From an uncultured virus (IMG/VR IMGVR_UViG_3300025120_014373) (lineage: Duplodnaviria > Heunggongvirae > Uroviricota > Caudoviricetes): 57,419 bases of DNA. Numbering within the stretch: position 1 is the first letter of the stretch; each line of letters starts with the position of its first letter. Of the stretch, positions 1-57,419 are shown in pieces. The notes below the pieces were generated by a model that worked only from the letters and a program-made list of their open reading frames with translations, did not search any database and was not told where the DNA came from. The DNA lies in IMG/VR virus record IMGVR_UViG_3300025120_014373; one strand, given 5' to 3'. Both the position numbers and the translations under genes were made by a program.

Positions 1-1
1 A

Positions 2-814
2 AATCAATTTGGTGTTAAAGTAAATTATTACGTTAATACATATAATACACTAAGTGCAGATAACTTTTACGGTGAACAACCTACACAGACTTTTGCAGAT
101 CCAAGAAAAATTACTTTAGCAGTTACGTTAAATGAAAATGCAATTACTTTATCTAAATTTGGTTTTGAGAGTGACGATGAAGTAACTGCATATATTCATA
201 TATCTTCTTTTTATGATGAATTTTATACATTATCTTCAGTTTTTGAACCTTTTGGTTCTGAAAATATTGTAAATGGTAAAATACCTGAAGGTATTTATGA
301 TCGATATTTTCATTTCGGTCCAATCGTAGAGCCAAAAGCTGGTGATGTTTTTGAACTAACTGAATATGGTAACGATAGACCCAATAATAGACAGTCTAAA
401 TTTTTCGAAATTACTGAAAAATTAGATCAAGATATATCCCAAATTAATAATTTACAGGGCCATTATGTATTTTTATTAAAGGCAAAACGATTAGATTATA
501 GCTTTGAACCAAATATAGATTTCAATGATGTTAAAAATGATGTTAGATTTGCCGATATGTCTACCGATACAAGTCGGTTATCAGATCTTGCGACTGAAGA
601 TTTATATACTTTACAAGCTGGTTTATCATCAGGTGGGGAAAGAACCAATGATCAGGTTTATGAAGACAAATTTGCTGGTAGATTACCCGGTACAAACCCT
701 CCATCATTACCAAAAAGAGAAGATTATGAATTATATTCAGCTGATAATACCAGTAAAGAAGACGTTTTTGATATGTCAAGTAATGATACTGATGTATATG
801 GGGATTATTATTAA
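2..814 (+). CDS. gp14: Neck / head-tail connector protein, T4 gp14-like (5'-truncated by the window edge; the ORF track lists only its 557..814 tail)
   Basis: Open frame from position 2: NQFGVKVNYY...DNFYGEQPTQTF...LSKFGFESDDEVTAYIH...EPKAGDVF...FFEITE...YSFE, matching the gp14 motif order (GVxVxY, FGE, SKFG..DE, PxxGD, FEI, YS). Confidence 0.7.
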   Translation, partial: NQFGVKVNYYVNTYNTLSADNFYGEQPTQTFADPRKITLAVTLNENAITLSKFGFESDDEVTAYIHISSFYDEFYTLSSVFEPFGSENIVNGKIPEGIYDRYFHFGPIVEPKAGDVFELTEYGNDRPNNRQSKFFEITEKLDQDISQINNLQGHYVFLLKAKRLDYSFEPNIDFNDVKNDVRFADMSTDTSRLSDLATEDLYTLQAGLSSGGERTNDQVYEDKFAGRLPGTNPPSLPKREDYELYSADNTSKEDVFDMSSNDTDVYGDYY

Positions 815-1029
815 ATAGCAATTTGCTGTAACCAGTCTTCTGCTTGTTTAAAGGATTTAAATTTAATTTCTTTTTTATCCCCGTCAATTGAAAATGTATA
901 AGTTACTGTATCTTCATTTAATCTTTTAATATCGTGAAGTATATACAATTTATTTTTTTTAAATAATCTTGTATTAGTCCCAGTTCTATTAATAAACGTC
1001 ATCCCAGGGATAAATTTCATCTGTATCAA
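811..1029 (-). CDS. Hypothetical protein
   Basis: 72-aa ORF, last of an overlapping minus-strand gene chain; its stop overlaps the gp14 stop. Confidence 0.6.
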   Translation of the reverse strand: MIQMKFIPGMTFINRTGTNTRLFKKNKLYILHDIKRLNEDTVTYTFSIDGDKKEIKFKSFKQAEDWLQQIAI

Positions 1030-1252
1030 TTCCTTTCAAATATAGTTGAATATCATGTTTCATATCTAAGTATCTTTCGTCTACGTATTTTTGAAATGCT
1101 GTAGGTTTTATCCAAGCTGAACTATATTCAGAGTCATGACCTATTCTTTCAGCTCTACTACAAGCTACATTAACACCTTCATATAAACACGCAAATCTTG
1201 CAACAAAATCTATACCGTATTCTTGAATTATATCATCAGTCTTTTTTATCAT
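989..1252 (-). CDS. Hypothetical protein
   Basis: 87-aa ORF overlapping both neighbours in a coupled chain. Confidence 0.65.
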   Translation of the reverse strand: MIKKTDDIIQEYGIDFVARFACLYEGVNVACSRAERIGHDSEYSSAWIKPTAFQKYVDERYLDMKHDIQLYLKGIDTDEIYPWDDVY

Positions 1253-1652
1253 ACATAGATTGTATCACAGTTCCTACTAAAAATGTAACTAATCTATCTT
1301 CATCAATACCGTAAAGATTAATAATTTCTTTTATATTATAGATATTAGCTGAAAGAATTTTTTTATTTAAATTAAAAAATGAATTATCTAAATCTTTATT
1401 ATTTTTAGTTTCAAGTTTACTAATTTCCTCTTCAATTAATTTAAAAAAAGTTTCTAAGAATTTAAGTTTTTTATTTTTTTGATAAACTCTACCGGTAACC
1501 AATTGGGTTTTCTTATCATTATCTTCACCGGTGAAGAAATCTACTATTTGTTCTATATTTATCTCTGTTACACCATTAACTGGTTGTAATGATGTACTGG
1601 GTATATCAGTAGCAATTTTATCAGCAATTCTATCTATCTCATTTTCATCCAT
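1236..1652 (-). CDS. Hypothetical protein
   Basis: 138-aa ORF; start overlaps the upstream stop (TAATG). Confidence 0.7.
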   Translation of the reverse strand: MDENEIDRIADKIATDIPSTSLQPVNGVTEINIEQIVDFFTGEDNDKKTQLVTGRVYQKNKKLKFLETFFKLIEEEISKLETKNNKDLDNSFFNLNKKILSANIYNIKEIINLYGIDEDRLVTFLVGTVIQSMYDKKD

Positions 1653-2014
1653 TAACTTTTTGTAACTAACGGGGTGGTAACTAATGCAGTACCAATACTG
1701 GTAGTAGCCCTTATTTCATTTTTACAATCATTGCAACGATATATAGTATCTTCAGTTAATGATAATATGACATCTTGAGAAGATCCGCACGGGCAGTTTA
1801 CTTTAATTGTATTATCATATTTTGCTTTTTCTGCTAGTGAATTAATTTCAAGAGCTTTTTTTATAAGAAAATTTTCATATACTGAATTAAAGAAATAAAA
1901 GAATAAAATTTGCAATATAGTAACTAACCCAAAAACTAACCAATCTCTAAAGAGTATACCAAATATACCACTAACTAAAAAGGTTAATGTTAACGACGTT
2001 ATTAGTTTCTTCAT
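1652..2014 (-). CDS. Membrane protein with C-terminal zinc-ribbon-like motif
   Basis: Two N-terminal hydrophobic helices, then CPCG...CNDC. Confidence 0.65.
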   Translation of the reverse strand: MKKLITSLTLTFLVSGIFGILFRDWLVFGLVTILQILFFYFFNSVYENFLIKKALEINSLAEKAKYDNTIKVNCPCGSSQDVILSLTEDTIYRCNDCKNEIRATTSIGTALVTTPLVTKS

Positions 2015-2394
2015 TATTTTATTTTACTAACCTTTTTACTAATATCAACTAATTTACCTTTTAATTCAATTATCTCTTTACTAATACTACTTAACGGTTT
2101 TTTATCTTTAATAACAGAGTTAGTACCTGCATGCTTTAATAGCTCTTCTAAATTTTGTAAAGATACAAATGTATTGGCCACAACATCATCAAATTCATTT
2201 AATGGGTATGGTATATTTTCTGGAGCGACATCACTTCGATTCTGTCTGTTCATAATATCTTCAACACTGGATGGTTGGGATGGATACTCTGTTTTTTGAC
2301 CTGATTGGTCTCTTACGACGTCGGGCATTATTTCTTGCCCAGCGTCTTCTTTAATTACTTTTACAAAGTCTTCAAGTTTTTTGTATGATTGCAT
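2014..2394 (-). CDS. Hypothetical late protein
   Basis: 126-aa ORF; TATAAATA on the minus strand 5 nt upstream of the ATG. Confidence 0.7.
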   Translation of the reverse strand: MQSYKKLEDFVKVIKEDAGQEIMPDVVRDQSGQKTEYPSQPSSVEDIMNRQNRSDVAPENIPYPLNEFDDVVANTFVSLQNLEELLKHAGTNSVIKDKKPLSSISKEIIELKGKLVDISKKVSKIK

Positions 2395-2399
2395 ATAAA

Positions 2400-2411
2400 T
2401 ATTTATAAATA
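2400..2411. promoter_or_regulatory. Divergent pair of overlapping T4-type late promoters (TATAAATA on both strands)
   Basis: TATTTATAAATA gives TATAAATA at 2404-2411 (+) and 2400-2407 (-), each exactly 5 nt before an ATG (2417 and 2394). Confidence 0.8.
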
Positions 2412-2416
2412 ATAGT

Positions 2417-2833
2417 ATGAGCTTATACCAAAAACGATTTAAAAAGTTTTTATCTGAACAAGATGATGAAAATACCGAGTTAACAGATCAAGAAGCAATG
2501 GCTTCTACGCTTGAACCTGAGACATCTCCTGAAGATTTCGATGTTGAAGCTCCAGCTGGAGGTGAAGGAGCCATCGGTGCTCAATCAAAACAAATGTTTG
2601 AAGAATTAAATGGTTGGATTTCTGAGATGGATAGATTTTCAGATTATTTAAATGGTACAGCAGATAGTATCCAAACTTCATTAAATGCTGCTGAACCAGA
2701 TACTATTTTTGATAGTATATCAAATTCTGAAACAAAGAAGATTGCAAGAGTTGCAATGGAAATATCATCACTAAGTGAAATCTTAAAAGGTTACTTAGCA
2801 GGGGCTAATGATCCAAAATATAAATTTAACTAA
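2417..2833 (+). CDS. Acidic late protein, putative head-associated protein
   Basis: Late promoter upstream; N-terminus MSLYQKRFKKFLSEQ resembles the T4 capsid-targeting leader. Confidence 0.6.
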   Translation: MSLYQKRFKKFLSEQDDENTELTDQEAMASTLEPETSPEDFDVEAPAGGEGAIGAQSKQMFEELNGWISEMDRFSDYLNGTADSIQTSLNAAEPDTIFDSISNSETKKIARVAMEISSLSEILKGYLAGANDPKYKFN

Positions 2834-2837
2834 TTAT

Positions 2838-3422
2838 ATGAAAATCGATCAAAATTTAATTTTCGAAGCTTATACACAAACTTTAACTGAAGGTTGGGAA
2901 GCTGGTACTTCTAAAGCTCCAAAAGGTAAATCATATGATATGTCACGTGGTGGTGCTCCAAGTAATGTAGACGCTGCAAGAGATGGTTCAGGTGGTAGAT
3001 ATAGAAAAACTCGACCTCCAAGTGCTCAATCTAATAAGACTCACGGTGAAATGGAAGAAGATAACTTAGATAATACATCTCTTGAAGAATTGTCTATTTT
3101 ATCTCCTGAAGAGTATGAAATGGTACAAAACTTTGAAAATTTTAATGCTGATGATTGGGGATATAATAAACTTCAAAAATTCTACTTTAGAAAAAGAGAA
3201 GGTGGGGAAGATGAAGAAAATGATCAATATGTACCTGAAGAAGATGAATCAGTAGGTGATTCTTCTGATTTTGAAGATAAGGCTGAAAAGTTCGCTGATT
3301 CTATTGGAGATGCTGAGTTAGAATACTTAGTTAATCTAAGTGGTGGTGAATTTGAGATATTAAAAGGATTTTTACAAGATCAAATGGGTTACCGAGATCT
3401 CGGTCAATATAAACGTAACTAA
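2838..3422 (+). CDS. Acidic late protein, putative head-associated (start likely 2838 rather than 2808)
   Basis: MKIDQNLIFEAYTQTLTEG leader with LxE sites; Glu/Asp-rich. Confidence 0.6.
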   Translation: MKIDQNLIFEAYTQTLTEGWEAGTSKAPKGKSYDMSRGGAPSNVDAARDGSGGRYRKTRPPSAQSNKTHGEMEEDNLDNTSLEELSILSPEEYEMVQNFENFNADDWGYNKLQKFYFRKREGGEDEENDQYVPEEDESVGDSSDFEDKAEKFADSIGDAELEYLVNLSGGEFEILKGFLQDQMGYRDLGQYKRN

Positions 3423-4450
3423 CTATTTTTAATTTCAGTTAATAATAATTTAGCTTTAAGACCTGAATGAGTATTTTTTAATATAAATTCAGGTTTTATT
3501 TTGTCTTTATTACCAGCTACACATATATCATTAAAGTCTTTAAAACGCTTTAATTCTTTAGGCCATATAAAAACCTTTTCATTATTATCAACTAATATGA
3601 TACTCTTACTTAAAGCAGCTTTATCGCAGTACTGGTTATCTAATACATAAATCTTTTCATATAAGTTTAGTTTATTGATCTGCTCCTTCTGTAAACTAGT
3701 AAACATCTTATCACTTCTTTCAGTAATACCGCAAGTAGCTAAACCGTTTTCTACAAAATAACTATCAATCGGACCTTCAAATATAAACACGTTATCTAAA
3801 TTAGAATTTATGTTTTGTATACCATATAAGCTTCTTTCTGCTCCTACCTTACTAAGGTATTTTGGTCTTTCAAATAGATCTTTTTTAGTTAACCCTCTAG
3901 ATTGATAAAATATTATATCATGATTTTCATCATAAAACGGTAATATCAATCTATTTTTATGAACCACATCTTTCAATGACACATAAAATGTTTTAGGTTT
4001 ATTAATACCTTTATCTAATTTTCTATCTCTAATTAATTGTAAAGCTATTTTTACAACTGTATTATCTTTATAGTACTCAATTTGACTTGCATCAGATAAA
4101 TTAATGCAATCTTCCGGTAGACTTTTATCTATTACCTTTTTTACTTCTTTAGGTTCTTCTATAGGTAAAATCTCTATATCAAACTCTTTAACTTCATTTA
4201 TAATTTCATGTAAAGATTTATTCGTTACTTCAGTTATAAATGTAAGAGCCTTTTTACTATATCCACAGTTATGACAATATGCTAACTCTTTATCAGGTAT
4301 ATAATAGAATCGTTTTTTCTTACCCCACGAATTACCTTCCTTGCAAATAGGGCAACAACCGTTATACGATTTATTGTATTTATTATATGAGATCTTATAG
4401 ATATTCTCATATAAAACGTTTACAACGTATTGCTCTGGTATAACTATCAC
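3419..4450 (-). CDS. gp61: DNA primase, T4 gp61-like
   Basis: N-terminal Zn finger CPIC...CHNCG; TOPRIM motifs FEGPIDS and LDN; GTG start. Confidence 0.92.
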   Translation of the reverse strand: MIVIPEQYVVNVLYENIYKISYNKYNKSYNGCCPICKEGNSWGKKKRFYYIPDKELAYCHNCGYSKKALTFITEVTNKSLHEIINEVKEFDIEILPIEEPKEVKKVIDKSLPEDCINLSDASQIEYYKDNTVVKIALQLIRDRKLDKGINKPKTFYVSLKDVVHKNRLILPFYDENHDIIFYQSRGLTKKDLFERPKYLSKVGAERSLYGIQNINSNLDNVFIFEGPIDSYFVENGLATCGITERSDKMFTSLQKEQINKLNLYEKIYVLDNQYCDKAALSKSIILVDNNEKVFIWPKELKRFKDFNDICVAGNKDKIKPEFILKNTHSGLKAKLLLTEIKNS

Positions 4451-4456
4451 ATTATA

Positions 4457-4484
4457 ATTATAAATGCAATATGCTATATTTCAA
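4457..4484 (-). promoter_or_regulatory. Sigma70-type promoter for the primase gene
   Basis: TTGAAA-N16-TATAAT, 6 nt before the GTG. Confidence 0.7.
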
Positions 4485-4486
4485 GT

Positions 4487-4732
4487 CTATCTTCTGCTTT
4501 GTGTGGTCATACTTTGACTTAAAGCACTTTTATAATCTTGTATAACTTCACCAGTTTTCGAATCTTTAATAGAAATTAAACCTTTTTTAATAATATGACC
4601 GGTAGTTGGGTCAGACATTACTGCTTGTTCATACGTTTTACCGTTAGCATCGTAAGTACTATAAACAGGTCTTACTGTATCACCAGTATACGGTGAGCGG
4701 ATTTGCTGTGGATTAATAAATTGATCTTGCAT
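4487..4732 (-). CDS. Hypothetical protein
   Basis: 81-aa ORF; CTTAAATA 5 nt upstream. Confidence 0.65.
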   Translation of the reverse strand: MQDQFINPQQIRSPYTGDTVRPVYSTYDANGKTYEQAVMSDPTTGHIIKKGLISIKDSKTGEVIQDYKSALSQSMTTQSRR

Positions 4733-4740
4733 ATTAATAT

Positions 4741-5625
4741 TTAAGATAACAACTCTAATAATCTATTTTTCTGGAAAAATGTTGTATACCATTTTGTATC
4801 ATTTTTAAGAATTTGACTTAAATTATAATCTTTACTTAATTTTTTAAACTGTTCATAGTCCGTCTCATGTTCAATTTCAGATAACTGATTAACTACATAT
4901 TCCTTTTCATCTTTATCATCAGTCAATGTAACTAATTCTAAATTTCTTTTATATATATCGTTTTCCTTTTCGGTCAAAACTACATCACCAGCTAGAAACT
5001 TTTTTACTTTAACTTTACCGAAACCTTTTAAACCAGGTATATTATCACTTTTATCACCAGTTAATGCCTTTACTTTAATAAAATCTGTTATATTGTAGTT
5101 TAGCACTTCTTCAAAATTTTCTTTATTAATTTCAACCTTTTTTATCGGATCATATACAGAGACTTTATTTGATATTAACTGGCATAGATCTTTATCCACT
5201 GTAATAATAATATGTTTGAATAATTTTTTAGTTAAATAAAATTTAGTCTGGCTTAATTTATCGTATGCGTCGTTAATTATCTTAATAACGTCATCAGCTT
5301 CATATGACCTAGGAAATATTGACGGTATACCTAATGTATTTAGCATTTCTTTAATCATTTCATTCTTATTATGTACCTCTTTACCGTACTCTGGATCCCG
5401 ATTTCCTTTATAATCTTGTAAGAGTTCCTTACGTTTATTAGGTCTATAGTCTGGTTTTTCGTCCCATACACATAAAACTTTATCTGGTTGGTACATTTCC
5501 ACATAACTCTTAACGCTATTTAGGAACATATAAACATGGTAGTTTTCTGAAACATTTTTAATGTTATTTGCAACCCAATACACTCGATGCACTAGATTAT
5601 TTCCGTCTATTGTCAGTATTTTCAT
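4741..5625 (-). CDS. rnh: RNase H / 5'-3' flap exonuclease, T4 rnh-like
   Basis: IDGNNL, YKGNR, YEADD, DKDLCQL, GDKSDNIPG motifs. Confidence 0.93.
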   Translation of the reverse strand: MKILTIDGNNLVHRVYWVANNIKNVSENYHVYMFLNSVKSYVEMYQPDKVLCVWDEKPDYRPNKRKELLQDYKGNRDPEYGKEVHNKNEMIKEMLNTLGIPSIFPRSYEADDVIKIINDAYDKLSQTKFYLTKKLFKHIIITVDKDLCQLISNKVSVYDPIKKVEINKENFEEVLNYNITDFIKVKALTGDKSDNIPGLKGFGKVKVKKFLAGDVVLTEKENDIYKRNLELVTLTDDKDEKEYVVNQLSEIEHETDYEQFKKLSKDYNLSQILKNDTKWYTTFFQKNRLLELLS

Positions 5626-5875
5626 TCTTTTTATATTGGTCCATTATAACTTTATGCACGTATTTAGGAACTTTTTCAACAAATTTAATTATTTCCTTTT
5701 TCAAACCATCGTCAAAATCTTTCTGAGATATTTTTGTCGTAATCATTTCAGGCATTCTAAGAAAATTATACGTCTGTTCCTTTTTATCCCGGCAAATAAA
5801 TGCAAATAACTGACCTGCATATTCACCGTGATGGCATGCATATATATTACCCACTTTAATCTTGTTTTTTTCCAT
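5597..5875 (-). CDS. Hypothetical protein
   Basis: 92-aa ORF in an overlapping chain. Confidence 0.6.
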   Translation of the reverse strand: MEKNKIKVGNIYACHHGEYAGQLFAFICRDKKEQTYNFLRMPEMITTKISQKDFDDGLKKEIIKFVEKVPKYVHKVIMDQYKKNENTDNRRK

Positions 5876-6818
5876 AAATTTTAACTAATTCTTTCAATTG
5901 CGTGTCGAAATCATTATAAAGTGGTTCGTACAGTAGTTCTTTTTGAATTTTATCACAATTAATACTATATCTGAAGTCATGACCAAGTCTATCTTTAACA
6001 AAAATGACGTTTTTATCTAGATCCTTACCCATAATTGTACATATCTTATCTACTAATTCAATATTTGATAGTTCTATACCAGATCCGATATTATAAACTT
6101 CATTTTTACCTTGTGTTGCAACTGACCACACTGCAAGGTTATGATCATGTACATGTACCCACTCACGAACGTTTAAACCTTCACCATAAATTGGTACTTT
6201 CTTACCTTCACTTAAAGATTTTATAATAGTTGGTATAAATTTTTCGTTATGTTGGTTCGGTCCATAATTATTACAACATCTCGTTATACTTATGTTACAA
6301 TCGAACGTTTCAATATATGACTTACACAAGAGATCGCTTGATGCCTTACTTGCAGCATAGGGAGAACGAGGTGCAATCGGGGTTAACTCAGTAAATGAAG
6401 GATCATTGAACCTTAAATGTCCATATACTTCATCAGTACTTATATGGATGAATCTTCCGTGATTATTATTAATTTTACGGAAACATTCTAGCATATTTTG
6501 TGTACCGAGCACATTTGATTCGATAAAAACCTTTGGACCACTAATACTGTTATCAACATGTGATTCTGCTGCAAAATGGAAAATATAATCAAACTTATCA
6601 TTAGTTAAAAAAACGTTTTCTAACTCTAATGTATTGATAATGTCTAATTTATACTCTTTATCACATAAACCTTTTACATAATCTTTATTCGATGCGTAAC
6701 CATCTTTATCTATACACGTTATCTTATGCTGTGGAAAGTTATCTCGTAGGAATCGTATAAAATTACCACCTATAAATCCATAACCCCCGGTTACTAATAT
6801 ATTTTTATTTTTTTGCAT
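5856..6818 (-). CDS. rmlB: dTDP-glucose 4,6-dehydratase
   Basis: TGGYGFIG, FAAESHVDNSI, HISTDEVYG, SPYAASK, NNYGPNQHNEKFIP, DRLGHDFRY. Confidence 0.93.
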   Translation of the reverse strand: MQKNKNILVTGGYGFIGGNFIRFLRDNFPQHKITCIDKDGYASNKDYVKGLCDKEYKLDIINTLELENVFLTNDKFDYIFHFAAESHVDNSISGPKVFIESNVLGTQNMLECFRKINNNHGRFIHISTDEVYGHLRFNDPSFTELTPIAPRSPYAASKASSDLLCKSYIETFDCNISITRCCNNYGPNQHNEKFIPTIIKSLSEGKKVPIYGEGLNVREWVHVHDHNLAVWSVATQGKNEVYNIGSGIELSNIELVDKICTIMGKDLDKNVIFVKDRLGHDFRYSINCDKIQKELLYEPLYNDFDTQLKELVKIYGKKQD

Positions 6819-7251
6819 TTTTTATAATATCTGGATTTTGCTTTATCGTCTGAGCAGTTATTAGATCCTTTATTTTTGTCGTTGACCATTCATGTGATCT
6901 AGTTGTATAAATTACTTTTGGAGGTAAATCATCTCCGGTAAATGATTTACCAATATAATCTTCTCCTAAAATTCTAATATCAGGCTTAAAAAACTCAATT
7001 AAGTTAATTAAATCTTCTTCAGTTTGATACATATAAACATCGTCAACATATTGAATAGCCATTAATGTCTTATATCTTTCATAGTAAGGTATAACGGGTT
7101 TATATTTTGTATATCTAGTGGCTGAAGGGTCCTTTTGTAAAAATACTAAAAATTTATCACAATGTCTTTTTGCTTCTTCGAACGTATAAATGTAACCAGG
7201 ATGTAGTAAATCAAAGTTACCAGCTGTAAATCCTACTAATTCTTTTTCCAT
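6805..7251 (-). CDS. Cytidylyltransferase, TagD/glycerol-3-phosphate CT-like
   Basis: GNFDLLHPGY (HxGH variant), ILGEDY, TRSHEWSTT. Confidence 0.82.
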   Translation of the reverse strand: MEKELVGFTAGNFDLLHPGYIYTFEEAKRHCDKFLVFLQKDPSATRYTKYKPVIPYYERYKTLMAIQYVDDVYMYQTEEDLINLIEFFKPDIRILGEDYIGKSFTGDDLPPKVIYTTRSHEWSTTKIKDLITAQTIKQNPDIIKNAKK

Positions 7252-8114
7252 TTTAATTCCTTCCCAATTAAAGACGCGTTTAATCTTAAGTAATGTTCTT
7301 CTTTTCCAAAATCGAAATTAAAATCATCTTTAGCTTTTTGATTGGATAATACGCAATTACTTCTATTGCATTTTATTTCTAATTCATCATAAGGTATAAA
7401 CTTCCAATTATCATTTTTAATACCATATTCCTTTAAAATGTCAGTAACTTCTTCTGTACCTAATGAACTATTGTGAACTGCATTATATATACCAGCTTTA
7501 AAATTTTTCATTACAGTTTCAATAAATTCACATAGAACTACCATATCCGTTTTACTATTAACAAAATCAATTAAATTAGGGTAATTAATAAGTTTAGTTA
7601 ATAGATTTTTTTTAGTTAATTTACTTTCGATTGGCATTCTTATTCGAATAATATTAGTAAAATTAGTATCAAGCATTAATTCTGATATATGTTTCGTCTT
7701 ACTATAAAAACTTGAATGTCGCTGAAATATTCCAAAATTAGGTGTACATTCTTCTGTAAATTCCTTTTCATACCCTTCATATATACACCCTGAACCAATA
7801 TGAATGAAATTAATATCTAAAGATTTACAGATACTTTCAATACTTACCGGTACATTTACGTTATAAAAAAAGCAATCCTCTTTATTATCTTCACAACTAT
7901 CTACATTAGGTGAACCAGTATAGCCTGAAGCATTGATCACTGTTTCAATTTCTTCTGACAAACAAAAATTATACAATACTTCAGGGTTGGTATAATCTAA
8001 ATCTTTTTTAGATTTGCAGAATAAATTTATAGGTGTACCATCTAAAGATGCATTAATTAGATATGTTAGTAGATGGTTACCTACGTAACCCTTACCGAGT
8101 ATTAAAACATTCAT
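7236..8114 (-). CDS. NDP-4-keto-6-deoxyhexose reductase/epimerase (RmlD / NRS-ER-like SDR)
   Basis: GKGYVG, GYTGSPNVDSCE, GSGCIY, SFYSKTK, RIRMP, RSNCVL, typical of nucleotide-rhamnose synthase/epimerase-reductase. Confidence 0.82.
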   Translation of the reverse strand: MNVLILGKGYVGNHLLTYLINASLDGTPINLFCKSKKDLDYTNPEVLYNFCLSEEIETVINASGYTGSPNVDSCEDNKEDCFFYNVNVPVSIESICKSLDINFIHIGSGCIYEGYEKEFTEECTPNFGIFQRHSSFYSKTKHISELMLDTNFTNIIRIRMPIESKLTKKNLLTKLINYPNLIDFVNSKTDMVVLCEFIETVMKNFKAGIYNAVHNSSLGTEEVTDILKEYGIKNDNWKFIPYDELEIKCNRSNCVLSNQKAKDDFNFDFGKEEHYLRLNASLIGKELKWKKN

Positions 8115-8120
8115 ATATAT

Positions 8121-8148
8121 ATATTAGCTTAAAAAAACTAAAAATCAA
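8121..8148 (-). promoter_or_regulatory. Sigma70-type promoter for the rhamnose/RNase H operon
   Basis: TTGATT-N16-TAATAT, 6 nt before the ATG at 8114. Confidence 0.6.
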
Positions 8149-8468
8149 TGTATAGAATTCATTATAAATTTCTGTATATACTGAGTAAGGGCATCAGTAT
8201 CTATATCATTTTTTGCATAAAAAATAGGTTTTATAGAATTACCTTTAAAGTCGTACCCCATGATAACAAAGCATTTCATAAACTCAGCACATGTCGAGAT
8301 CATTGCTTCCATTTCATCATCAGTTTTTCTGCTATTAAATTTTTCTTGTACTATAGTTTTTAAAGCATCTCTTATTAAACTTTCAGTATCAGGGTCTATA
8401 TCTTTACTGACGAAATTTTTACCAACTAGATCTTCTTCGCTCTCGTTGTTTTCTTCATCGTCACTCAT
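8145..8468 (-). CDS. Hypothetical protein
   Basis: 107-aa ORF; ATTAAATA 5 nt upstream. Confidence 0.65.
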   Translation of the reverse strand: MSDDEENNESEEDLVGKNFVSKDIDPDTESLIRDALKTIVQEKFNSRKTDDEMEAMISTCAEFMKCFVIMGYDFKGNSIKPIFYAKNDIDTDALTQYIQKFIMNSIH

Positions 8469-8472
8469 TTAA

Positions 8473-8829
8473 TTATTTAATTCTACTAAATGGGTTTTTC
8501 GTTGGATCGTTATTGATACCTTTTTCAATTAGCTGATTTACAACAGCTTCTATGCTATCAGTTTTTAAGTAAAACCCTTTATTAAAGTTATTACCTCCGT
8601 CGTCGAATTCAAATAATACTTCACCTTTTTCATCTTTATTATTAAAACAGGTGATATACACACTATGGTAACCTGGGTCAACTAGTACAGACCATCTTCT
8701 TGGATCTACTTGTGAATATGCGTTAAACATTTTTAAAACGACAAAACCGTTATCTTTCAATCTCTTAATGAAATAACCTGCAGTTTTAATTTTATTTTTT
8801 ACTTTATGTTCTGACCAATCCTTCTTCAT
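8473..8829 (-). CDS. Hypothetical protein
   Basis: 118-aa ORF directly downstream of the clamp gene. Confidence 0.7.
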   Translation of the reverse strand: MKKDWSEHKVKNKIKTAGYFIKRLKDNGFVVLKMFNAYSQVDPRRWSVLVDPGYHSVYITCFNNKDEKGEVLFEFDDGGNNFNKGFYLKTDSIEAVVNQLIEKGINNDPTKNPFSRIK

Positions 8830-8832
8830 ATA

Positions 8833-9567
8833 TCAATTAATTAATGCGGAGATAATATAAATCAATTCACTATCACCCTTTTTAAAGTTACAAGTTATAA
8901 CACCCATATCTGTATTAACACTAAAGTTAACTTCACGACTACCTGCAAAACTTACTAAACGAAATGAATCGAAGTTCACCGGTAAAGGTTTAACTATATT
9001 GCCTTCAAAATTATCACTTAATAGACATACAAAGTTATCTGAATTATGTCTAGATCTATCACCTAACTCGCTATAAATTTTATTATCCTCTTCAAAAAGG
9101 TAAACCTTAGATGTTTCAGTGGCAAAACTACTACCTTTGAACAAAGTATTCAATTCACTTTCTTTAACGGTAAATTTAGTATTAAATTCAAGCTTTTTTA
9201 CCTTTTCAACATTTAAAGAAGGTTGCTTAATAATACCATCATCTAATAAATGATACTTAAACTTATAACCATTTTGATTATAAGATAGATTATTTTCATT
9301 TACCTTTAGCTCAATATCTACAGTAGGTATAATATCTAAAACTCTAATAAGTTTCTTAATATCAGGTAGATTTAAAGTTACATTATTAGGTATATCAGTA
9401 TCTACTTTCATCGATGATTTACACACTATAGTTGCATCTGCTGATGCTAACGTACAGCTTATAATATTATCTTCTACAGATAAAATACAAGCATCATTTA
9501 GATTTGAAACTGGACCTAAAAAATTAGATACAAAATCTTTTTTATTTTTTATTTTTAAATAACCCAT
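8833..9567 (-). CDS. gp45: DNA polymerase sliding clamp, gp45-like
   Basis: 244 aa, beta-rich two-domain pattern (LNLPDIKKLIRVL, FKYHLLDDGII, C-terminal YIISAL); replication-operon context. Confidence 0.65.
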   Translation of the reverse strand: MGYLKIKNKKDFVSNFLGPVSNLNDACILSVEDNIISCTLASADATIVCKSSMKVDTDIPNNVTLNLPDIKKLIRVLDIIPTVDIELKVNENNLSYNQNGYKFKYHLLDDGIIKQPSLNVEKVKKLEFNTKFTVKESELNTLFKGSSFATETSKVYLFEEDNKIYSELGDRSRHNSDNFVCLLSDNFEGNIVKPLPVNFDSFRLVSFAGSREVNFSVNTDMGVITCNFKKGDSELIYIISALIN

Positions 9568-9584
9568 AAACTATATCTATTATA

Positions 9585-10139
9585 TCAGACTTCCTCTTTT
9601 TTATCCACTGACTTTTTTTTAGTCTGTTTTTTAATTGGTAAAGAAGTAACTTTAGAATTTTTAACTGTTTCAGTTAAATCATCAACTTTTTTATTTAAAC
9701 GGTCTAATTTAGTTAAAACTCTTTCAACCAATACAAATAACTCATCTTTTTCAGTCGTATTAAAGTTAAATGATAATTGACTATCATCTACCGGTTGGGC
9801 TTGAATAGGTACTACCGGTTGTTCAACGTTTACTTGAGGTTGTTGTACTTCTGGTTGAGGAGGGGTAGCCTGCACCGTTGGAGGTGCAGACTGTTGCGGT
9901 CGAGCATAAACTTGTTCAATTTGCTTCTTTAATTCCTCCCCCGCACCCCTCTTCAAAGTAGTAGCTTCACCAATAATGTTACCATCCATTTTTTTTGCTT
10001 CCCCATACATATGACCCATAAAATTGAGTAATGTATCTCTTTCCTCTTGCGGGGATAGCTGTCGCGACCCTTCTTGTGGTGGAGCCCCTCCTCCTGAATT
10101 ATCAGGCACTGGTATCATTTCTGGCATTTGATTACTCAT
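9585..10139 (-). CDS. Hypothetical protein with Pro/Gln-rich linker and coiled coil
   Basis: 184-aa ORF between gp32 and the clamp gene. Confidence 0.7.
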   Translation of the reverse strand: MSNQMPEMIPVPDNSGGGAPPQEGSRQLSPQEERDTLLNFMGHMYGEAKKMDGNIIGEATTLKRGAGEELKKQIEQVYARPQQSAPPTVQATPPQPEVQQPQVNVEQPVVPIQAQPVDDSQLSFNFNTTEKDELFVLVERVLTKLDRLNKKVDDLTETVKNSKVTSLPIKKQTKKKSVDKKEEV

Positions 10140-10143
10140 ATTA

Positions 10144-11001
10144 CTAAACGTCTAAGCCTTCAAGTAGCTCTTTTAGAACTTCATCTTCATTATCATCTTT
10201 TTTAGTTTCGGTAACAGGGGTCGTAATTGGTGTAGTTTCAATAGGAGTATCAACTACAACATTTTCAACAACACTATTATCAGCTGATGCATCTCTAACA
10301 TAATAATGCTCATCCATCATCGTTTTAAGTTCATTTACACTCTTAACGCTAAATACACTAGATAGTTCAAATACATTTTCATAAATTGTATTATGACGAT
10401 CGTCATCTAGATTATCAATTGAACTCGGCATACCAAACTTAGATGATACATAAGTTGGGAAATCACCTTGCTTCTCAACCTTAACTCTAAAGTTAACACC
10501 GTCTGGACCTAGATCAAATATACGAGGACCTAATTCAGCTGCATCTTCACCTTCAATTGCATCGGTAATAATATTATGAATTTGCTTACCATAACGAAGC
10601 ATTTTAACCTTACCATTATTTTCAGGATTAACAGGGTCATTAACAACATATACATTAACTAACCATTTCTCAGAACGCATAATTGCCTTAGCCTTCTCTT
10701 TTTCTTCTTCATTACCCGTACGAAGTATCTTATATCGCTCTTCAGCAATAGGATCTCTCTCACCAAAGGTTTGAAGAGAAATTGCACTAGTATATTGACC
10801 AGTAGCAAAACTATTCCAACCATGCTGATAATAATGAAAGAACGTCTTGGAAGGATCCTTAGCATAAGGCAACAACCTTACAGTAAAGGTATTACCTGGA
10901 GGAGTCTTTAAGATATCACCTATTGCACTCTTATTACTATCGTTATCTGCTGCTAATGCAGACTTAATACTATCAAACATTGAACTCGTTATATTACTCA
11001 T
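10144..11001 (-). CDS. gp32: Single-stranded DNA-binding protein, gp32-like
   Basis: VRLLP, HGW, NVYVVNDPVNPENNGKV, YGKQI, IFD..G.NF, YVSSKF and acidic C-terminal tail. Confidence 0.9.
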   Translation of the reverse strand: MSNITSSMFDSIKSALAADNDSNKSAIGDILKTPPGNTFTVRLLPYAKDPSKTFFHYYQHGWNSFATGQYTSAISLQTFGERDPIAEERYKILRTGNEEEKEKAKAIMRSEKWLVNVYVVNDPVNPENNGKVKMLRYGKQIHNIITDAIEGEDAAELGPRIFDLGPDGVNFRVKVEKQGDFPTYVSSKFGMPSSIDNLDDDRHNTIYENVFELSSVFSVKSVNELKTMMDEHYYVRDASADNSVVENVVVDTPIETTPITTPVTETKKDDNEDEVLKELLEGLDV

Positions 11002-11007
11002 AGTTTA

Positions 11008-11035
11008 ATTATAGACTATACTTTTTGTTTTTCAA
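11008..11035 (-). promoter_or_regulatory. Sigma70-type promoter for gp32
   Basis: TTGAAA-N16-TATAAT, 6 nt before the ATG. Confidence 0.7.
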
Positions 11036-11660
11036 CGAATATTTTAAAATTATTAATTATTTTCTTTGCCTTGGAGCTTGAATAGTATTTTGTTCTAATA
11101 TAATTTAATCGTGAAAAATTAGAACTATACATAGTTTGTATCTCAGTATCTATAGAACCAATTACCTTTTCAAAATTACTAAAAGCAAATAATATAAAGA
11201 TTATAATATCTCTATTTTTGATATGTTTAAGAAAAACGTTATATTCCCCTTCTTTTATTGTAAGGTAATCTTTAATATTAATATTTTTATCTTTGCAATA
11301 ATTGTAAATAAATTTTATCGATTCTTGCATGTTAGATAACGTTTTATCATTATCTGGATTATTCAAAAGAAACTTATCATTGTATAAAGTATAAGCTTTT
11401 ATTGCTTTAGGTCCTAAATAAAATTTTAAATCGAAATAATTTTCATCATAAACAAAATATGGTGCTTCAAAAAAATCTTTTATTTTTAAATGTTTAAATT
11501 TATAAAAAAAACTACTTAATTTGTTAACAATGATATAACTTTCATCCGGAAAATTATCAAAATTCTTTCTATACTTTACTGGCTTGTTATTAACCTTTTT
11601 GCTAACTTCTAAAAAATTATTATAAATTACCTTTTCTATATCAGTCATTGAATCCATCAA
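11016..11660 (-). CDS. Helicase loader, gp59-like
   Basis: 214 aa, immediately upstream of gp32 as in T4; QESIKFIYNYCK resembles T4 gp59 EEDIRNIYYFSK. Confidence 0.55.
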   Translation of the reverse strand: MMDSMTDIEKVIYNNFLEVSKKVNNKPVKYRKNFDNFPDESYIIVNKLSSFFYKFKHLKIKDFFEAPYFVYDENYFDLKFYLGPKAIKAYTLYNDKFLLNNPDNDKTLSNMQESIKFIYNYCKDKNINIKDYLTIKEGEYNVFLKHIKNRDIIIFILFAFSNFEKVIGSIDTEIQTMYSSNFSRLNYIRTKYYSSSKAKKIINNFKIFVEKQKV

Positions 11661-11925
11661 ATTTATTCAAAAATTTAGTTACGTACTTACTTTTAGTTAC
11701 AGAAGGTTCAGTTTGAATATATTTTCTAATTGCAGTAAAGTCATTTTCTTCTTCTATAATACTAATAAATATATCACGTAAAGCTTTATTTTCAAGTATT
11801 TTTAAAAAAACAGTAGCAAAATTCATTTTTTTATCATGTAATAGCGCCACGAAGGTGCAAAATGAATAAAAGGATTTTTCAAACTCTGCAGTTTGAATAT
11901 TTTGATAAGGGCTATTATTTTTCAT
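11641..11925 (-). CDS. Hypothetical protein (occupies the syntenic position of T4 gp33)
   Basis: 94-aa helical ORF upstream of the gp59-like gene; similarity to gp33 is weak at best. Confidence 0.5.
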   Translation of the reverse strand: MKNNSPYQNIQTAEFEKSFYSFCTFVALLHDKKMNFATVFLKILENKALRDIFISIIEEENDFTAIRKYIQTEPSVTKSKYVTKFLNKFDGFND

Positions 11926-12802
11926 TAATAATTGGTTTAAGTAATTTAGTAATATTAATTATCGAATCGTTTAAAGTTCCACCAGCGGCATCATGATGAC
12001 CACCGCCGTTCATAAGTTTAAAGGCTAATTTACCCATATTCAGCGGGCAATTATTGCTTCGTCTCATATAAACACTTTTACCTTTCATGTTTATCATTAT
12101 AACGAAATCTACTCCATATTGATCTATAATACGTTCAGCTATTTCATTAGGGCTAAATGATACCATAACACCTGCCACATTATAAACAGTATTACCAATT
12201 TTTATATCACCTCTGTGTATGGTCTCATCTTTAAAAAAGTTATTAATTTTATTTTCAATAATTTTTAAAGCATTTTTTTGAAATTGATTAAAACCAAAAA
12301 AACCATCTTTAAAATCATTTTCAAATTTATTAACTCTATCCCCCGTATAAGACCAAAATACTTGATTTAATGGTTTACTAAACGGTAATTTTAATGTATA
12401 ACTATCGTAATCATCTATTAGTTTAACCAATAATTTTTGATTTTTATTGAGCTTATTTTCTAACTTAAAAGTATCATATATTAACTTAGTACATGATGGG
12501 TAGTCTTTTACTATTGGTTTAGCATTTTTATAATTATCAATTAGTTCTATATGCTCAGCGTGATGATCAATTACAATAACGTTTTTTAAATCACAAAGTC
12601 TAATTTCACTTTCTTTTAGATTTAAATCACTAATAATTACTAAATCATAATCTTCAAATTTAAAATATGCTACATCACTAATAAACTTTTTTTCCGTGGT
12701 AACTGAATACGTTAACGTTGCATCCTTATAAGCTTGCTTTAAACATAAGTATGAACCAGCTCCGTCTAGATCTGCATCTGTAATTATATGGATCTTAGGC
12801 AT
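11915..12802 (-). CDS. DHH/DHHA1 phosphoesterase (NrnA/RecJ family)
   Basis: DADLDG, SD, IDHH, DYD and GGGH..AAG motifs. Confidence 0.9.
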   Translation of the reverse strand: MPKIHIITDADLDGAGSYLCLKQAYKDATLTYSVTTEKKFISDVAYFKFEDYDLVIISDLNLKESEIRLCDLKNVIVIDHHAEHIELIDNYKNAKPIVKDYPSCTKLIYDTFKLENKLNKNQKLLVKLIDDYDSYTLKLPFSKPLNQVFWSYTGDRVNKFENDFKDGFFGFNQFQKNALKIIENKINNFFKDETIHRGDIKIGNTVYNVAGVMVSFSPNEIAERIIDQYGVDFVIMINMKGKSVYMRRSNNCPLNMGKLAFKLMNGGGHHDAAGGTLNDSIINITKLLKPIINEK

Positions 12803-12824
12803 TTATTTTATTTAGTTCCTCTTT

Positions 12825-14165
12825 TTAATTACTCAACATATTAAGAGTACTAGTTAAATCAGACATTTCACTACCTTCATCATCAACGTTTAACGTCTCA
12901 TCTTCAGAAATAGTTAAAGTATCGTAATTTAATCTTAATGCTGTGTAACCATAATTAGCACCATACCTATTTTTCATCATACCCATTTTAACAATACCTA
13001 ACTCTTTATCTTCATCATCTTGAAATATACTAAAAATACAGTCAGCAGTAGCAGCCATACCAATCGATTCTGATATGGTATCCAACCCAGGGTTCTCTTC
13101 ATCATAACCTGATCTATTTAACTGAGTAGCAGAAATAAACGGGCATTCAAAAACGTAACTTAATGCTCGTATACCTTCAGCAACATGCTTAACTCTTTCA
13201 TAAGAATTATCACCGAGAGGACTTTTTAATAAATTTAAATAATCAAGAACTACTGCATCTACTTTAATACCTCTATTTTTTAATTCGGTAATATAACCTT
13301 GTATATTCTGAGGCGTAACAGTACTAGGAGGAAACTCTTTAATTAAAATCTTACTATTAGGTTTACCATTATTATAACTCTTTATTTGCGCAGATAAAGA
13401 TTGACCTGCTCCTTTTAATTCTCTCATCGGTATTCTAGTTATATTAGATGATAGCCTTCTTGCGTATATCATCTCCGACATTTCAAGACTAATAACTAGA
13501 ACCGTCTTACCCTTAGCAGCTATATTACAAGCTATATTACCAAGAAATATAGATTTACCAACATTTGATTCACCTGCAAACACATATAACGATCTACCAT
13601 TTTGTAAGAAACCACCATCTATTTTATCGTCTAACCATTTCCATCCTGAAGATATAGTAGGTTGGTCCACATTTAGATCATCAACTACCTTATCAATATT
13701 TTCAAATAAATCTAAACCTATCTCTTCCTTTAAATTAACGTTGCAGCTTTTTTCAAAACTATCTAAAATAAAACTTGTATTAACTTCCCCTTTACTAACA
13801 TCCTCAGCAACAGATAACATTGTATTGTATATTGCTCTTTCTTTTAAGAAACGTTCAGTATTAGAAGTTAATTCTTCATCATTAAAAGTTTTATCAATAT
13901 TAGGAAAATTCTTTACAACTGATCTAAAACTTTCTTTAAGTTCATCGTTAATTAAGTATGATTTTAATTCAGTAATAGTAGGTATACTTTGCCTCTTAAT
14001 ATAGAAATTAGTTATTAAACTAAAGACCGTCTTAATATTTTTATCATTAAAATACTCCGGCTTTATATGGTCTATAATTTGAGTTAAATAACTTTCGTTA
14101 GTCAAACTCTTATAAACTATAACCTGCTCATAATAATCTAAATTTAATCTACCTATATCTTCCAT
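12825..14165 (-). CDS. gp41: Replicative DnaB-type helicase, gp41-like
   Basis: AGESNVGKS, SLEMSE, IKEFP, LDYLNL, SATQLNRSG, SESIG, KNRYG. Confidence 0.95.
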   Translation of the reverse strand: MEDIGRLNLDYYEQVIVYKSLTNESYLTQIIDHIKPEYFNDKNIKTVFSLITNFYIKRQSIPTITELKSYLINDELKESFRSVVKNFPNIDKTFNDEELTSNTERFLKERAIYNTMLSVAEDVSKGEVNTSFILDSFEKSCNVNLKEEIGLDLFENIDKVVDDLNVDQPTISSGWKWLDDKIDGGFLQNGRSLYVFAGESNVGKSIFLGNIACNIAAKGKTVLVISLEMSEMIYARRLSSNITRIPMRELKGAGQSLSAQIKSYNNGKPNSKILIKEFPPSTVTPQNIQGYITELKNRGIKVDAVVLDYLNLLKSPLGDNSYERVKHVAEGIRALSYVFECPFISATQLNRSGYDEENPGLDTISESIGMAATADCIFSIFQDDEDKELGIVKMGMMKNRYGANYGYTALRLNYDTLTISEDETLNVDDEGSEMSDLTSTLNMLSN

Positions 14166-14491
14166 TATCTTCTTTCAATATCTTCTTCAATACATTTACC
14201 ACCATATTGGATTTCACATATAACACACATTCTATCACTAATATTAGCTGGTTGATGCCAATTTTCAACCGGTATATTAATAAAATCATTTTTGTGATAT
14301 ATATCACCGTTAAGAGACAATTCCCCTTCTAAAATAAACCAATGTTCATTTCTATGAAAATGTCTTTGATCACTTAAAGATTTACCTGGTTTAATATGTA
14401 AAGTTTTAATTTTATAATCTTTACCTTCAGATAAAACGTGGTACCAACCCCATAATGGTTTAATTACTTTTCCCATCTTTGCAATATCCAA
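14165..14491 (-). CDS. Cupin, mannose-6-phosphate isomerase type II C-terminal-like
   Basis: PLWGWY, SLSDQRHFHRNEHW, WH, EIQYG..EEDIER. Confidence 0.85.
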   Translation of the reverse strand: MDIAKMGKVIKPLWGWYHVLSEGKDYKIKTLHIKPGKSLSDQRHFHRNEHWFILEGELSLNGDIYHKNDFINIPVENWHQPANISDRMCVICEIQYGGKCIEEDIERR

Positions 14492-14901
14492 CTACTACTA
14501 TTTTTTTTATCTGATCCACCTACCCCGTACTGAAAAATAATTTCTTTATCATCAAATAAATCAGGATTTTCTTCTGGAACATTACCTTGTTTTCTATCCC
14601 CACCATTTGCAAATATAATTCTATCAAAGGGGAATAACATTATAACATTTTTTATAGCTTCAATTGCAGTACCGTCGTCATCATTAAAGAGAATGCAGTT
14701 ATCAACGTATTTTAAAGCTGATACTATTTCAAATCTTTCTGATAAGGATAAAAAGTTTTTACCTTTTTTCCGTTCTAACCAAGAATCAGAATTAACCCCT
14801 ACAATAAGTTTATCCCCTAGCTTTCTTGCTGCTTTGAGATATGCTAAATGTCCTGAATGTAATGGGTCAAATCCCCCTGTGACTAATACTATCGTTTCCA
14901 T
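14464..14901 (-). CDS. Cytidylyltransferase/adenylyltransferase family protein
   Basis: GGFDPLHSGH, VGVNSD, FANGGDR, KKNSSSWIL. Confidence 0.88.
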   Translation of the reverse strand: METIVLVTGGFDPLHSGHLAYLKAARKLGDKLIVGVNSDSWLERKKGKNFLSLSERFEIVSALKYVDNCILFNDDDGTAIEAIKNVIMLFPFDRIIFANGGDRKQGNVPEENPDLFDDKEIIFQYGVGGSDKKNSSSWILQRWEK

Positions 14902-15545
14902 TTTTTAATAAAATATTCTTGTCCTTTATAAAACTCTTCGTTAGGGTTTGTTAGACCCGGGCTTGAATGAATTATTGGGATATCAACTACCCCAATTTTA
15001 ACCTTATTTTTATTGCATTCTAAACTAAAATCTAAATCATAGTAATGAAACTTAGATGGGTAAGATTCGTCAAATTTTACATTAGTAGGTAAATTTCGTA
15101 TATTAATGCCGATAAAGACACCATCAATAACCAAAACACGGCCTGGAATAGGACCAAACGAAGTGTACTGATATTGGTCAGGATGTCCGTGAGCAACATT
15201 TCCTCTTTGGTCTTTTCTTTCGGACATAAGATGCCATAGAGCAGGTTCTTTAACCTTGCATGTACTAGCCCCTGCGAGACCAAAAACTGTATACATTTTT
15301 CCATAATCGTCCAACCTATGCAACAAATCCCCGCAATTAATAAAAACGTCGTCATGCACAAGCACGCAGATATCAACGTTACAACGACGAGCGTCTTCCA
15401 AAAAGCTGTTATAACAACTTTGCAAACTTTTAGTATTTTTTTCTTCATAATATACAGATAAATCGCGATATTTTTTATTAAGGGATTTATATAGTAAGGT
15501 GTCTTCTTTTTTACCTTTTGTAGCTGTGTAAATTTTATATTTCAT
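14889..15545 (-). CDS. GT-A fold glycosyltransferase-like protein
   Basis: VHDDV, GLAG, IDGVFI, FDE..FHYYDLDFSL, H.SPG. Confidence 0.78.
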   Translation of the reverse strand: MKYKIYTATKGKKEDTLLYKSLNKKYRDLSVYYEEKNTKSLQSCYNSFLEDARRCNVDICVLVHDDVFINCGDLLHRLDDYGKMYTVFGLAGASTCKVKEPALWHLMSERKDQRGNVAHGHPDQYQYTSFGPIPGRVLVIDGVFIGINIRNLPTNVKFDESYPSKFHYYDLDFSLECNKNKVKIGVVDIPIIHSSPGLTNPNEEFYKGQEYFIKKWKR

Positions 15546-16638
15546 TTAAGTATGGTTCAATTTTAATTGTATCAGGGGTATCGTTTATAAATTTATCTCG
15601 ATCTATTTCATTATAAAATAATGTTAATGAGTATCCACCAAAACCACCTCCACAATATTTGGTTGCGATTGAATTTTTAACATCAGGTAATATATCCATA
15701 CCCTCTTTTAGTTGTACTTTATAATTCATATTAATACCAGCGCATAATTGCTCTAAATTATTATTTTGTACCCCTGCATACGCTAAACGACTAGCCATGG
15801 CTAACAAATTATAATCACGATTATTTTTAACGTATGCTGGTGTATCATGATTAATTCCAGTATAATGTAAAGCCATTTTACCTTTTAATATATCTCCATT
15901 TCGTTTTAAAATAAGATAAGGTTTTTTACCACTTTTCCAAACACATAACCCTGTTTCTTTTATTACAGCGGGATCTTGCCAACCAACACCTAAATCTAAT
16001 TCACTTTGTACTCCATCTCTACCGTTTAATAATGCCCATGCCCCGCTACCTCCGAGACCGGATTGGGTTTCGTACGGCCAATTATGTAAAGATACAGTTG
16101 GGGATATTGCGCAATTTACTATAAACCCATCACTTCTTGCATGTTCAGGTACATCTAACCAACCACCGGCTAGGTCTACCCGTAGAGGAGCTTCGTTAGG
16201 TGTCTTTATATTATTGAGAATAGATGATGTACTTATCGGATCAAACTTTGGAGGTGTTTTTTTTAATTTAACATATTCTATATTGTGATTTGTACAGAAT
16301 TTTCTTTTAGTTTTTTCAAACTTATCGTCAGATGTAACTACTAAAACGTCAGGTGATATTTTTATTATTATATCTTTAAAATTTAAACCATTTTTATCTA
16401 AATTATGACCAATTACTACTTCATCGATAAAAGATATATTATTTAAAATTTCTATCTTATGCTCAATAGGTATACTTGGTCGTCTTTTTTTATACTGATA
16501 TAATACTTCATCAGAGGGTATACATACTACTAACTTATCTCCTAGTTTTAGAGCCTCTTTAAAAAATTCTATATGACCTGCATGAATAATATCATAACAA
16601 CCGGAAACAAATACTTTACTCATATTCTTCTCTATCAT
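15535..16638 (-). CDS. Cytidylyltransferase-GHMP sugar kinase fusion
   Basis: N-terminal GCYDIIHAGH...ISTS; C-terminal PLRVDLAGGWLD, SGLGGS, GWQD, CGGGFGG. Confidence 0.85.
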   Translation of the reverse strand: MIEKNMSKVFVSGCYDIIHAGHIEFFKEALKLGDKLVVCIPSDEVLYQYKKRRPSIPIEHKIEILNNISFIDEVVIGHNLDKNGLNFKDIIIKISPDVLVVTSDDKFEKTKRKFCTNHNIEYVKLKKTPPKFDPISTSSILNNIKTPNEAPLRVDLAGGWLDVPEHARSDGFIVNCAISPTVSLHNWPYETQSGLGGSGAWALLNGRDGVQSELDLGVGWQDPAVIKETGLCVWKSGKKPYLILKRNGDILKGKMALHYTGINHDTPAYVKNNRDYNLLAMASRLAYAGVQNNNLEQLCAGINMNYKVQLKEGMDILPDVKNSIATKYCGGGFGGYSLTLFYNEIDRDKFINDTPDTIKIEPYLNEI

Positions 16639-16957
16639 CCATTTCAGGTTTATAGTCTCTATTCCAGATCATACCCATAATATTCCATAAAGCAGCTCCT
16701 AAATGGTCTTCACTATCATCCCCAGTAAAGTCTTGCATTAAATGTCTCATAGTACTATCGTATAAAACTGAATGTTTCATGCCTTTCTTCCAATTATTTT
16801 CACCATATGTATCTGCTCCTTGTAAGTATCTCATCATTACACCGTTTAAGGCTTTATGAGGTACTAAACTCATTCGGAGTTTACCTTCTCCGCTATCTCG
16901 TTGAGCGCCGGTAGCAAATTGTCGTGGGTTTCCAGTAGTTTTAAGATTGCTCATCAA
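16616..16957 (-). CDS. dATP/dGTP diphosphohydrolase N-terminal-domain protein (DUF5664-like)
   Basis: TGAQRD..GK.RMSLVP, GADTYGENNWKKG, DS.MRHL, EDHLGAALWN. Confidence 0.8.
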   Translation of the reverse strand: MMSNLKTTGNPRQFATGAQRDSGEGKLRMSLVPHKALNGVMMRYLQGADTYGENNWKKGMKHSVLYDSTMRHLMQDFTGDDSEDHLGAALWNIMGMIWNRDYKPEMDDREEYE

Positions 16958-17420
16958 TAATATTATAAATAGGTTCCTTAAAAATTATATCCTGGGAATT
17001 AAAATCATTATTTTCAGTTTTATAATTATCTCCAAACCATTTTTTATAAAAGACTGCCCCTTCACTTTTTATATCTGAATTAACGTAATAAAACTTAATA
17101 TTATCTTTATGTTTATATATAGCATTTTTAATTAACAATTTAGCAATACCTTTACCTCTATTATATTTGGATGTAACTATATAATATGTTTTTAATGTAT
17201 TTTCTGCTTTTGTATTAACAGTATATGCATGTAGTCCAAGTACCCTACCTGTATCATCGGTACATACTTCTATTGGATATTTAGACCACCAATCTCTATC
17301 AGACCATGTATGACCAAATGTATTTAAAATAAAGGAGTTTGTATTATCGTAGATAAATTTAATAAATCTTAATTTATCTATCTCAGTTAATTGATTAATT
17401 GTTACGTAATTTATATTCAT
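16941..17420 (-). CDS. GNAT acetyltransferase
   Basis: Motif A NRGKGIAKLLI and motif B GAVFYKK. Confidence 0.8.
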   Translation of the reverse strand: MNINYVTINQLTEIDKLRFIKFIYDNTNSFILNTFGHTWSDRDWWSKYPIEVCTDDTGRVLGLHAYTVNTKAENTLKTYYIVTSKYNRGKGIAKLLIKNAIYKHKDNIKFYYVNSDIKSEGAVFYKKWFGDNYKTENNDFNSQDIIFKEPIYNIIDEQS

Positions 17421-18088
17421 AATGTTAAAAATGGTGAATCATATACAAACCCATCTATTTCAGTTAAACCTTCATATGAAAAGTTATAAAGTACACCCTG
17501 TAATACTTCTTTATAATCTTTACCTTTAATTGATGATATATTAGCGTCTTTGTAATACAATGTACTACCTTGTCTTGCCACATAAATATTCATCGTTTTT
17601 ATATTTACTAACCAAAGGGCGAAAGTACCTTTAAGTTTTTCTAAGGTATATAATATATTCTGAACTTCAGTTTCAGCATCCTCGCAAGGACCGTGAGTAT
17701 ATTCAAATTCATCTAATAATGCTGGTATTATACTGCTATCTACAGGGTTATCATGCATTGGTATATACTCATCAACTAATTCATTAAAATTAGTTAAAAC
17801 ACCATTATGAGCTACTATCCAATCCCCTACCCAAAATGGATGAGACGTTTCCTCTTGCCAACCTCTACCTGTTTCAGTAGGAGCCTGGTTATGACCCAAG
17901 TATAGATGACCTTCTTGGTGAGGTATTTTAGTTTTATTCCAGTTTATATTGTTTTTTTCCTTGAGTATATTGTAATTAGCTTTATTATAACAGTAAAATA
18001 TACCAGTTGAAAAATTACCACGCTTTTTATTAGCTTCCTGTAAAATTTCAAAGGTAGACAAATCATTACTACAATAAATACCACACAT
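17417..18088 (-). CDS. Class II (Ntn) glutamine amidotransferase domain protein
   Basis: MCGI nucleophile, RG, GH..APT, HPF, HNG, DS, GTFAL. Confidence 0.88.
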   Translation of the reverse strand: MCGIYCSNDLSTFEILQEANKKRGNFSTGIFYCYNKANYNILKEKNNINWNKTKIPHQEGHLYLGHNQAPTETGRGWQEETSHPFWVGDWIVAHNGVLTNFNELVDEYIPMHDNPVDSSIIPALLDEFEYTHGPCEDAETEVQNILYTLEKLKGTFALWLVNIKTMNIYVARQGSTLYYKDANISSIKGKDYKEVLQGVLYNFSYEGLTEIDGFVYDSPFLTL

Positions 18089-18096
18089 ATAACTAT

Positions 18097-18130
18097 ATTA
18101 TAGTATAAAATTAATAAAAATCAATAAATA
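18097..18130. promoter_or_regulatory. Overlapping divergent promoters: sigma70-type (-) and late-type (+)
   Basis: Minus: TTGATT-N16-TATAAT (18097-18124), 8 nt before ATG 18088. Plus: AATAAATA (18123-18130), 5 nt before ATG 18136. Confidence 0.65.
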
Positions 18131-18135
18131 ATAAT

Positions 18136-19317
18136 ATGAGTTTAAATAACTGGTCAAATAAAAAAATTATCGTTGAAAATACCTCAAGTTATATGTCGGA
18201 TCAAGATTTTGACATTGTGGAAGAAGCAAGAGGCAAAAAAATTGTTGATCCACTTAGAGCAAAACTAATGGGTATGGAAGATATCCGTGATTTAAAAGGT
18301 ACAATGACACCAAGATATTTCGCCACAAAGGTAATTAGATACTTACAAAAAGAAAATCCTGAATTAGATTTAGAAAATTTATCTGATGATGATATTCAAA
18401 ATGCTATCAATATTATGGCCAATGTTTCTAAGCCATTAGCTACTAGACCAGATGTAAAAATTACTACTAGAGAAAGAGGAGCTGCAAAAGAAGGTCTCAA
18501 GAAAGGTGATTCAGGTTTTGAAACTTTACAATTGAATCTTGGTGGTGATACAATTCTAAACTCTGAAGGCGGGGTTGGTGAAAATGATTTATACACTGTA
18601 GTAAGCGATGGTTTAAAATATAGAGTTACTCTTAATTCTTTTAAAGGTCAAAAACTTAACTTAGATGATATATCTAAAGATGATATCGTTTCAGTTGTTA
18701 TTGTAAAGCCAAGTGAAACAGAAAAAGTTGATAAATTTGGTGGTGAAATAGAAATGGGTGATAGAGAAAAATTAGTTGCTGATTTCCCAGAAGGTGAAGA
18801 AGATGGTATGTCAAATGCAATCGACGCTGTTGGTTATATGAGTCATCAAGATGGTTTTGGGTTACCTCCAGAAGATGCTGAAAACTGCGCAATGGTTAGT
18901 GATGAAGAATTCGATAAAGAAAAATCGGATTTAGATGATGATGGTGAGATTTCTGAATATGAAAAATCAAGAGGGGTAGCTATTGCTAATGCAATGAAGA
19001 AAGAGAAAGAAAGAGCAGGTCAAGAACATGCAAGAGCAGTTGCAGATCATTATGAAGACGATGAAGATGATAATGATCAATATACACCTGATGAAGCACC
19101 TGAAGATGATGAAATGGGTGAAATGGAACCTTTAGATGATGAAGAAGAAGAAAGATGCCCAGTAACGGGTAAGCTTAGAAAAAAGAAATCAGAATCTGAA
19201 GAAGAAGAGCAAGTTGCAATGTCTCAACAAGATATTAATAACTACTTACTTAACCAATACAGGCAAAAGATGCAAAATGCCCATTCTCAAGAAAGAATGA
19301 ATAGACACGGTTACTAA
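18136..19317 (+). CDS. Acidic late protein with EF-hand-like loop
   Basis: 393 aa, Asp/Glu-rich C-terminal half; DLDDDGEISEYE; IVE sites near the N-terminus. Confidence 0.65.
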   Translation: MSLNNWSNKKIIVENTSSYMSDQDFDIVEEARGKKIVDPLRAKLMGMEDIRDLKGTMTPRYFATKVIRYLQKENPELDLENLSDDDIQNAINIMANVSKPLATRPDVKITTRERGAAKEGLKKGDSGFETLQLNLGGDTILNSEGGVGENDLYTVVSDGLKYRVTLNSFKGQKLNLDDISKDDIVSVVIVKPSETEKVDKFGGEIEMGDREKLVADFPEGEEDGMSNAIDAVGYMSHQDGFGLPPEDAENCAMVSDEEFDKEKSDLDDDGEISEYEKSRGVAIANAMKKEKERAGQEHARAVADHYEDDEDDNDQYTPDEAPEDDEMGEMEPLDDEEEERCPVTGKLRKKKSESEEEEQVAMSQQDINNYLLNQYRQKMQNAHSQERMNRHGY

Positions 19318-20063
19318 TATAATATAGATTTACAATTATTATCTCTATAAACCGAATCTAACTTATCTTGCTGTTTATAACGTAACGGATCTTGTAATCC
19401 TGCGTCTAAAAACCCTTTCAACCTAAGAGAACTACTTGCACTATTAGCATCACATGGATATTCACCAGAATAACATGTATATGTATCAGCAAAATTGACT
19501 CCAAGCTCAACCCCATTTAAAATAATTTCTTTTTTACTCATCTTAAGAAGAGGAGCTCTTACTCTTATATCTATTTCCCGGTTTAATAAACAAATTTGAT
19601 TCATTTTATCAACAAACTGTACTGAACCATCCCAATAACCAGCAAGACTATCAGCTTCTGCTGCACCGTACCATACTTCATCAGCTTCCATTTTTTCTGC
19701 ATATGATAACAATATGCTTAAAAACATTAAATTACGAAATGGTACATATGATTTAGGTTGAGCCTCACCCATTATATCTTTTACGTCAGGTGTATCTATA
19801 TTATCATTTGTAAGAGAAGATGTATCAGCTATATCCTTAATATAAGTAACATCTAATAATTTATTAGTAAACTTAACATTTGTATAATTAAACTTAGCGT
19901 TAGCTAATTGCTTTTCAGCTGCTTCTAACTCTTTACTATGACGTTGACCGTAATTAAATGTTACAGTATGTACTTCATTATATTGCTCGGCTGCTTTATA
20001 TAGTAGAACAGATGAGTCCATACCACCGCTAAGCGTAATTACTATTTTATTTTTTTTTGCCAT
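19314..20063 (-). CDS. queC: 7-cyano-7-deazaguanine synthase-like (atypical)
   Basis: SGGMDS PP-loop, YGQRH..E, YVPFRN, TYTCY; YPDC and the C-terminal Zn-binding cysteines are altered. Confidence 0.88.
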   Translation of the reverse strand: MAKKNKIVITLSGGMDSSVLLYKAAEQYNEVHTVTFNYGQRHSKELEAAEKQLANAKFNYTNVKFTNKLLDVTYIKDIADTSSLTNDNIDTPDVKDIMGEAQPKSYVPFRNLMFLSILLSYAEKMEADEVWYGAAEADSLAGYWDGSVQFVDKMNQICLLNREIDIRVRAPLLKMSKKEIILNGVELGVNFADTYTCYSGEYPCDANSASSSLRLKGFLDAGLQDPLRYKQQDKLDSVYRDNNCKSILY

Positions 20064-20289
20064 TTATTAATTTTATATTCAATTCTTTTAAAATCTCTGG
20101 ATAAGAGGTAATTATATTACCATCTTTAGTAATTAAAGATGGTATAGATCTGATATTATTTTTATTACAAAACTTCATATTTTGATCAGCGTCTATATAT
20201 TCAACTTCAATTTTAGCTTCTGCTATTTCTTTTTTTAATAATTTACATGGTCCACACCATTCTGCGGTAACTATTTTATTCTTCTCCAT
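20047..20289 (-). CDS. Thioredoxin/glutaredoxin
   Basis: WCGPC and SIP motifs. Confidence 0.88.
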   Translation of the reverse strand: MEKNKIVTAEWCGPCKLLKKEIAEAKIEVEYIDADQNMKFCNKNNIRSIPSLITKDGNIITSYPEILKELNIKLINGKKK

Positions 20290-21376
20290 CGTTTACTTCA
20301 TCAGGTATAATTTCATCTTCGTCAGACTTATTACTATACTTCCATTCTTGTTTAATTTTCTCTTCTACTACAGGTATAATAGTACTATCCCATAGTTCTG
20401 TATCATCTTTCCATTTACTATAATAACCAAGTTTCTTACCATCCGGTAAAGTATAAGTTGAACCGGTTTGTATTACTGCTCCTAAACCTACTGCAAGATC
20501 CAATAAACCATAATATTTGTTTAAACCTTTATCAAAAGATAAGTACATTTCACCTTGTAAATATTGCTTAACAAATCTATTTTTAACAGTTAATGCTCTA
20601 AGAATAACACCTGAATAATTCTTCTGCCCTACGGCTAACTTACCATCCGTATTCTTATCTTCTTTAACTGGTTTACGAGCTAATTGAATAGTAACTGATG
20701 GAAGATAAACGGTAGCAGTACCGCCTGGCATAGCTTTAACTAAAGAAGGAAACAGCGCAGCCGGGTCTTCATAGATATGATTAGTAGCTAGAATAGTAGT
20801 TTTAGTTAATCCGGATAGCTGAGTTAAAGTGCGTAATAGAGATTTCATAGCTTTAGCTCTACTACCCATATCTGCACTTACATTACCTTTTATCTGACGA
20901 TTAATCTGCAATTGACTTTCCATATTACCTAAAGAATCGATAGCAATAATAAACTTACCTTCTTGACCCTTTTCTTTTACTTTAGTTAGGAAGTCAAAAA
21001 TAGTATTACGACATTCTTCAATACTAAAAACTGGTACATATTTTACTTTACTAACATCAAGACCTAATGCTTCCGCACCATCTTTATCAATAGCATTTTC
21101 ACTATCAAAAATAACTGGAGTCAATCCTTCTTTCTGAGCATTGGCTAAAATCTTTTGCAATATAAAACTCTTACCAGTCATACTAGGACCAGCTAATAGA
21201 GTCATTCTATTTTTTGGTATACCACCAAATAATGAACCTGATACAATACCATTAAGTACCATTGATCCGGTATCTAACCAACCATCTACATTACTAATAG
21301 CACTTTCATTTAAAAACGAAGCGTACGGGTTAGATTTATCAATTATAGATAATACATCATCAATTTCTTTACTCAT
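20276..21376 (-). CDS. uvsX: RecA-like recombinase UvsX
   Basis: DTGS..LN, AGPSMTGKS, FDSE, IDSLGN, DMG.RAK, NHIY, GG, KNRF. Confidence 0.93.
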   Translation of the reverse strand: MSKEIDDVLSIIDKSNPYASFLNESAISNVDGWLDTGSMVLNGIVSGSLFGGIPKNRMTLLAGPSMTGKSFILQKILANAQKEGLTPVIFDSENAIDKDGAEALGLDVSKVKYVPVFSIEECRNTIFDFLTKVKEKGQEGKFIIAIDSLGNMESQLQINRQIKGNVSADMGSRAKAMKSLLRTLTQLSGLTKTTILATNHIYEDPAALFPSLVKAMPGGTATVYLPSVTIQLARKPVKEDKNTDGKLAVGQKNYSGVILRALTVKNRFVKQYLQGEMYLSFDKGLNKYYGLLDLAVGLGAVIQTGSTYTLPDGKKLGYYSKWKDDTELWDSTIIPVVEEKIKQEWKYSNKSDEDEIIPDEVNDGEE

Positions 21377-21383
21377 ATATACT

Positions 21384-21411
21384 ATTATAGTATATGATTA
21401 TCGTTTATCAA
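21384..21411 (-). promoter_or_regulatory. Sigma70-type promoter for uvsX-trx-queC
   Basis: TTGATA-N16-TATAAT, 7 nt before the ATG. Confidence 0.7.
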
Positions 21412-21622
21412 TAAATTCTTTAAATTTATCAGCATCTTTTACCATTTCAAATAACATAGTATGCTCGTAAACGTTAGTCCATTTTATAATGTCCCATTGC
21501 CATTTATTAAAATTATCTTTACAGTAATCACTATACTCCATTTCCCAGTCCGAGTGAAACGGTATAGAAAATGAATAAGATTTCCATCCTAATTTATAAT
21601 CAAATATTTCTTGAGGCGACAT
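21398..21622 (-). CDS. Hypothetical protein (start probably 21622)
   Basis: Trp-rich small ORF; the upstream ATG at 21640 lies inside a hairpin. Confidence 0.55.
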   Translation of the reverse strand: MSPQEIFDYKLGWKSYSFSIPFHSDWEMEYSDYCKDNFNKWQWDIIKWTNVYEHTMLFEMVKDADKFKEFIDKR

Positions 21623-21628
21623 ACATAG

Positions 21629-21668
21629 AAAACCTCTCATATTTTTTAGTTATGAGAGGCTGTTTTTT
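21629..21668. terminator. Intrinsic terminator-like hairpin, potentially bidirectional
   Basis: CCTCTCATA (21633-21641) pairs with TATGAGAGG (21651-21659); T-runs follow on both strands. Confidence 0.65.
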
Positions 21669-21680
21669 ATTTATTTTTTT

Positions 21681-22049
21681 TTATTCGTCGAATAGCTTAA
21701 TAACTTCAGGTTCTCCCCCTGCAGATTGATCTGCTGGTACTAAGATTGGATTGACAATTTTTTCGTATTGCTCTACAATACGGTTTTCAATCTCAAACTT
21801 GCTACCAATTGCAATATTACCTTTACTATAAGTGAAGTAATTTGCTCTTGAATCATCTGTTGTTGGTTGAACAAATTCTTGGAAGAATAGAGGAAATAGC
21901 TGGACAGCCATTTGACCATTCTCTCCTTGTTGAACGGTAATCATAACTGGGTTTTTTGCAACCAAATTATCAGACGTTTCACTTTCAAGCTCGGCAAAAA
22001 GTGCACGACCCGCGTTATCAATAAATGTAGTATATTTTTTATCTGCCAT
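21681..22049 (-). CDS. Hypothetical small beta-rich protein
   Basis: 122-aa ORF with its own TTGAAT-N16-TAAAAT promoter (22056-22083). Confidence 0.7.
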   Translation of the reverse strand: MADKKYTTFIDNAGRALFAELESETSDNLVAKNPVMITVQQGENGQMAVQLFPLFFQEFVQPTTDDSRANYFTYSKGNIAIGSKFEIENRIVEQYEKIVNPILVPADQSAGGEPEVIKLFDE

Positions 22050-22079
22050 ACATATATTTTAATAACTGTTTTACTTAAT

Positions 22080-24641
22080 TCAACTTAAAAGATCAAATAA
22101 ATTAGTTTGAACCGCATTACCTGGCTTTTGAATAGCCCATTTAACGTTATCATAAAATCTTTCAATAACTGCATAGAGATTTTTTTCAAACATTTTATCG
22201 TAATCTACATGAAATATCTTTTTAAATTCCTCTGGGTAATAATACTTGTATGCCAAGCTCGGTAAATTATACGGGTTAGGTTGCTGTAAGTAAAAGTATC
22301 TAACTTTATCTCCTGAACTAATAGTTTCATACTTTTTTTCTATATTAAACTTTTTAAGTAACATATTATGGTAATAAGCAGCTTTAACATGAATAGGCAT
22401 GCCTTTTGCAGTTTTCCAATCATCACATTGTCCTGCATATTTTTCATAACCTTTTAAACCCGATACAAAGGTAATATCTTCAACTGGTAGATCTTTAAAT
22501 ATCTTATACGTTTTATCAAGTACAGCATTAGTTTTAGCTATATTTTGGGTTGATAGCATCGTCTCAATTATACCTTTTACATGAGGTTTAATAGCATCCG
22601 GCATCGTGCTTCTTACAACTTCAACCCCAGTATACTTATACTTATCCATTGGTATACCCTCATCATCTAAAATATGCATAACGTAACGTTTCTTTTGTAA
22701 AAATATACCAGTATCAGCAATTACTTCACGTTTAAAGATAAATCTACAGTCTTTAGAATTTAAGTTTTTAATACCCCATACTTTAATTTCATCATTTAAG
22801 AAGTCTTCAATATTCTGCACCTCATCATGAAATGCTTGAGTTAACTTACCATTTTCATCGGTAAAAGTTAAACCTGCTTTAACTAAAGGTTTGACTGAAA
22901 TATAACTACTATCTGTATCGTTATATATTATACAATCATTAAGAGTTTTTTCATCCTCAACATTAGCTTTTTCTTTAATATACCTTTTAAGTAATTCGTT
23001 AGATTGTTTAATAACTGCTTGACCAGTTAAAGTAATTGAAGCTGCAATATCATCATCACCGAAAGGGGCATGCTTATTACCAAAATAACCGTAAATTGAA
23101 TTAATTAAAACTTTAATACATAACTGCTTTGCATCTAATTGATCAATTTCAAATTTAAGATCCTTATTTTTAACCTTACTCTTTGAATACTCTCTCTTAA
23201 GTTTTCCTAATTTAGTTTTTACAACAACACGTTTATCATAATAGTAATCTAAAATTTCAGGCATTACCCCTTTAAACTTTTGAGTAAATAGCACGTTAGC
23301 TTTACTAATAGCTATCTCTTCTTTTTTACAGAACTTTAAAAACTTTTCATGAGTTAAAGTAAAGACCTGACCATTAGCATGACGTATAACTATTTCATTA
23401 TCATTTTTATCTTCAATCTTACCCACTTTAGTTTCCGGGGACATATTTAGAGATATCATTACATTCGGGTATAGAGAGTTAGCATCAAACGATATAATAT
23501 TTTCTTGAAAACCTTTCAAAGGCTCACCAACAAATGCACCTGGATTTTTACCGGTATCAGCATTCCTAATAAACGAAGGTACACACTGACCACGCTTCCT
23601 TGATATAACAGCTGTTGCACCATTGATCACCGAAAGGGAACCCATAGCAGCTTCGAAGGTAGTTAGGCCAACATAAGCCAACATTTTAATTAGTTCTGTA
23701 TACTTTAGTTTATCTTCTAAGTTAGTTAGCAGTCTAACGTCCTGAATATTATATTCAACAAACGTTTGCCAATCAGTATCAGCAAGAGTAGCTAGATTCA
23801 TATTACCGAAATCTACTTTCTTCTCACCTAACTCTGCCTCGCCAATTGCATCAAGTTTATAACTTTCTTTTACCCCAACTGAGAAACGTTTATATACATC
23901 TAAATAGTCAATTAATGAAATACCTTCAACATACCAACGTTGTTGTTCTTGACCGAACTGACCACGTATTGTTCTACTATAAACCTTACCTGAAGGTGAT
24001 ATTCTATTAGTCCATTCCTCACCAAGTATACGAGTACATCTATTTAAGATATACGGTAAATCAAAAAATTCACTATTCCAACCTGACATTATATCAGGGT
24101 AATCTTTTTCAACATACTCAATAAACTTCATAAATAACTCCCTTTCAGAAGAGCAATTAACATATGTTACATCTTTATCTTTATTATTATACTCACCTAA
24201 ACCAAATGTATGGTATTGACGATTTAATGAATCAAAGCAAGTAATAACATTACAGGTATGAGTAGGGTCTTGAGGATTAGGAAACTCATCCGGGGAATAA
24301 GTCTCAATATCTAAGAACATAACCTTAATAGGGTTTTTACTAAATTCAGTCGTTTCGTTAACCTTCCAAAAAGTATCAATTAAGTACTGCTGTACTGCTG
24401 GCTGATTCTCAAATACTCTTTTAATACCGGTATCTTTAATATACTTGAATCGGTCATACTGAGTCCTAAAACTCTTCTTAACCAGTTTAGTCCCGAAAAT
24501 AGATTCATAATCACCCTTACCTTCGACATACAAATAAGGGTCATAGGATGTAGTTACTTTAATTCTTTTACCGTTGGTATCCCAGGTAAATAAATTAATA
24601 CATCTTTCACGGGGATCATAGTATATATTACGATAACTCAC
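22080..24641 (-). CDS. gp43: Family B DNA polymerase, gp43-like
   Basis: Exonuclease motifs DIET, GWNSEFFDLPY, YNIQDV; polymerase motifs DANSLYP, K..INSIYG, YNDTDS, KKRY; no intein. Confidence 0.97.
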   Translation of the reverse strand: MSYRNIYYDPRERCINLFTWDTNGKRIKVTTSYDPYLYVEGKGDYESIFGTKLVKKSFRTQYDRFKYIKDTGIKRVFENQPAVQQYLIDTFWKVNETTEFSKNPIKVMFLDIETYSPDEFPNPQDPTHTCNVITCFDSLNRQYHTFGLGEYNNKDKDVTYVNCSSERELFMKFIEYVEKDYPDIMSGWNSEFFDLPYILNRCTRILGEEWTNRISPSGKVYSRTIRGQFGQEQQRWYVEGISLIDYLDVYKRFSVGVKESYKLDAIGEAELGEKKVDFGNMNLATLADTDWQTFVEYNIQDVRLLTNLEDKLKYTELIKMLAYVGLTTFEAAMGSLSVINGATAVISRKRGQCVPSFIRNADTGKNPGAFVGEPLKGFQENIISFDANSLYPNVMISLNMSPETKVGKIEDKNDNEIVIRHANGQVFTLTHEKFLKFCKKEEIAISKANVLFTQKFKGVMPEILDYYYDKRVVVKTKLGKLKREYSKSKVKNKDLKFEIDQLDAKQLCIKVLINSIYGYFGNKHAPFGDDDIAASITLTGQAVIKQSNELLKRYIKEKANVEDEKTLNDCIIYNDTDSSYISVKPLVKAGLTFTDENGKLTQAFHDEVQNIEDFLNDEIKVWGIKNLNSKDCRFIFKREVIADTGIFLQKKRYVMHILDDEGIPMDKYKYTGVEVVRSTMPDAIKPHVKGIIETMLSTQNIAKTNAVLDKTYKIFKDLPVEDITFVSGLKGYEKYAGQCDDWKTAKGMPIHVKAAYYHNMLLKKFNIEKKYETISSGDKVRYFYLQQPNPYNLPSLAYKYYYPEEFKKIFHVDYDKMFEKNLYAVIERFYDNVKWAIQKPGNAVQTNLFDLLS

Positions 24642-24647
24642 CCATTA

Positions 24648-24675
24648 ATTATATCATAGTTCCTAATTATATCTA
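24648..24675 (-). promoter_or_regulatory. Sigma70-type promoter for the polymerase gene
   Basis: TAGATA-N16-TATAAT, 6 nt before the GTG. Confidence 0.6.
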
Positions 24676-25880
24676 GATAAATTAAGTCTTTTTGGATCAT
24701 TCACACCGTACTGATATAACTCGGTATAGCAATCAATATTTTTATCATCTTCCAACCACCTTGTATCGGCATATTGACGACCTTTTCTGCAAAGGGCTTT
24801 ATAACGTTTTCTATCTTGTAAAGTATACTCTATTTGAGCAATCATTTCATCCCCAGTTTTAAATTTAATTGGTGCATTTTCATAGGTGCAAAGATCTTGA
24901 CAAGCAATCGGTAAACCTAATGCACTTGCTTCAATATATTTTAAATCTGATTTAGCTTTATTGAATGTATTATCTTGTAAAGGTGCTACGACCATATTAA
25001 CGTTTAAATCATATAAACCTTGACCGTATTCATATAATTTTTTCCATGGGTGAAATTCTACCTTACCAGACTGAACTAAATCTCTAATCGGTAATGGGTG
25101 AGCTCCTAAAAACACCCATTGATATTTATCAACTGTTTTTCTAATAACTTCATTAACGTGGTAAAAATCATCTTTAAATTTAACTCGGTTTTCGATATCA
25201 AAATGAGCCCCAGAACCAGCGTATAAAATTCTCGGCTTCTTCTTATTTATATCATAACTTTCCATCGTCCTATTGTTATTATAAAATCTATCCAACCAAA
25301 ACTTTGGCATAAAATTAGGTACAACAGTAACATTTTTATTACCTGTTTTATCACGATAATAATCTCTCATAAATGGACACGTAACTGTAATTTCATCACA
25401 CATTGCCATCATTTCTTGAGCTGATTTCCTAATATTTGGATCAGTAAATGCAGTTTTATATTTATTATAATCAGGTATATCTTCATGAAAACATATATCG
25501 TCAATTTCATATATTAATCTAATATTGTTTTTATCAGCTATTTGTCTTAACCATTTTACAAATTCTAATTGTTGAGGTGTAGCTTGTCTTTGTATCCTTA
25601 TACCTTTAGTTTGTATATAATATCTTTCATCAACATTCATTACTGTCGTACCATGTACAACAGCTTTATTATGGGCATTCATTACTTGCTCCGGCCATAT
25701 CATTCTCCAGTGACCACATCCGGAATAATCTGCATAATAATTTAAAAATCTTGGTAAATCGGTTCCAGGTTGTGGTGGTGCTTTAACTACTTCAGGTTTT
25801 GGAGTAATGATATTATTTTGAAACGGTTTTGCTCCGAATGGTGTATTTGCTTGGAATGGTTGGTTACCTTGTATTAGCAT
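24663..25880 (-). CDS. GT-B fold glycosyltransferase
   Basis: GCGHWRM..P, YEIDD, VVPN, APLQDNTFNKAKSDLKYIE...G.P. Confidence 0.82.
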   Translation of the reverse strand: MLIQGNQPFQANTPFGAKPFQNNIITPKPEVVKAPPQPGTDLPRFLNYYADYSGCGHWRMIWPEQVMNAHNKAVVHGTTVMNVDERYYIQTKGIRIQRQATPQQLEFVKWLRQIADKNNIRLIYEIDDICFHEDIPDYNKYKTAFTDPNIRKSAQEMMAMCDEITVTCPFMRDYYRDKTGNKNVTVVPNFMPKFWLDRFYNNNRTMESYDINKKKPRILYAGSGAHFDIENRVKFKDDFYHVNEVIRKTVDKYQWVFLGAHPLPIRDLVQSGKVEFHPWKKLYEYGQGLYDLNVNMVVAPLQDNTFNKAKSDLKYIEASALGLPIACQDLCTYENAPIKFKTGDEMIAQIEYTLQDRKRYKALCRKGRQYADTRWLEDDKNIDCYTELYQYGVNDPKRLNLSRYN

Positions 25881-25888
25881 AATATTAA

Positions 25889-27694
25889 TTAATCAATAAA
25901 ATTTACTCTTCTAGTGATACCATTATGTTTTTCTAAAAATATTACGTCTCCGTTAGCAGATTTAATACTTTCCTTGCGATGACTAATAACCATAACACAC
26001 TCATTATATTTTTGAACTCTCTCATTTAATATCTCTAGAACTAAATCTACACCTTTTTCGTCTAAACTACTATCAAATAATTCATCATAAAAACTAATAT
26101 TATAATAAACATCCCCTTGTGACTTCCTCATATCCATAAAAGAGAATAAGCAAGCTAAGTCAATAGCTTTTCTTTCAGCTCCAGAGAAGTTATTATATAA
26201 ACAAATCTTACCTTTTTCATTTACAATTTCTTCTTCAAAATATTCATTAAAAATACAAACACAATTACTATCTAATTTTTTCATGAAATGGGTCAATTTA
26301 CCATTAAAATGGGAAAGTATTTTCTTAACAATAAAACTCTTTACACCTTCTTCACTAACAACAAACTTAACAACATCCATAAGATTAATAACCTTTTTAA
26401 GAGAATCTATTTCTCGTTTTATATCATTAATTTTATTAGTTGTATTACCTATTAAATCGTCAAATGAATTAATTTCTGTTTTAATGTTATCTATATCAGT
26501 TTGATATTGTTTAATAATATTTTCAATATCAGATATATTGCGTTCAAGATAAGAAATATTATCCTTTTGATTTTTTATACTTAAAAGTTTATTATCTATT
26601 TTCGTTTTAGCCGCAGAATAACTATTAATTTCTTTAACCGTATTTTCATAATCTTCTTTGTTATATTTTATATCATTTAAAATATCATCCAATATAATAT
26701 TAATTTTTTCTTTTTCTTCTTCAATTAAATCTTTATCATGATCTTCTAAAGGCCTTAAACACATTGGACAGGTAGCTTCATCAGTACCAATTTTTGCTAA
26801 CGTACCTTTATTTGTAGTTAAATTAGTTTTTAACTGTACAATTTTTTCATACTTTTCATTTTTAATATTTTTTAAATCTATTATTTCATCATTTAGTTTA
26901 TCAGATTTATCTACATAAGGGGTTTCATCTAACGATTCTACTGTATCTCTTTCTTCTTTATAATTTTTTAAGTCATTATTTTTAGTGCTTATCTGGTCTT
27001 TAATTCTACTAATTCTTTGATTTTTATTTTCTTCAAAGTTATCAACTTGCTGCTGTTGGGTATTTAAATGATTATTAGTTTCCTCTAATCTAGTAATTTC
27101 AATGTCGAAGTTGCGTTTTATTTCATTATGTTCATTACGTAATTCACCTAACATTTTACTAAAAATTTCAAGGTTAAATATTTGCTCAATAAACTTACGT
27201 TTTTCTGTCTTACTCTTACCCATAAAAGGTACATGATTATTGAGAGTCATTATAACACAGTTTTGAAATATTTCCGGTGTCGATGATAGTACTGTATTAA
27301 TATATTCGTTTGTATTAGCAATACTATCTCTAGTTTTATCGTTACCATTTTTATAGATATAAACTTTGCTCGGGTTTAGAGTACGTATAATATCAAATTC
27401 ATTTACACCATGCTTCGGGTCATCAACAGTAAATGATAATTGGACTTCACATGTACCTGAAGTTAAATTATTAGCTATAAAGTTTTTCTTAATATCTCTT
27501 AAAGTTTGACCAAATATAGCAAAATATAAACCATCAGCTATCGTACTTTTACCGACACCGTTTCTCCTATCTTCCTTATCTCTATTGATACCAGTTACAA
27601 TATGCAAACCTTTTTCAAAATTTACAGTTACGAACTCCTCACCTATAGACAGGAAGTTTTTTATTTTTAACTCTTTAAAGCATACGTATTTCAT
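25889..27694 (-). CDS. gp46: Recombination endonuclease ATPase subunit (SbcC/Rad50-like)
   Basis: KNFLSIG, NGVGKST, CPMC hook, FSGAE, DELFDSSLD, VISH. Confidence 0.95.
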   Translation of the reverse strand: MKYVCFKELKIKNFLSIGEEFVTVNFEKGLHIVTGINRDKEDRRNGVGKSTIADGLYFAIFGQTLRDIKKNFIANNLTSGTCEVQLSFTVDDPKHGVNEFDIIRTLNPSKVYIYKNGNDKTRDSIANTNEYINTVLSSTPEIFQNCVIMTLNNHVPFMGKSKTEKRKFIEQIFNLEIFSKMLGELRNEHNEIKRNFDIEITRLEETNNHLNTQQQQVDNFEENKNQRISRIKDQISTKNNDLKNYKEERDTVESLDETPYVDKSDKLNDEIIDLKNIKNEKYEKIVQLKTNLTTNKGTLAKIGTDEATCPMCLRPLEDHDKDLIEEEKEKINIILDDILNDIKYNKEDYENTVKEINSYSAAKTKIDNKLLSIKNQKDNISYLERNISDIENIIKQYQTDIDNIKTEINSFDDLIGNTTNKINDIKREIDSLKKVINLMDVVKFVVSEEGVKSFIVKKILSHFNGKLTHFMKKLDSNCVCIFNEYFEEEIVNEKGKICLYNNFSGAERKAIDLACLFSFMDMRKSQGDVYYNISFYDELFDSSLDEKGVDLVLEILNERVQKYNECVMVISHRKESIKSANGDVIFLEKHNGITRRVNFID

Positions 27695-28731
27695 TTAACT
27701 CTTTCATATAAAGATGTAGAATAATTTACCACATCTTTTTTATTTTCGATATCTAACATATTAACAAACTCTTCTATTGCATGTTTAATATCAACACCAG
27801 ATAAATCATAATCTTCATCATTTTCAATCTTAAGTTTATTATAATTTACATCATAGTCAATCCTTAATTCGACTGGCTTATATGTAGTTAGTTTAGTAAC
27901 CAACGCATCTAAATGATCAGTACTAATATTTTTATCAATAATTAATTTTATTATATTACCAGGTAATAAATTCTTAAGTACATCTTCAACATCTGTTATA
28001 TTAATCAGTTTAGATAATATAATTTTAATATGCTTTGGTGTAATATTATTTTCAAAAAATTCATATGACATATCATCTAAATCGAGAATGTAATAACCTT
28101 TTGTTTGCATTGTATCACCAAAGTCCATTTCATATGGATTACCAACATAGATAATAGAACTATCTTGTTTCTTATAATGTTTTTCATCTCTTGCATGAAA
28201 ATGTCCTGTGAATATTAACTTAGATTTTTCTACTAGTACATCTGGGTCATCACCATGATCACAAATTTTAAACATATTCATTTTAAAATTTTCTAATTCA
28301 AAATGACCGAATATTAAATCACTATTCGGTATGTCATCTATTTTTGTACCCCAAGGGCAAAACGATATCGATTTACCTTTATAATCTACAGTAGCAAGTT
28401 TATCATATACTGTTAAATTTTTATAACCTTTAAGAATACTTAAACTATTAATCTCTGATGTATCTTTATACCATGCATCATGATTACCGGTGATCATAGT
28501 AATATTGAAATCCTTAAACTTATCTAATAGGTCTTTAGCAAAATTTAAGGTCTTAACTGAAATTTCATCCCTATAATGAAAGAAGTCACCGCAGAAGATA
28601 ATATCTTTAATATCCTGAGATTTTAAATTAGTAATGTACCAATCTGCCCATTTATTAGCTATACCAAGCCAGAAATCATTATTCTGGTGTACACCTAAAT
28701 GTATATCAGAAAATATAGCTACTTTATTCAT
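27691..28731 (-). CDS. gp47: Recombination endonuclease nuclease subunit (SbcD/Mre11-like); start likely 28731
   Basis: SDIHLG, GDFFH, GNHD, GHFE, GHFH, YVGNP. Confidence 0.95.
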   Translation of the reverse strand: MNKVAIFSDIHLGVHQNNDFWLGIANKWADWYITNLKSQDIKDIIFCGDFFHYRDEISVKTLNFAKDLLDKFKDFNITMITGNHDAWYKDTSEINSLSILKGYKNLTVYDKLATVDYKGKSISFCPWGTKIDDIPNSDLIFGHFELENFKMNMFKICDHGDDPDVLVEKSKLIFTGHFHARDEKHYKKQDSSIIYVGNPYEMDFGDTMQTKGYYILDLDDMSYEFFENNITPKHIKIILSKLINITDVEDVLKNLLPGNIIKLIIDKNISTDHLDALVTKLTTYKPVELRIDYDVNYNKLKIENDEDYDLSGVDIKHAIEEFVNMLDIENKKDVVNYSTSLYERVK

Positions 28732-29197
28732 TAAAATCTGAGTCTGAATCATCAAACGTCGGTTTAACATATACCCGACCATCCATTGAATCTAACATTT
28801 CTTGTTCATAAACTTTTTCTTTATATTCAGATAATGTATTAGCATGCTTCTTTTCCTTTTTAATTCTATTAATAAAAGCATGGAATGCAATAGTAGTAAA
28901 ATACGAAAAAGGATTGTATTCTGAATCTACATTAAACTTTTTATTGGTAACAGCGGTATACATCTTAACTAAAGCATCACCTACCATTTCATCTCGATAA
29001 GTGTAGTTAATAAAATTAGATGAATAACTTAAACCATGAGCTATCTTATGAATCATATCCCCTAATTTAGGTGTACAATTTTCGCATTCATAATATGCAA
29101 TTAGTTCAGCCTTTAATTCGCGTGGATCTACATAGTATTCTGTCTTTTTTGGTTTAGGACCTCTACGCTTACCAGTCGTTTTCTTAGTATTAGCCAT
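28724..29197 (-). CDS. gp55: Late-transcription sigma factor, gp55-like
   Basis: YYVD, LSYSSNFINYTYRDEMVGDA, NPFSYFTTIAFHAFINRIKKEK. Confidence 0.93.
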   Translation of the reverse strand: MANTKKTTGKRRGPKPKKTEYYVDPRELKAELIAYYECENCTPKLGDMIHKIAHGLSYSSNFINYTYRDEMVGDALVKMYTAVTNKKFNVDSEYNPFSYFTTIAFHAFINRIKKEKKHANTLSEYKEKVYEQEMLDSMDGRVYVKPTFDDSDSDFNE

Positions 29198-29203
29198 AGC
29201 CTA

Positions 29204-29231
29204 ATTATAACGTATAAATACTATTTTTCAA
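29204..29231 (-). promoter_or_regulatory. Sigma70-type promoter for gp55-gp47-gp46
   Basis: TTGAAA-N16-TATAAT, 6 nt before the ATG. Confidence 0.7.
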
Positions 29232-30639
29232 CTATATCAGTTATATTATAATTAATTTTTTCCGTATTATATATTTCTTTACGTTTATTAGAATGACGGG
29301 TACCATATTTTAATTTATCAGCAAGATCTATAATAATGAGTTTATCTTTGCTTTCATGTAGTCTCAAACCTCTACCAATCGATTGAATCGTTCTTATAAA
29401 ACTTTTACCACCAGAAGCAAACATAATCATATGTATATTTTTTATATTAACACCGGTACTAAAAATAGAACTCATTGCAATACATATAACGTCATTATTA
29501 GTCTCCATTATTTTTTTAATTTTATCTCTTTCACCTACTTCAACTTCACCTTTTACAAAATAAACTTTTTTATTGTCAATTTGAGATAAATCATCAAATA
29601 ATGCATCTCCATGAGCCAGGTGATTAACTAATATAAGAGAATTATTGTTAAATTTTGAACATATATTTTTAATAACATTATTTCTAAAATTATTAGTATA
29701 TATAAAATCTAATTCTGCTTTAAAATTATTACTACCGCTTACTACAAGAGGTTTATCTTTATAACCTATGTTAATGACCTTAATGTCTACGTTAGTTAAA
29801 TAGCTCTCTAACCTAAGTTGGTAGCTATCCTTATCGTATATTACTTTACCTAATTTACCAATGACATTCCATTGCTCTGGTTTATCATCAGGTAAAGTTC
29901 CAGTCAATCCAAACTTATTAAAAGTATGTATTTTATTAACTATCTTACTTACTTTGTTTGATTTTTTTATAGTATGACATTCATCAACTACCAAAACATC
30001 GATATATTTTATCCAATCATTATCATCAAACTGACTTTGTAATATACCTCTATTAGCTATAACACAGTTAGCAGTTAAATCGGGTTTTATTTTACCGGTC
30101 CATCTAGTAAATTTAAATAATACATTATATTCAATAAAATCATTATATGTTTGATTTACTAGTCCAAGGTCTGGTACCAATATTAAAATTTTTACTTTAG
30201 GATTATTTGAATAAAGACTCATTAACAGAGAAGCAATAGTTAGAGTCTTACCACCACCAGTGCCAAGTTTTATAATACCTCTTCCAAATTTTAATGCTTC
30301 TTTTACCGAATCTAACTGATAATCTCTTAATGGAAACTTTAGATTATCATATGATCTTTCTTCTTTATATGCAGGTTTAACTATAGGTAAAATATCTTCA
30401 TCTATTTGACAGTCAATATTGGGGTATTCTTGCTTTATATAAGTTAAAATGTCAAAAAATAAACCTGGTTCAAATAGACCAGTCGGAGTTATACAATATA
30501 TACGAGAATTAGAATAAAATCTAGCTCTACCTCTCATTCGAAAACGAGCGGTTTCATCTTTAACACTAAAATGTTCACGTATATTGTCTAAATCATCTGT
30601 TATTAATCTAATTTTTTCTTTAGCTAATTCAAATTTCAT
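29221..30639 (-). CDS. uvsW: SF2 helicase UvsW
   Basis: LRDYQ, TGGGKT, DECH, GLTGT, FSTGVNIKN, QSIGRGLR. Confidence 0.93.
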   Translation of the reverse strand: MKFELAKEKIRLITDDLDNIREHFSVKDETARFRMRGRARFYSNSRIYCITPTGLFEPGLFFDILTYIKQEYPNIDCQIDEDILPIVKPAYKEERSYDNLKFPLRDYQLDSVKEALKFGRGIIKLGTGGGKTLTIASLLMSLYSNNPKVKILILVPDLGLVNQTYNDFIEYNVLFKFTRWTGKIKPDLTANCVIANRGILQSQFDDNDWIKYIDVLVVDECHTIKKSNKVSKIVNKIHTFNKFGLTGTLPDDKPEQWNVIGKLGKVIYDKDSYQLRLESYLTNVDIKVINIGYKDKPLVVSGSNNFKAELDFIYTNNFRNNVIKNICSKFNNNSLILVNHLAHGDALFDDLSQIDNKKVYFVKGEVEVGERDKIKKIMETNNDVICIAMSSIFSTGVNIKNIHMIMFASGGKSFIRTIQSIGRGLRLHESKDKLIIIDLADKLKYGTRHSNKRKEIYNTEKINYNITDIVEK

Positions 30640-31034
30640 TATAATTGTTCCATTTTCATAATTTCAATAATATTTTTTATATCAAAACCTATAGCACTAA
30701 ATGTTTTCTCTGTTTTTTCTAAGAATTCAATAATAAGTTCCTCATTACTGATTTTTTCAGATATTTCTTTCATTTTTTCATGTTTATAACTTGCCTTTTC
30801 TGCGACCGGCATCGTCACTTTAACAGGGCTTTCTTCTATAATTTTACCTACTATTTCTTTCTTTACTGAATCTCTCAATATTCTAAGTTTTAATAGATTT
30901 TGTTTATGTCTTATTAATTTGGACACCCAATAATGCTTACGAGCAGGGGCCCTCATCGAAGAATCTTTTAAATTGAATTCATTAATTTGTAAATCTTTTT
31001 CTATTTCATCTATATATTGATCTAATAAATTCAC
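30639..31034 (-). CDS. uvsY: Recombination mediator UvsY-like
   Basis: IEKDLQIN..NL..S, helical, C-terminal FDIKNIIE; adjacent to uvsW. Confidence 0.75.
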   Translation of the reverse strand: MNLLDQYIDEIEKDLQINEFNLKDSSMRAPARKHYWVSKLIRHKQNLLKLRILRDSVKKEIVGKIIEESPVKVTMPVAEKASYKHEKMKEISEKISNEELIIEFLEKTEKTFSAIGFDIKNIIEIMKMEQL

Positions 31035-31040
31035 CTATTA

Positions 31041-31068
31041 ATTATAAATACTATTATGAAGAAAACAA
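31041..31068. promoter_or_regulatory. Superimposed divergent promoters: sigma70-type (-) for uvsY-uvsW and late TATAAATA (+)
   Basis: Minus TTGTTT-N16-TATAAT (-10 at 31041-31046); plus TATAAATA at 31043-31050, 5 nt before ATG 31056. Confidence 0.7.
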
Positions 31069-31325
31069 CTTTATTTGAAAAAGCATTTAAAAAAAGCCTT
31101 AAAAAGAAAAAACCTACAGAAGAAGATGAAAATACAGTTGGTGGGGGAGCGTTAGGCTCTGCAGCAGCAGCAGGATATGGTACGACAGTTAGTGGTACGC
31201 CAGGTACCGATGCTTATGCTCCAGGTGATTTTAGGAGACCTAAAGCTTTAGGTGCAATGTATTCCAGAAACGGTAAAGTAGGTAAGAAAAAGAAAAAAAC
31301 TAGAAAATCGAAAAATAAAAAGTAA
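31056..31325 (+). CDS. Small basic late protein
   Basis: Lys-rich ends, Gly/Ala-rich core, YAPGDFRRP. Confidence 0.65.
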   Translation: MKKTTLFEKAFKKSLKKKKPTEEDENTVGGGALGSAAAAGYGTTVSGTPGTDAYAPGDFRRPKALGAMYSRNGKVGKKKKKTRKSKNKK

Positions 31326-31333
31326 ATATCTTA

Positions 31334-31768
31334 ATGGATACAGGTATATGGGAAGTATGTAAACCGATACCGGAAGACGCTTTCGGTTTTATATATGAAA
31401 TTACTAATACTATTAATGATAAAAAATATATCGGTAAAAAACAAATGGTTCGTAAAATAAAACGTAAACCATTAAAAGGTAAAAAACGTAAACGTATCGA
31501 TTTTATTGAAAGTGATTGGAAAACATATACAGGTTCATCTGATGCTCTTAACAATGATATAGCTTTACTCGGTTTAGATAAATTTATATTTAAAATATTA
31601 AAATTTTGCAATAGTAAATTTGAATTATCATATTTTGAAGCCAAAATGCAGTTTGAAAAGGATGTATTATTAAGTGAAAATTATTATAATGGTATTATAA
31701 ACTGCAGAATAGGTAAAGCCCCAAAATTGTTTTTGGAACAGTACTATAATAAAGGTGATGATGGCTGA
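31334..31768 (+). CDS. GIY-YIG (Seg-like) nuclease, catalytic domain only
   Basis: GFIY...KKYIGKK, Y.GSS, E, YN; AGTAAATA 5 nt upstream. Confidence 0.82.
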   Translation: MDTGIWEVCKPIPEDAFGFIYEITNTINDKKYIGKKQMVRKIKRKPLKGKKRKRIDFIESDWKTYTGSSDALNNDIALLGLDKFIFKILKFCNSKFELSYFEAKMQFEKDVLLSENYYNGIINCRIGKAPKLFLEQYYNKGDDG

Positions 31769-32318
31769 TTTGCATATAGAAAACTATGATTTTACTATAA
31801 TTGACTTTAATGAGTTATTAATAAACGATATACAGCCCCAAATAATTAATTCTTTACATGAATTTAACTTATTAGAAAAAAGTATTAACAATTTACAGGT
31901 TAAAAAGTTTATGTATCACTATACTATATACAATATATGTCAAAGGTTACTTAATTGTAAGTCAAAGTCTATTATATACTTTAATAATACTCAGTTAGAT
32001 GACTGCGAATTAACAAAATACTATAAAGAAAATGATATTTTAACTTTTTTCACTAATTTTCTCCGAAGAGTAGATAAGATATTACCCTTGAAAATATTTA
32101 TTAGTAAATATTCTATAGTATATCTTGATCATCTTATAGATATAAATGATGGTAAAGCTCAAACTACTATTAATTCAATGATAAGTAAGATTAATAATAT
32201 GGATATTAGTAAGTATACCTTTTCAGGTGTGAAGAAATTTACAAAACGTTATGAATTAACATTTTTAAATAAAGATTACTTTAATAGACTATCTACAAAA
32301 CTACTTCTAATTAGATAA
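31755..32318 (+). CDS. Hypothetical protein
   Basis: 187-aa ORF overlapping the GIY-YIG gene. Confidence 0.65.
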   Translation: MMMADLHIENYDFTIIDFNELLINDIQPQIINSLHEFNLLEKSINNLQVKKFMYHYTIYNICQRLLNCKSKSIIYFNNTQLDDCELTKYYKENDILTFFTNFLRRVDKILPLKIFISKYSIVYLDHLIDINDGKAQTTINSMISKINNMDISKYTFSGVKKFTKRYELTFLNKDYFNRLSTKLLLIR

Positions 32319-32326
32319 ATAATAAT

Positions 32327-33148
32327 ATGGATAAATTTACCCAACTGGCTAGCGATATATTGAAACAAAATATACCACTAGTTGAAGAAAATAATGAAAT
32401 AATGGTGCAAATGCAATCTGGTAAGTCTTTTGGAGATTTTTTAAGAAGTCTTGTAGGTAAATCTAGAAAAGATATTTTAGATTCTGGTAGTTTTGCAAGA
32501 CTATATTCTATGAACATGCACGGTATAGGTGGTAATAAGAACTCTCCAGATGAACCTGCAGTACTATTAAGTAAGTTTTTAAGTAAGTTTGGGGATTACG
32601 TTAACCAGGATATTACAAAATTGCGTTCAGGAGCAGCTGAGACTGATGAGTTTAAACACAAGCATGACTATGAAGGACATCTTGAAAGAGAAAAAGAACG
32701 TAAAGATTTATTTCGGGAAATAATGACAGAAAAAGATCCTGAAAAAAAGTCAGAATTAAGACAAAAGATGAATGCTTTTAGAAATAACAGTGAATATGCT
32801 GAAGCAAGAAGAGCTCTATATAAGAAAGAAGATGTAGATGTTGATGAATATCATAATAGACCCATCGAACAAGGTGAAATAGTTAATGATGGAAGCGATG
32901 AATTTAAAGAGCTTGAAAATACTTATAATAAAATCAATTCAATGAGAGGTAGTAAAATTGAAGATCAAGAAAAACCTTTTTTAAGTAAAGACCAGCAAAA
33001 AGCTATTACAGTAGCACAAACTTTAGCTACAAACGCGGCAAAATCAGGAGTTATAGGGTTGAGAAAAGATCCTCAAAAAGAAATTAATAAAGCTTACGGT
33101 GATGTTATGAAAAAGCTAGCACAAAAAATAAAATCAGTTAAAATATAA
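32327..33148 (+). CDS. Hypothetical late protein, putative head-associated
   Basis: GATAAATA 5 nt upstream; MDKFTQL...LVEE leader. Confidence 0.6.
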   Translation: MDKFTQLASDILKQNIPLVEENNEIMVQMQSGKSFGDFLRSLVGKSRKDILDSGSFARLYSMNMHGIGGNKNSPDEPAVLLSKFLSKFGDYVNQDITKLRSGAAETDEFKHKHDYEGHLEREKERKDLFREIMTEKDPEKKSELRQKMNAFRNNSEYAEARRALYKKEDVDVDEYHNRPIEQGEIVNDGSDEFKELENTYNKINSMRGSKIEDQEKPFLSKDQQKAITVAQTLATNAAKSGVIGLRKDPQKEINKAYGDVMKKLAQKIKSVKI

Positions 33149-33456
33149 TGAAAAAATTCCTAAAACAATATAACACAATATTAGAACAAGATGAAGCTGA
33201 AGTGCCGGTTGAAGAACCTGCTGCAGCTCCTGTTGAACAACCAGTACCTGAGCCAGAAGCAGAAACGCTTTCTCCAGAATCGGAAGTTTTACTTGTAAGA
33301 TTAATTAAAAAAGCTTTAGTGACTAAAGTCAATCCAAATGATATTGATCAAATTAGTGTATTAGCAGATATCAATGAAACTAATGCAAAAGAATCGTTAA
33401 CTGCTCTTATTAATATAATGAAAAAATATTCACAAGATATTGACGTAGAAACATGA
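33148..33456 (+). CDS. Hypothetical late protein, putative head-associated
   Basis: MKKFLKQYNTILEQ leader; Pro/Glu-rich linker. Confidence 0.6.
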   Translation: MKKFLKQYNTILEQDEAEVPVEEPAAAPVEQPVPEPEAETLSPESEVLLVRLIKKALVTKVNPNDIDQISVLADINETNAKESLTALINIMKKYSQDIDVET

Positions 33457-34496
33457 GCTGGAAATCACTAGATCAAATATACCTAAATGAATCTGCAGGT
33501 ATAAAGGTAAAAAAATTACCTAGACAAGAGATTATAGGAGAGAATATTCAGATTTTCAAAGGGGAAAATGGTAGATATGATTATATTGGCACGGTCGATG
33601 ATAAAGAATTAAAAAAAATCTCAAGAATAGCTGGTAATAAAAACGATAAGGTTATTATAGATTATGTATCTTCAAAAAATTATAGTAAAGATGCATTTAA
33701 TAAAGAATTCTTTTTTAAATCTTTAATAACTTTATTAGAAAATTATTCTTTTGATGATTATATCGGTAGAGATAATAAACCAAAAGTCTTAGATAATAAA
33801 ATAGGAAATTTAGTAGATATTGGCACTCAAATAGGTTTAGACGATACATTCTTACGAGAATTAGCTAATTTTACCGCAGTTGATAAAGGAGGTAGTAACA
33901 TAGGTCCAGGGGAAATAATGCTAGCTTTAGTATTTGATGATATTAAAAATTCTACCGTAGGTGGTGATTTAATGTTAGAGGATAAACAAAAATTAGAAGT
34001 CAAGGGTCAAGGTGGTAGATTTGGCCAACAAGGTGGTAGATCAGGTCAAACAGTTGCTTTTGATAAACTTTTAAATGATATAGAAGAAAAAGTTGAAATA
34101 GCCCAAAATTCATCAATGGCTCAAACTTTTAATAATGTTTATAATGTATACAAAAAAGAAAATAAGCTAGATAAATTTCTAGGTAATCTTTACGAATTTA
34201 TTAAACAGTTTTATCCTAATGGGCAGCCAGAAATATTTTTAAATAAATCTACTAATTTTAATGATATAGTTGATATAAGAAGAAATATTCAAAAAATCTA
34301 TTCTAATAATTATCTGAATCAGTATGAATATGATTTACTTTTATTTATTGATAAAAATAAATTAAATTATGCATTATTTTCCAAGGAAGACTTAATTGGT
34401 AGTGGTGGTTTAATAGATGAAGGAAGATTTAAAACAAATAACTTTAGATTTAATGAACTGTACCCTAATAACCATTTACCTGAACTTAAAAAATGA
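33453..34496 (+). CDS. Putative PD-(D/E)XK nuclease-fold protein
   Basis: GPGE...GGDL......LEVKG spacing matches E..D..ExK; MSWKSLDQIYLNE leader. Confidence 0.45.
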   Translation: MSWKSLDQIYLNESAGIKVKKLPRQEIIGENIQIFKGENGRYDYIGTVDDKELKKISRIAGNKNDKVIIDYVSSKNYSKDAFNKEFFFKSLITLLENYSFDDYIGRDNKPKVLDNKIGNLVDIGTQIGLDDTFLRELANFTAVDKGGSNIGPGEIMLALVFDDIKNSTVGGDLMLEDKQKLEVKGQGGRFGQQGGRSGQTVAFDKLLNDIEEKVEIAQNSSMAQTFNNVYNVYKKENKLDKFLGNLYEFIKQFYPNGQPEIFLNKSTNFNDIVDIRRNIQKIYSNNYLNQYEYDLLLFIDKNKLNYALFSKEDLIGSGGLIDEGRFKTNNFRFNELYPNNHLPELKK

Positions 34497-36469
34497 TAAA
34501 CTTTAAACAACATCACTCAGTACTATTAGAATTCTTCGATGCGATCGATGGAGCAGTTAAGCATATTGACCATTTAGAAGAAAATATACTTAATAAAGGT
34601 AAGCAAGGTGTTATAGAAGCTATTAACCAAATAGAATCTTCTATATCATATTTTGTCGATGAATCTGATTATAAAATATCTACTAAGTTTGATGGAGCAC
34701 CTGCTATTGTTGCAGGTATTGATACTAATAATAAATTTTTCGTAGCTAGTAAGTCAGCTTTCGCTAAAAACCCTAAAATTAATTATACAGAACAAGATAT
34801 TACCGAAAATCATGGTACAGGTGGATTGGCTGATAAGTTAAAATTAGCTTTACGGTATTTACCGTCTTTAAACCTTAAAGGTATATATCAAATGGATTAT
34901 ATGTTTGATCCGCAAATGAAAGTGTATGAAACACCAGAAACAATTGACGGTGTTAAAAATGAAAATAAATTTTTAACCTTTACCCCTAATACTATTAAAT
35001 ATGCTGTTACAGAAAATAGCCCATATGGAGATCAAATAGCTAGGTCCAAGATAGGTGTTGCAGTTCATATTGAATATATGGTGCAAAATGGTATATTGAA
35101 AGTAAAAAAATATACTTCTTCAACAGATGAATTTTCACCATCTAATACAGTATTTGTTTTTAACGTACTAGCAAATAAAGCCAAAAATAGTAAATCTTCT
35201 TTTAGTAAATTACTCTTAAAAGATGTAAAAACAAAAAAGAAACAGCTACTTAAATTAGCCGATAAGGTCGATTTTAGTTCACTAGATGATTATACAAGTA
35301 CTCTTAAATCTTATATTAATTCTGAAATAAGATCAGGTAGATTCTTAGAAGATACATCGATATCTACTGAAGAATATGTTAACTATATTAGTGGTAGATT
35401 TACTAAAGAGTTGGAAAGACTAAAAAGTGAAAAAGGTAAGGTAAAAAAGCAAGAGCAGATGAAATCGACATTAAAATCTCTTAAAATACTTAAACCTTCT
35501 ATTAAAAATGCTTTCGAAATTACTAAAATTATTGCTAATTTAAAAAATAATTTAATTAAAATTTTTAATGAAATAACAAAAAATGATTTGTTAGGTACAT
35601 ATCTTGATGAAAGCCCTAATAACTGGCAAACAACTGCTCCTGAAGGTTTTGCTTTATCAAAAGTTACTGCTGATGGTGCAGAAATTACTAAAATGGTAGA
35701 TAGAGAAGAATTTAGCCGAGCTAATTTTGGTACCGGTAAACCAACATCTCCAGAAAATCAAGAATCTTATATTAGCAACCCGCCTATGTTTAATACAGGT
35801 GAAGGTACAAGACTACAAAAGCGGTCAACTTTTGGGGAAATGTATAAAATTATTAAAGAGTTTGAAGATGCTGAAGATTTAACAAAAACAGTAGTTATTT
35901 ACCCAGGAAGATTTCACCCATTCCATAAAGGTCATGCGTCTGTTTATAATAAATTGAAACAACAATTTCCAGCAGCAGATGTATTCGTCTCTACATCTGG
36001 TAAAACTAACGATACAAATTCGCCGTTTGAATTCGAAGAAAAGAAAATGATGATACAAAGTGCTGGTATCGACCCACAATTTGTTGAAATGACAGCTAAC
36101 CCATATTTGGCTAAAGAAATAACTGAAAGATATGATTTAGATAAAACTAAAGTTATATTTGCTGTTTCTGAAAAGGATATGGAAGGTGATAAACCACGCT
36201 TTAAATTTGGTTTAAAGAAAGACGGTACTCCTAGTTACTTTCAACCATATGATAAATCTAAAAAATTAACTAGTGGGGATAAACACGGTTATATTGCAAC
36301 TTTACCTACTATGGATTTTAGTATTCTTGGTAAAGATATTAGAAGTGCATCTCAAATAAGAGAATTATATAAAAATTCTGATGAACAAGGTAGAAGAGAC
36401 CTTATTCAAGACCTATACGGTTCACTAGACGAAGAGGTAAAAAGAATATTTGACAATAAGCTAATTTAA
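34493..36469 (+). CDS. Fusion of a ligase-like nucleotidyltransferase domain and an HxGH cytidylyl/NMN-adenylyltransferase-like domain
   Basis: N-domain HIDHLEE, TKFDGAPA, GIYQMD, PNTIKY, PEGFAL, KMVDREEFSRANF; C-domain PGRFHPFHKGH, SP.F.EK, SASQIR. Confidence 0.7.
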   Translation: MINFKQHHSVLLEFFDAIDGAVKHIDHLEENILNKGKQGVIEAINQIESSISYFVDESDYKISTKFDGAPAIVAGIDTNNKFFVASKSAFAKNPKINYTEQDITENHGTGGLADKLKLALRYLPSLNLKGIYQMDYMFDPQMKVYETPETIDGVKNENKFLTFTPNTIKYAVTENSPYGDQIARSKIGVAVHIEYMVQNGILKVKKYTSSTDEFSPSNTVFVFNVLANKAKNSKSSFSKLLLKDVKTKKKQLLKLADKVDFSSLDDYTSTLKSYINSEIRSGRFLEDTSISTEEYVNYISGRFTKELERLKSEKGKVKKQEQMKSTLKSLKILKPSIKNAFEITKIIANLKNNLIKIFNEITKNDLLGTYLDESPNNWQTTAPEGFALSKVTADGAEITKMVDREEFSRANFGTGKPTSPENQESYISNPPMFNTGEGTRLQKRSTFGEMYKIIKEFEDAEDLTKTVVIYPGRFHPFHKGHASVYNKLKQQFPAADVFVSTSGKTNDTNSPFEFEEKKMMIQSAGIDPQFVEMTANPYLAKEITERYDLDKTKVIFAVSEKDMEGDKPRFKFGLKKDGTPSYFQPYDKSKKLTSGDKHGYIATLPTMDFSILGKDIRSASQIRELYKNSDEQGRRDLIQDLYGSLDEEVKRIFDNKLI

Positions 36470-37017
36470 GCTCCTGCGTAACCTGTATTTTTAGCGGTTC
36501 GGGTGTCATTTAATTCATCAACTTCCACTCTATCATCATCTGGATCTTGCTCGTCTTCAACATCAGCATCTAACTTATCATACTCTAAAGCATGATATAC
36601 TGATGATAGGTAATCAGCAGCTTTTGTAATTTTAGAAGCTGTCCAACCTTCTAAATTCTCTAAATTCTCCATATGGTTAAATAACTTGGTCGCATATTCA
36701 GCAGCTTTAAGTAATTCGGATCTTGCCATATCTAATTCTCCATCGTAATCATCAGTATCGTGGTCATCGCAACCACAATCACTTCCACACCCATCTTCCT
36801 CACCAGCTTGAATATAAACTGTTTCTTCCTCTTTCTCTGCATCTTCACAATCTGATGAATCTCCTCTATCATCAATTTTAAGTACCACTACCTTTGAAGC
36901 AGTATTTTGAGAACCTGGTCCAGGTACATTTACCATTTTACCGACCATGGGACCCATACCCATATTTTCATTTAATGTTTTATATTGTTCAAATATTAGA
37001 TTAGCCTCGTTATTCAT
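36466..37017 (-). CDS. Acidic late protein (start likely 37017)
   Basis: ATTAAATA 5 nt upstream; MNNEANLIFEQYKTLNE leader; GELDMARSEL...WTASKITKAADYL. Confidence 0.65.
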   Translation of the reverse strand: MNNEANLIFEQYKTLNENMGMGPMVGKMVNVPGPGSQNTASKVVVLKIDDRGDSSDCEDAEKEEETVYIQAGEEDGCGSDCGCDDHDTDDYDGELDMARSELLKAAEYATKLFNHMENLENLEGWTASKITKAADYLSSVYHALEYDKLDADVEDEQDPDDDRVEVDELNDTRTAKNTGYAGA

Positions 37018-37022
37018 ATTAT

Positions 37023-37035
37023 TATTTAATAAATA
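37023..37035. promoter_or_regulatory. Divergent pair of late-type promoters
   Basis: ATTAAATA (-, 37023-37030) and AATAAATA (+, 37028-37035), each 5 nt from an ATG. Confidence 0.7.
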
Positions 37036-37040
37036 ATTAA

Positions 37041-37352
37041 ATGACATTCGACAAACTATATACTTCTCTTATAGAAGCATTCGACGAAGACGCAGAATAT
37101 AAAGGTAGAAAAGTAACTCTCAATAAACCTACAAGAGGCGATGTAAAGAAATTTAAGGTATATGTTAAAAATCCTAAGACTGGTAACGTAAAAAAGGTTA
37201 ATTTCGGTCATGGTGGTACATCTGCTAAAAGAAAAACAATGAGAATACGTAAATCAAACCCTGCAGCTCGTAGATCCTTCAGGGCACGTCATAAATGTGA
37301 TCAAAAGAAGGATAGAACAACTGCAGGCTACTGGTCATGCAAAAAATGGTAA
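37041..37352 (+). CDS. Small basic protein of a type seen in T4-like phages
   Basis: AEYKGRKVTLNKP, KKFKVYV, VNFG, RRSFRARHKC, YWSCKKW. Confidence 0.75.
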   Translation: MTFDKLYTSLIEAFDEDAEYKGRKVTLNKPTRGDVKKFKVYVKNPKTGNVKKVNFGHGGTSAKRKTMRIRKSNPAARRSFRARHKCDQKKDRTTAGYWSCKKW

Positions 37353-37358
37353 TTTATT

Positions 37359-37493
37359 ATGAAGACATTTAAAATATTTTTTGAAGATAGATGTAAAAGA
37401 AAAGCTGATAGCGTATATGGTAAAAAGACTTCAGCATATAAATCGGGGGCAATCGTTAGATGCCGTAAAGGTAAAATTTGGAAAAAGAAATGA
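37359..37493 (+). CDS. 44-aa basic protein (below the ORF-track cut-off)
   Basis: MKTFKIFFEDRCKRKADSVYGKKTSAYKSGAIVRCRKGKIWKKK; ATGA overlap with the next gene. Confidence 0.7.
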   Translation: MKTFKIFFEDRCKRKADSVYGKKTSAYKSGAIVRCRKGKIWKKK

Positions 37494-37651
37494 ATCAATT
37501 CGATACAATATTAGAAAGCTTATGGGCTAACATTAACAAGAAGAAAAAGTCTGGTAGAAAATCTGCAAGAAAAGGTTCAAAAGCTTACAAGGCTGCGAAA
37601 AAATCAGGTGATAAATTGCATGCTAATAAAGAGCGTAAAGCTGGTAAATAA
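37490..37651 (+). CDS. 53-aa basic protein (below the ORF-track cut-off)
   Basis: MNQFDTILESLWANINKKKKSGRKSARKGSKAYKAAKKSGDKLHANKERKAGK; TAATG overlap with the next gene. Confidence 0.7.
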   Translation: MNQFDTILESLWANINKKKKSGRKSARKGSKAYKAAKKSGDKLHANKERKAGK

Positions 37652-37926
37652 TGAATTTTGATAATCTAGTTGAATACTATTTAACTGAGGCTAGTGATAG
37701 TTTACACCAATGGTTTAAACGTGGTGGTAAAGATCCAAAAACAGGTAAAAAATTTAGTGGTTGGATAAATTGTAAAACTGGAGGTCCTTGCGGTAGAAAA
37801 TCAAAAAAATCAGGAGGTAGTTACCCAGCATGTAGACCTACTAAAGCTGCATGTAAAAAAATAAAAGGCAAGATGTATAAAAAGAAAAGTTCAAAGAGGG
37901 TATCCTGGAAGAAAAAAGGTAAATAA
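37651..37926 (+). CDS. Small basic Cys-containing protein
   Basis: MNFDNLVEYYLTE leader; LHQWFK, WINCKTGGPCGR, YPACRP. Confidence 0.72.
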   Translation: MNFDNLVEYYLTEASDSLHQWFKRGGKDPKTGKKFSGWINCKTGGPCGRKSKKSGGSYPACRPTKAACKKIKGKMYKKKSSKRVSWKKKGK

Positions 37927-37938
37927 TTAAATAATAGT

Positions 37939-38661
37939 ATGGCACACAACAATAATATCGGTAAGATAACATCTACTAACGTGGCACCGAAAGGTACAGG
38001 AGCTAATCTTAGTACCACAACTGATAGTGGTAGTATATTAGGTTTAAGATATATTAAAGATAGTTCTAGTGGTGGTTCATCAGGTACGGGTGTAGCTCCA
38101 ACTAATTTAGGCTCGATAGCTATTAAAGACTGGTTTGAGACATATGTTGGTAGTTTAGGTAATTATACTAATTCAAGCGGTGGTGATACTGATTTAAAGT
38201 GGGGTGATTATAAAAATGCTACTATTTTAGGTATGAAGCTAAAAGCAAAAAATGAATCTGCATCAAGGTATAAAAATGATGATAATGCTCAATTACAAAT
38301 AACACCATTAAATGGTAGTGGTGTAGCTGGTGCATATACAATCACAGTCGGGGGATCATCAGTTACCTCAAGTGGTAGTCGAGGTACTACATATACATCT
38401 GGTGGTTTTGGTAGCGATTCAACGGTAGCTGTTGTATTAACTGATACTAATACTGGTACTTCTATTAGTATGCAGTGGACCACTGCATATGATAACGGGT
38501 CAACGAGTATTAGAGGCAGTGGTACCGTGGCTGGTCCAGAATTTCAATTCTTTTTTACTGGTGCTACTGGCACAGCTTTTGGACCAACCAACGGTCTTTA
38601 CTTTTTTAACGGAGTTGCGGCAAGTAGAGGATATGGGGTAGGTTACCCTGGTACCGGGTAA
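37939..38661 (+). CDS. Gly/Ser/Thr-rich putative virion structural protein
   Basis: ATTAAATA 5 nt upstream; beta-rich G/S/T composition typical of fibre or decoration proteins. Confidence 0.6.
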   Translation: MAHNNNIGKITSTNVAPKGTGANLSTTTDSGSILGLRYIKDSSSGGSSGTGVAPTNLGSIAIKDWFETYVGSLGNYTNSSGGDTDLKWGDYKNATILGMKLKAKNESASRYKNDDNAQLQITPLNGSGVAGAYTITVGGSSVTSSGSRGTTYTSGGFGSDSTVAVVLTDTNTGTSISMQWTTAYDNGSTSIRGSGTVAGPEFQFFFTGATGTAFGPTNGLYFFNGVAASRGYGVGYPGTG

Positions 38662-38662
38662 G

Positions 38663-38690
38663 TTGTTTTCCAGCAGTTTTTGCATATAAT
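38663..38690 (+). promoter_or_regulatory. Sigma70-type promoter heading the radical-SAM island
   Basis: TTGTTT-N16-TATAAT, 5 nt before ATG 38696. Confidence 0.6.
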
Positions 38691-38695
38691 ATATT

Positions 38696-39550
38696 ATGGC
38701 AACCCTTAAAGAGCTACTGACTGAAGATGCATCTAAATACATTTGTAGAATACAAATAGGTAATTTAACAATACCTTATACAAATATTAAAAAGTTTAAT
38801 TCAAATAATTTAGTTGTAGATAAACCTACCGATATTGTATTATATAACATTATTACTGATAAAGTTGATACTATTGATGTAAATTCTATAGTTAAATATA
38901 CAGTATTGCATAGAGATGATGAGAATAAAAATGAAACTGCAGAATTATCTTTGTTTAATGAATATAAAGAAATTATTAAAGATAAAAATGTATATGATAA
39001 AATTTTATATAAAGATGTAGTTAGTCATAATTTACATAAAGTATTAAATTTATTTAACTTTTCAATTAATAGTGATAATATTATAAACAACAAACCTTTT
39101 GATGAAGAAAGAGAAACTATTATATCAAGTTTTATCAAAATAATTCAAAATAAAGTCGATAAAACGTTATTAGAGTTAGATGAACTTCTAACAAAAACAG
39201 ATGATGAAGAAGATATTGAAGATATAAACAATATAAAAGAAATCTTTAATGATGTGGTAAGCGATATGGATCTTAGTGAATTAAATACTTTTACTGATTT
39301 GACTGATAACTGGCCACCGTTATTATTACCGTTACCTGATGTAATGACAAATGCTTTTAACTCCCCTACAACATTTGTAACTGAAGATACTATCGATGAA
39401 CATATACAAGTAATTGAATCTATAGAAAATATTACTGATAAAGATATGTTATCTAATTTTTTAAAAATTTTAGAAAATAATAAAAGTAAATTAACTGACT
39501 ATCATTATAATACCCTCTATAAAGCAATTAACGATAATTATATATTGTAG
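38696..39550 (+). CDS. Hypothetical acidic protein
   Basis: 284 aa; WPPLLLPLP motif. Confidence 0.65.
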   Translation: MATLKELLTEDASKYICRIQIGNLTIPYTNIKKFNSNNLVVDKPTDIVLYNIITDKVDTIDVNSIVKYTVLHRDDENKNETAELSLFNEYKEIIKDKNVYDKILYKDVVSHNLHKVLNLFNFSINSDNIINNKPFDEERETIISSFIKIIQNKVDKTLLELDELLTKTDDEEDIEDINNIKEIFNDVVSDMDLSELNTFTDLTDNWPPLLLPLPDVMTNAFNSPTTFVTEDTIDEHIQVIESIENITDKDMLSNFLKILENNKSKLTDYHYNTLYKAINDNYIL

Positions 39551-39555
39551 AGGGT

Positions 39556-40581
39556 ATGAATGTTAATAATTTAAGTATTAAAAATTTTGATGTCGATTAC
39601 GAAACAAAAAGATGTAATCGAGCGAAATTAGATACTGGATTTCACTGCAATTATAAGTGTGAATTTTGTTATTACATAGATAGGCTAGATGTTAAAACCC
39701 CATTTTCTACAATACAGCAACGTATTAATATACTTCATAAATATGGTATTTCCGAAGTAGACTTATCTGGAGGTGAAAGTTCAATACATAAAGATTGGTT
39801 TAAAATACTAGATTATTGCAATGAAAGATTTGATAATATTAGTTGTTTAAGTAATGGTTCAGTCTTTTCTAACGAAAAGTTTTTATTAAAATCAAAAAAG
39901 CATGGTCTAAAAGAAATATTATTTAGTTTACATGGTTATAATGAAGAAGTACATGATGATATAGTAGGTAGAAAAAATGGTTGGAAGAAAATACATAAAG
40001 CTATTAAACTATGTAAGAAACATGATATAAAAGTTAGGATTAATTGCACAGTATATCAAAAAAATTACAAAGGTTTAGTAGAATATGCTGATATTATAAA
40101 GGAAATACAACCATTTCAAGTTAACTTTTTAACGTTAAACTACTGGGATGCCAATAAAACATTCGAACCTATTGATGATTACGAAGGTCTTACAGATAAA
40201 ATAAAACAGTGTATTGATCTTATCGTAAATGATACAAAATATATTAATGTAAGATATACCCCTTACTGCTATATGAAGGGTTATGAAAAATATGTATGTA
40301 ATCAGTATCAACATGTGTATGATATATATGATTGGAATAAGGAAATATATGATTATGATGTAGATTTAACTAAAACATACACTGAAAAAGAAAAAATAGA
40401 TTTAGGTTATTTAAAAGCACAAGACGGTCGACTAGATGGGTGTAAGAAACCTATTAAATGTATAAGATGTAAATATTTTAACATCTGCGATGGTATTGAA
40501 CAGCAACTAGATATAGAAGTACACCCTGAAGAAGGGGAAAAAATTACTGATGTAAATTTTTATAGAAAAGATTTTTATTAA
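39556..40581 (+). CDS. Radical SAM protein with C-terminal Cys cluster (SPASM-like)
   Basis: CNYKCEFC, SGGE, SNG, SLHG...HD; C-terminal CIRCKYFNICDG. Confidence 0.9.
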   Translation: MNVNNLSIKNFDVDYETKRCNRAKLDTGFHCNYKCEFCYYIDRLDVKTPFSTIQQRINILHKYGISEVDLSGGESSIHKDWFKILDYCNERFDNISCLSNGSVFSNEKFLLKSKKHGLKEILFSLHGYNEEVHDDIVGRKNGWKKIHKAIKLCKKHDIKVRINCTVYQKNYKGLVEYADIIKEIQPFQVNFLTLNYWDANKTFEPIDDYEGLTDKIKQCIDLIVNDTKYINVRYTPYCYMKGYEKYVCNQYQHVYDIYDWNKEIYDYDVDLTKTYTEKEKIDLGYLKAQDGRLDGCKKPIKCIRCKYFNICDGIEQQLDIEVHPEEGEKITDVNFYRKDFY

Positions 40582-41481
40582 ATGAATATACAAAAATGCG
40601 GCTATAAAGATTTTAAGCTACATACACTACAATGGTTCATGATAGATGTATGTAATATGAAATGTAGTTATTGCATCGAGGGTTTCGGTAATAATGAATA
40701 TTTAAAAAAATGTGATTTTAATAAAAATAAAACAAAACAAGAATCATATAAAAAGGTCTTAAAATTACTAAATCTCAAAAAAGTTCCTAAGTTTAATATA
40801 GAATTATTAGGAGGAGAACCAACGCTACATCCTAAGTTTAATTATATTCTCGACTCATTGGTTGAAATTAATCAGTGTGATAAAATAGAAATAATGACTA
40901 ATTTAAAAAATGCTAAACGTATATTTGAAAATGTTAAACCGGTTAATAAAATTTTAATAAACCCTTCTATACATTTTGAATCATATGATGAAAATTCAAT
41001 TCAAAGTAATATAAAAAATTTAATAGATAGAGGCTTTAGACTGACCCCTACAGTTATGCTGCATGATAAAAGTCAATACTGGGATAAGATGGAAGAATTT
41101 TTTAACTTTTGTTTAGATAACAATATAAAATACGATGTTTCATATCTTTATGATACCGGGTTTGGTTATAGGTCAAAATATAGTGAAGAGTTTTATAGCA
41201 TATTTAAAAAATATATAAAAAATGATGATAGAACCTGGCCGTTTCAAGTTGATGGTGTTCAAGGTAACTATAGTTATGATGATATTATTACCAATAAAAT
41301 GTCTAATTTAAAAGGTATTAATTGTAAACCTCTAAGGTGGGTTATCGACTATAAGGGTGGTATATATAATGCGTGTTCTAAAATGCCATTCATCTTATAC
41401 ATGAACAAAGAAACATCAATAAAGTGTCCTTTTGGTACTTGTGGGTGTGATATACAGTGGGATTATGAAAAGCATTTTTAA
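40582..41481 (+). CDS. Radical SAM protein (Twitch/SPASM-like tail)
   Basis: CNMKCSYC, LGGEPTLHP, MTN, SIH; C...G.IYNAC...CP...CGC. Confidence 0.9.
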   Translation: MNIQKCGYKDFKLHTLQWFMIDVCNMKCSYCIEGFGNNEYLKKCDFNKNKTKQESYKKVLKLLNLKKVPKFNIELLGGEPTLHPKFNYILDSLVEINQCDKIEIMTNLKNAKRIFENVKPVNKILINPSIHFESYDENSIQSNIKNLIDRGFRLTPTVMLHDKSQYWDKMEEFFNFCLDNNIKYDVSYLYDTGFGYRSKYSEEFYSIFKKYIKNDDRTWPFQVDGVQGNYSYDDIITNKMSNLKGINCKPLRWVIDYKGGIYNACSKMPFILYMNKETSIKCPFGTCGCDIQWDYEKHF

Positions 41482-42430
41482 ATTAAATAAAAATTATGAT
41501 ATATTCTTATCTCTTACTTGGGAAAATGGTCATGAACATGGGATTAGCGGCCACATATATGAGATCATAGATTATTTTTATATTTTAAATAAAACATTTA
41601 AAGTTGGTATTTTTTTTGGAGAAAGTATTAATAACTGGTCTGAATTTAAAAAATTAATTTTACAAAAATATAATTTTAGTGATTTAGAATTAAAAGATTA
41701 TAAAAATAATACATTTTATTATAATAGACCAGAAATTATAACTGGAAAGAATATATTATTTGTCGATGGTGCGTTGAAGGCTAGATTTGTCAATAATGGT
41801 ACTATATTAAATTTTAAAAATATATTATCATTTAAATGTTCAAACCATTGCAATCATACACTTTTTGATATACCATATAAAGTACAACTATTATCGGACT
41901 TAAGAGTATATTCAGAAATAATACCTGAAGAAAATAAAATAGCATTACATTATATTAAAAAAATATTGTTTGAAAAATACAAACAAATTGATAAATGTAA
42001 AGTTAATAAAACGGCAATGTTATATATAACCTCTAATTGTAGATATATAACTGATAAACTATTAACTGATATAACTAATAGATATAATTTTGAAAAATAT
42101 ATAGTAATTACCAATAAACCTGAAAAGTATATTAATTATAGAGATGGACGGGTTGAATTTATAAAGCCTGGTATTGATAAACTATTTGAAAAATTTAATA
42201 CCTATATATACACTCCAATAGATGGTAAATTTGACTGCAGTCCTAGATTAATAGCAGAGTGTAAATATTATAATAAAGATGTTATTTATCATAATATAGA
42301 TAATGAATATTTAAAAATTGATAGCGGTTTAAGAGTACGTAGAAGTGATGTTGATACTAATTTTAAAACATTATTTTTAAATAATAAAGACCCAATCGTA
42401 GGAATACTAAATGAAACAATACATAGATAA
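41465..42430 (+). CDS. Hypothetical protein, possibly GT-B glycosyltransferase-like (start likely 41465)
   Basis: HGISGH near the N-terminus; FDCSPRLIAEC resembles the GT-B donor-binding motif. Confidence 0.45.
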   Translation: MKSIFKLNKNYDIFLSLTWENGHEHGISGHIYEIIDYFYILNKTFKVGIFFGESINNWSEFKKLILQKYNFSDLELKDYKNNTFYYNRPEIITGKNILFVDGALKARFVNNGTILNFKNILSFKCSNHCNHTLFDIPYKVQLLSDLRVYSEIIPEENKIALHYIKKILFEKYKQIDKCKVNKTAMLYITSNCRYITDKLLTDITNRYNFEKYIVITNKPEKYINYRDGRVEFIKPGIDKLFEKFNTYIYTPIDGKFDCSPRLIAECKYYNKDVIYHNIDNEYLKIDSGLRVRRSDVDTNFKTLFLNNKDPIVGILNETIHR

Positions 42431-43436
42431 AATAAAATCATTTGAATTAATAAAAAATGATGATTGGTTCGACTACGATTTAAAAATTACTTTAAAACCT
42501 AGTTTTAAGTGTAACCATAAATGTTGGTTTTGTGGGGAATATGATAATAATACTAAAACGTGGACTAAAGATCAATGTGATGAAGTCTTATCTAAGTTAA
42601 AAGAAATACCAAAAAGTAAGAAAAAAATATTTTTTTATTTCTACGGGGGAGAACCTACATTAAGTAAATTTTGGGAATATTTAAACTATGAAATTGTAAA
42701 ATTATTTCCAGATAAAGAGCTTTTTTTACAAACTCATACAAACTTAAGTTTACCAGTTAGAAGATTAGAAAAATTTTTAATTAATATTCATAAATTAAAA
42801 AATAGTAACCATACAATAGATATATGTAATAGTTATCATATTGGTAAACAACAAGTTACTGAGTATATTAAGAAAATGGATATATGTGACAAATACAATA
42901 GTCTAGGTTTTTGTTTTTTCAGTACTGAAATACCTAAAAAAGAACAAATGTTAGATGAAATGGGTCAAATTATACAATCACATCCAACCAAACTTAAAAT
43001 GAAATTTACTGAAATAGAAAATTTGGCTTTAAAACCTAGTAGTGGTTATGAAGAATATGTAAAAGATATAGAACTAGTTGGTGATGATAACGGTAAAAGT
43101 TTAGAGTATCGATACTGGATGAAATACTATCCTCAATTTGAAAAATACTTCGAGGAAAGTTGGAATTTTCTTATAAACGGTAAATTAAAACTAAATTATT
43201 CTCATGTTAAAGGTAATAACGTACATAAAAAATTTAGATTCATGAAATGTGAAAGTGGTAAAAAAAATATAATTATAAACTACGATATGAGAGTGTTTAG
43301 ATGTAACGATTATAGTTATAAAAATTTAAAATCTATTAACCTATCTGATTTAAATTTTGAACAATATTTAGATACATGTGAAAGATGCGTTATAACTTCA
43401 TGTTGCGATGGACTGGACCATAAAAAGACGTTATGA
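42411..43436 (+). CDS. Radical SAM protein (Twitch/SPASM-like tail)
   Basis: CNHKCWFC, YGGEPTL, HTN, SYH; CESG...RC...C....CCDGLD. Confidence 0.9.
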   Translation: MKQYIDKIKSFELIKNDDWFDYDLKITLKPSFKCNHKCWFCGEYDNNTKTWTKDQCDEVLSKLKEIPKSKKKIFFYFYGGEPTLSKFWEYLNYEIVKLFPDKELFLQTHTNLSLPVRRLEKFLINIHKLKNSNHTIDICNSYHIGKQQVTEYIKKMDICDKYNSLGFCFFSTEIPKKEQMLDEMGQIIQSHPTKLKMKFTEIENLALKPSSGYEEYVKDIELVGDDNGKSLEYRYWMKYYPQFEKYFEESWNFLINGKLKLNYSHVKGNNVHKKFRFMKCESGKKNIIINYDMRVFRCNDYSYKNLKSINLSDLNFEQYLDTCERCVITSCCDGLDHKKTL

Positions 43437-44095
43437 AATTATCTATATTAATATTAACCCACAATCGACCTAAATTATTTAAAAGGTGTATTGATAGTGT
43501 TATAAAAAATCTACCAGATTTTGATATAGAAATACTTGTAAATAACGATAGTAACGATATAGAAGAAGTTTATAGCGAAAATATAACTATAAAATATTTT
43601 TATAAAAAATATAAAGAATTAGGTGAAACATATAGATTTTTATATTTAGAAAGTAAAGGGGAATATATATTTTTCTTAGAAGATGATGATTATATTTTAC
43701 CTGCTTTTTTTAAACATATAAAACTTAAACAAGATCTGTATATATCAAATTATATATCTAAACCTCTACAAAAAACTTATAATTTTAAAACTGTATTTAA
43801 AGAAATAGATTGTACATTATATTACAAAGATAGTTTAAATTTTAAAGAATATATCTCACTATATAACCCAAGATATTTTCAATTAACTCAGATAGTTTTC
43901 CGGAAAAGTTCTGCAATAAATTTCTTTAAGAGTAATTTTAAATCGACTTTAGATTTTGATTATAATTTATTTAAAAGTTTAAAAATTGATACATTTAAAT
44001 GTATAAAATCACCCATATGGGTTCAAACTAATGATGGTGAAGATAATTTAAGTTTTTCTGAATTAAATACAGATAAAAGGTACCCTATAAAATGA
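43433..44095 (+). CDS. Glycosyltransferase family 2
   Basis: LSILILTHNRP, VNND, GEYIFFLEDDD. Confidence 0.88.
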   Translation: MKLSILILTHNRPKLFKRCIDSVIKNLPDFDIEILVNNDSNDIEEVYSENITIKYFYKKYKELGETYRFLYLESKGEYIFFLEDDDYILPAFFKHIKLKQDLYISNYISKPLQKTYNFKTVFKEIDCTLYYKDSLNFKEYISLYNPRYFQLTQIVFRKSSAINFFKSNFKSTLDFDYNLFKSLKIDTFKCIKSPIWVQTNDGEDNLSFSELNTDKRYPIK

Positions 44096-45027
44096 AAACT
44101 ACACCAATACCACAAGCTCAAGTTTTTTTAAATAACACCTGTTCATTAAAGTGTAATTTTTGTATGAATAAACATATAAAAAATGAATCTTCTGATTACC
44201 CATGGCCATGGGAAAATAAAGATGATAATTTAAAGGTAGGTAGAATAAATGATATAAAAAAATATATAGACTATCTAATTGAAATGGGTGTCAGGAGAAT
44301 AGAATTAGGTACAACTATCGGTGAACCATTAGAACATGATATAGATGATTTGAATGAAATTTTTAGGTATTTAGAAATTAACCCAGACATAGAAAGTTAT
44401 TTTTTCTATACAAATTTAACCCAATTGAAAGATAAACATATTGAAATTTTTGACCAGTATAAAAAATTACAGATAAAAATTAGTTGTTATGGTTTAACTT
44501 CAAAACAGTTTAAACAACAGACTGGTTATGAATTATGGTACAAATTTAAAACTAATCTTAAAAAATTGGTAACAGTTAAACGTAAAATGAAAATTTTACT
44601 AGCACTACGCGCGCCAATTAAAAATGATGAACAGCAACTTAACTGGTTAAAATTAAAAGCTATTAGTATTAAGTCTCATCATGATGTAGTATTTGAAGAA
44701 ACTGCTATACATTTTAATTGGAAACATACAATTGATTTTAAGAAAATTAAAAACCAAAAACCTAACCAACATAAAGGACACTGTGGTATGATATACACTG
44801 ATTGTGGTATTTTAGGCAACGGAGATTTTACTATTTGCGCATGGTTAGATGTCTACGGAGATGGTAAAGTTGGTAACGTGTTTAAAGATGCACCTAAAGA
44901 GATGCTACAACTACGACAAAAGATAATAGACGATCAAAATAATGGTATATTTAACAATATATGTAAATATTGTAAATTTTATGTACCTGCTAATATAGGA
45001 AAGGCTGATCAAGCTGGTACTATATAA
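44092..45027 (+). CDS. Radical SAM/SPASM protein
   Basis: CSLKCNFC, IGEP, YTN; C...GNGDFTIC..D...GNV...CKYC. Confidence 0.88.
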   Translation: MKTTPIPQAQVFLNNTCSLKCNFCMNKHIKNESSDYPWPWENKDDNLKVGRINDIKKYIDYLIEMGVRRIELGTTIGEPLEHDIDDLNEIFRYLEINPDIESYFFYTNLTQLKDKHIEIFDQYKKLQIKISCYGLTSKQFKQQTGYELWYKFKTNLKKLVTVKRKMKILLALRAPIKNDEQQLNWLKLKAISIKSHHDVVFEETAIHFNWKHTIDFKKIKNQKPNQHKGHCGMIYTDCGILGNGDFTICAWLDVYGDGKVGNVFKDAPKEMLQLRQKIIDDQNNGIFNNICKYCKFYVPANIGKADQAGTI

Positions 45028-45047
45028 TAAATTAATTAAATACATAA

Positions 45048-46145
45048 ATGTTTGATACCATAACAGCTGCGGGTAACACAAACTATAAATTACTAACTTT
45101 TTCTTGGGATATTATAGATGTATGCAACTATAAATGTAGCTATTGTAGTGCAAAAGCTTTTAATAAGCATACATTTAAAAAAATAAAAGATAAAAAAGCT
45201 ACATGGCAGAATGTAATAAAAATATTGTCTCTTAAAAAAATAAAAATACCATTTACTGTTGAATTACTCGGCGGTGAGCCGACTTTACACCCGGATATAT
45301 ATGAAATAGTTAAAGAATTATGTGCTATAGATAATTGTATTCAAGTTGAAATAACAACTAATCTATCAAAAAGTATAGATTTTTTTAAACAATTTGATAA
45401 ACCTGAAACTGATAAAGTTGATATAGTTGCTTCATACCATCCAGAATATTTTACACCAAAATTTATTGATAAATTAATTGAAATAGACAAATGTAAACAT
45501 TTAACTATTACCCCTCTTATAAATTTATTTCATGAAAAAGAATATTGGCAATCTACTTTAGATTTAGTCAATACATTAAAGAATAATAAAATTAATTTTG
45601 CTGGTAATTTATTATATGAATTTGAAGGTAATGACTTTACTCCAAAATATACTAAAGAATTTTGGGACATTTTTGAACCTATTTTTTATAACAATCCTTT
45701 AGATGAAAGTATGTATATAGAAGGAAGTAATAAATTAACAAACGATAATATAGATAAATATTTTAACGAAAAACTAGTTAACTACGATCAAAATTTTTTA
45801 ATAAATCATCGAAAGTTAATAAAAGAAGAAAAGTATAAAAATAATAACTCAGTTATAATTAATCGAGCTCGTATATTCAGAGGCGATATTAATGGTAAAT
45901 CAGTAAATAAAACATTAACAGATGCTGATATTTATAAACATAAATTGTATCAGTATGAAGGTTGGGATTGCAGACCGTTAATGTGGAAGATCAATATGAA
46001 TGGTACTATTCAAAATTCATGTACCGGTAAACTAATACAGTTAATGGAGATAGATAATAATAATCTGACTAGCTGTGTTACATGTCCGTTAAAATATTGT
46101 GATTGTAATACCAAATATCAGTATGTAAAAAGAAAAAAATCATGA
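45048..46145 (+). CDS. Radical SAM protein, paralog-like to 40582
   Basis: CNYKCSYC, LGGEPTLHP, TTN, SYH; CRPL.W.I...G...SC...CP...CDC; ATTAAATA 5 nt upstream. Confidence 0.9.
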   Translation: MFDTITAAGNTNYKLLTFSWDIIDVCNYKCSYCSAKAFNKHTFKKIKDKKATWQNVIKILSLKKIKIPFTVELLGGEPTLHPDIYEIVKELCAIDNCIQVEITTNLSKSIDFFKQFDKPETDKVDIVASYHPEYFTPKFIDKLIEIDKCKHLTITPLINLFHEKEYWQSTLDLVNTLKNNKINFAGNLLYEFEGNDFTPKYTKEFWDIFEPIFYNNPLDESMYIEGSNKLTNDNIDKYFNEKLVNYDQNFLINHRKLIKEEKYKNNNSVIINRARIFRGDINGKSVNKTLTDADIYKHKLYQYEGWDCRPLMWKINMNGTIQNSCTGKLIQLMEIDNNNLTSCVTCPLKYCDCNTKYQYVKRKKS

Positions 46146-46972
46146 TACCAAGTTGGGATAAAAAATACATCGAGCTGTCAATTACAGCTAAATGTAATAT
46201 GGCTTGCCATAACTGCGATGCTATGATTAGACAAGCTCCTAAAATGGATAATACCATGACGATTGAACAAATAACTAGTTTTATAGATGAATCTTTAGAA
46301 AATAATATAAAATGGGAAATTATAGTTCTTACTGGTGGTGAGCCTTTACTTCATCCAAATATACAACAAATAATTAGAATGTTAAATAAAGCATTTTTTA
46401 AGAATGGTGTAATATATAAAGGTGATTATAACCATACTACTTATTTTCATGAACATATAGAGAATTATATTAAAGAGGGGTTAGTAGTATTAACTAACGG
46501 TAAACAAAAAAATAAATTAATAAATTTACAACATACATCCCATTTAATTAATCTCCTAAGCACTCATAAAAAAGATAATAATCAATTATTTTACCCTATT
46601 AATATTGCACCGATAGATAATATTAATTATAAGGCAAATAAAAATAAAGAATATGCCCGTGTTCATAAAAAATGTCAATGTGCTCAACCTTGTTTAACAA
46701 AACATGGTTATTATCCGTGTACAACTGGTGCTGCTATTGATAAAGTATTCGGTATGGATACTGGTATTAAAAATATTAAAGACATTAATGATGATGCGGT
46801 ATATAAACAATTTGAAGATTTATGTAAATATTGTGGTTACTTTAACGAAATCGCACCATTTGAAGTCCCAGAGGAACATGTTAAATATACAGATAAGACA
46901 ACTCTTTCACCAACATGGAAAAAGAAGTTAATTGAATATAAAATAAACAAACCTGACTTAACTGATTATAAA
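46142..46972 (+). CDS. Radical SAM protein
   Basis: CNMACHNC, TGGEPLLHP, TNG; GYYPC...CKYCG. Confidence 0.88.
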
Positions 46973-47901
46973 TGAAAAATATAATATATACATGTTTCTC
47001 ATGCCCAGATGATAAGCGTCCTAAATTTTTAGACTTACATGTAGATCTAATAAAAACGTATGCAAAAAAATGCAAATGCGATTTTAAAATAATGGATGTC
47101 GATAAAAATTATAATCCTCCAGTTTTTACCGTATACGAGGCTTATAAAGAATTTGCAGAATCTAATTATGATAAAATGTTATATATTGATTGGGATGTTT
47201 TAATATCTTTAAAAAGTGATAATATATTCGATAGTTATAATAAAGATAAATTTACTGCATATAAATGGAAAACAGGGTTTACCGATAAACATATTATTAT
47301 TGATACTATGTCTGATTTTAATGAATATGTATCTACCCCGGGTCTAGACGGAAAGGATAATCTACTGCTACCTGAATTTATAAAAAAAATATGTGGTAGG
47401 GATGTTAGTTTAAATTTTTTAAGGTATTATGTAAATGATGCAATATCTGGAGGAGTTATGATGTTTGATAGAGAGACTATGAATACCTTCTTGTATAATG
47501 GTCATATAACATGGGAAGAAATATATGATAAAATAACTTTTCTTAGAGAAGTACAGGATTTAGAACATAATAAACTATTAAATGCAGGTGGAGTTTTATC
47601 TCATTTTGCTATTAATTATCTATTATATATTAATGATATTAAAGTAACTGCTTTAGATAAAAAATGGAATACAAATAGCGTAACTGGTAAAATGATGCCA
47701 GATGAGTTCTTCTATAATTTTAATTGTGGGGGCGACGAATTAATAACAGGTAATGATTTTAATGAAAAAAATAATGCAGCCCTAAAGTATGTTATTAACA
47801 ATAGGTCTTCCTTTTTTAATACGAAAGAAAAATTTACAAACTTTATAAAAAAATATAATGCAACTGATATAATTAAAAGTAAAGGTAATAATGGAAAATG
47901 A
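46972..47901 (+). CDS. GT-A fold glycosyltransferase-like protein
   Basis: YDKMLYIDWDV (DxD), SGGVMMF, LDKKWN. Confidence 0.65.
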   Translation: MKNIIYTCFSCPDDKRPKFLDLHVDLIKTYAKKCKCDFKIMDVDKNYNPPVFTVYEAYKEFAESNYDKMLYIDWDVLISLKSDNIFDSYNKDKFTAYKWKTGFTDKHIIIDTMSDFNEYVSTPGLDGKDNLLLPEFIKKICGRDVSLNFLRYYVNDAISGGVMMFDRETMNTFLYNGHITWEEIYDKITFLREVQDLEHNKLLNAGGVLSHFAINYLLYINDIKVTALDKKWNTNSVTGKMMPDEFFYNFNCGGDELITGNDFNEKNNAALKYVINNRSSFFNTKEKFTNFIKKYNATDIIKSKGNNGK

Positions 47902-48580
47902 TATAATAAAACTATCATATGAAAATGATCTTTCTCATATACCATCTGCTCTTAGTATGTTAAACTACTTAGATAGGTTGTATTATAATAAAATTTTATC
48001 TAAACAAAATCATACAGTTATAGGTAAACCTCATGGGGCTCAATCGTATTTTTATATATGGAAAAAATATGGATTAATTAATGATTACAACAATATATCT
48101 ACGTCATTAAAAAATAATGATGTAGATTTTTTAGATTTTTCGATAGACATACTTGGTGATGCATTAGGTATAGGTTCAGGTATTGCTCATGTTAGTGATA
48201 AGCATGTATGGGTTAATATAGGTGATGGTGTATTGCAAATGGGTAATACATTAGAGGCTATACAATATATCGGTACTAAACAAATAAAAAATATATTATG
48301 TACTGTAGACTTCAATAAATCCCAACGATGTGGTAATTTATTGATAGATATTGAACCAGTAATAAATTTTTGTAAAGAGTATAACTGGAATGTATATCGC
48401 TGCAACGGACATGATAACGATGAAATCGACTCTATACTAAATAAACTTAAATTTAATAAACCTACAATTATATTTTTCGATACTATTAAAGGACATGGAG
48501 TAGATTTTATGCAAAAAAATATAAAAGAATGGCATTATAAAAAAATAGATGAGAAATACTATAGACAGATTTTTGGGTAA
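47891..48580 (+). CDS. Transketolase-like, N-terminal TPP-binding subunit
   Basis: SH..SALS, GKPH, GDG...GN..EA...DFN, NGHD, TIKGHG, WHY. Confidence 0.85.
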   Translation: MENDIIKLSYENDLSHIPSALSMLNYLDRLYYNKILSKQNHTVIGKPHGAQSYFYIWKKYGLINDYNNISTSLKNNDVDFLDFSIDILGDALGIGSGIAHVSDKHVWVNIGDGVLQMGNTLEAIQYIGTKQIKNILCTVDFNKSQRCGNLLIDIEPVINFCKEYNWNVYRCNGHDNDEIDSILNKLKFNKPTIIFFDTIKGHGVDFMQKNIKEWHYKKIDEKYYRQIFG

Positions 48581-49037
48581 ACTACATAATAAGGATATCT
48601 ACTTAATACATGGTGATATGTGGCATTTTGATTATTTTAAAAATAGAATGCCAAATAATGTCATTGACTGCGGTATTCAAGAACCTAATATTGTAAATAT
48701 AGCATGTGGTATTGCTAGTCAAGGTAAAACAGTTTTTATATATGGTGTATCGGGTATGATATTGCATAGAGCATATGAGCAAATTAAACTAAATGTTAAA
48801 AGTTGGGCTGAATATAAAGGTAAGATTATTTTTATAAATTCTGGACATAATGGTTGTTATACTGACGCTGGTAGAGGTCATTTAATTGATGATGATATTG
48901 CTCTTTGCAAAGCTTTAAATATAAAAACTCATACACCTAGTACCAGAGGTGGTTTAATAAGGTATATAAAAAATAAATTAAAAGATAAAACTGGTACATG
49001 TTTTATTAGACTAGGGTGGGATAATTGTGAATGGTAA
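48549..49037 (+). CDS. Transketolase-like, pyrimidine-binding subunit (no C-terminal domain)
   Basis: GIQEPN...ACG, RAYEQIK, G.GH...D, FIRL. Confidence 0.82.
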   Translation: MRNTIDRFLGKLHNKDIYLIHGDMWHFDYFKNRMPNNVIDCGIQEPNIVNIACGIASQGKTVFIYGVSGMILHRAYEQIKLNVKSWAEYKGKIIFINSGHNGCYTDAGRGHLIDDDIALCKALNIKTHTPSTRGGLIRYIKNKLKDKTGTCFIRLGWDNCEW

Positions 49038-49653
49038 AAAAATTTTATTAACCGGTAGTAACGGGTTTTTAGGTAAACATTTATATAAAGCTTTATCAAT
49101 TCATAATGATGTTATTGAATATAATAAAGATGTAAGATTACCAATTACAGATAATTTAGATATTGATACAATCATTCATTTAGCATCTCCTACTGATTTT
49201 GAAGACTTAAAAGATAATAATAAAGTAGTTACTACTATTATTGATGGTACTTGTAATATGTTAAATCTAGCAAATAAAACAAAAAGTAAGTTTATATTTG
49301 CTAGCACTATGGGTATATACGAAAAGGATACTAGATATGCATATGGTAATTGTAAATTAGCTATGGAAAATTATATTACTAGTACTAATCACAATTATGT
49401 AATATTACGAATACCTCGGGTGTATCATAAAAGTAAGATAAAAGGTTTAATGAAACGGTTAAGAAGGGGTATGATTAACTCTGCAGATTTAAATAATACT
49501 GTTAATTTTATATATATAGATGATTTTTTAGACCAGACCATTAAATGTATTGATGATACTAATATAGTTTATGAATATATTAATATAAAGACAGATACAA
49601 TAAAAAATATATCACATATGTGTGATATAAGTATTGAAATTCCTGAAATATAA
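49027..49653 (+). CDS. NAD-dependent epimerase/dehydratase (short SDR)
   Basis: TGSNGFLG, HLAS, FAST, YGNCK. Confidence 0.85.
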   Translation: MNGKKILLTGSNGFLGKHLYKALSIHNDVIEYNKDVRLPITDNLDIDTIIHLASPTDFEDLKDNNKVVTTIIDGTCNMLNLANKTKSKFIFASTMGIYEKDTRYAYGNCKLAMENYITSTNHNYVILRIPRVYHKSKIKGLMKRLRRGMINSADLNNTVNFIYIDDFLDQTIKCIDDTNIVYEYINIKTDTIKNISHMCDISIEIPEI

Positions 49654-49661
49654 TATATAAT
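49634..49661 (+). promoter_or_regulatory. Internal sigma70-type promoter
   Basis: TTGAAA-N16-TATAAT, 7 nt before GTG 49669. Confidence 0.65.
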
Positions 49662-49668
49662 TAATATT

Positions 49669-50286
49669 GTGAATAACCCATGGTTATGTGTAAAGGATTT
49701 TGAGCAATCTATTTGTAATTATACCGGTAGTAAGTATGCAGTAGCTGTTGATAGTTGTACTAATGCAATTTTTTTATCACTAATATACTATAAAAAATTT
49801 ATTAACAAAAAAGATATTACAATAACTATACCGAGTAGAACGTATATATCTGTACCAATGCAAATAATAAATGCTGGTTATAAACTAAACTTAATAGATT
49901 ATGAGTGGATTGGTTCATATAAATTAAAAAATACTCCTATTATTGATTCGGCTCAAAATTTTACAAAAGACATGTATATAAAAGATACATTTCAATGTAT
50001 ATCTTTTCAGTTTAAAAAACATTTACCAATTGGTAGGGGAGGAGCAATATTAACAGATGATGCTAATGCATACGAGTGGTTAATCAAAGCGAGACACGAT
50101 GGTAGAAATATGTATACTGAATATGGTAATATAGGTAATATAGATATAATTGGTTATCACTGTCCTCTATTACCTAATGAAGCAATTAAAGGTCTAGAAT
50201 TATTATTAAATATGAATTTAACGTCTAATAATATACCTGGTAGATCTACAGATTACCCTATAATAAATAAAAATTTATTTAAATGA
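49669..50286 (+). CDS. DegT/DnrJ/EryC1/StrS PLP sugar aminotransferase (short form)
   Basis: FE...YTG..YAVAVDSCTNA, DSAQ, SFQFKKHL...GGAILTDD, HDGR, GY. Confidence 0.85.
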   Translation: MNNPWLCVKDFEQSICNYTGSKYAVAVDSCTNAIFLSLIYYKKFINKKDITITIPSRTYISVPMQIINAGYKLNLIDYEWIGSYKLKNTPIIDSAQNFTKDMYIKDTFQCISFQFKKHLPIGRGGAILTDDANAYEWLIKARHDGRNMYTEYGNIGNIDIIGYHCPLLPNEAIKGLELLLNMNLTSNNIPGRSTDYPIINKNLFK

Positions 50287-51173
50287 GAGTTTTAATAACA
50301 GGTCATAACGGATTTTTAGGTAAATCTATAGTTTCAAAATTATATAAAAATATAGAAATTATTGGTATAGATAAAGTAATAGATAAAAATACACCAATTA
50401 AATCTATAGAACATGACTTAATGTTTTATAATAATGCTGTTGAGGAAGAAATTAAATCTAGTGATATTATAATACATTTAGCCGGTCCTGTTGGAGTTGA
50501 AAGAATTGATTATAATTATGATACTTACTTACATGATATGTTAACTATAAATTTAAATGTATTCAATTTAGTTAAAAAATACAATAAGAAAATTATTTTT
50601 GCTAGCACGTCAGAGGTTTATCATGATGTAAAGTCTGCCAAAGAAAATGATAATTTAGTTATTGGTAGTCCGGATAAATCTAGATGGGGGTATGCTTCCG
50701 GTAAGTTAACTTCAGAATTTTTATGTAAATCGTTGTGTCAAAATAGTTTAATACTAAGATTTTTTAATATAACTGGTGTAGGAGATAATAAAGGCGTTTT
50801 ACATAAAATGATAACAGCAATAAAAACAAATAATAGTATACAGTTATACGGTTCTGGAAATCAAGTTAGATCTTTTTGTGATCAAAGAGATGCTGTCGAG
50901 TTTATTAAACTTGCTATTGATAATGATATTTTTAATGGTGATATTTTTAATGTAGGTTCATCAGAAAATTGTATAACAATATCAGATTTAGCTATTTTAT
51001 GTAAAAATATATCTAAAAAAAATATTAATATAAACAAAATAGATTATGATAAAATTTTCTCAAAAAATCATGATGATATTTTATTTCGAAGTCCGTGCTG
51101 TAAAAAAATGAATACAATATATAAGTCTAAATATACTAATGTGGATATAATTGAAAGTATGTTAAATGAATAA
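50283..51173 (+). CDS. NAD-dependent epimerase/dehydratase/decarboxylase (ArnA/UXS-like SDR)
   Basis: TGHNGFLG, FASTSEVY, RWGYASGK, RFFN, GSGNQVRSF. Confidence 0.88.
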   Translation: MRVLITGHNGFLGKSIVSKLYKNIEIIGIDKVIDKNTPIKSIEHDLMFYNNAVEEEIKSSDIIIHLAGPVGVERIDYNYDTYLHDMLTINLNVFNLVKKYNKKIIFASTSEVYHDVKSAKENDNLVIGSPDKSRWGYASGKLTSEFLCKSLCQNSLILRFFNITGVGDNKGVLHKMITAIKTNNSIQLYGSGNQVRSFCDQRDAVEFIKLAIDNDIFNGDIFNVGSSENCITISDLAILCKNISKKNININKIDYDKIFSKNHDDILFRSPCCKKMNTIYKSKYTNVDIIESMLNE

Positions 51174-51819
51174 TAATATTTTAATAATTGTAGCACATCC
51201 AGACGACGCAGAGTTTGGTATGGGAGGTACTATATCTAAATTATCTAAAACTAATACTATTACTCTTTGTGTATTGTGTAGAGGTAATAGACCAGGCAGT
51301 CATTCTGATGTAGAGGTTGATCGTAAAAAGGTACTTAATGAAAATGTAAAAAGTTTAGGTATTTCAAAATTAATACAACATGTATATGATGATGTAAGTT
51401 TGGATAAGCATCCCTTTTTATCAATTAGTAGTTATATATCATCTATTATATCACAAATAAAACCTGATACTGTTTATACAAATTATAACGGTGATATACA
51501 TATTGATCACGAGTTAGTATCGAAAGCAGTAAGAGTCGCTTGCAGACCAAGACGTAACTGTTCTGTTAAGGCATTATATGAATTTTCAATACCGGGCAGC
51601 GGAGAATGGAATTTTAAGGGTATAAATTATAATACATTTTATAATATTGAAGAAAATGTAAAAATAAAATATAATTGTATAGATAAGTATATAACTGAGT
51701 TACAACCGGCTCCAGACCCTATAAGTAGTGAATATATAAAATATCGAGACTTATATTATGGTAGTATTTCAGGGTATAAACAAGCAGAACCATTTGTTTG
51801 CATTTTTAATATGTTATGA
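51166..51819 (+). CDS. PIG-L/LmbE family N-deacetylase
   Basis: AHPDDAEFG.GG, D.HIDH, AEPF. Confidence 0.9.
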   Translation: MNNNILIIVAHPDDAEFGMGGTISKLSKTNTITLCVLCRGNRPGSHSDVEVDRKKVLNENVKSLGISKLIQHVYDDVSLDKHPFLSISSYISSIISQIKPDTVYTNYNGDIHIDHELVSKAVRVACRPRRNCSVKALYEFSIPGSGEWNFKGINYNTFYNIEENVKIKYNCIDKYITELQPAPDPISSEYIKYRDLYYGSISGYKQAEPFVCIFNML

Positions 51820-52553
51820 TTTTTAAGCGTAAAAAGGAAAATATATTAGTAGTTGGTAACGGTGAAATTGGTAAATCAATTCATAAGTTATATAATAGCG
51901 TCTATTACAATGTAACTGTTGTAGATATTAATTCCTCTTTAGTTAAAGTTAAGGATATTAATGTAATGAATATTTGTATACCATATAGTGAACAATTTGT
52001 TGATATAGTAAAAAATTATATAACTAAATTTAACCCGAAGTTAACAATAATACACAGCACAGTTTTACCTGGGTCAACAAAAAAAATTAAAACTTCAAAT
52101 ATAGTATATTCCCCTGTTGTTGGTACTCATCCGGATTTATATAAAAGTATAAAAACATTTACAAAATTTATTGGTGCAAACGATAAAAGTAGTCTTAAAC
52201 TTGCAAAAAAACATTTTAAAAAATTAAAAATTAAATATAAAATTTTTAAAAATACTAAAACTGTCGAAACGTCAAAAATATTATCTACATTATATTATGG
52301 TATGTGTATAGCTTTTCATAATGATGTAGATTTATTATGTAAGAAGAATAATTTACCTTATGAACAAATTATGACTGAATGGAATACTGAATACAATAAA
52401 GGTTATACTGCTTTAGGTAAAATAAATGTAGTAAGGCCTGTACTTAATTCTCCTAAAGGTAAAATTGGCGGGCATTGTATTATTAATAATGCTGAAATAA
52501 TTAAAAATTATTTTAAAAGTGATATAATCGATTACGTATTAAAATTGAAATGA
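51816..52553 (+). CDS. UDP-glucose/GDP-mannose dehydrogenase family protein (short form)
   Basis: G.GEIG, ICIP, HSTVLPGST, E..K, IGGHC. Confidence 0.82.
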   Translation: MIFKRKKENILVVGNGEIGKSIHKLYNSVYYNVTVVDINSSLVKVKDINVMNICIPYSEQFVDIVKNYITKFNPKLTIIHSTVLPGSTKKIKTSNIVYSPVVGTHPDLYKSIKTFTKFIGANDKSSLKLAKKHFKKLKIKYKIFKNTKTVETSKILSTLYYGMCIAFHNDVDLLCKKNNLPYEQIMTEWNTEYNKGYTALGKINVVRPVLNSPKGKIGGHCIINNAEIIKNYFKSDIIDYVLKLK

Positions 52554-53080
52554 AACCAATATTAATGATACACGAATTTACGGAAGAGTTTTTAAATTTA
52601 CCGTTAGAAGATTATGTATTAACTTTTGATGATGGGTTATATACTCAATATCTATTTTTAGATAAGTTGTTAAAAATAAATACCGAGAAATATTTTTTTA
52701 TTAGTAGTGGTATAGTTTGTCCTGAAGATGAAATGCAAGACAGTAGCTTTATTACATGCGTAGATGCACATAAAAACTCATATAAAGGTGTATACAACAA
52801 CTATATGAAATGGTCGCAAATTAAAAATATAAATGAACAAGATAATTGTACTGTTGGGTGCCATAGTCATTTTCATATGAAAAAAACCCCTGACTGTGTT
52901 GAGTGTATTATAGCTGATAATAGGTATATGTTAAATGATTTTAATAAACATTTAGGAAAAATACCTGATATATTTTGTTTCCCATTCAATAAAGAAACAG
53001 GTTTATATAAAGAAATTTTAACTAAAAGAGGCTTTAATAAATTTTACGGTAAAGGAAGAATAGATATAAATGAATTATAA
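52550..53080 (+). CDS. Polysaccharide deacetylase (NodB/CE4-like)
   Basis: ILMIHE, LTFDDG, HSHFH, FCFPF. Confidence 0.85.
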   Translation: MKPILMIHEFTEEFLNLPLEDYVLTFDDGLYTQYLFLDKLLKINTEKYFFISSGIVCPEDEMQDSSFITCVDAHKNSYKGVYNNYMKWSQIKNINEQDNCTVGCHSHFHMKKTPDCVECIIADNRYMLNDFNKHLGKIPDIFCFPFNKETGLYKEILTKRGFNKFYGKGRIDINEL

Positions 53081-53720
53081 AATTATACATCAAAGTTGGA
53101 GTAATAAATTCCTACCCATAAAATATAAAAAAAATCAACTTACATTAAAAAAATATTTTAACGATTGTGAGTTTAAATTATGGACCGATGAAGATAATAA
53201 TAATTTTATAAAAAATAAATTTCCAGATTTTTATCCTATATATTCTAATTATAATAATAAAATTAATCAGATAGATTCAGCAAGATTTTTTTACTTATAT
53301 GAATATGGCGGGTTATATATAGATTTAGATGTATTATTAACTAAGGATATTAGATGTTTACTAGATGATAAATGTTGCATGTTTTCGCAGGATTCAAATA
53401 ATAGTTATTATAATCACCAAAATTTACCTTTTTATATAGATTCTATGTGCATGTATAGTGAACCTAAAAATATCTTTATTGGTAAAATAATTGAACATTT
53501 ATATAAAAATGAACCTATCGATATAGTTAACGATTTGGATAACGTTTTTTTAACTGGACCAGGAATGGTAACTAATTTATACAATAAACTGCAACCAAAT
53601 ATTAAATTAAATCATAATAAAATTATAGTTAAAAACGATTTAGATTTATATAATGAAATTTATGGTATACATTTTTGTAGTAGTACATGGGTTGGAAAAA
53701 AATACCATTTAACTAAATAG
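53070..53720 (+). CDS. Glycosyltransferase family 32 (DxD sugar-binding)
   Basis: KIIHQSW, LWTD, D.AR..LY.YGGLYIDLD, TGP, H...TW. Confidence 0.9.
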   Translation: MNYKIIHQSWSNKFLPIKYKKNQLTLKKYFNDCEFKLWTDEDNNNFIKNKFPDFYPIYSNYNNKINQIDSARFFYLYEYGGLYIDLDVLLTKDIRCLLDDKCCMFSQDSNNSYYNHQNLPFYIDSMCMYSEPKNIFIGKIIEHLYKNEPIDIVNDLDNVFLTGPGMVTNLYNKLQPNIKLNHNKIIVKNDLDLYNEIYGIHFCSSTWVGKKYHLTK

Positions 53721-53726
53721 ATTAAT

Positions 53727-53915
53727 ATGAATGAAGAAAATATTAATACATTAACTGAACAATTTAGCATTTTTACAGAAGAAGTTCAAAAATTTAATGA
53801 TAAAGGGGTAGCTGCTGCTGGTACAAGAGCAAGAAAATCTCTTTTAGAAATTGCAAAGTTAACGAAAGTCATTAGAAAAGATATTCAAGATGTAAAGAAT
53901 GCTGGTAAAGCATAA
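53727..53915 (+). CDS. Small histone-H1-like (Hc1-family-like) protein
   Basis: KF..KGVAAAGTRARKSLLEI.K..K..RK motif. Confidence 0.7.
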   Translation: MNEENINTLTEQFSIFTEEVQKFNDKGVAAAGTRARKSLLEIAKLTKVIRKDIQDVKNAGKA

Positions 53916-53923
53916 ATAATAAT

Positions 53924-54355
53924 GTGATCACTTTTAAAACATTCTTTGAGTCTAATAAACCTTTAGGTTTAATTGAAACTATAACTTTTGAAGAATTAGG
54001 TCCCATTGAAGCTAAGATTGATAGCGGCAATGGGGCTTATAATGTCTTACATGGTGTCAACTTACAACATAAAAATAATGAAGTTACATTTGATACTGTT
54101 AATGATAAACAAATTACCAAACCAGTTATTGAATTTATAGATATAAATGTTGGTTCTGGTCCAGATGGTGAACCTACGATCGATAATAGACCAGTTGTTG
54201 AGTTTGATATTAAAATAGGTGATAGATCATACCCTAAAACGAAATTCTCTATTGGTTCAAGAGAAGGTAACGATTATAAAATATTGGTCGGTAAAGATTT
54301 TATTGAAAAACTGGGCGGTTTGATCGATGTTAGCGCTGAAGGTAATTTAGATTAA
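53924..54355 (+). CDS. Retropepsin-like aspartic protease (RimK-associated protease family)
   Basis: GLIE, AKIDSGN, RPVV, YKILVGKDF; CATAAATA 5 nt upstream; MITFKTFFE leader. Confidence 0.8.
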   Translation: MITFKTFFESNKPLGLIETITFEELGPIEAKIDSGNGAYNVLHGVNLQHKNNEVTFDTVNDKQITKPVIEFIDINVGSGPDGEPTIDNRPVVEFDIKIGDRSYPKTKFSIGSREGNDYKILVGKDFIEKLGGLIDVSAEGNLD

Positions 54356-54378
54356 TTAATAAATAACTGCATTTATGT

Positions 54379-55269
54379 ATGGTTGACATTATACCTATTG
54401 ATGTATATTTGATCTTTAAAAAGCTTAACCGTAATATTAAAATGTCTGATATAGCCATTTTAAACTTTAATGAAGAAAGAGGTAGTATTTTATATAAAGC
54501 AAATAATATAGTACTAAAACCTGAACAAAATAATTTTTTAAAAAATTATTACCCATCTATTAAAAAACTTTGTTCAATAGATTCGACATATATATCAAAT
54601 TATAATAATATAAAAGATATAAATCCTAATATATTTTATTATGATTATACAGAAGGAAATAAATTATGTGATTTTGTATACGATTACGGTTTTAAATTTA
54701 TTAATAAAAAAGAAATTATTAAAAATATCGTAAAATTTATAAAATTTTATATTAATATTGATACAAGTATTTTTGGTAGTATGATTGAAACATCTGAAGT
54801 TGATCATGATATTATTAATTTTAGAAAAAAATTAATTAGTAATAATTCATTTAATAAAAATTTAATACAAATTTATGACACCTGTATCAAAAAACAAAAA
54901 AAATCAAACAAAACACTATTATTATTAAATGATTTAAATGCACATAACATTATAATAAGTGAAAACAATAATGTTAAATTAATTGATATGAGTGAAGGTA
55001 TTATAATTGGTAATTATAACTTATTTATACATAGATATTTTTCACTATTATGGTTATTTGGTGAAAAGGTTGTTGACAAAGCAATTAAAGATTGCAGTAT
55101 TAATAATGAAAATTTATTATTAAAAGAATTATCATTTTTTTATTTTTATAATTATCAACTGCATGTATTTGATTTAAATTCACCAATTGAGCGATTTGAA
55201 TGCCTACTATTTAAATATAAATGTAGTAAAATTTGTAAAAAAATTATAAAATCTTTTAATAAGCGTTAA
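54379..55269 (+). CDS. APH/choline-kinase-like phosphotransferase (start may be 54442)
   Basis: YDYTEG, NDLNAHNII (catalytic loop) and KLID (Mg-binding) motifs. Confidence 0.6.
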   Translation: MVDIIPIDVYLIFKKLNRNIKMSDIAILNFNEERGSILYKANNIVLKPEQNNFLKNYYPSIKKLCSIDSTYISNYNNIKDINPNIFYYDYTEGNKLCDFVYDYGFKFINKKEIIKNIVKFIKFYINIDTSIFGSMIETSEVDHDIINFRKKLISNNSFNKNLIQIYDTCIKKQKKSNKTLLLLNDLNAHNIIISENNNVKLIDMSEGIIIGNYNLFIHRYFSLLWLFGEKVVDKAIKDCSINNENLLLKELSFFYFYNYQLHVFDLNSPIERFECLLFKYKCSKICKKIIKSFNKR

Positions 55270-55278
55270 CTTAATTAA

Positions 55279-55560
55279 TTACCAAATTTCTAAAGCTCGT
55301 CCAAACCCGAATACATTTACAATACAAAAATATATTGTTAATAATAACGGGAAAGCTAATTTTCTCATATAATGTGCTATTGATGAACAAAAAGCAGCTA
55401 TAAAAAAAATAGGGTAAACTAAAATCATATTTGGGTTGTTCGCTGTATTAGCTAAATAGAAAGAAGCAGAAACAGCACCAACAAAAGCTACAATCTCAAA
55501 GTAAAATGCTTTTTTATTTGATGTATAACTACCAACCCAGAATTTTTTCATTTTTTCCAT
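55279..55560 (-). CDS. Small membrane protein
   Basis: Three hydrophobic helices; coupled to folE2. Confidence 0.7.
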   Translation of the reverse strand: MEKMKKFWVGSYTSNKKAFYFEIVAFVGAVSASFYLANTANNPNMILVYPIFFIAAFCSSIAHYMRKLAFPLLLTIYFCIVNVFGFGRALEIW

Positions 55561-56612
55561 TAACGTAACCCGGTAGTTTCAAATACATCTCTTGCAACTC
55601 CTGCTGAAAAGCCTCCTTCAACACCTTTAACTATAACTGATATAGCGTTATGACTATGAAGACTTTCATTATGAGAAGCTACAATCTTAAAGTCTTTAAT
55701 ACGAGACTCGCTACTAAGCTTTTCATACATTAAACGTACTGCATCTTCTACAAACTTTAGATTAGAACCATTAAGTTCAGCAAATGCTTGCTCATCTTCT
55801 CTCTTAACCATAACTTGTGTTTCAGTCTGTAAAGCAGTCAAGCATAACTCTTGTATATCTTCTACCCACAACATATCATCAAACTTAACACTAACTCTTG
55901 CAACACTTCGTTGACTATGAGGTACAGTAGCACGGTTACGATACTTTTCAGCATGCTCACTCAATTCAAAACTACAAGGACATGCAGATGAATATACAAA
56001 ATCGAAGTGAATATACTTCTTAAATTCACCATCTTTAGTAAGATCACCTTCGAATACTACATCATAATATTGATAACCTTCTAACCCACTACGTAAACTA
56101 GTTTGCTTAATAGGATATGAAATCTTAAGCATAATTCTAGAATCAAAGCATTTAAGATTCTCTCTATATGACTCTAATACATCTTTAATATTATTAATAC
56201 TAAAAACATCATCCTTATGATCATAAAAACTTCTCATTATACGAGACATATTAATACCTTTCTTATGAGCTTCTAAACTTACACTACCAGTTACACTAGT
56301 TTCAAGATTAATAGTCTTACCATCTCTCTTCTTATATGTTAAAGGTAACTTAAAGTTATGTATACCTACTTGTTGAATAGGTACCGCAGCACCTTGAATT
56401 AAACTCGACGGGCCATTCTGTAGATCGGGTAGAGATGAAATATATTTTCTATCGGCTTTAACCTTATTATCATAAACTCTAATAGGGGGAAAATAACCTT
56501 TACTATATTCTTCACCCATTAGTTCTTTTGCAATAATATCTTTTTCACCGGTAAGTTCACTTTCACTTACATCATCACCCAACCATTCATAACTTTTATT
56601 TTTATCCGACAT
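55560..56612 (-). CDS. folE2: GTP cyclohydrolase IB
   Basis: LPDLQ, KGINMSRI, SSACPCS, PHSQRS, VKREDEQAFAE, FVEDAVR, ESLHSHNA. Confidence 0.95.
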   Translation of the reverse strand: MSDKNKSYEWLGDDVSESELTGEKDIIAKELMGEEYSKGYFPPIRVYDNKVKADRKYISSLPDLQNGPSSLIQGAAVPIQQVGIHNFKLPLTYKKRDGKTINLETSVTGSVSLEAHKKGINMSRIMRSFYDHKDDVFSINNIKDVLESYRENLKCFDSRIMLKISYPIKQTSLRSGLEGYQYYDVVFEGDLTKDGEFKKYIHFDFVYSSACPCSFELSEHAEKYRNRATVPHSQRSVARVSVKFDDMLWVEDIQELCLTALQTETQVMVKREDEQAFAELNGSNLKFVEDAVRLMYEKLSSESRIKDFKIVASHNESLHSHNAISVIVKGVEGGFSAGVARDVFETTGLR

Positions 56613-56618
56613 ATATCT

Positions 56619-56646
56619 ATTATACCATATAGATTAAATATTTCAA
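56619..56646. promoter_or_regulatory. Overlapping divergent promoters: sigma70-type (-) for folE2 and late-type (+)
   Basis: Minus TTGAAA-N16-TATAAT, 6 nt before ATG 56612; plus ATTAAATA (56633-56640), 5 nt before ATG 56646. Confidence 0.7.
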
Positions 56647-57419
56647 TGACCGATAAAGAATTATTTGAGAAAACTGAAAAAGTTTTTAAACTCAAGAAAG
56701 AGAATAAGATTATTAAAGAATCTTATAATAAAAGTGAATTTAAAAAGGTTTTGGAAAAAAATAAACGCAAGATTCGTTATAAAAGTTCTGACAACGAACA
56801 AAAAACATCTCCAATTGGATCAAATTACGGAGATAATACAGTAAGTGCTGCTAGGGGATTAGGTAGAGGAGCAGCAACAGCAGCTCAATTAGGTGGTCAA
56901 GCCATAGGAGCGACAGCTAGAGCTGGTGCAGCAACAGCAGGAGCAGCAGCAAGAGGATTAGGTAAATTTGGTAAATTTTTAAGTAAAGTAACCCCTGGAA
57001 CTAAAGCTTATAAGGATAGAAAAGCCGATACACAACAAAAACAAGCTCAAGCTAGGGCCGAACAACTAAAAAATATTCAAATGCAACAGCAAATGATGTT
57101 CGGTGGTGATCAATCTAAACCTGGTCAAGATGGCAAGCCGGGTCCAGGAGGTCCAGGAGGTCCTAAACCAGGTCCAGGAGGTCCAGGAGGTCCTAAGCCA
57201 GGTCCAGGAGGTGAAGGTCCAAAAGGTCCAGGAGGTCCAGGAGGTCCGAAACCAGGTCCAGGAGGTCCAAAACCAGGTCCAGGAGGTCCAAAACCAGGTC
57301 CAGGAGGTCCTAAGCCAGGTCCAGGAGGTCCAGGAGGTGAAGGTCCAGAAGGTGAAGGTCCAAAAGGTCCAGAAGGTGAAGGTCCAAAAGGTCCAGAAGG
57401 TGAAGGTCCAAAAGGTCCA
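56646..57419 (+). CDS. Late protein with Gly/Pro repeats (3'-truncated; absent from the ORF track)
   Basis: Open frame MTDKELFEK...AARGLGRGAATAAQLGG...KPGPGGPGGPKPGPGG... to the window end. Confidence 0.8.
   Translation, partial: MTDKELFEKTEKVFKLKKENKIIKESYNKSEFKKVLEKNKRKIRYKSSDNEQKTSPIGSNYGDNTVSAARGLGRGAATAAQLGGQAIGATARAGAATAGAAARGLGKFGKFLSKVTPGTKAYKDRKADTQQKQAQARAEQLKNIQMQQQMMFGGDQSKPGQDGKPGPGGPGGPKPGPGGPGGPKPGPGGEGPKGPGGPGGPKPGPGGPKPGPGGPKPGPGGPKPGPGGPGGEGPEGEGPKGPEGEGPKGPEGEGPKGP
57141..57419 (+). repeat. Coding tandem repeats (GPGGP/KPGPGGP, then GEGPKGPE)
   Basis: Recurring ggtccagga units, 21-30-nt composites, and a 24-nt unit gaaggtgaaggtccaaaaggtcca at the end. Confidence 0.9.

Follow-up and report, generated by a model that had tools for sequence, protein, structure and literature searches.

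The locus lies in a window of 57,419 nucleotides (the whole stretch of viral DNA that was analysed) and reads on the minus strand from QueC towards a gp41-type replicative helicase (12825..14165). The gene for the preQ0 synthase QueC (19314..20063; PF06508 with E 6e-53, TIGR00364 above its cut-off) is followed by genes for a stand-alone class-II (Ntn) glutamine amidotransferase of 223 amino acids (GATase; 17417..18088; PF13522, E 2e-6), a GNAT acyltransferase of 159 amino acids (16941..17420), a DUF5664/PF18909 dATP-dGTP diphosphohydrolase of 112 amino acids (16616..16954), a cytidylyltransferase-like and kinase-like sugar-activation fusion (15535..16623), a GT2-like glycosyltransferase (PF13712; 14889..15545), a further cytidylyltransferase-like protein (14464-14901) and a cupin (14165-14491). 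QueC, GATase, GNAT, DUF5664, sugar genes and gp41 were all found where the sequence-only reading had placed them, and stops and starts overlap from the cytidylyltransferase-kinase gene to gp41. The GT2 gene was kept in 59 of 59 representatives; the sugar-activation fusion (7/59), the second cytidylyltransferase (12/59) and the cupin (9/59) are accessory. Large sugar clusters also occur in this genome.

Between QueC and the GATase lies an opposite-strand gene (18136..19317, plus strand) for an acidic protein of 393 amino acids, which has no family match, a conserved position and no visible link to the pathway. A late-type element, TAAATA, is located just upstream of this open reading frame (18125-18130); the same element precedes nine of 11 genes taken as structural and none of 13 replication or metabolic genes, against a background of 5%, so that its earlier description as an inserted late gene is reasonable. 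A sigma-70-like promoter before the GATase start (TTGATT-16-TATAAT; 18097..18124, minus strand) is a consensus match only, and the scan for such promoters gave 34 sites where 22.8 +/- 5.3 were expected, barely above chance.

The C-terminal zinc-site cysteines of QueC are partly replaced (C-Y-x5-C-D-A-N-S-A-S-S-S-L-R), as they are in the QueC of phage immuto_2-6A. In the GATase, whose stop overlaps the GNAT start, residues C2, N95-G96 and D117 were invariant among 33 sequences; we take their catalytic roles to be those of GlmS. The protein is homologous to residues 1-217 of the Gat-QueC of phage 9g (hhalign probability 92%, E 7e-7), and a PDB sequence search returned generic GlmS and PurF only; a match to a GATase of Leptolyngbya phage Lbo-JY46 was set aside, its context being unrelated. 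QueC lay upstream of the GATase in all 82 related loci with more than 3.5 kb of upstream sequence, an arrangement that is therefore not due to chance, and two loci (L489 and L506) carry dpdA3-dpdN-kinase-queF-queC-GATase as a single run. The predicted QueC-GATase complex scored 0.55 against 0.00 for the best control, in a range (up to 0.60) that held 18 passing scores from 157 solved complexes and also both passing mismatches (2/215); contacts agreed to at least 83%, partner pLDDT was at least 86, and a complex is weakly supported by this prediction. It is likely that the GATase hands glutamine-derived ammonia to QueC, which does not imply that archaeosine is made.

The GNAT matched PF13508 with E 7e-5, below the profile's cut-off, and PF00583 at its cut-off; the fold was confirmed by a model (pLDDT 88) whose best Foldseek matches were GNATs (E 7e-9), generic ones of 11-18% identity that gave no clue to the substrate. 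Of its acyl-CoA-binding motif A (RxxGxA), R88 and G91 were invariant and A93 nearly so among 28 sequences. Neither GNAT nor GT2 gave a tblastn match among 50,697 annotated phage records, so that this GNAT is carried by none of the cultured phages in that collection. The DUF5664 protein, with a likely start at the ATG at 16954, drew nothing from a PDB sequence search; its family, read earlier as a dGTP/dATP diphosphohydrolase, was borne out (E 6e-19; 68.4 bits against a Pfam cut-off of 27), whereas its role in the module is weakened because 12 of the 59 representatives lack it, as does one complete relative, and the gene is dispensable in the clade. It stands beside dpdA3/dpdN in L343 and L510. 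A count of NTP pyrophosphohydrolases next to dpdA3 was disregarded, since that gene had in part served to define the lineage label. The Z-genome phages offer a parallel in Arthrobacter phage Wayne (PMC12884076), where a stand-alone member of the same Pfam family likewise occurs in a base-substituting phage; the Wayne enzyme prefers dATP over dUTP and dGTP, whereas the window's protein, a candidate dGTP-clearing enzyme, would need a preference for dGTP. Unlike in the Z-genome phages, no purZ was seen among the open reading frames scanned.

FolE2, QueD, QueE and QueC convert GTP to preQ0, and phage QueF converts preQ0 to preQ1; both are established. FolE2, the GTP cyclohydrolase of the first step, is encoded at 55560..56612 (minus strand; E 6e-73), as had been noted, and QueD, QueE and DpdA are indeed not recognisable in the window. 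Outside it, the same contig carries DpdA3, a kinase and QueF (C1:18375-20623), which supports the assignment of these genes to a 7-deazaguanine DNA pathway. DpdA3 (C1:19832-20623) shares 50% identity, over 97%, with the immuto_2-6A enzyme (E 1e-70) and 47% with that of CP220; its model has a TGT fold, and a PDB sequence search gave chance matches only. QueF has both Pfam domains and the ESKSIKLY motif. Among 113 representatives, a kinase stands between dpdA3 and queF in 108 and a DpdN-type gene in 78 (51 of 86 when found by DpdA3 queries alone). The rest-of-genome search proposed earlier thus located dpdA and queF, and did not locate queD or queE in the contig, which is 56% complete. In three relatives (G003, G019 and G025) both genes, with NCBIfam matches below curated cut-offs, occur on the folE2 side, where our contig ends; since a G003 homologue of the Gly-Pro-repeat reading frame that is truncated at the contig end (56646..57419, plus strand) separates folE2 from queD/queE, these genes are placed beyond the contig break. 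Six radical-SAM genes (39556-46975) were rejected as QueE; none reached the QueE cut-off or matched the immuto or G003 QueE. Between 89 and 96% of the contig's sequence words were present in three marine metagenome runs and at most 30% in others; a single RNA row, at 7%, is not evidence.

Among 160 related loci, 114 have the GNAT as the gene that follows the glutaminase and 37 have a DpdN-type formyltransferase there; none has both, and nine have neither, seven of these lying at a contig edge. L111 and L112 have no acyl gene of either kind. Identity between the slot formyltransferases and the immuto DpdN is 37-46% (34 full-length sequences compared), the latter being a protein whose formyltransferase role is itself a prediction, and in two pairs of loci (L050/L028 and L052/L148) a DNA identity of 91-94% ends at the ATG of the slot gene. 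GNATs have independently replaced DpdN between dpdA3 and queF in three other lineages: as a fusion with FkbH in which the C-terminal domain shares 35% identity with the window's GNAT (L397, L401 and L403, near-identical and representing one replacement event), as an unrelated GNAT (L349/L351/L356), and as a kinase-GNAT fusion (L420/L421). P0217 has a member of the window's GNAT family joined to a kinase that shares 38% identity with the contig's own. Two complete GNAT-type relatives (G019 and G025) contain FolE2, QueD, QueE, QueC, QueF, DpdA3, kinase and GNAT, and a DpdN formyltransferase (PF00551) was found neither in them nor in the contig; a formyltransferase match in G003, also of the GNAT type, was rejected as DpdN, since the protein is Fmt/ArnA-like and encoded within a sugar cluster. 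The formyl-type records of the clade (0/5) are too short to show DpdA3. In this phage the GNAT sits 59 kb from dpdA3-queF, amid sugar genes. Since its slot is that of DpdN in close relatives, and since the phage encodes DpdA3, QueF, QueC and FolE2, the GNAT likely transfers acetyl to preQ1 at its free amine, with acetyl-CoA as the assumed donor; in line with the decoration that had been suggested for the base, its most likely action is acylation. A GNAT-for-DpdN swap was not found in the literature searched.

Acyl type changed once each on the trees of gp43, gp41, DHH and gp32, and six to eight times on those of UvsX, QueC, GATase, DUF5664 and GT2; the primase tree showed no sorting. The once-split trees thus include, besides the helicase, the gp43-type family B DNA polymerase (22080..24641, minus strand; last 300 amino acids) and the gp32 single-stranded DNA-binding protein (10144..11001, minus strand). 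With the same 41 rows, the gp41 tree recovered a formyl clade with 99% support, whereas the AU test rejected such a clade for GATase (p 9e-46), DUF5664 (2e-5) and GT2 (6e-7). The eight changes on the GATase tree had been read as eight repeated acyl-gene swaps; this was dropped after the AU test and the replisome trees, which show one GNAT/DpdN exchange in the clade. Because the trees of polymerase, helicase and single-stranded DNA-binding protein each show a single split by acyl type and the direct neighbours mix freely, the acyl group is likely on the DNA. The DNA of this marine T4-like phage thus probably has most or all of its guanine swapped for N-acetyl-preQ1, an as yet unreported base, made by the predicted preQ1-acetylating GNAT; its nucleoside has a computed m/z of 338.146.

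The closest known system is that of immuto_2-6A (DpdA3/fdPreQ1), which resembles the window's phage in DpdA3 (50%), the adjacent kinase (35%), a bimodular QueF (44%), the QueC with reduced zinc-site cysteines, a phosphoribosyltransferase (25%) and a nucleotide pyrophosphohydrolase. It differs in having DpdN where the window's phage has the GNAT, in carrying the acyl gene in the dpdA3-queF cluster rather than in a GATase-helicase operon, in using FolE and a PRA-PH/MazG-like hydrolase in place of FolE2 and DUF5664, and in its family A polymerase, whereas ours is T4-like and of family B; a stand-alone GATase, present here, was not found in the two immuto stretches examined. The Vibrio phages VH7D, phi-Grn1 and phi-ST2 (preQ1/mdPreQ1; DpdA2, DpdM) share QueF, QueC, a homologue of the stand-alone GATase and further substitution of the preQ1 amine, predicted in our case; theirs is a low-level methyl modification via DpdA2, whereas here the group is predicted to be an acyl one and the DpdA3 is of a kind tied to full replacement.

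Enterobacteria phage 9g also has a homologous class-II GATase and a QueC. The fused enzyme yields dG+ (PMC6884629), and the alignment of our GATase with its N-terminal domain could indicate a split Gat-QueC that forms archaeosine (G+), possibly acetylated by the GNAT. Phage 9g has DpdA1 and a fusion, whereas QueF and DpdA3 are present here and the GATase and QueC genes are separate, 1.2 kb apart with an opposite-strand gene between them. QueF is moreover linked to dpdA3, dG+ is not seen in phages that combine a split QueC/GATase with QueF, and the uninterrupted run in L489 and L506 joins these genes to dpdN; the archaeosine route that the GATase had seemed to imply is not retained, and we consider it very improbable. 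Another reading is that the GNAT acylates preQ1 with a short group other than acetyl (glyceryl, propionyl, or formyl from a thioester). In L403 the DpdN slot holds the same GNAT family fused to FkbH (TIGR01686 above its cut-off), and a VOC/epimerase-like gene comes next; the loading of glyceryl units is a function of FkbH-like proteins, and the fusion suggests a non-acetyl donor in that lineage. For the window's phage this is unlikely: no FkbH or VOC homologue was found in the contig, G003, G019, G025 or the other relatives examined, and a formyl product would not explain the replisome difference between the types.

The slot's position among sugar-activation genes, the conserved GT2, the DpdN-GT2 fusion that fills the slot in L179, the large sugar clusters and the predicted status of the DpdN role would also fit two slot enzymes whose acceptor is an amino sugar or a protein, N-acylated in the course of virion glycosylation, leaving unacylated preQ1 in the DNA. 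This is slightly less likely still, as the slot formyltransferase belongs to the DpdN type found between dpdA3 and queF, unlike the Fmt/ArnA-like one of the G003 sugar cluster, and as acyl type follows the polymerase, helicase and single-stranded DNA-binding protein rather than GT2; the slot gene is also fused to DUF5664 in L145, so that such fusions follow adjacency. Glycosylation by GT2 of the acylated deazaguanine or of another base, giving a larger DNA modification, is improbable. All 59 representatives have GT2 coupled to gp41, it is once fused to DpdN, and look-alike clusters are viral; however, the amide has no obvious acceptor, immuto_2-6A DNA carries plain fdPreQ1, and a thymidylate-synthase-family gene for a hydroxymethyl handle was not found in four of five genomes searched. 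The glycosylation suggested earlier is weak, since three of the four sugar genes are accessory and GT2 mixes freely between acyl types.

For N-acetyl-preQ1, the preferred reading, GTP would be converted to preQ0 by FolE2, QueD and QueE (these two seen in relatives only) and QueC, the latter presumably supplied with glutamine-derived ammonia by the GATase; QueF, whose gene is present, would reduce preQ0 to preQ1, DpdA3, by family assignment and predicted activity, would exchange guanine for the modified base, and the GNAT may add the acyl group, on the assumption that acetyl-CoA donates an acetyl. We lean somewhat towards nucleotides, rather than DNA, as the substrate of both exchange and acylation, and the pool-level introduction proposed from the sequence is plausible: DpdA3 might use dGMP or a comparable nucleotide, the kinase encoded next to it could phosphorylate the product, DUF5664 could return dGTP to dGMP, and an adapted polymerase would incorporate the base. 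Guanine is completely replaced in all three of the DpdA3 phages that PMC10516641 names. In the published view, base exchange follows replication. How such phages arrive at 100% replacement becomes a testable question, given that DpdA3 alone showed no activity when tried in E. coli and that the published model lacks the conserved partners, the kinase and the hydrolase.

The modification likely protects against nucleases of the host, formyl and acetyl being two alternative caps. The prediction of one more natural DNA base of the 7-deazaguanine type specifies its exact mass and names an enzyme, and can be tested in an existing E. coli system, in which VH7D DpdA2 yielded dPreQ1 in plasmids (PMC10516641); the comparison also lends support to the predicted DpdN assignment. 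More speculatively, and doubtful as a whole, these phages may form a widespread aquatic T4-like group in which every guanine is replaced by N-acetyl-preQ1 made before replication, with DpdA3 exchanging bases on nucleotides together with its kinase and a dGTP hydrolase instead of being a DNA transglycosylase, two replication types in which polymerase, helicase and single-stranded DNA-binding protein are co-adapted to the acyl group, and an FkbH-GNAT lineage with a third acyl base, possibly glyceryl-preQ1. If so, the acyl gene would be unable to cross between the formyl and acetyl replication types, although its neighbour genes do; such a tie between acyl group and replisome would be a natural change of the genetic alphabet that acts as a barrier to gene flow, and polymerases adapted to 7-substituted guanine might be obtained from these phages.

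All genes named in the sequence-only reading are present in the window: on the minus strand QueC (19314-20063), a GATase (17417-18088), a GNAT (16941-17420) and a DUF5664 protein (16616-16954), followed by a cytidylyltransferase-kinase fusion, a GT2, a cytidylyltransferase, a cupin and gp41, with stops and starts overlapping along the GATase-to-gp41 operon. A plus-strand gene of 393 aa with a late-type TAAATA element separates QueC from the GATase (the structural-gene labels in the TAAATA control are presumed ones), and FolE2 is encoded at 55560-56612. The linear virus record (119,419 bases, 29.7% G+C, estimated completeness 56%), of which the window makes up the rightmost 57 kb, encodes gp32, a gp41-type helicase, a family B polymerase, RecA-like UvsX, UvsY and a late sigma factor, and the phage is therefore T4-like; 89-96% of the region's sampled words were found in three marine metagenome runs, one of them possibly the source sample. 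Elsewhere in the window lie a 658-aa fusion of DUF6267 to a cytidylyltransferase-like domain (34493-36469); six radical-SAM genes in a row, none of them QueE, with a GT2 and uncharacterised ORFs (39556-46975); a sugar cluster (47891-53720) of a split transketolase, epimerases, a DegT-type aminotransferase fragment, a PIG-L deacetylase, a sugar dehydrogenase, a polysaccharide deacetylase and a glycosyltransferase; and a 62-aa Hc1-like (histone H1-like) protein (53727-53915; PF07432, E 2e-16) kept near folE2 in relatives.

The search for que and dpdA genes across the rest of the contig, which that reading had proposed, was successful in part: DpdA3 and QueF were found, and QueD, QueE and a formyltransferase were absent from this incomplete contig. 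Three consecutive genes outside the window (C1:18375-20623, in whole-contig numbering) encode a 263-aa DpdA3, a kinase of the AAA_28 family and a bimodular QueF; the contig also has a phosphoribosyltransferase gene at C1:3720-4184. Of 32 phage records with a match to the 263-aa protein, the closest is Flavobacterium phage immuto_2-6A, whose DpdA3 is 50% identical (E 1e-70), followed by Campylobacter phages including CP220 (47%) and Cellulophaga phage phiST (27%); its model (pLDDT 89) resembles tRNA-guanine transglycosylases. QueC has lost part of its Zn-site cysteines, as has immuto QueC. Three relatives encode QueD and QueE at a distance of 1-8 kb upstream of folE2: G003 (185 kb; identity to the window phage mostly 83-98% in pathway and replication proteins) and G019 and G025 (each rated 100% complete). 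The contig has 807 bases left on the upstream side of folE2 and breaks off within the gene that parts folE2 from queD in G003. The ORF at the break (56646-57419) carries a long tandem repeat rich in Gly and Pro. In one related locus (L314:82-3784), dpdA3, kinase and queF stand at the usual start of the GATase operon, after queC and the late gene, through rearrangement or misassembly. The GATase is read as the predicted glutaminase of QueC; the complex prediction (0.55 against 0.00 for the control) lends weak support, at a level oftener wrong than right unless the pairing is likely beforehand and one that halves of fused genes tend to pass. In the Vibrio phages VH7D and nt-1, a "hypothetical protein" overlapping queC (L551:4720-5328, L552:4720-5328) is a stand-alone class-II GATase homologue.

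The gene directly after the GATase, here called the slot, holds either a GNAT (acetyl-type) or a DpdN-like formyltransferase (formyl-type). A GATase alignment was used to scan two overlapping collections; the best 80 of 246 viral matches and the best 80 of 231 metagenome matches gave 160 partly duplicate loci, with a GNAT in 114, a formyltransferase in 37, both in none and neither in 9; seven of these nine end at the GATase, and two (L111, L112) truly lack an acyl gene. In these two, GT2 directly follows the GATase, and they are candidates for unacylated preQ1 DNA. GATase and slot gene share four bases at the GATase stop in 138 of 144 usable loci. The slot formyltransferases (34 full-length proteins) are 37-46% identical to immuto DpdN, a predicted formyltransferase (PMC10516641), and share its HGW, NGHPG and LKGKDPQ blocks. 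When loci are grouped by GATase identity of 95% or more, three clusters include both slot types; formyl-type L050 and acetyl-type L028 are 93% identical in GATase DNA and 94% in DUF5664 DNA, with the break exactly at the slot gene. Twenty of 25 longer records carry the GNAT and the other five the formyltransferase; DpdA3 was found in six, all GNAT-type and including both complete records. DpdN is also found fused, in one phage each, to GT2 (L179:1660-2901) and to DUF5664 (L145:3528-4403).

GNATs also replace DpdN inside dpdA3 clusters. Three scans, with a DpdA3 alignment, immuto DpdA3 and immuto DpdN as queries, yielded 235 loci, 195 of them with dpdA3 and queF in order, and 113 representatives after merging at 95%. 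Among the 86 representatives from DpdA3 queries, the dpdA3-queF interval is occupied by DpdN in 51 and by a GNAT in 6; the other 29 have no acyl gene there and group with the window phage's DpdA3. The six representatives with a GNAT go back to three separate events: an FkbH fusion of 508 aa (L397, L401, L403), which in its C-terminal domain has 35% identity to the window GNAT and is followed by a VOC-family gene; an unrelated GNAT family of 181-190 aa between dpdA3 and the kinase (L349:5798-6349, L351:5788-6360, L356:5801-6346), with no formyltransferase in G033, a complete record of this group; and a nucleotide kinase-GNAT fusion (L420:6816-7772, L421:6123-7079). The FkbH-GNAT fusion with its VOC/epimerase-like neighbour (L403:6918-8812, also L397 and L401; P0210, P0218) stands in place of DpdN in an immuto-like phage. 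The window GNAT family is small, since its profile matched only 44 of the 1.84 billion representatives searched; in one (P0217) it is fused to a kinase 38% identical to that beside dpdA3. In another protein (P0232), a GNAT is fused with a domain that resembles 5-hmdU DNA kinase (PF18748, slightly below cut-off).

In immuto all dG is replaced by formyl-dPreQ1, and the DpdA3 phages discussed with it (CP220, phiST, immuto) are fully substituted (PMC10516641). Since DpdN is absent, the window phage is not a member of this system, yet its system would work like one. Probably, known enzymes would convert GTP to preQ1, DpdA3 would perform the base exchange and the GNAT would N-acetylate. A term search of the supplement of PMC10516641 returned neither "acetyl" nor "GNAT", and the literature searched, which excluded most subscription papers, held no report of acetyl-preQ1 in DNA. 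The FkbH-GNAT lineage is a candidate for a different acyl-preQ1 base, e.g. glyceryl (predicted m/z 384.151); for the window GNAT, an acyl group other than acetyl is unlikely. Slightly less likely again is acylation of a sugar or protein by the slot genes. GT2 is kept in 59 of 59 representatives, and each of the remaining sugar genes occurs in 7-12 of them. The added glycosylation that the earlier reading had entertained is improbable, and an archaeosine route, as in phage 9g, where Gat-QueC and DpdA give dG+ (PMC6884629), more so.

For the preferred acetyl-preQ1 reading, modification at the dNTP-pool level, as the earlier reading had suggested, is slightly favoured over post-replicative insertion, which is the proposal of the authors who report that DpdA3 tests in E. 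coli failed (PMC10516641), because 108 of 113 representatives have a kinase gene between dpdA3 and queF, kinase-GNAT fusions of two kinds exist, pyrophosphohydrolases are encoded nearby, and substitution is complete in the DpdA3 phages discussed. DUF5664 adjoins dpdA3/dpdN in L343 and L510, in the position taken by a different pyrophosphohydrolase in immuto and by an HD-domain protein in CP220; 12 of 59 representatives lack DUF5664, as does G019, which is complete. The DUF5664 protein of phage Wayne hydrolyses dATP, dUTP and dGTP, with a kcat for dATP tenfold above that for dGTP, and has relatives in phages with canonical genomes (PMC12884076). A PF15891 nucleoside 2-deoxyribosyltransferase-like gene directly after the GNAT in G025 (L264:5837-6322), with a homologue in DUF5664-lacking G019 (L241:13308-13688), is possibly another pool-level enzyme.

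Slot type was mapped onto gene trees of gp43 (34 rows, 5 formyl; last 300 aa), gp41 (57, 16 formyl), DHH (27, 8 formyl) and gp32 (37, 11 formyl), each of which needs one change, against 6-8 for UvsX, QueC, GATase, DUF5664 and GT2, genes located between the one-change genes; the primase does not sort by acyl type. On the same 41 rows, the gp41 tree contains the formyl clade (99% support), and the AU test rejects it for GATase, DUF5664 and GT2. Between formyl-type G006 and the window phage, identity is 90-96% in QueC, UvsX, DUF5664 and FolE2, but 56-72% in gp41, gp32, gp43, gp46, gp47 and the late sigma factor. This pattern points to a single acetyl/formyl exchange in the clade; judging from the gene trees, the flanking genes crossed between acyl types several times and the acyl gene did not. 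Strong selection for some other reason may underlie the sorting; its simplest reading is that the DNA-handling proteins have adapted to the acyl group, which would therefore be carried on the DNA.
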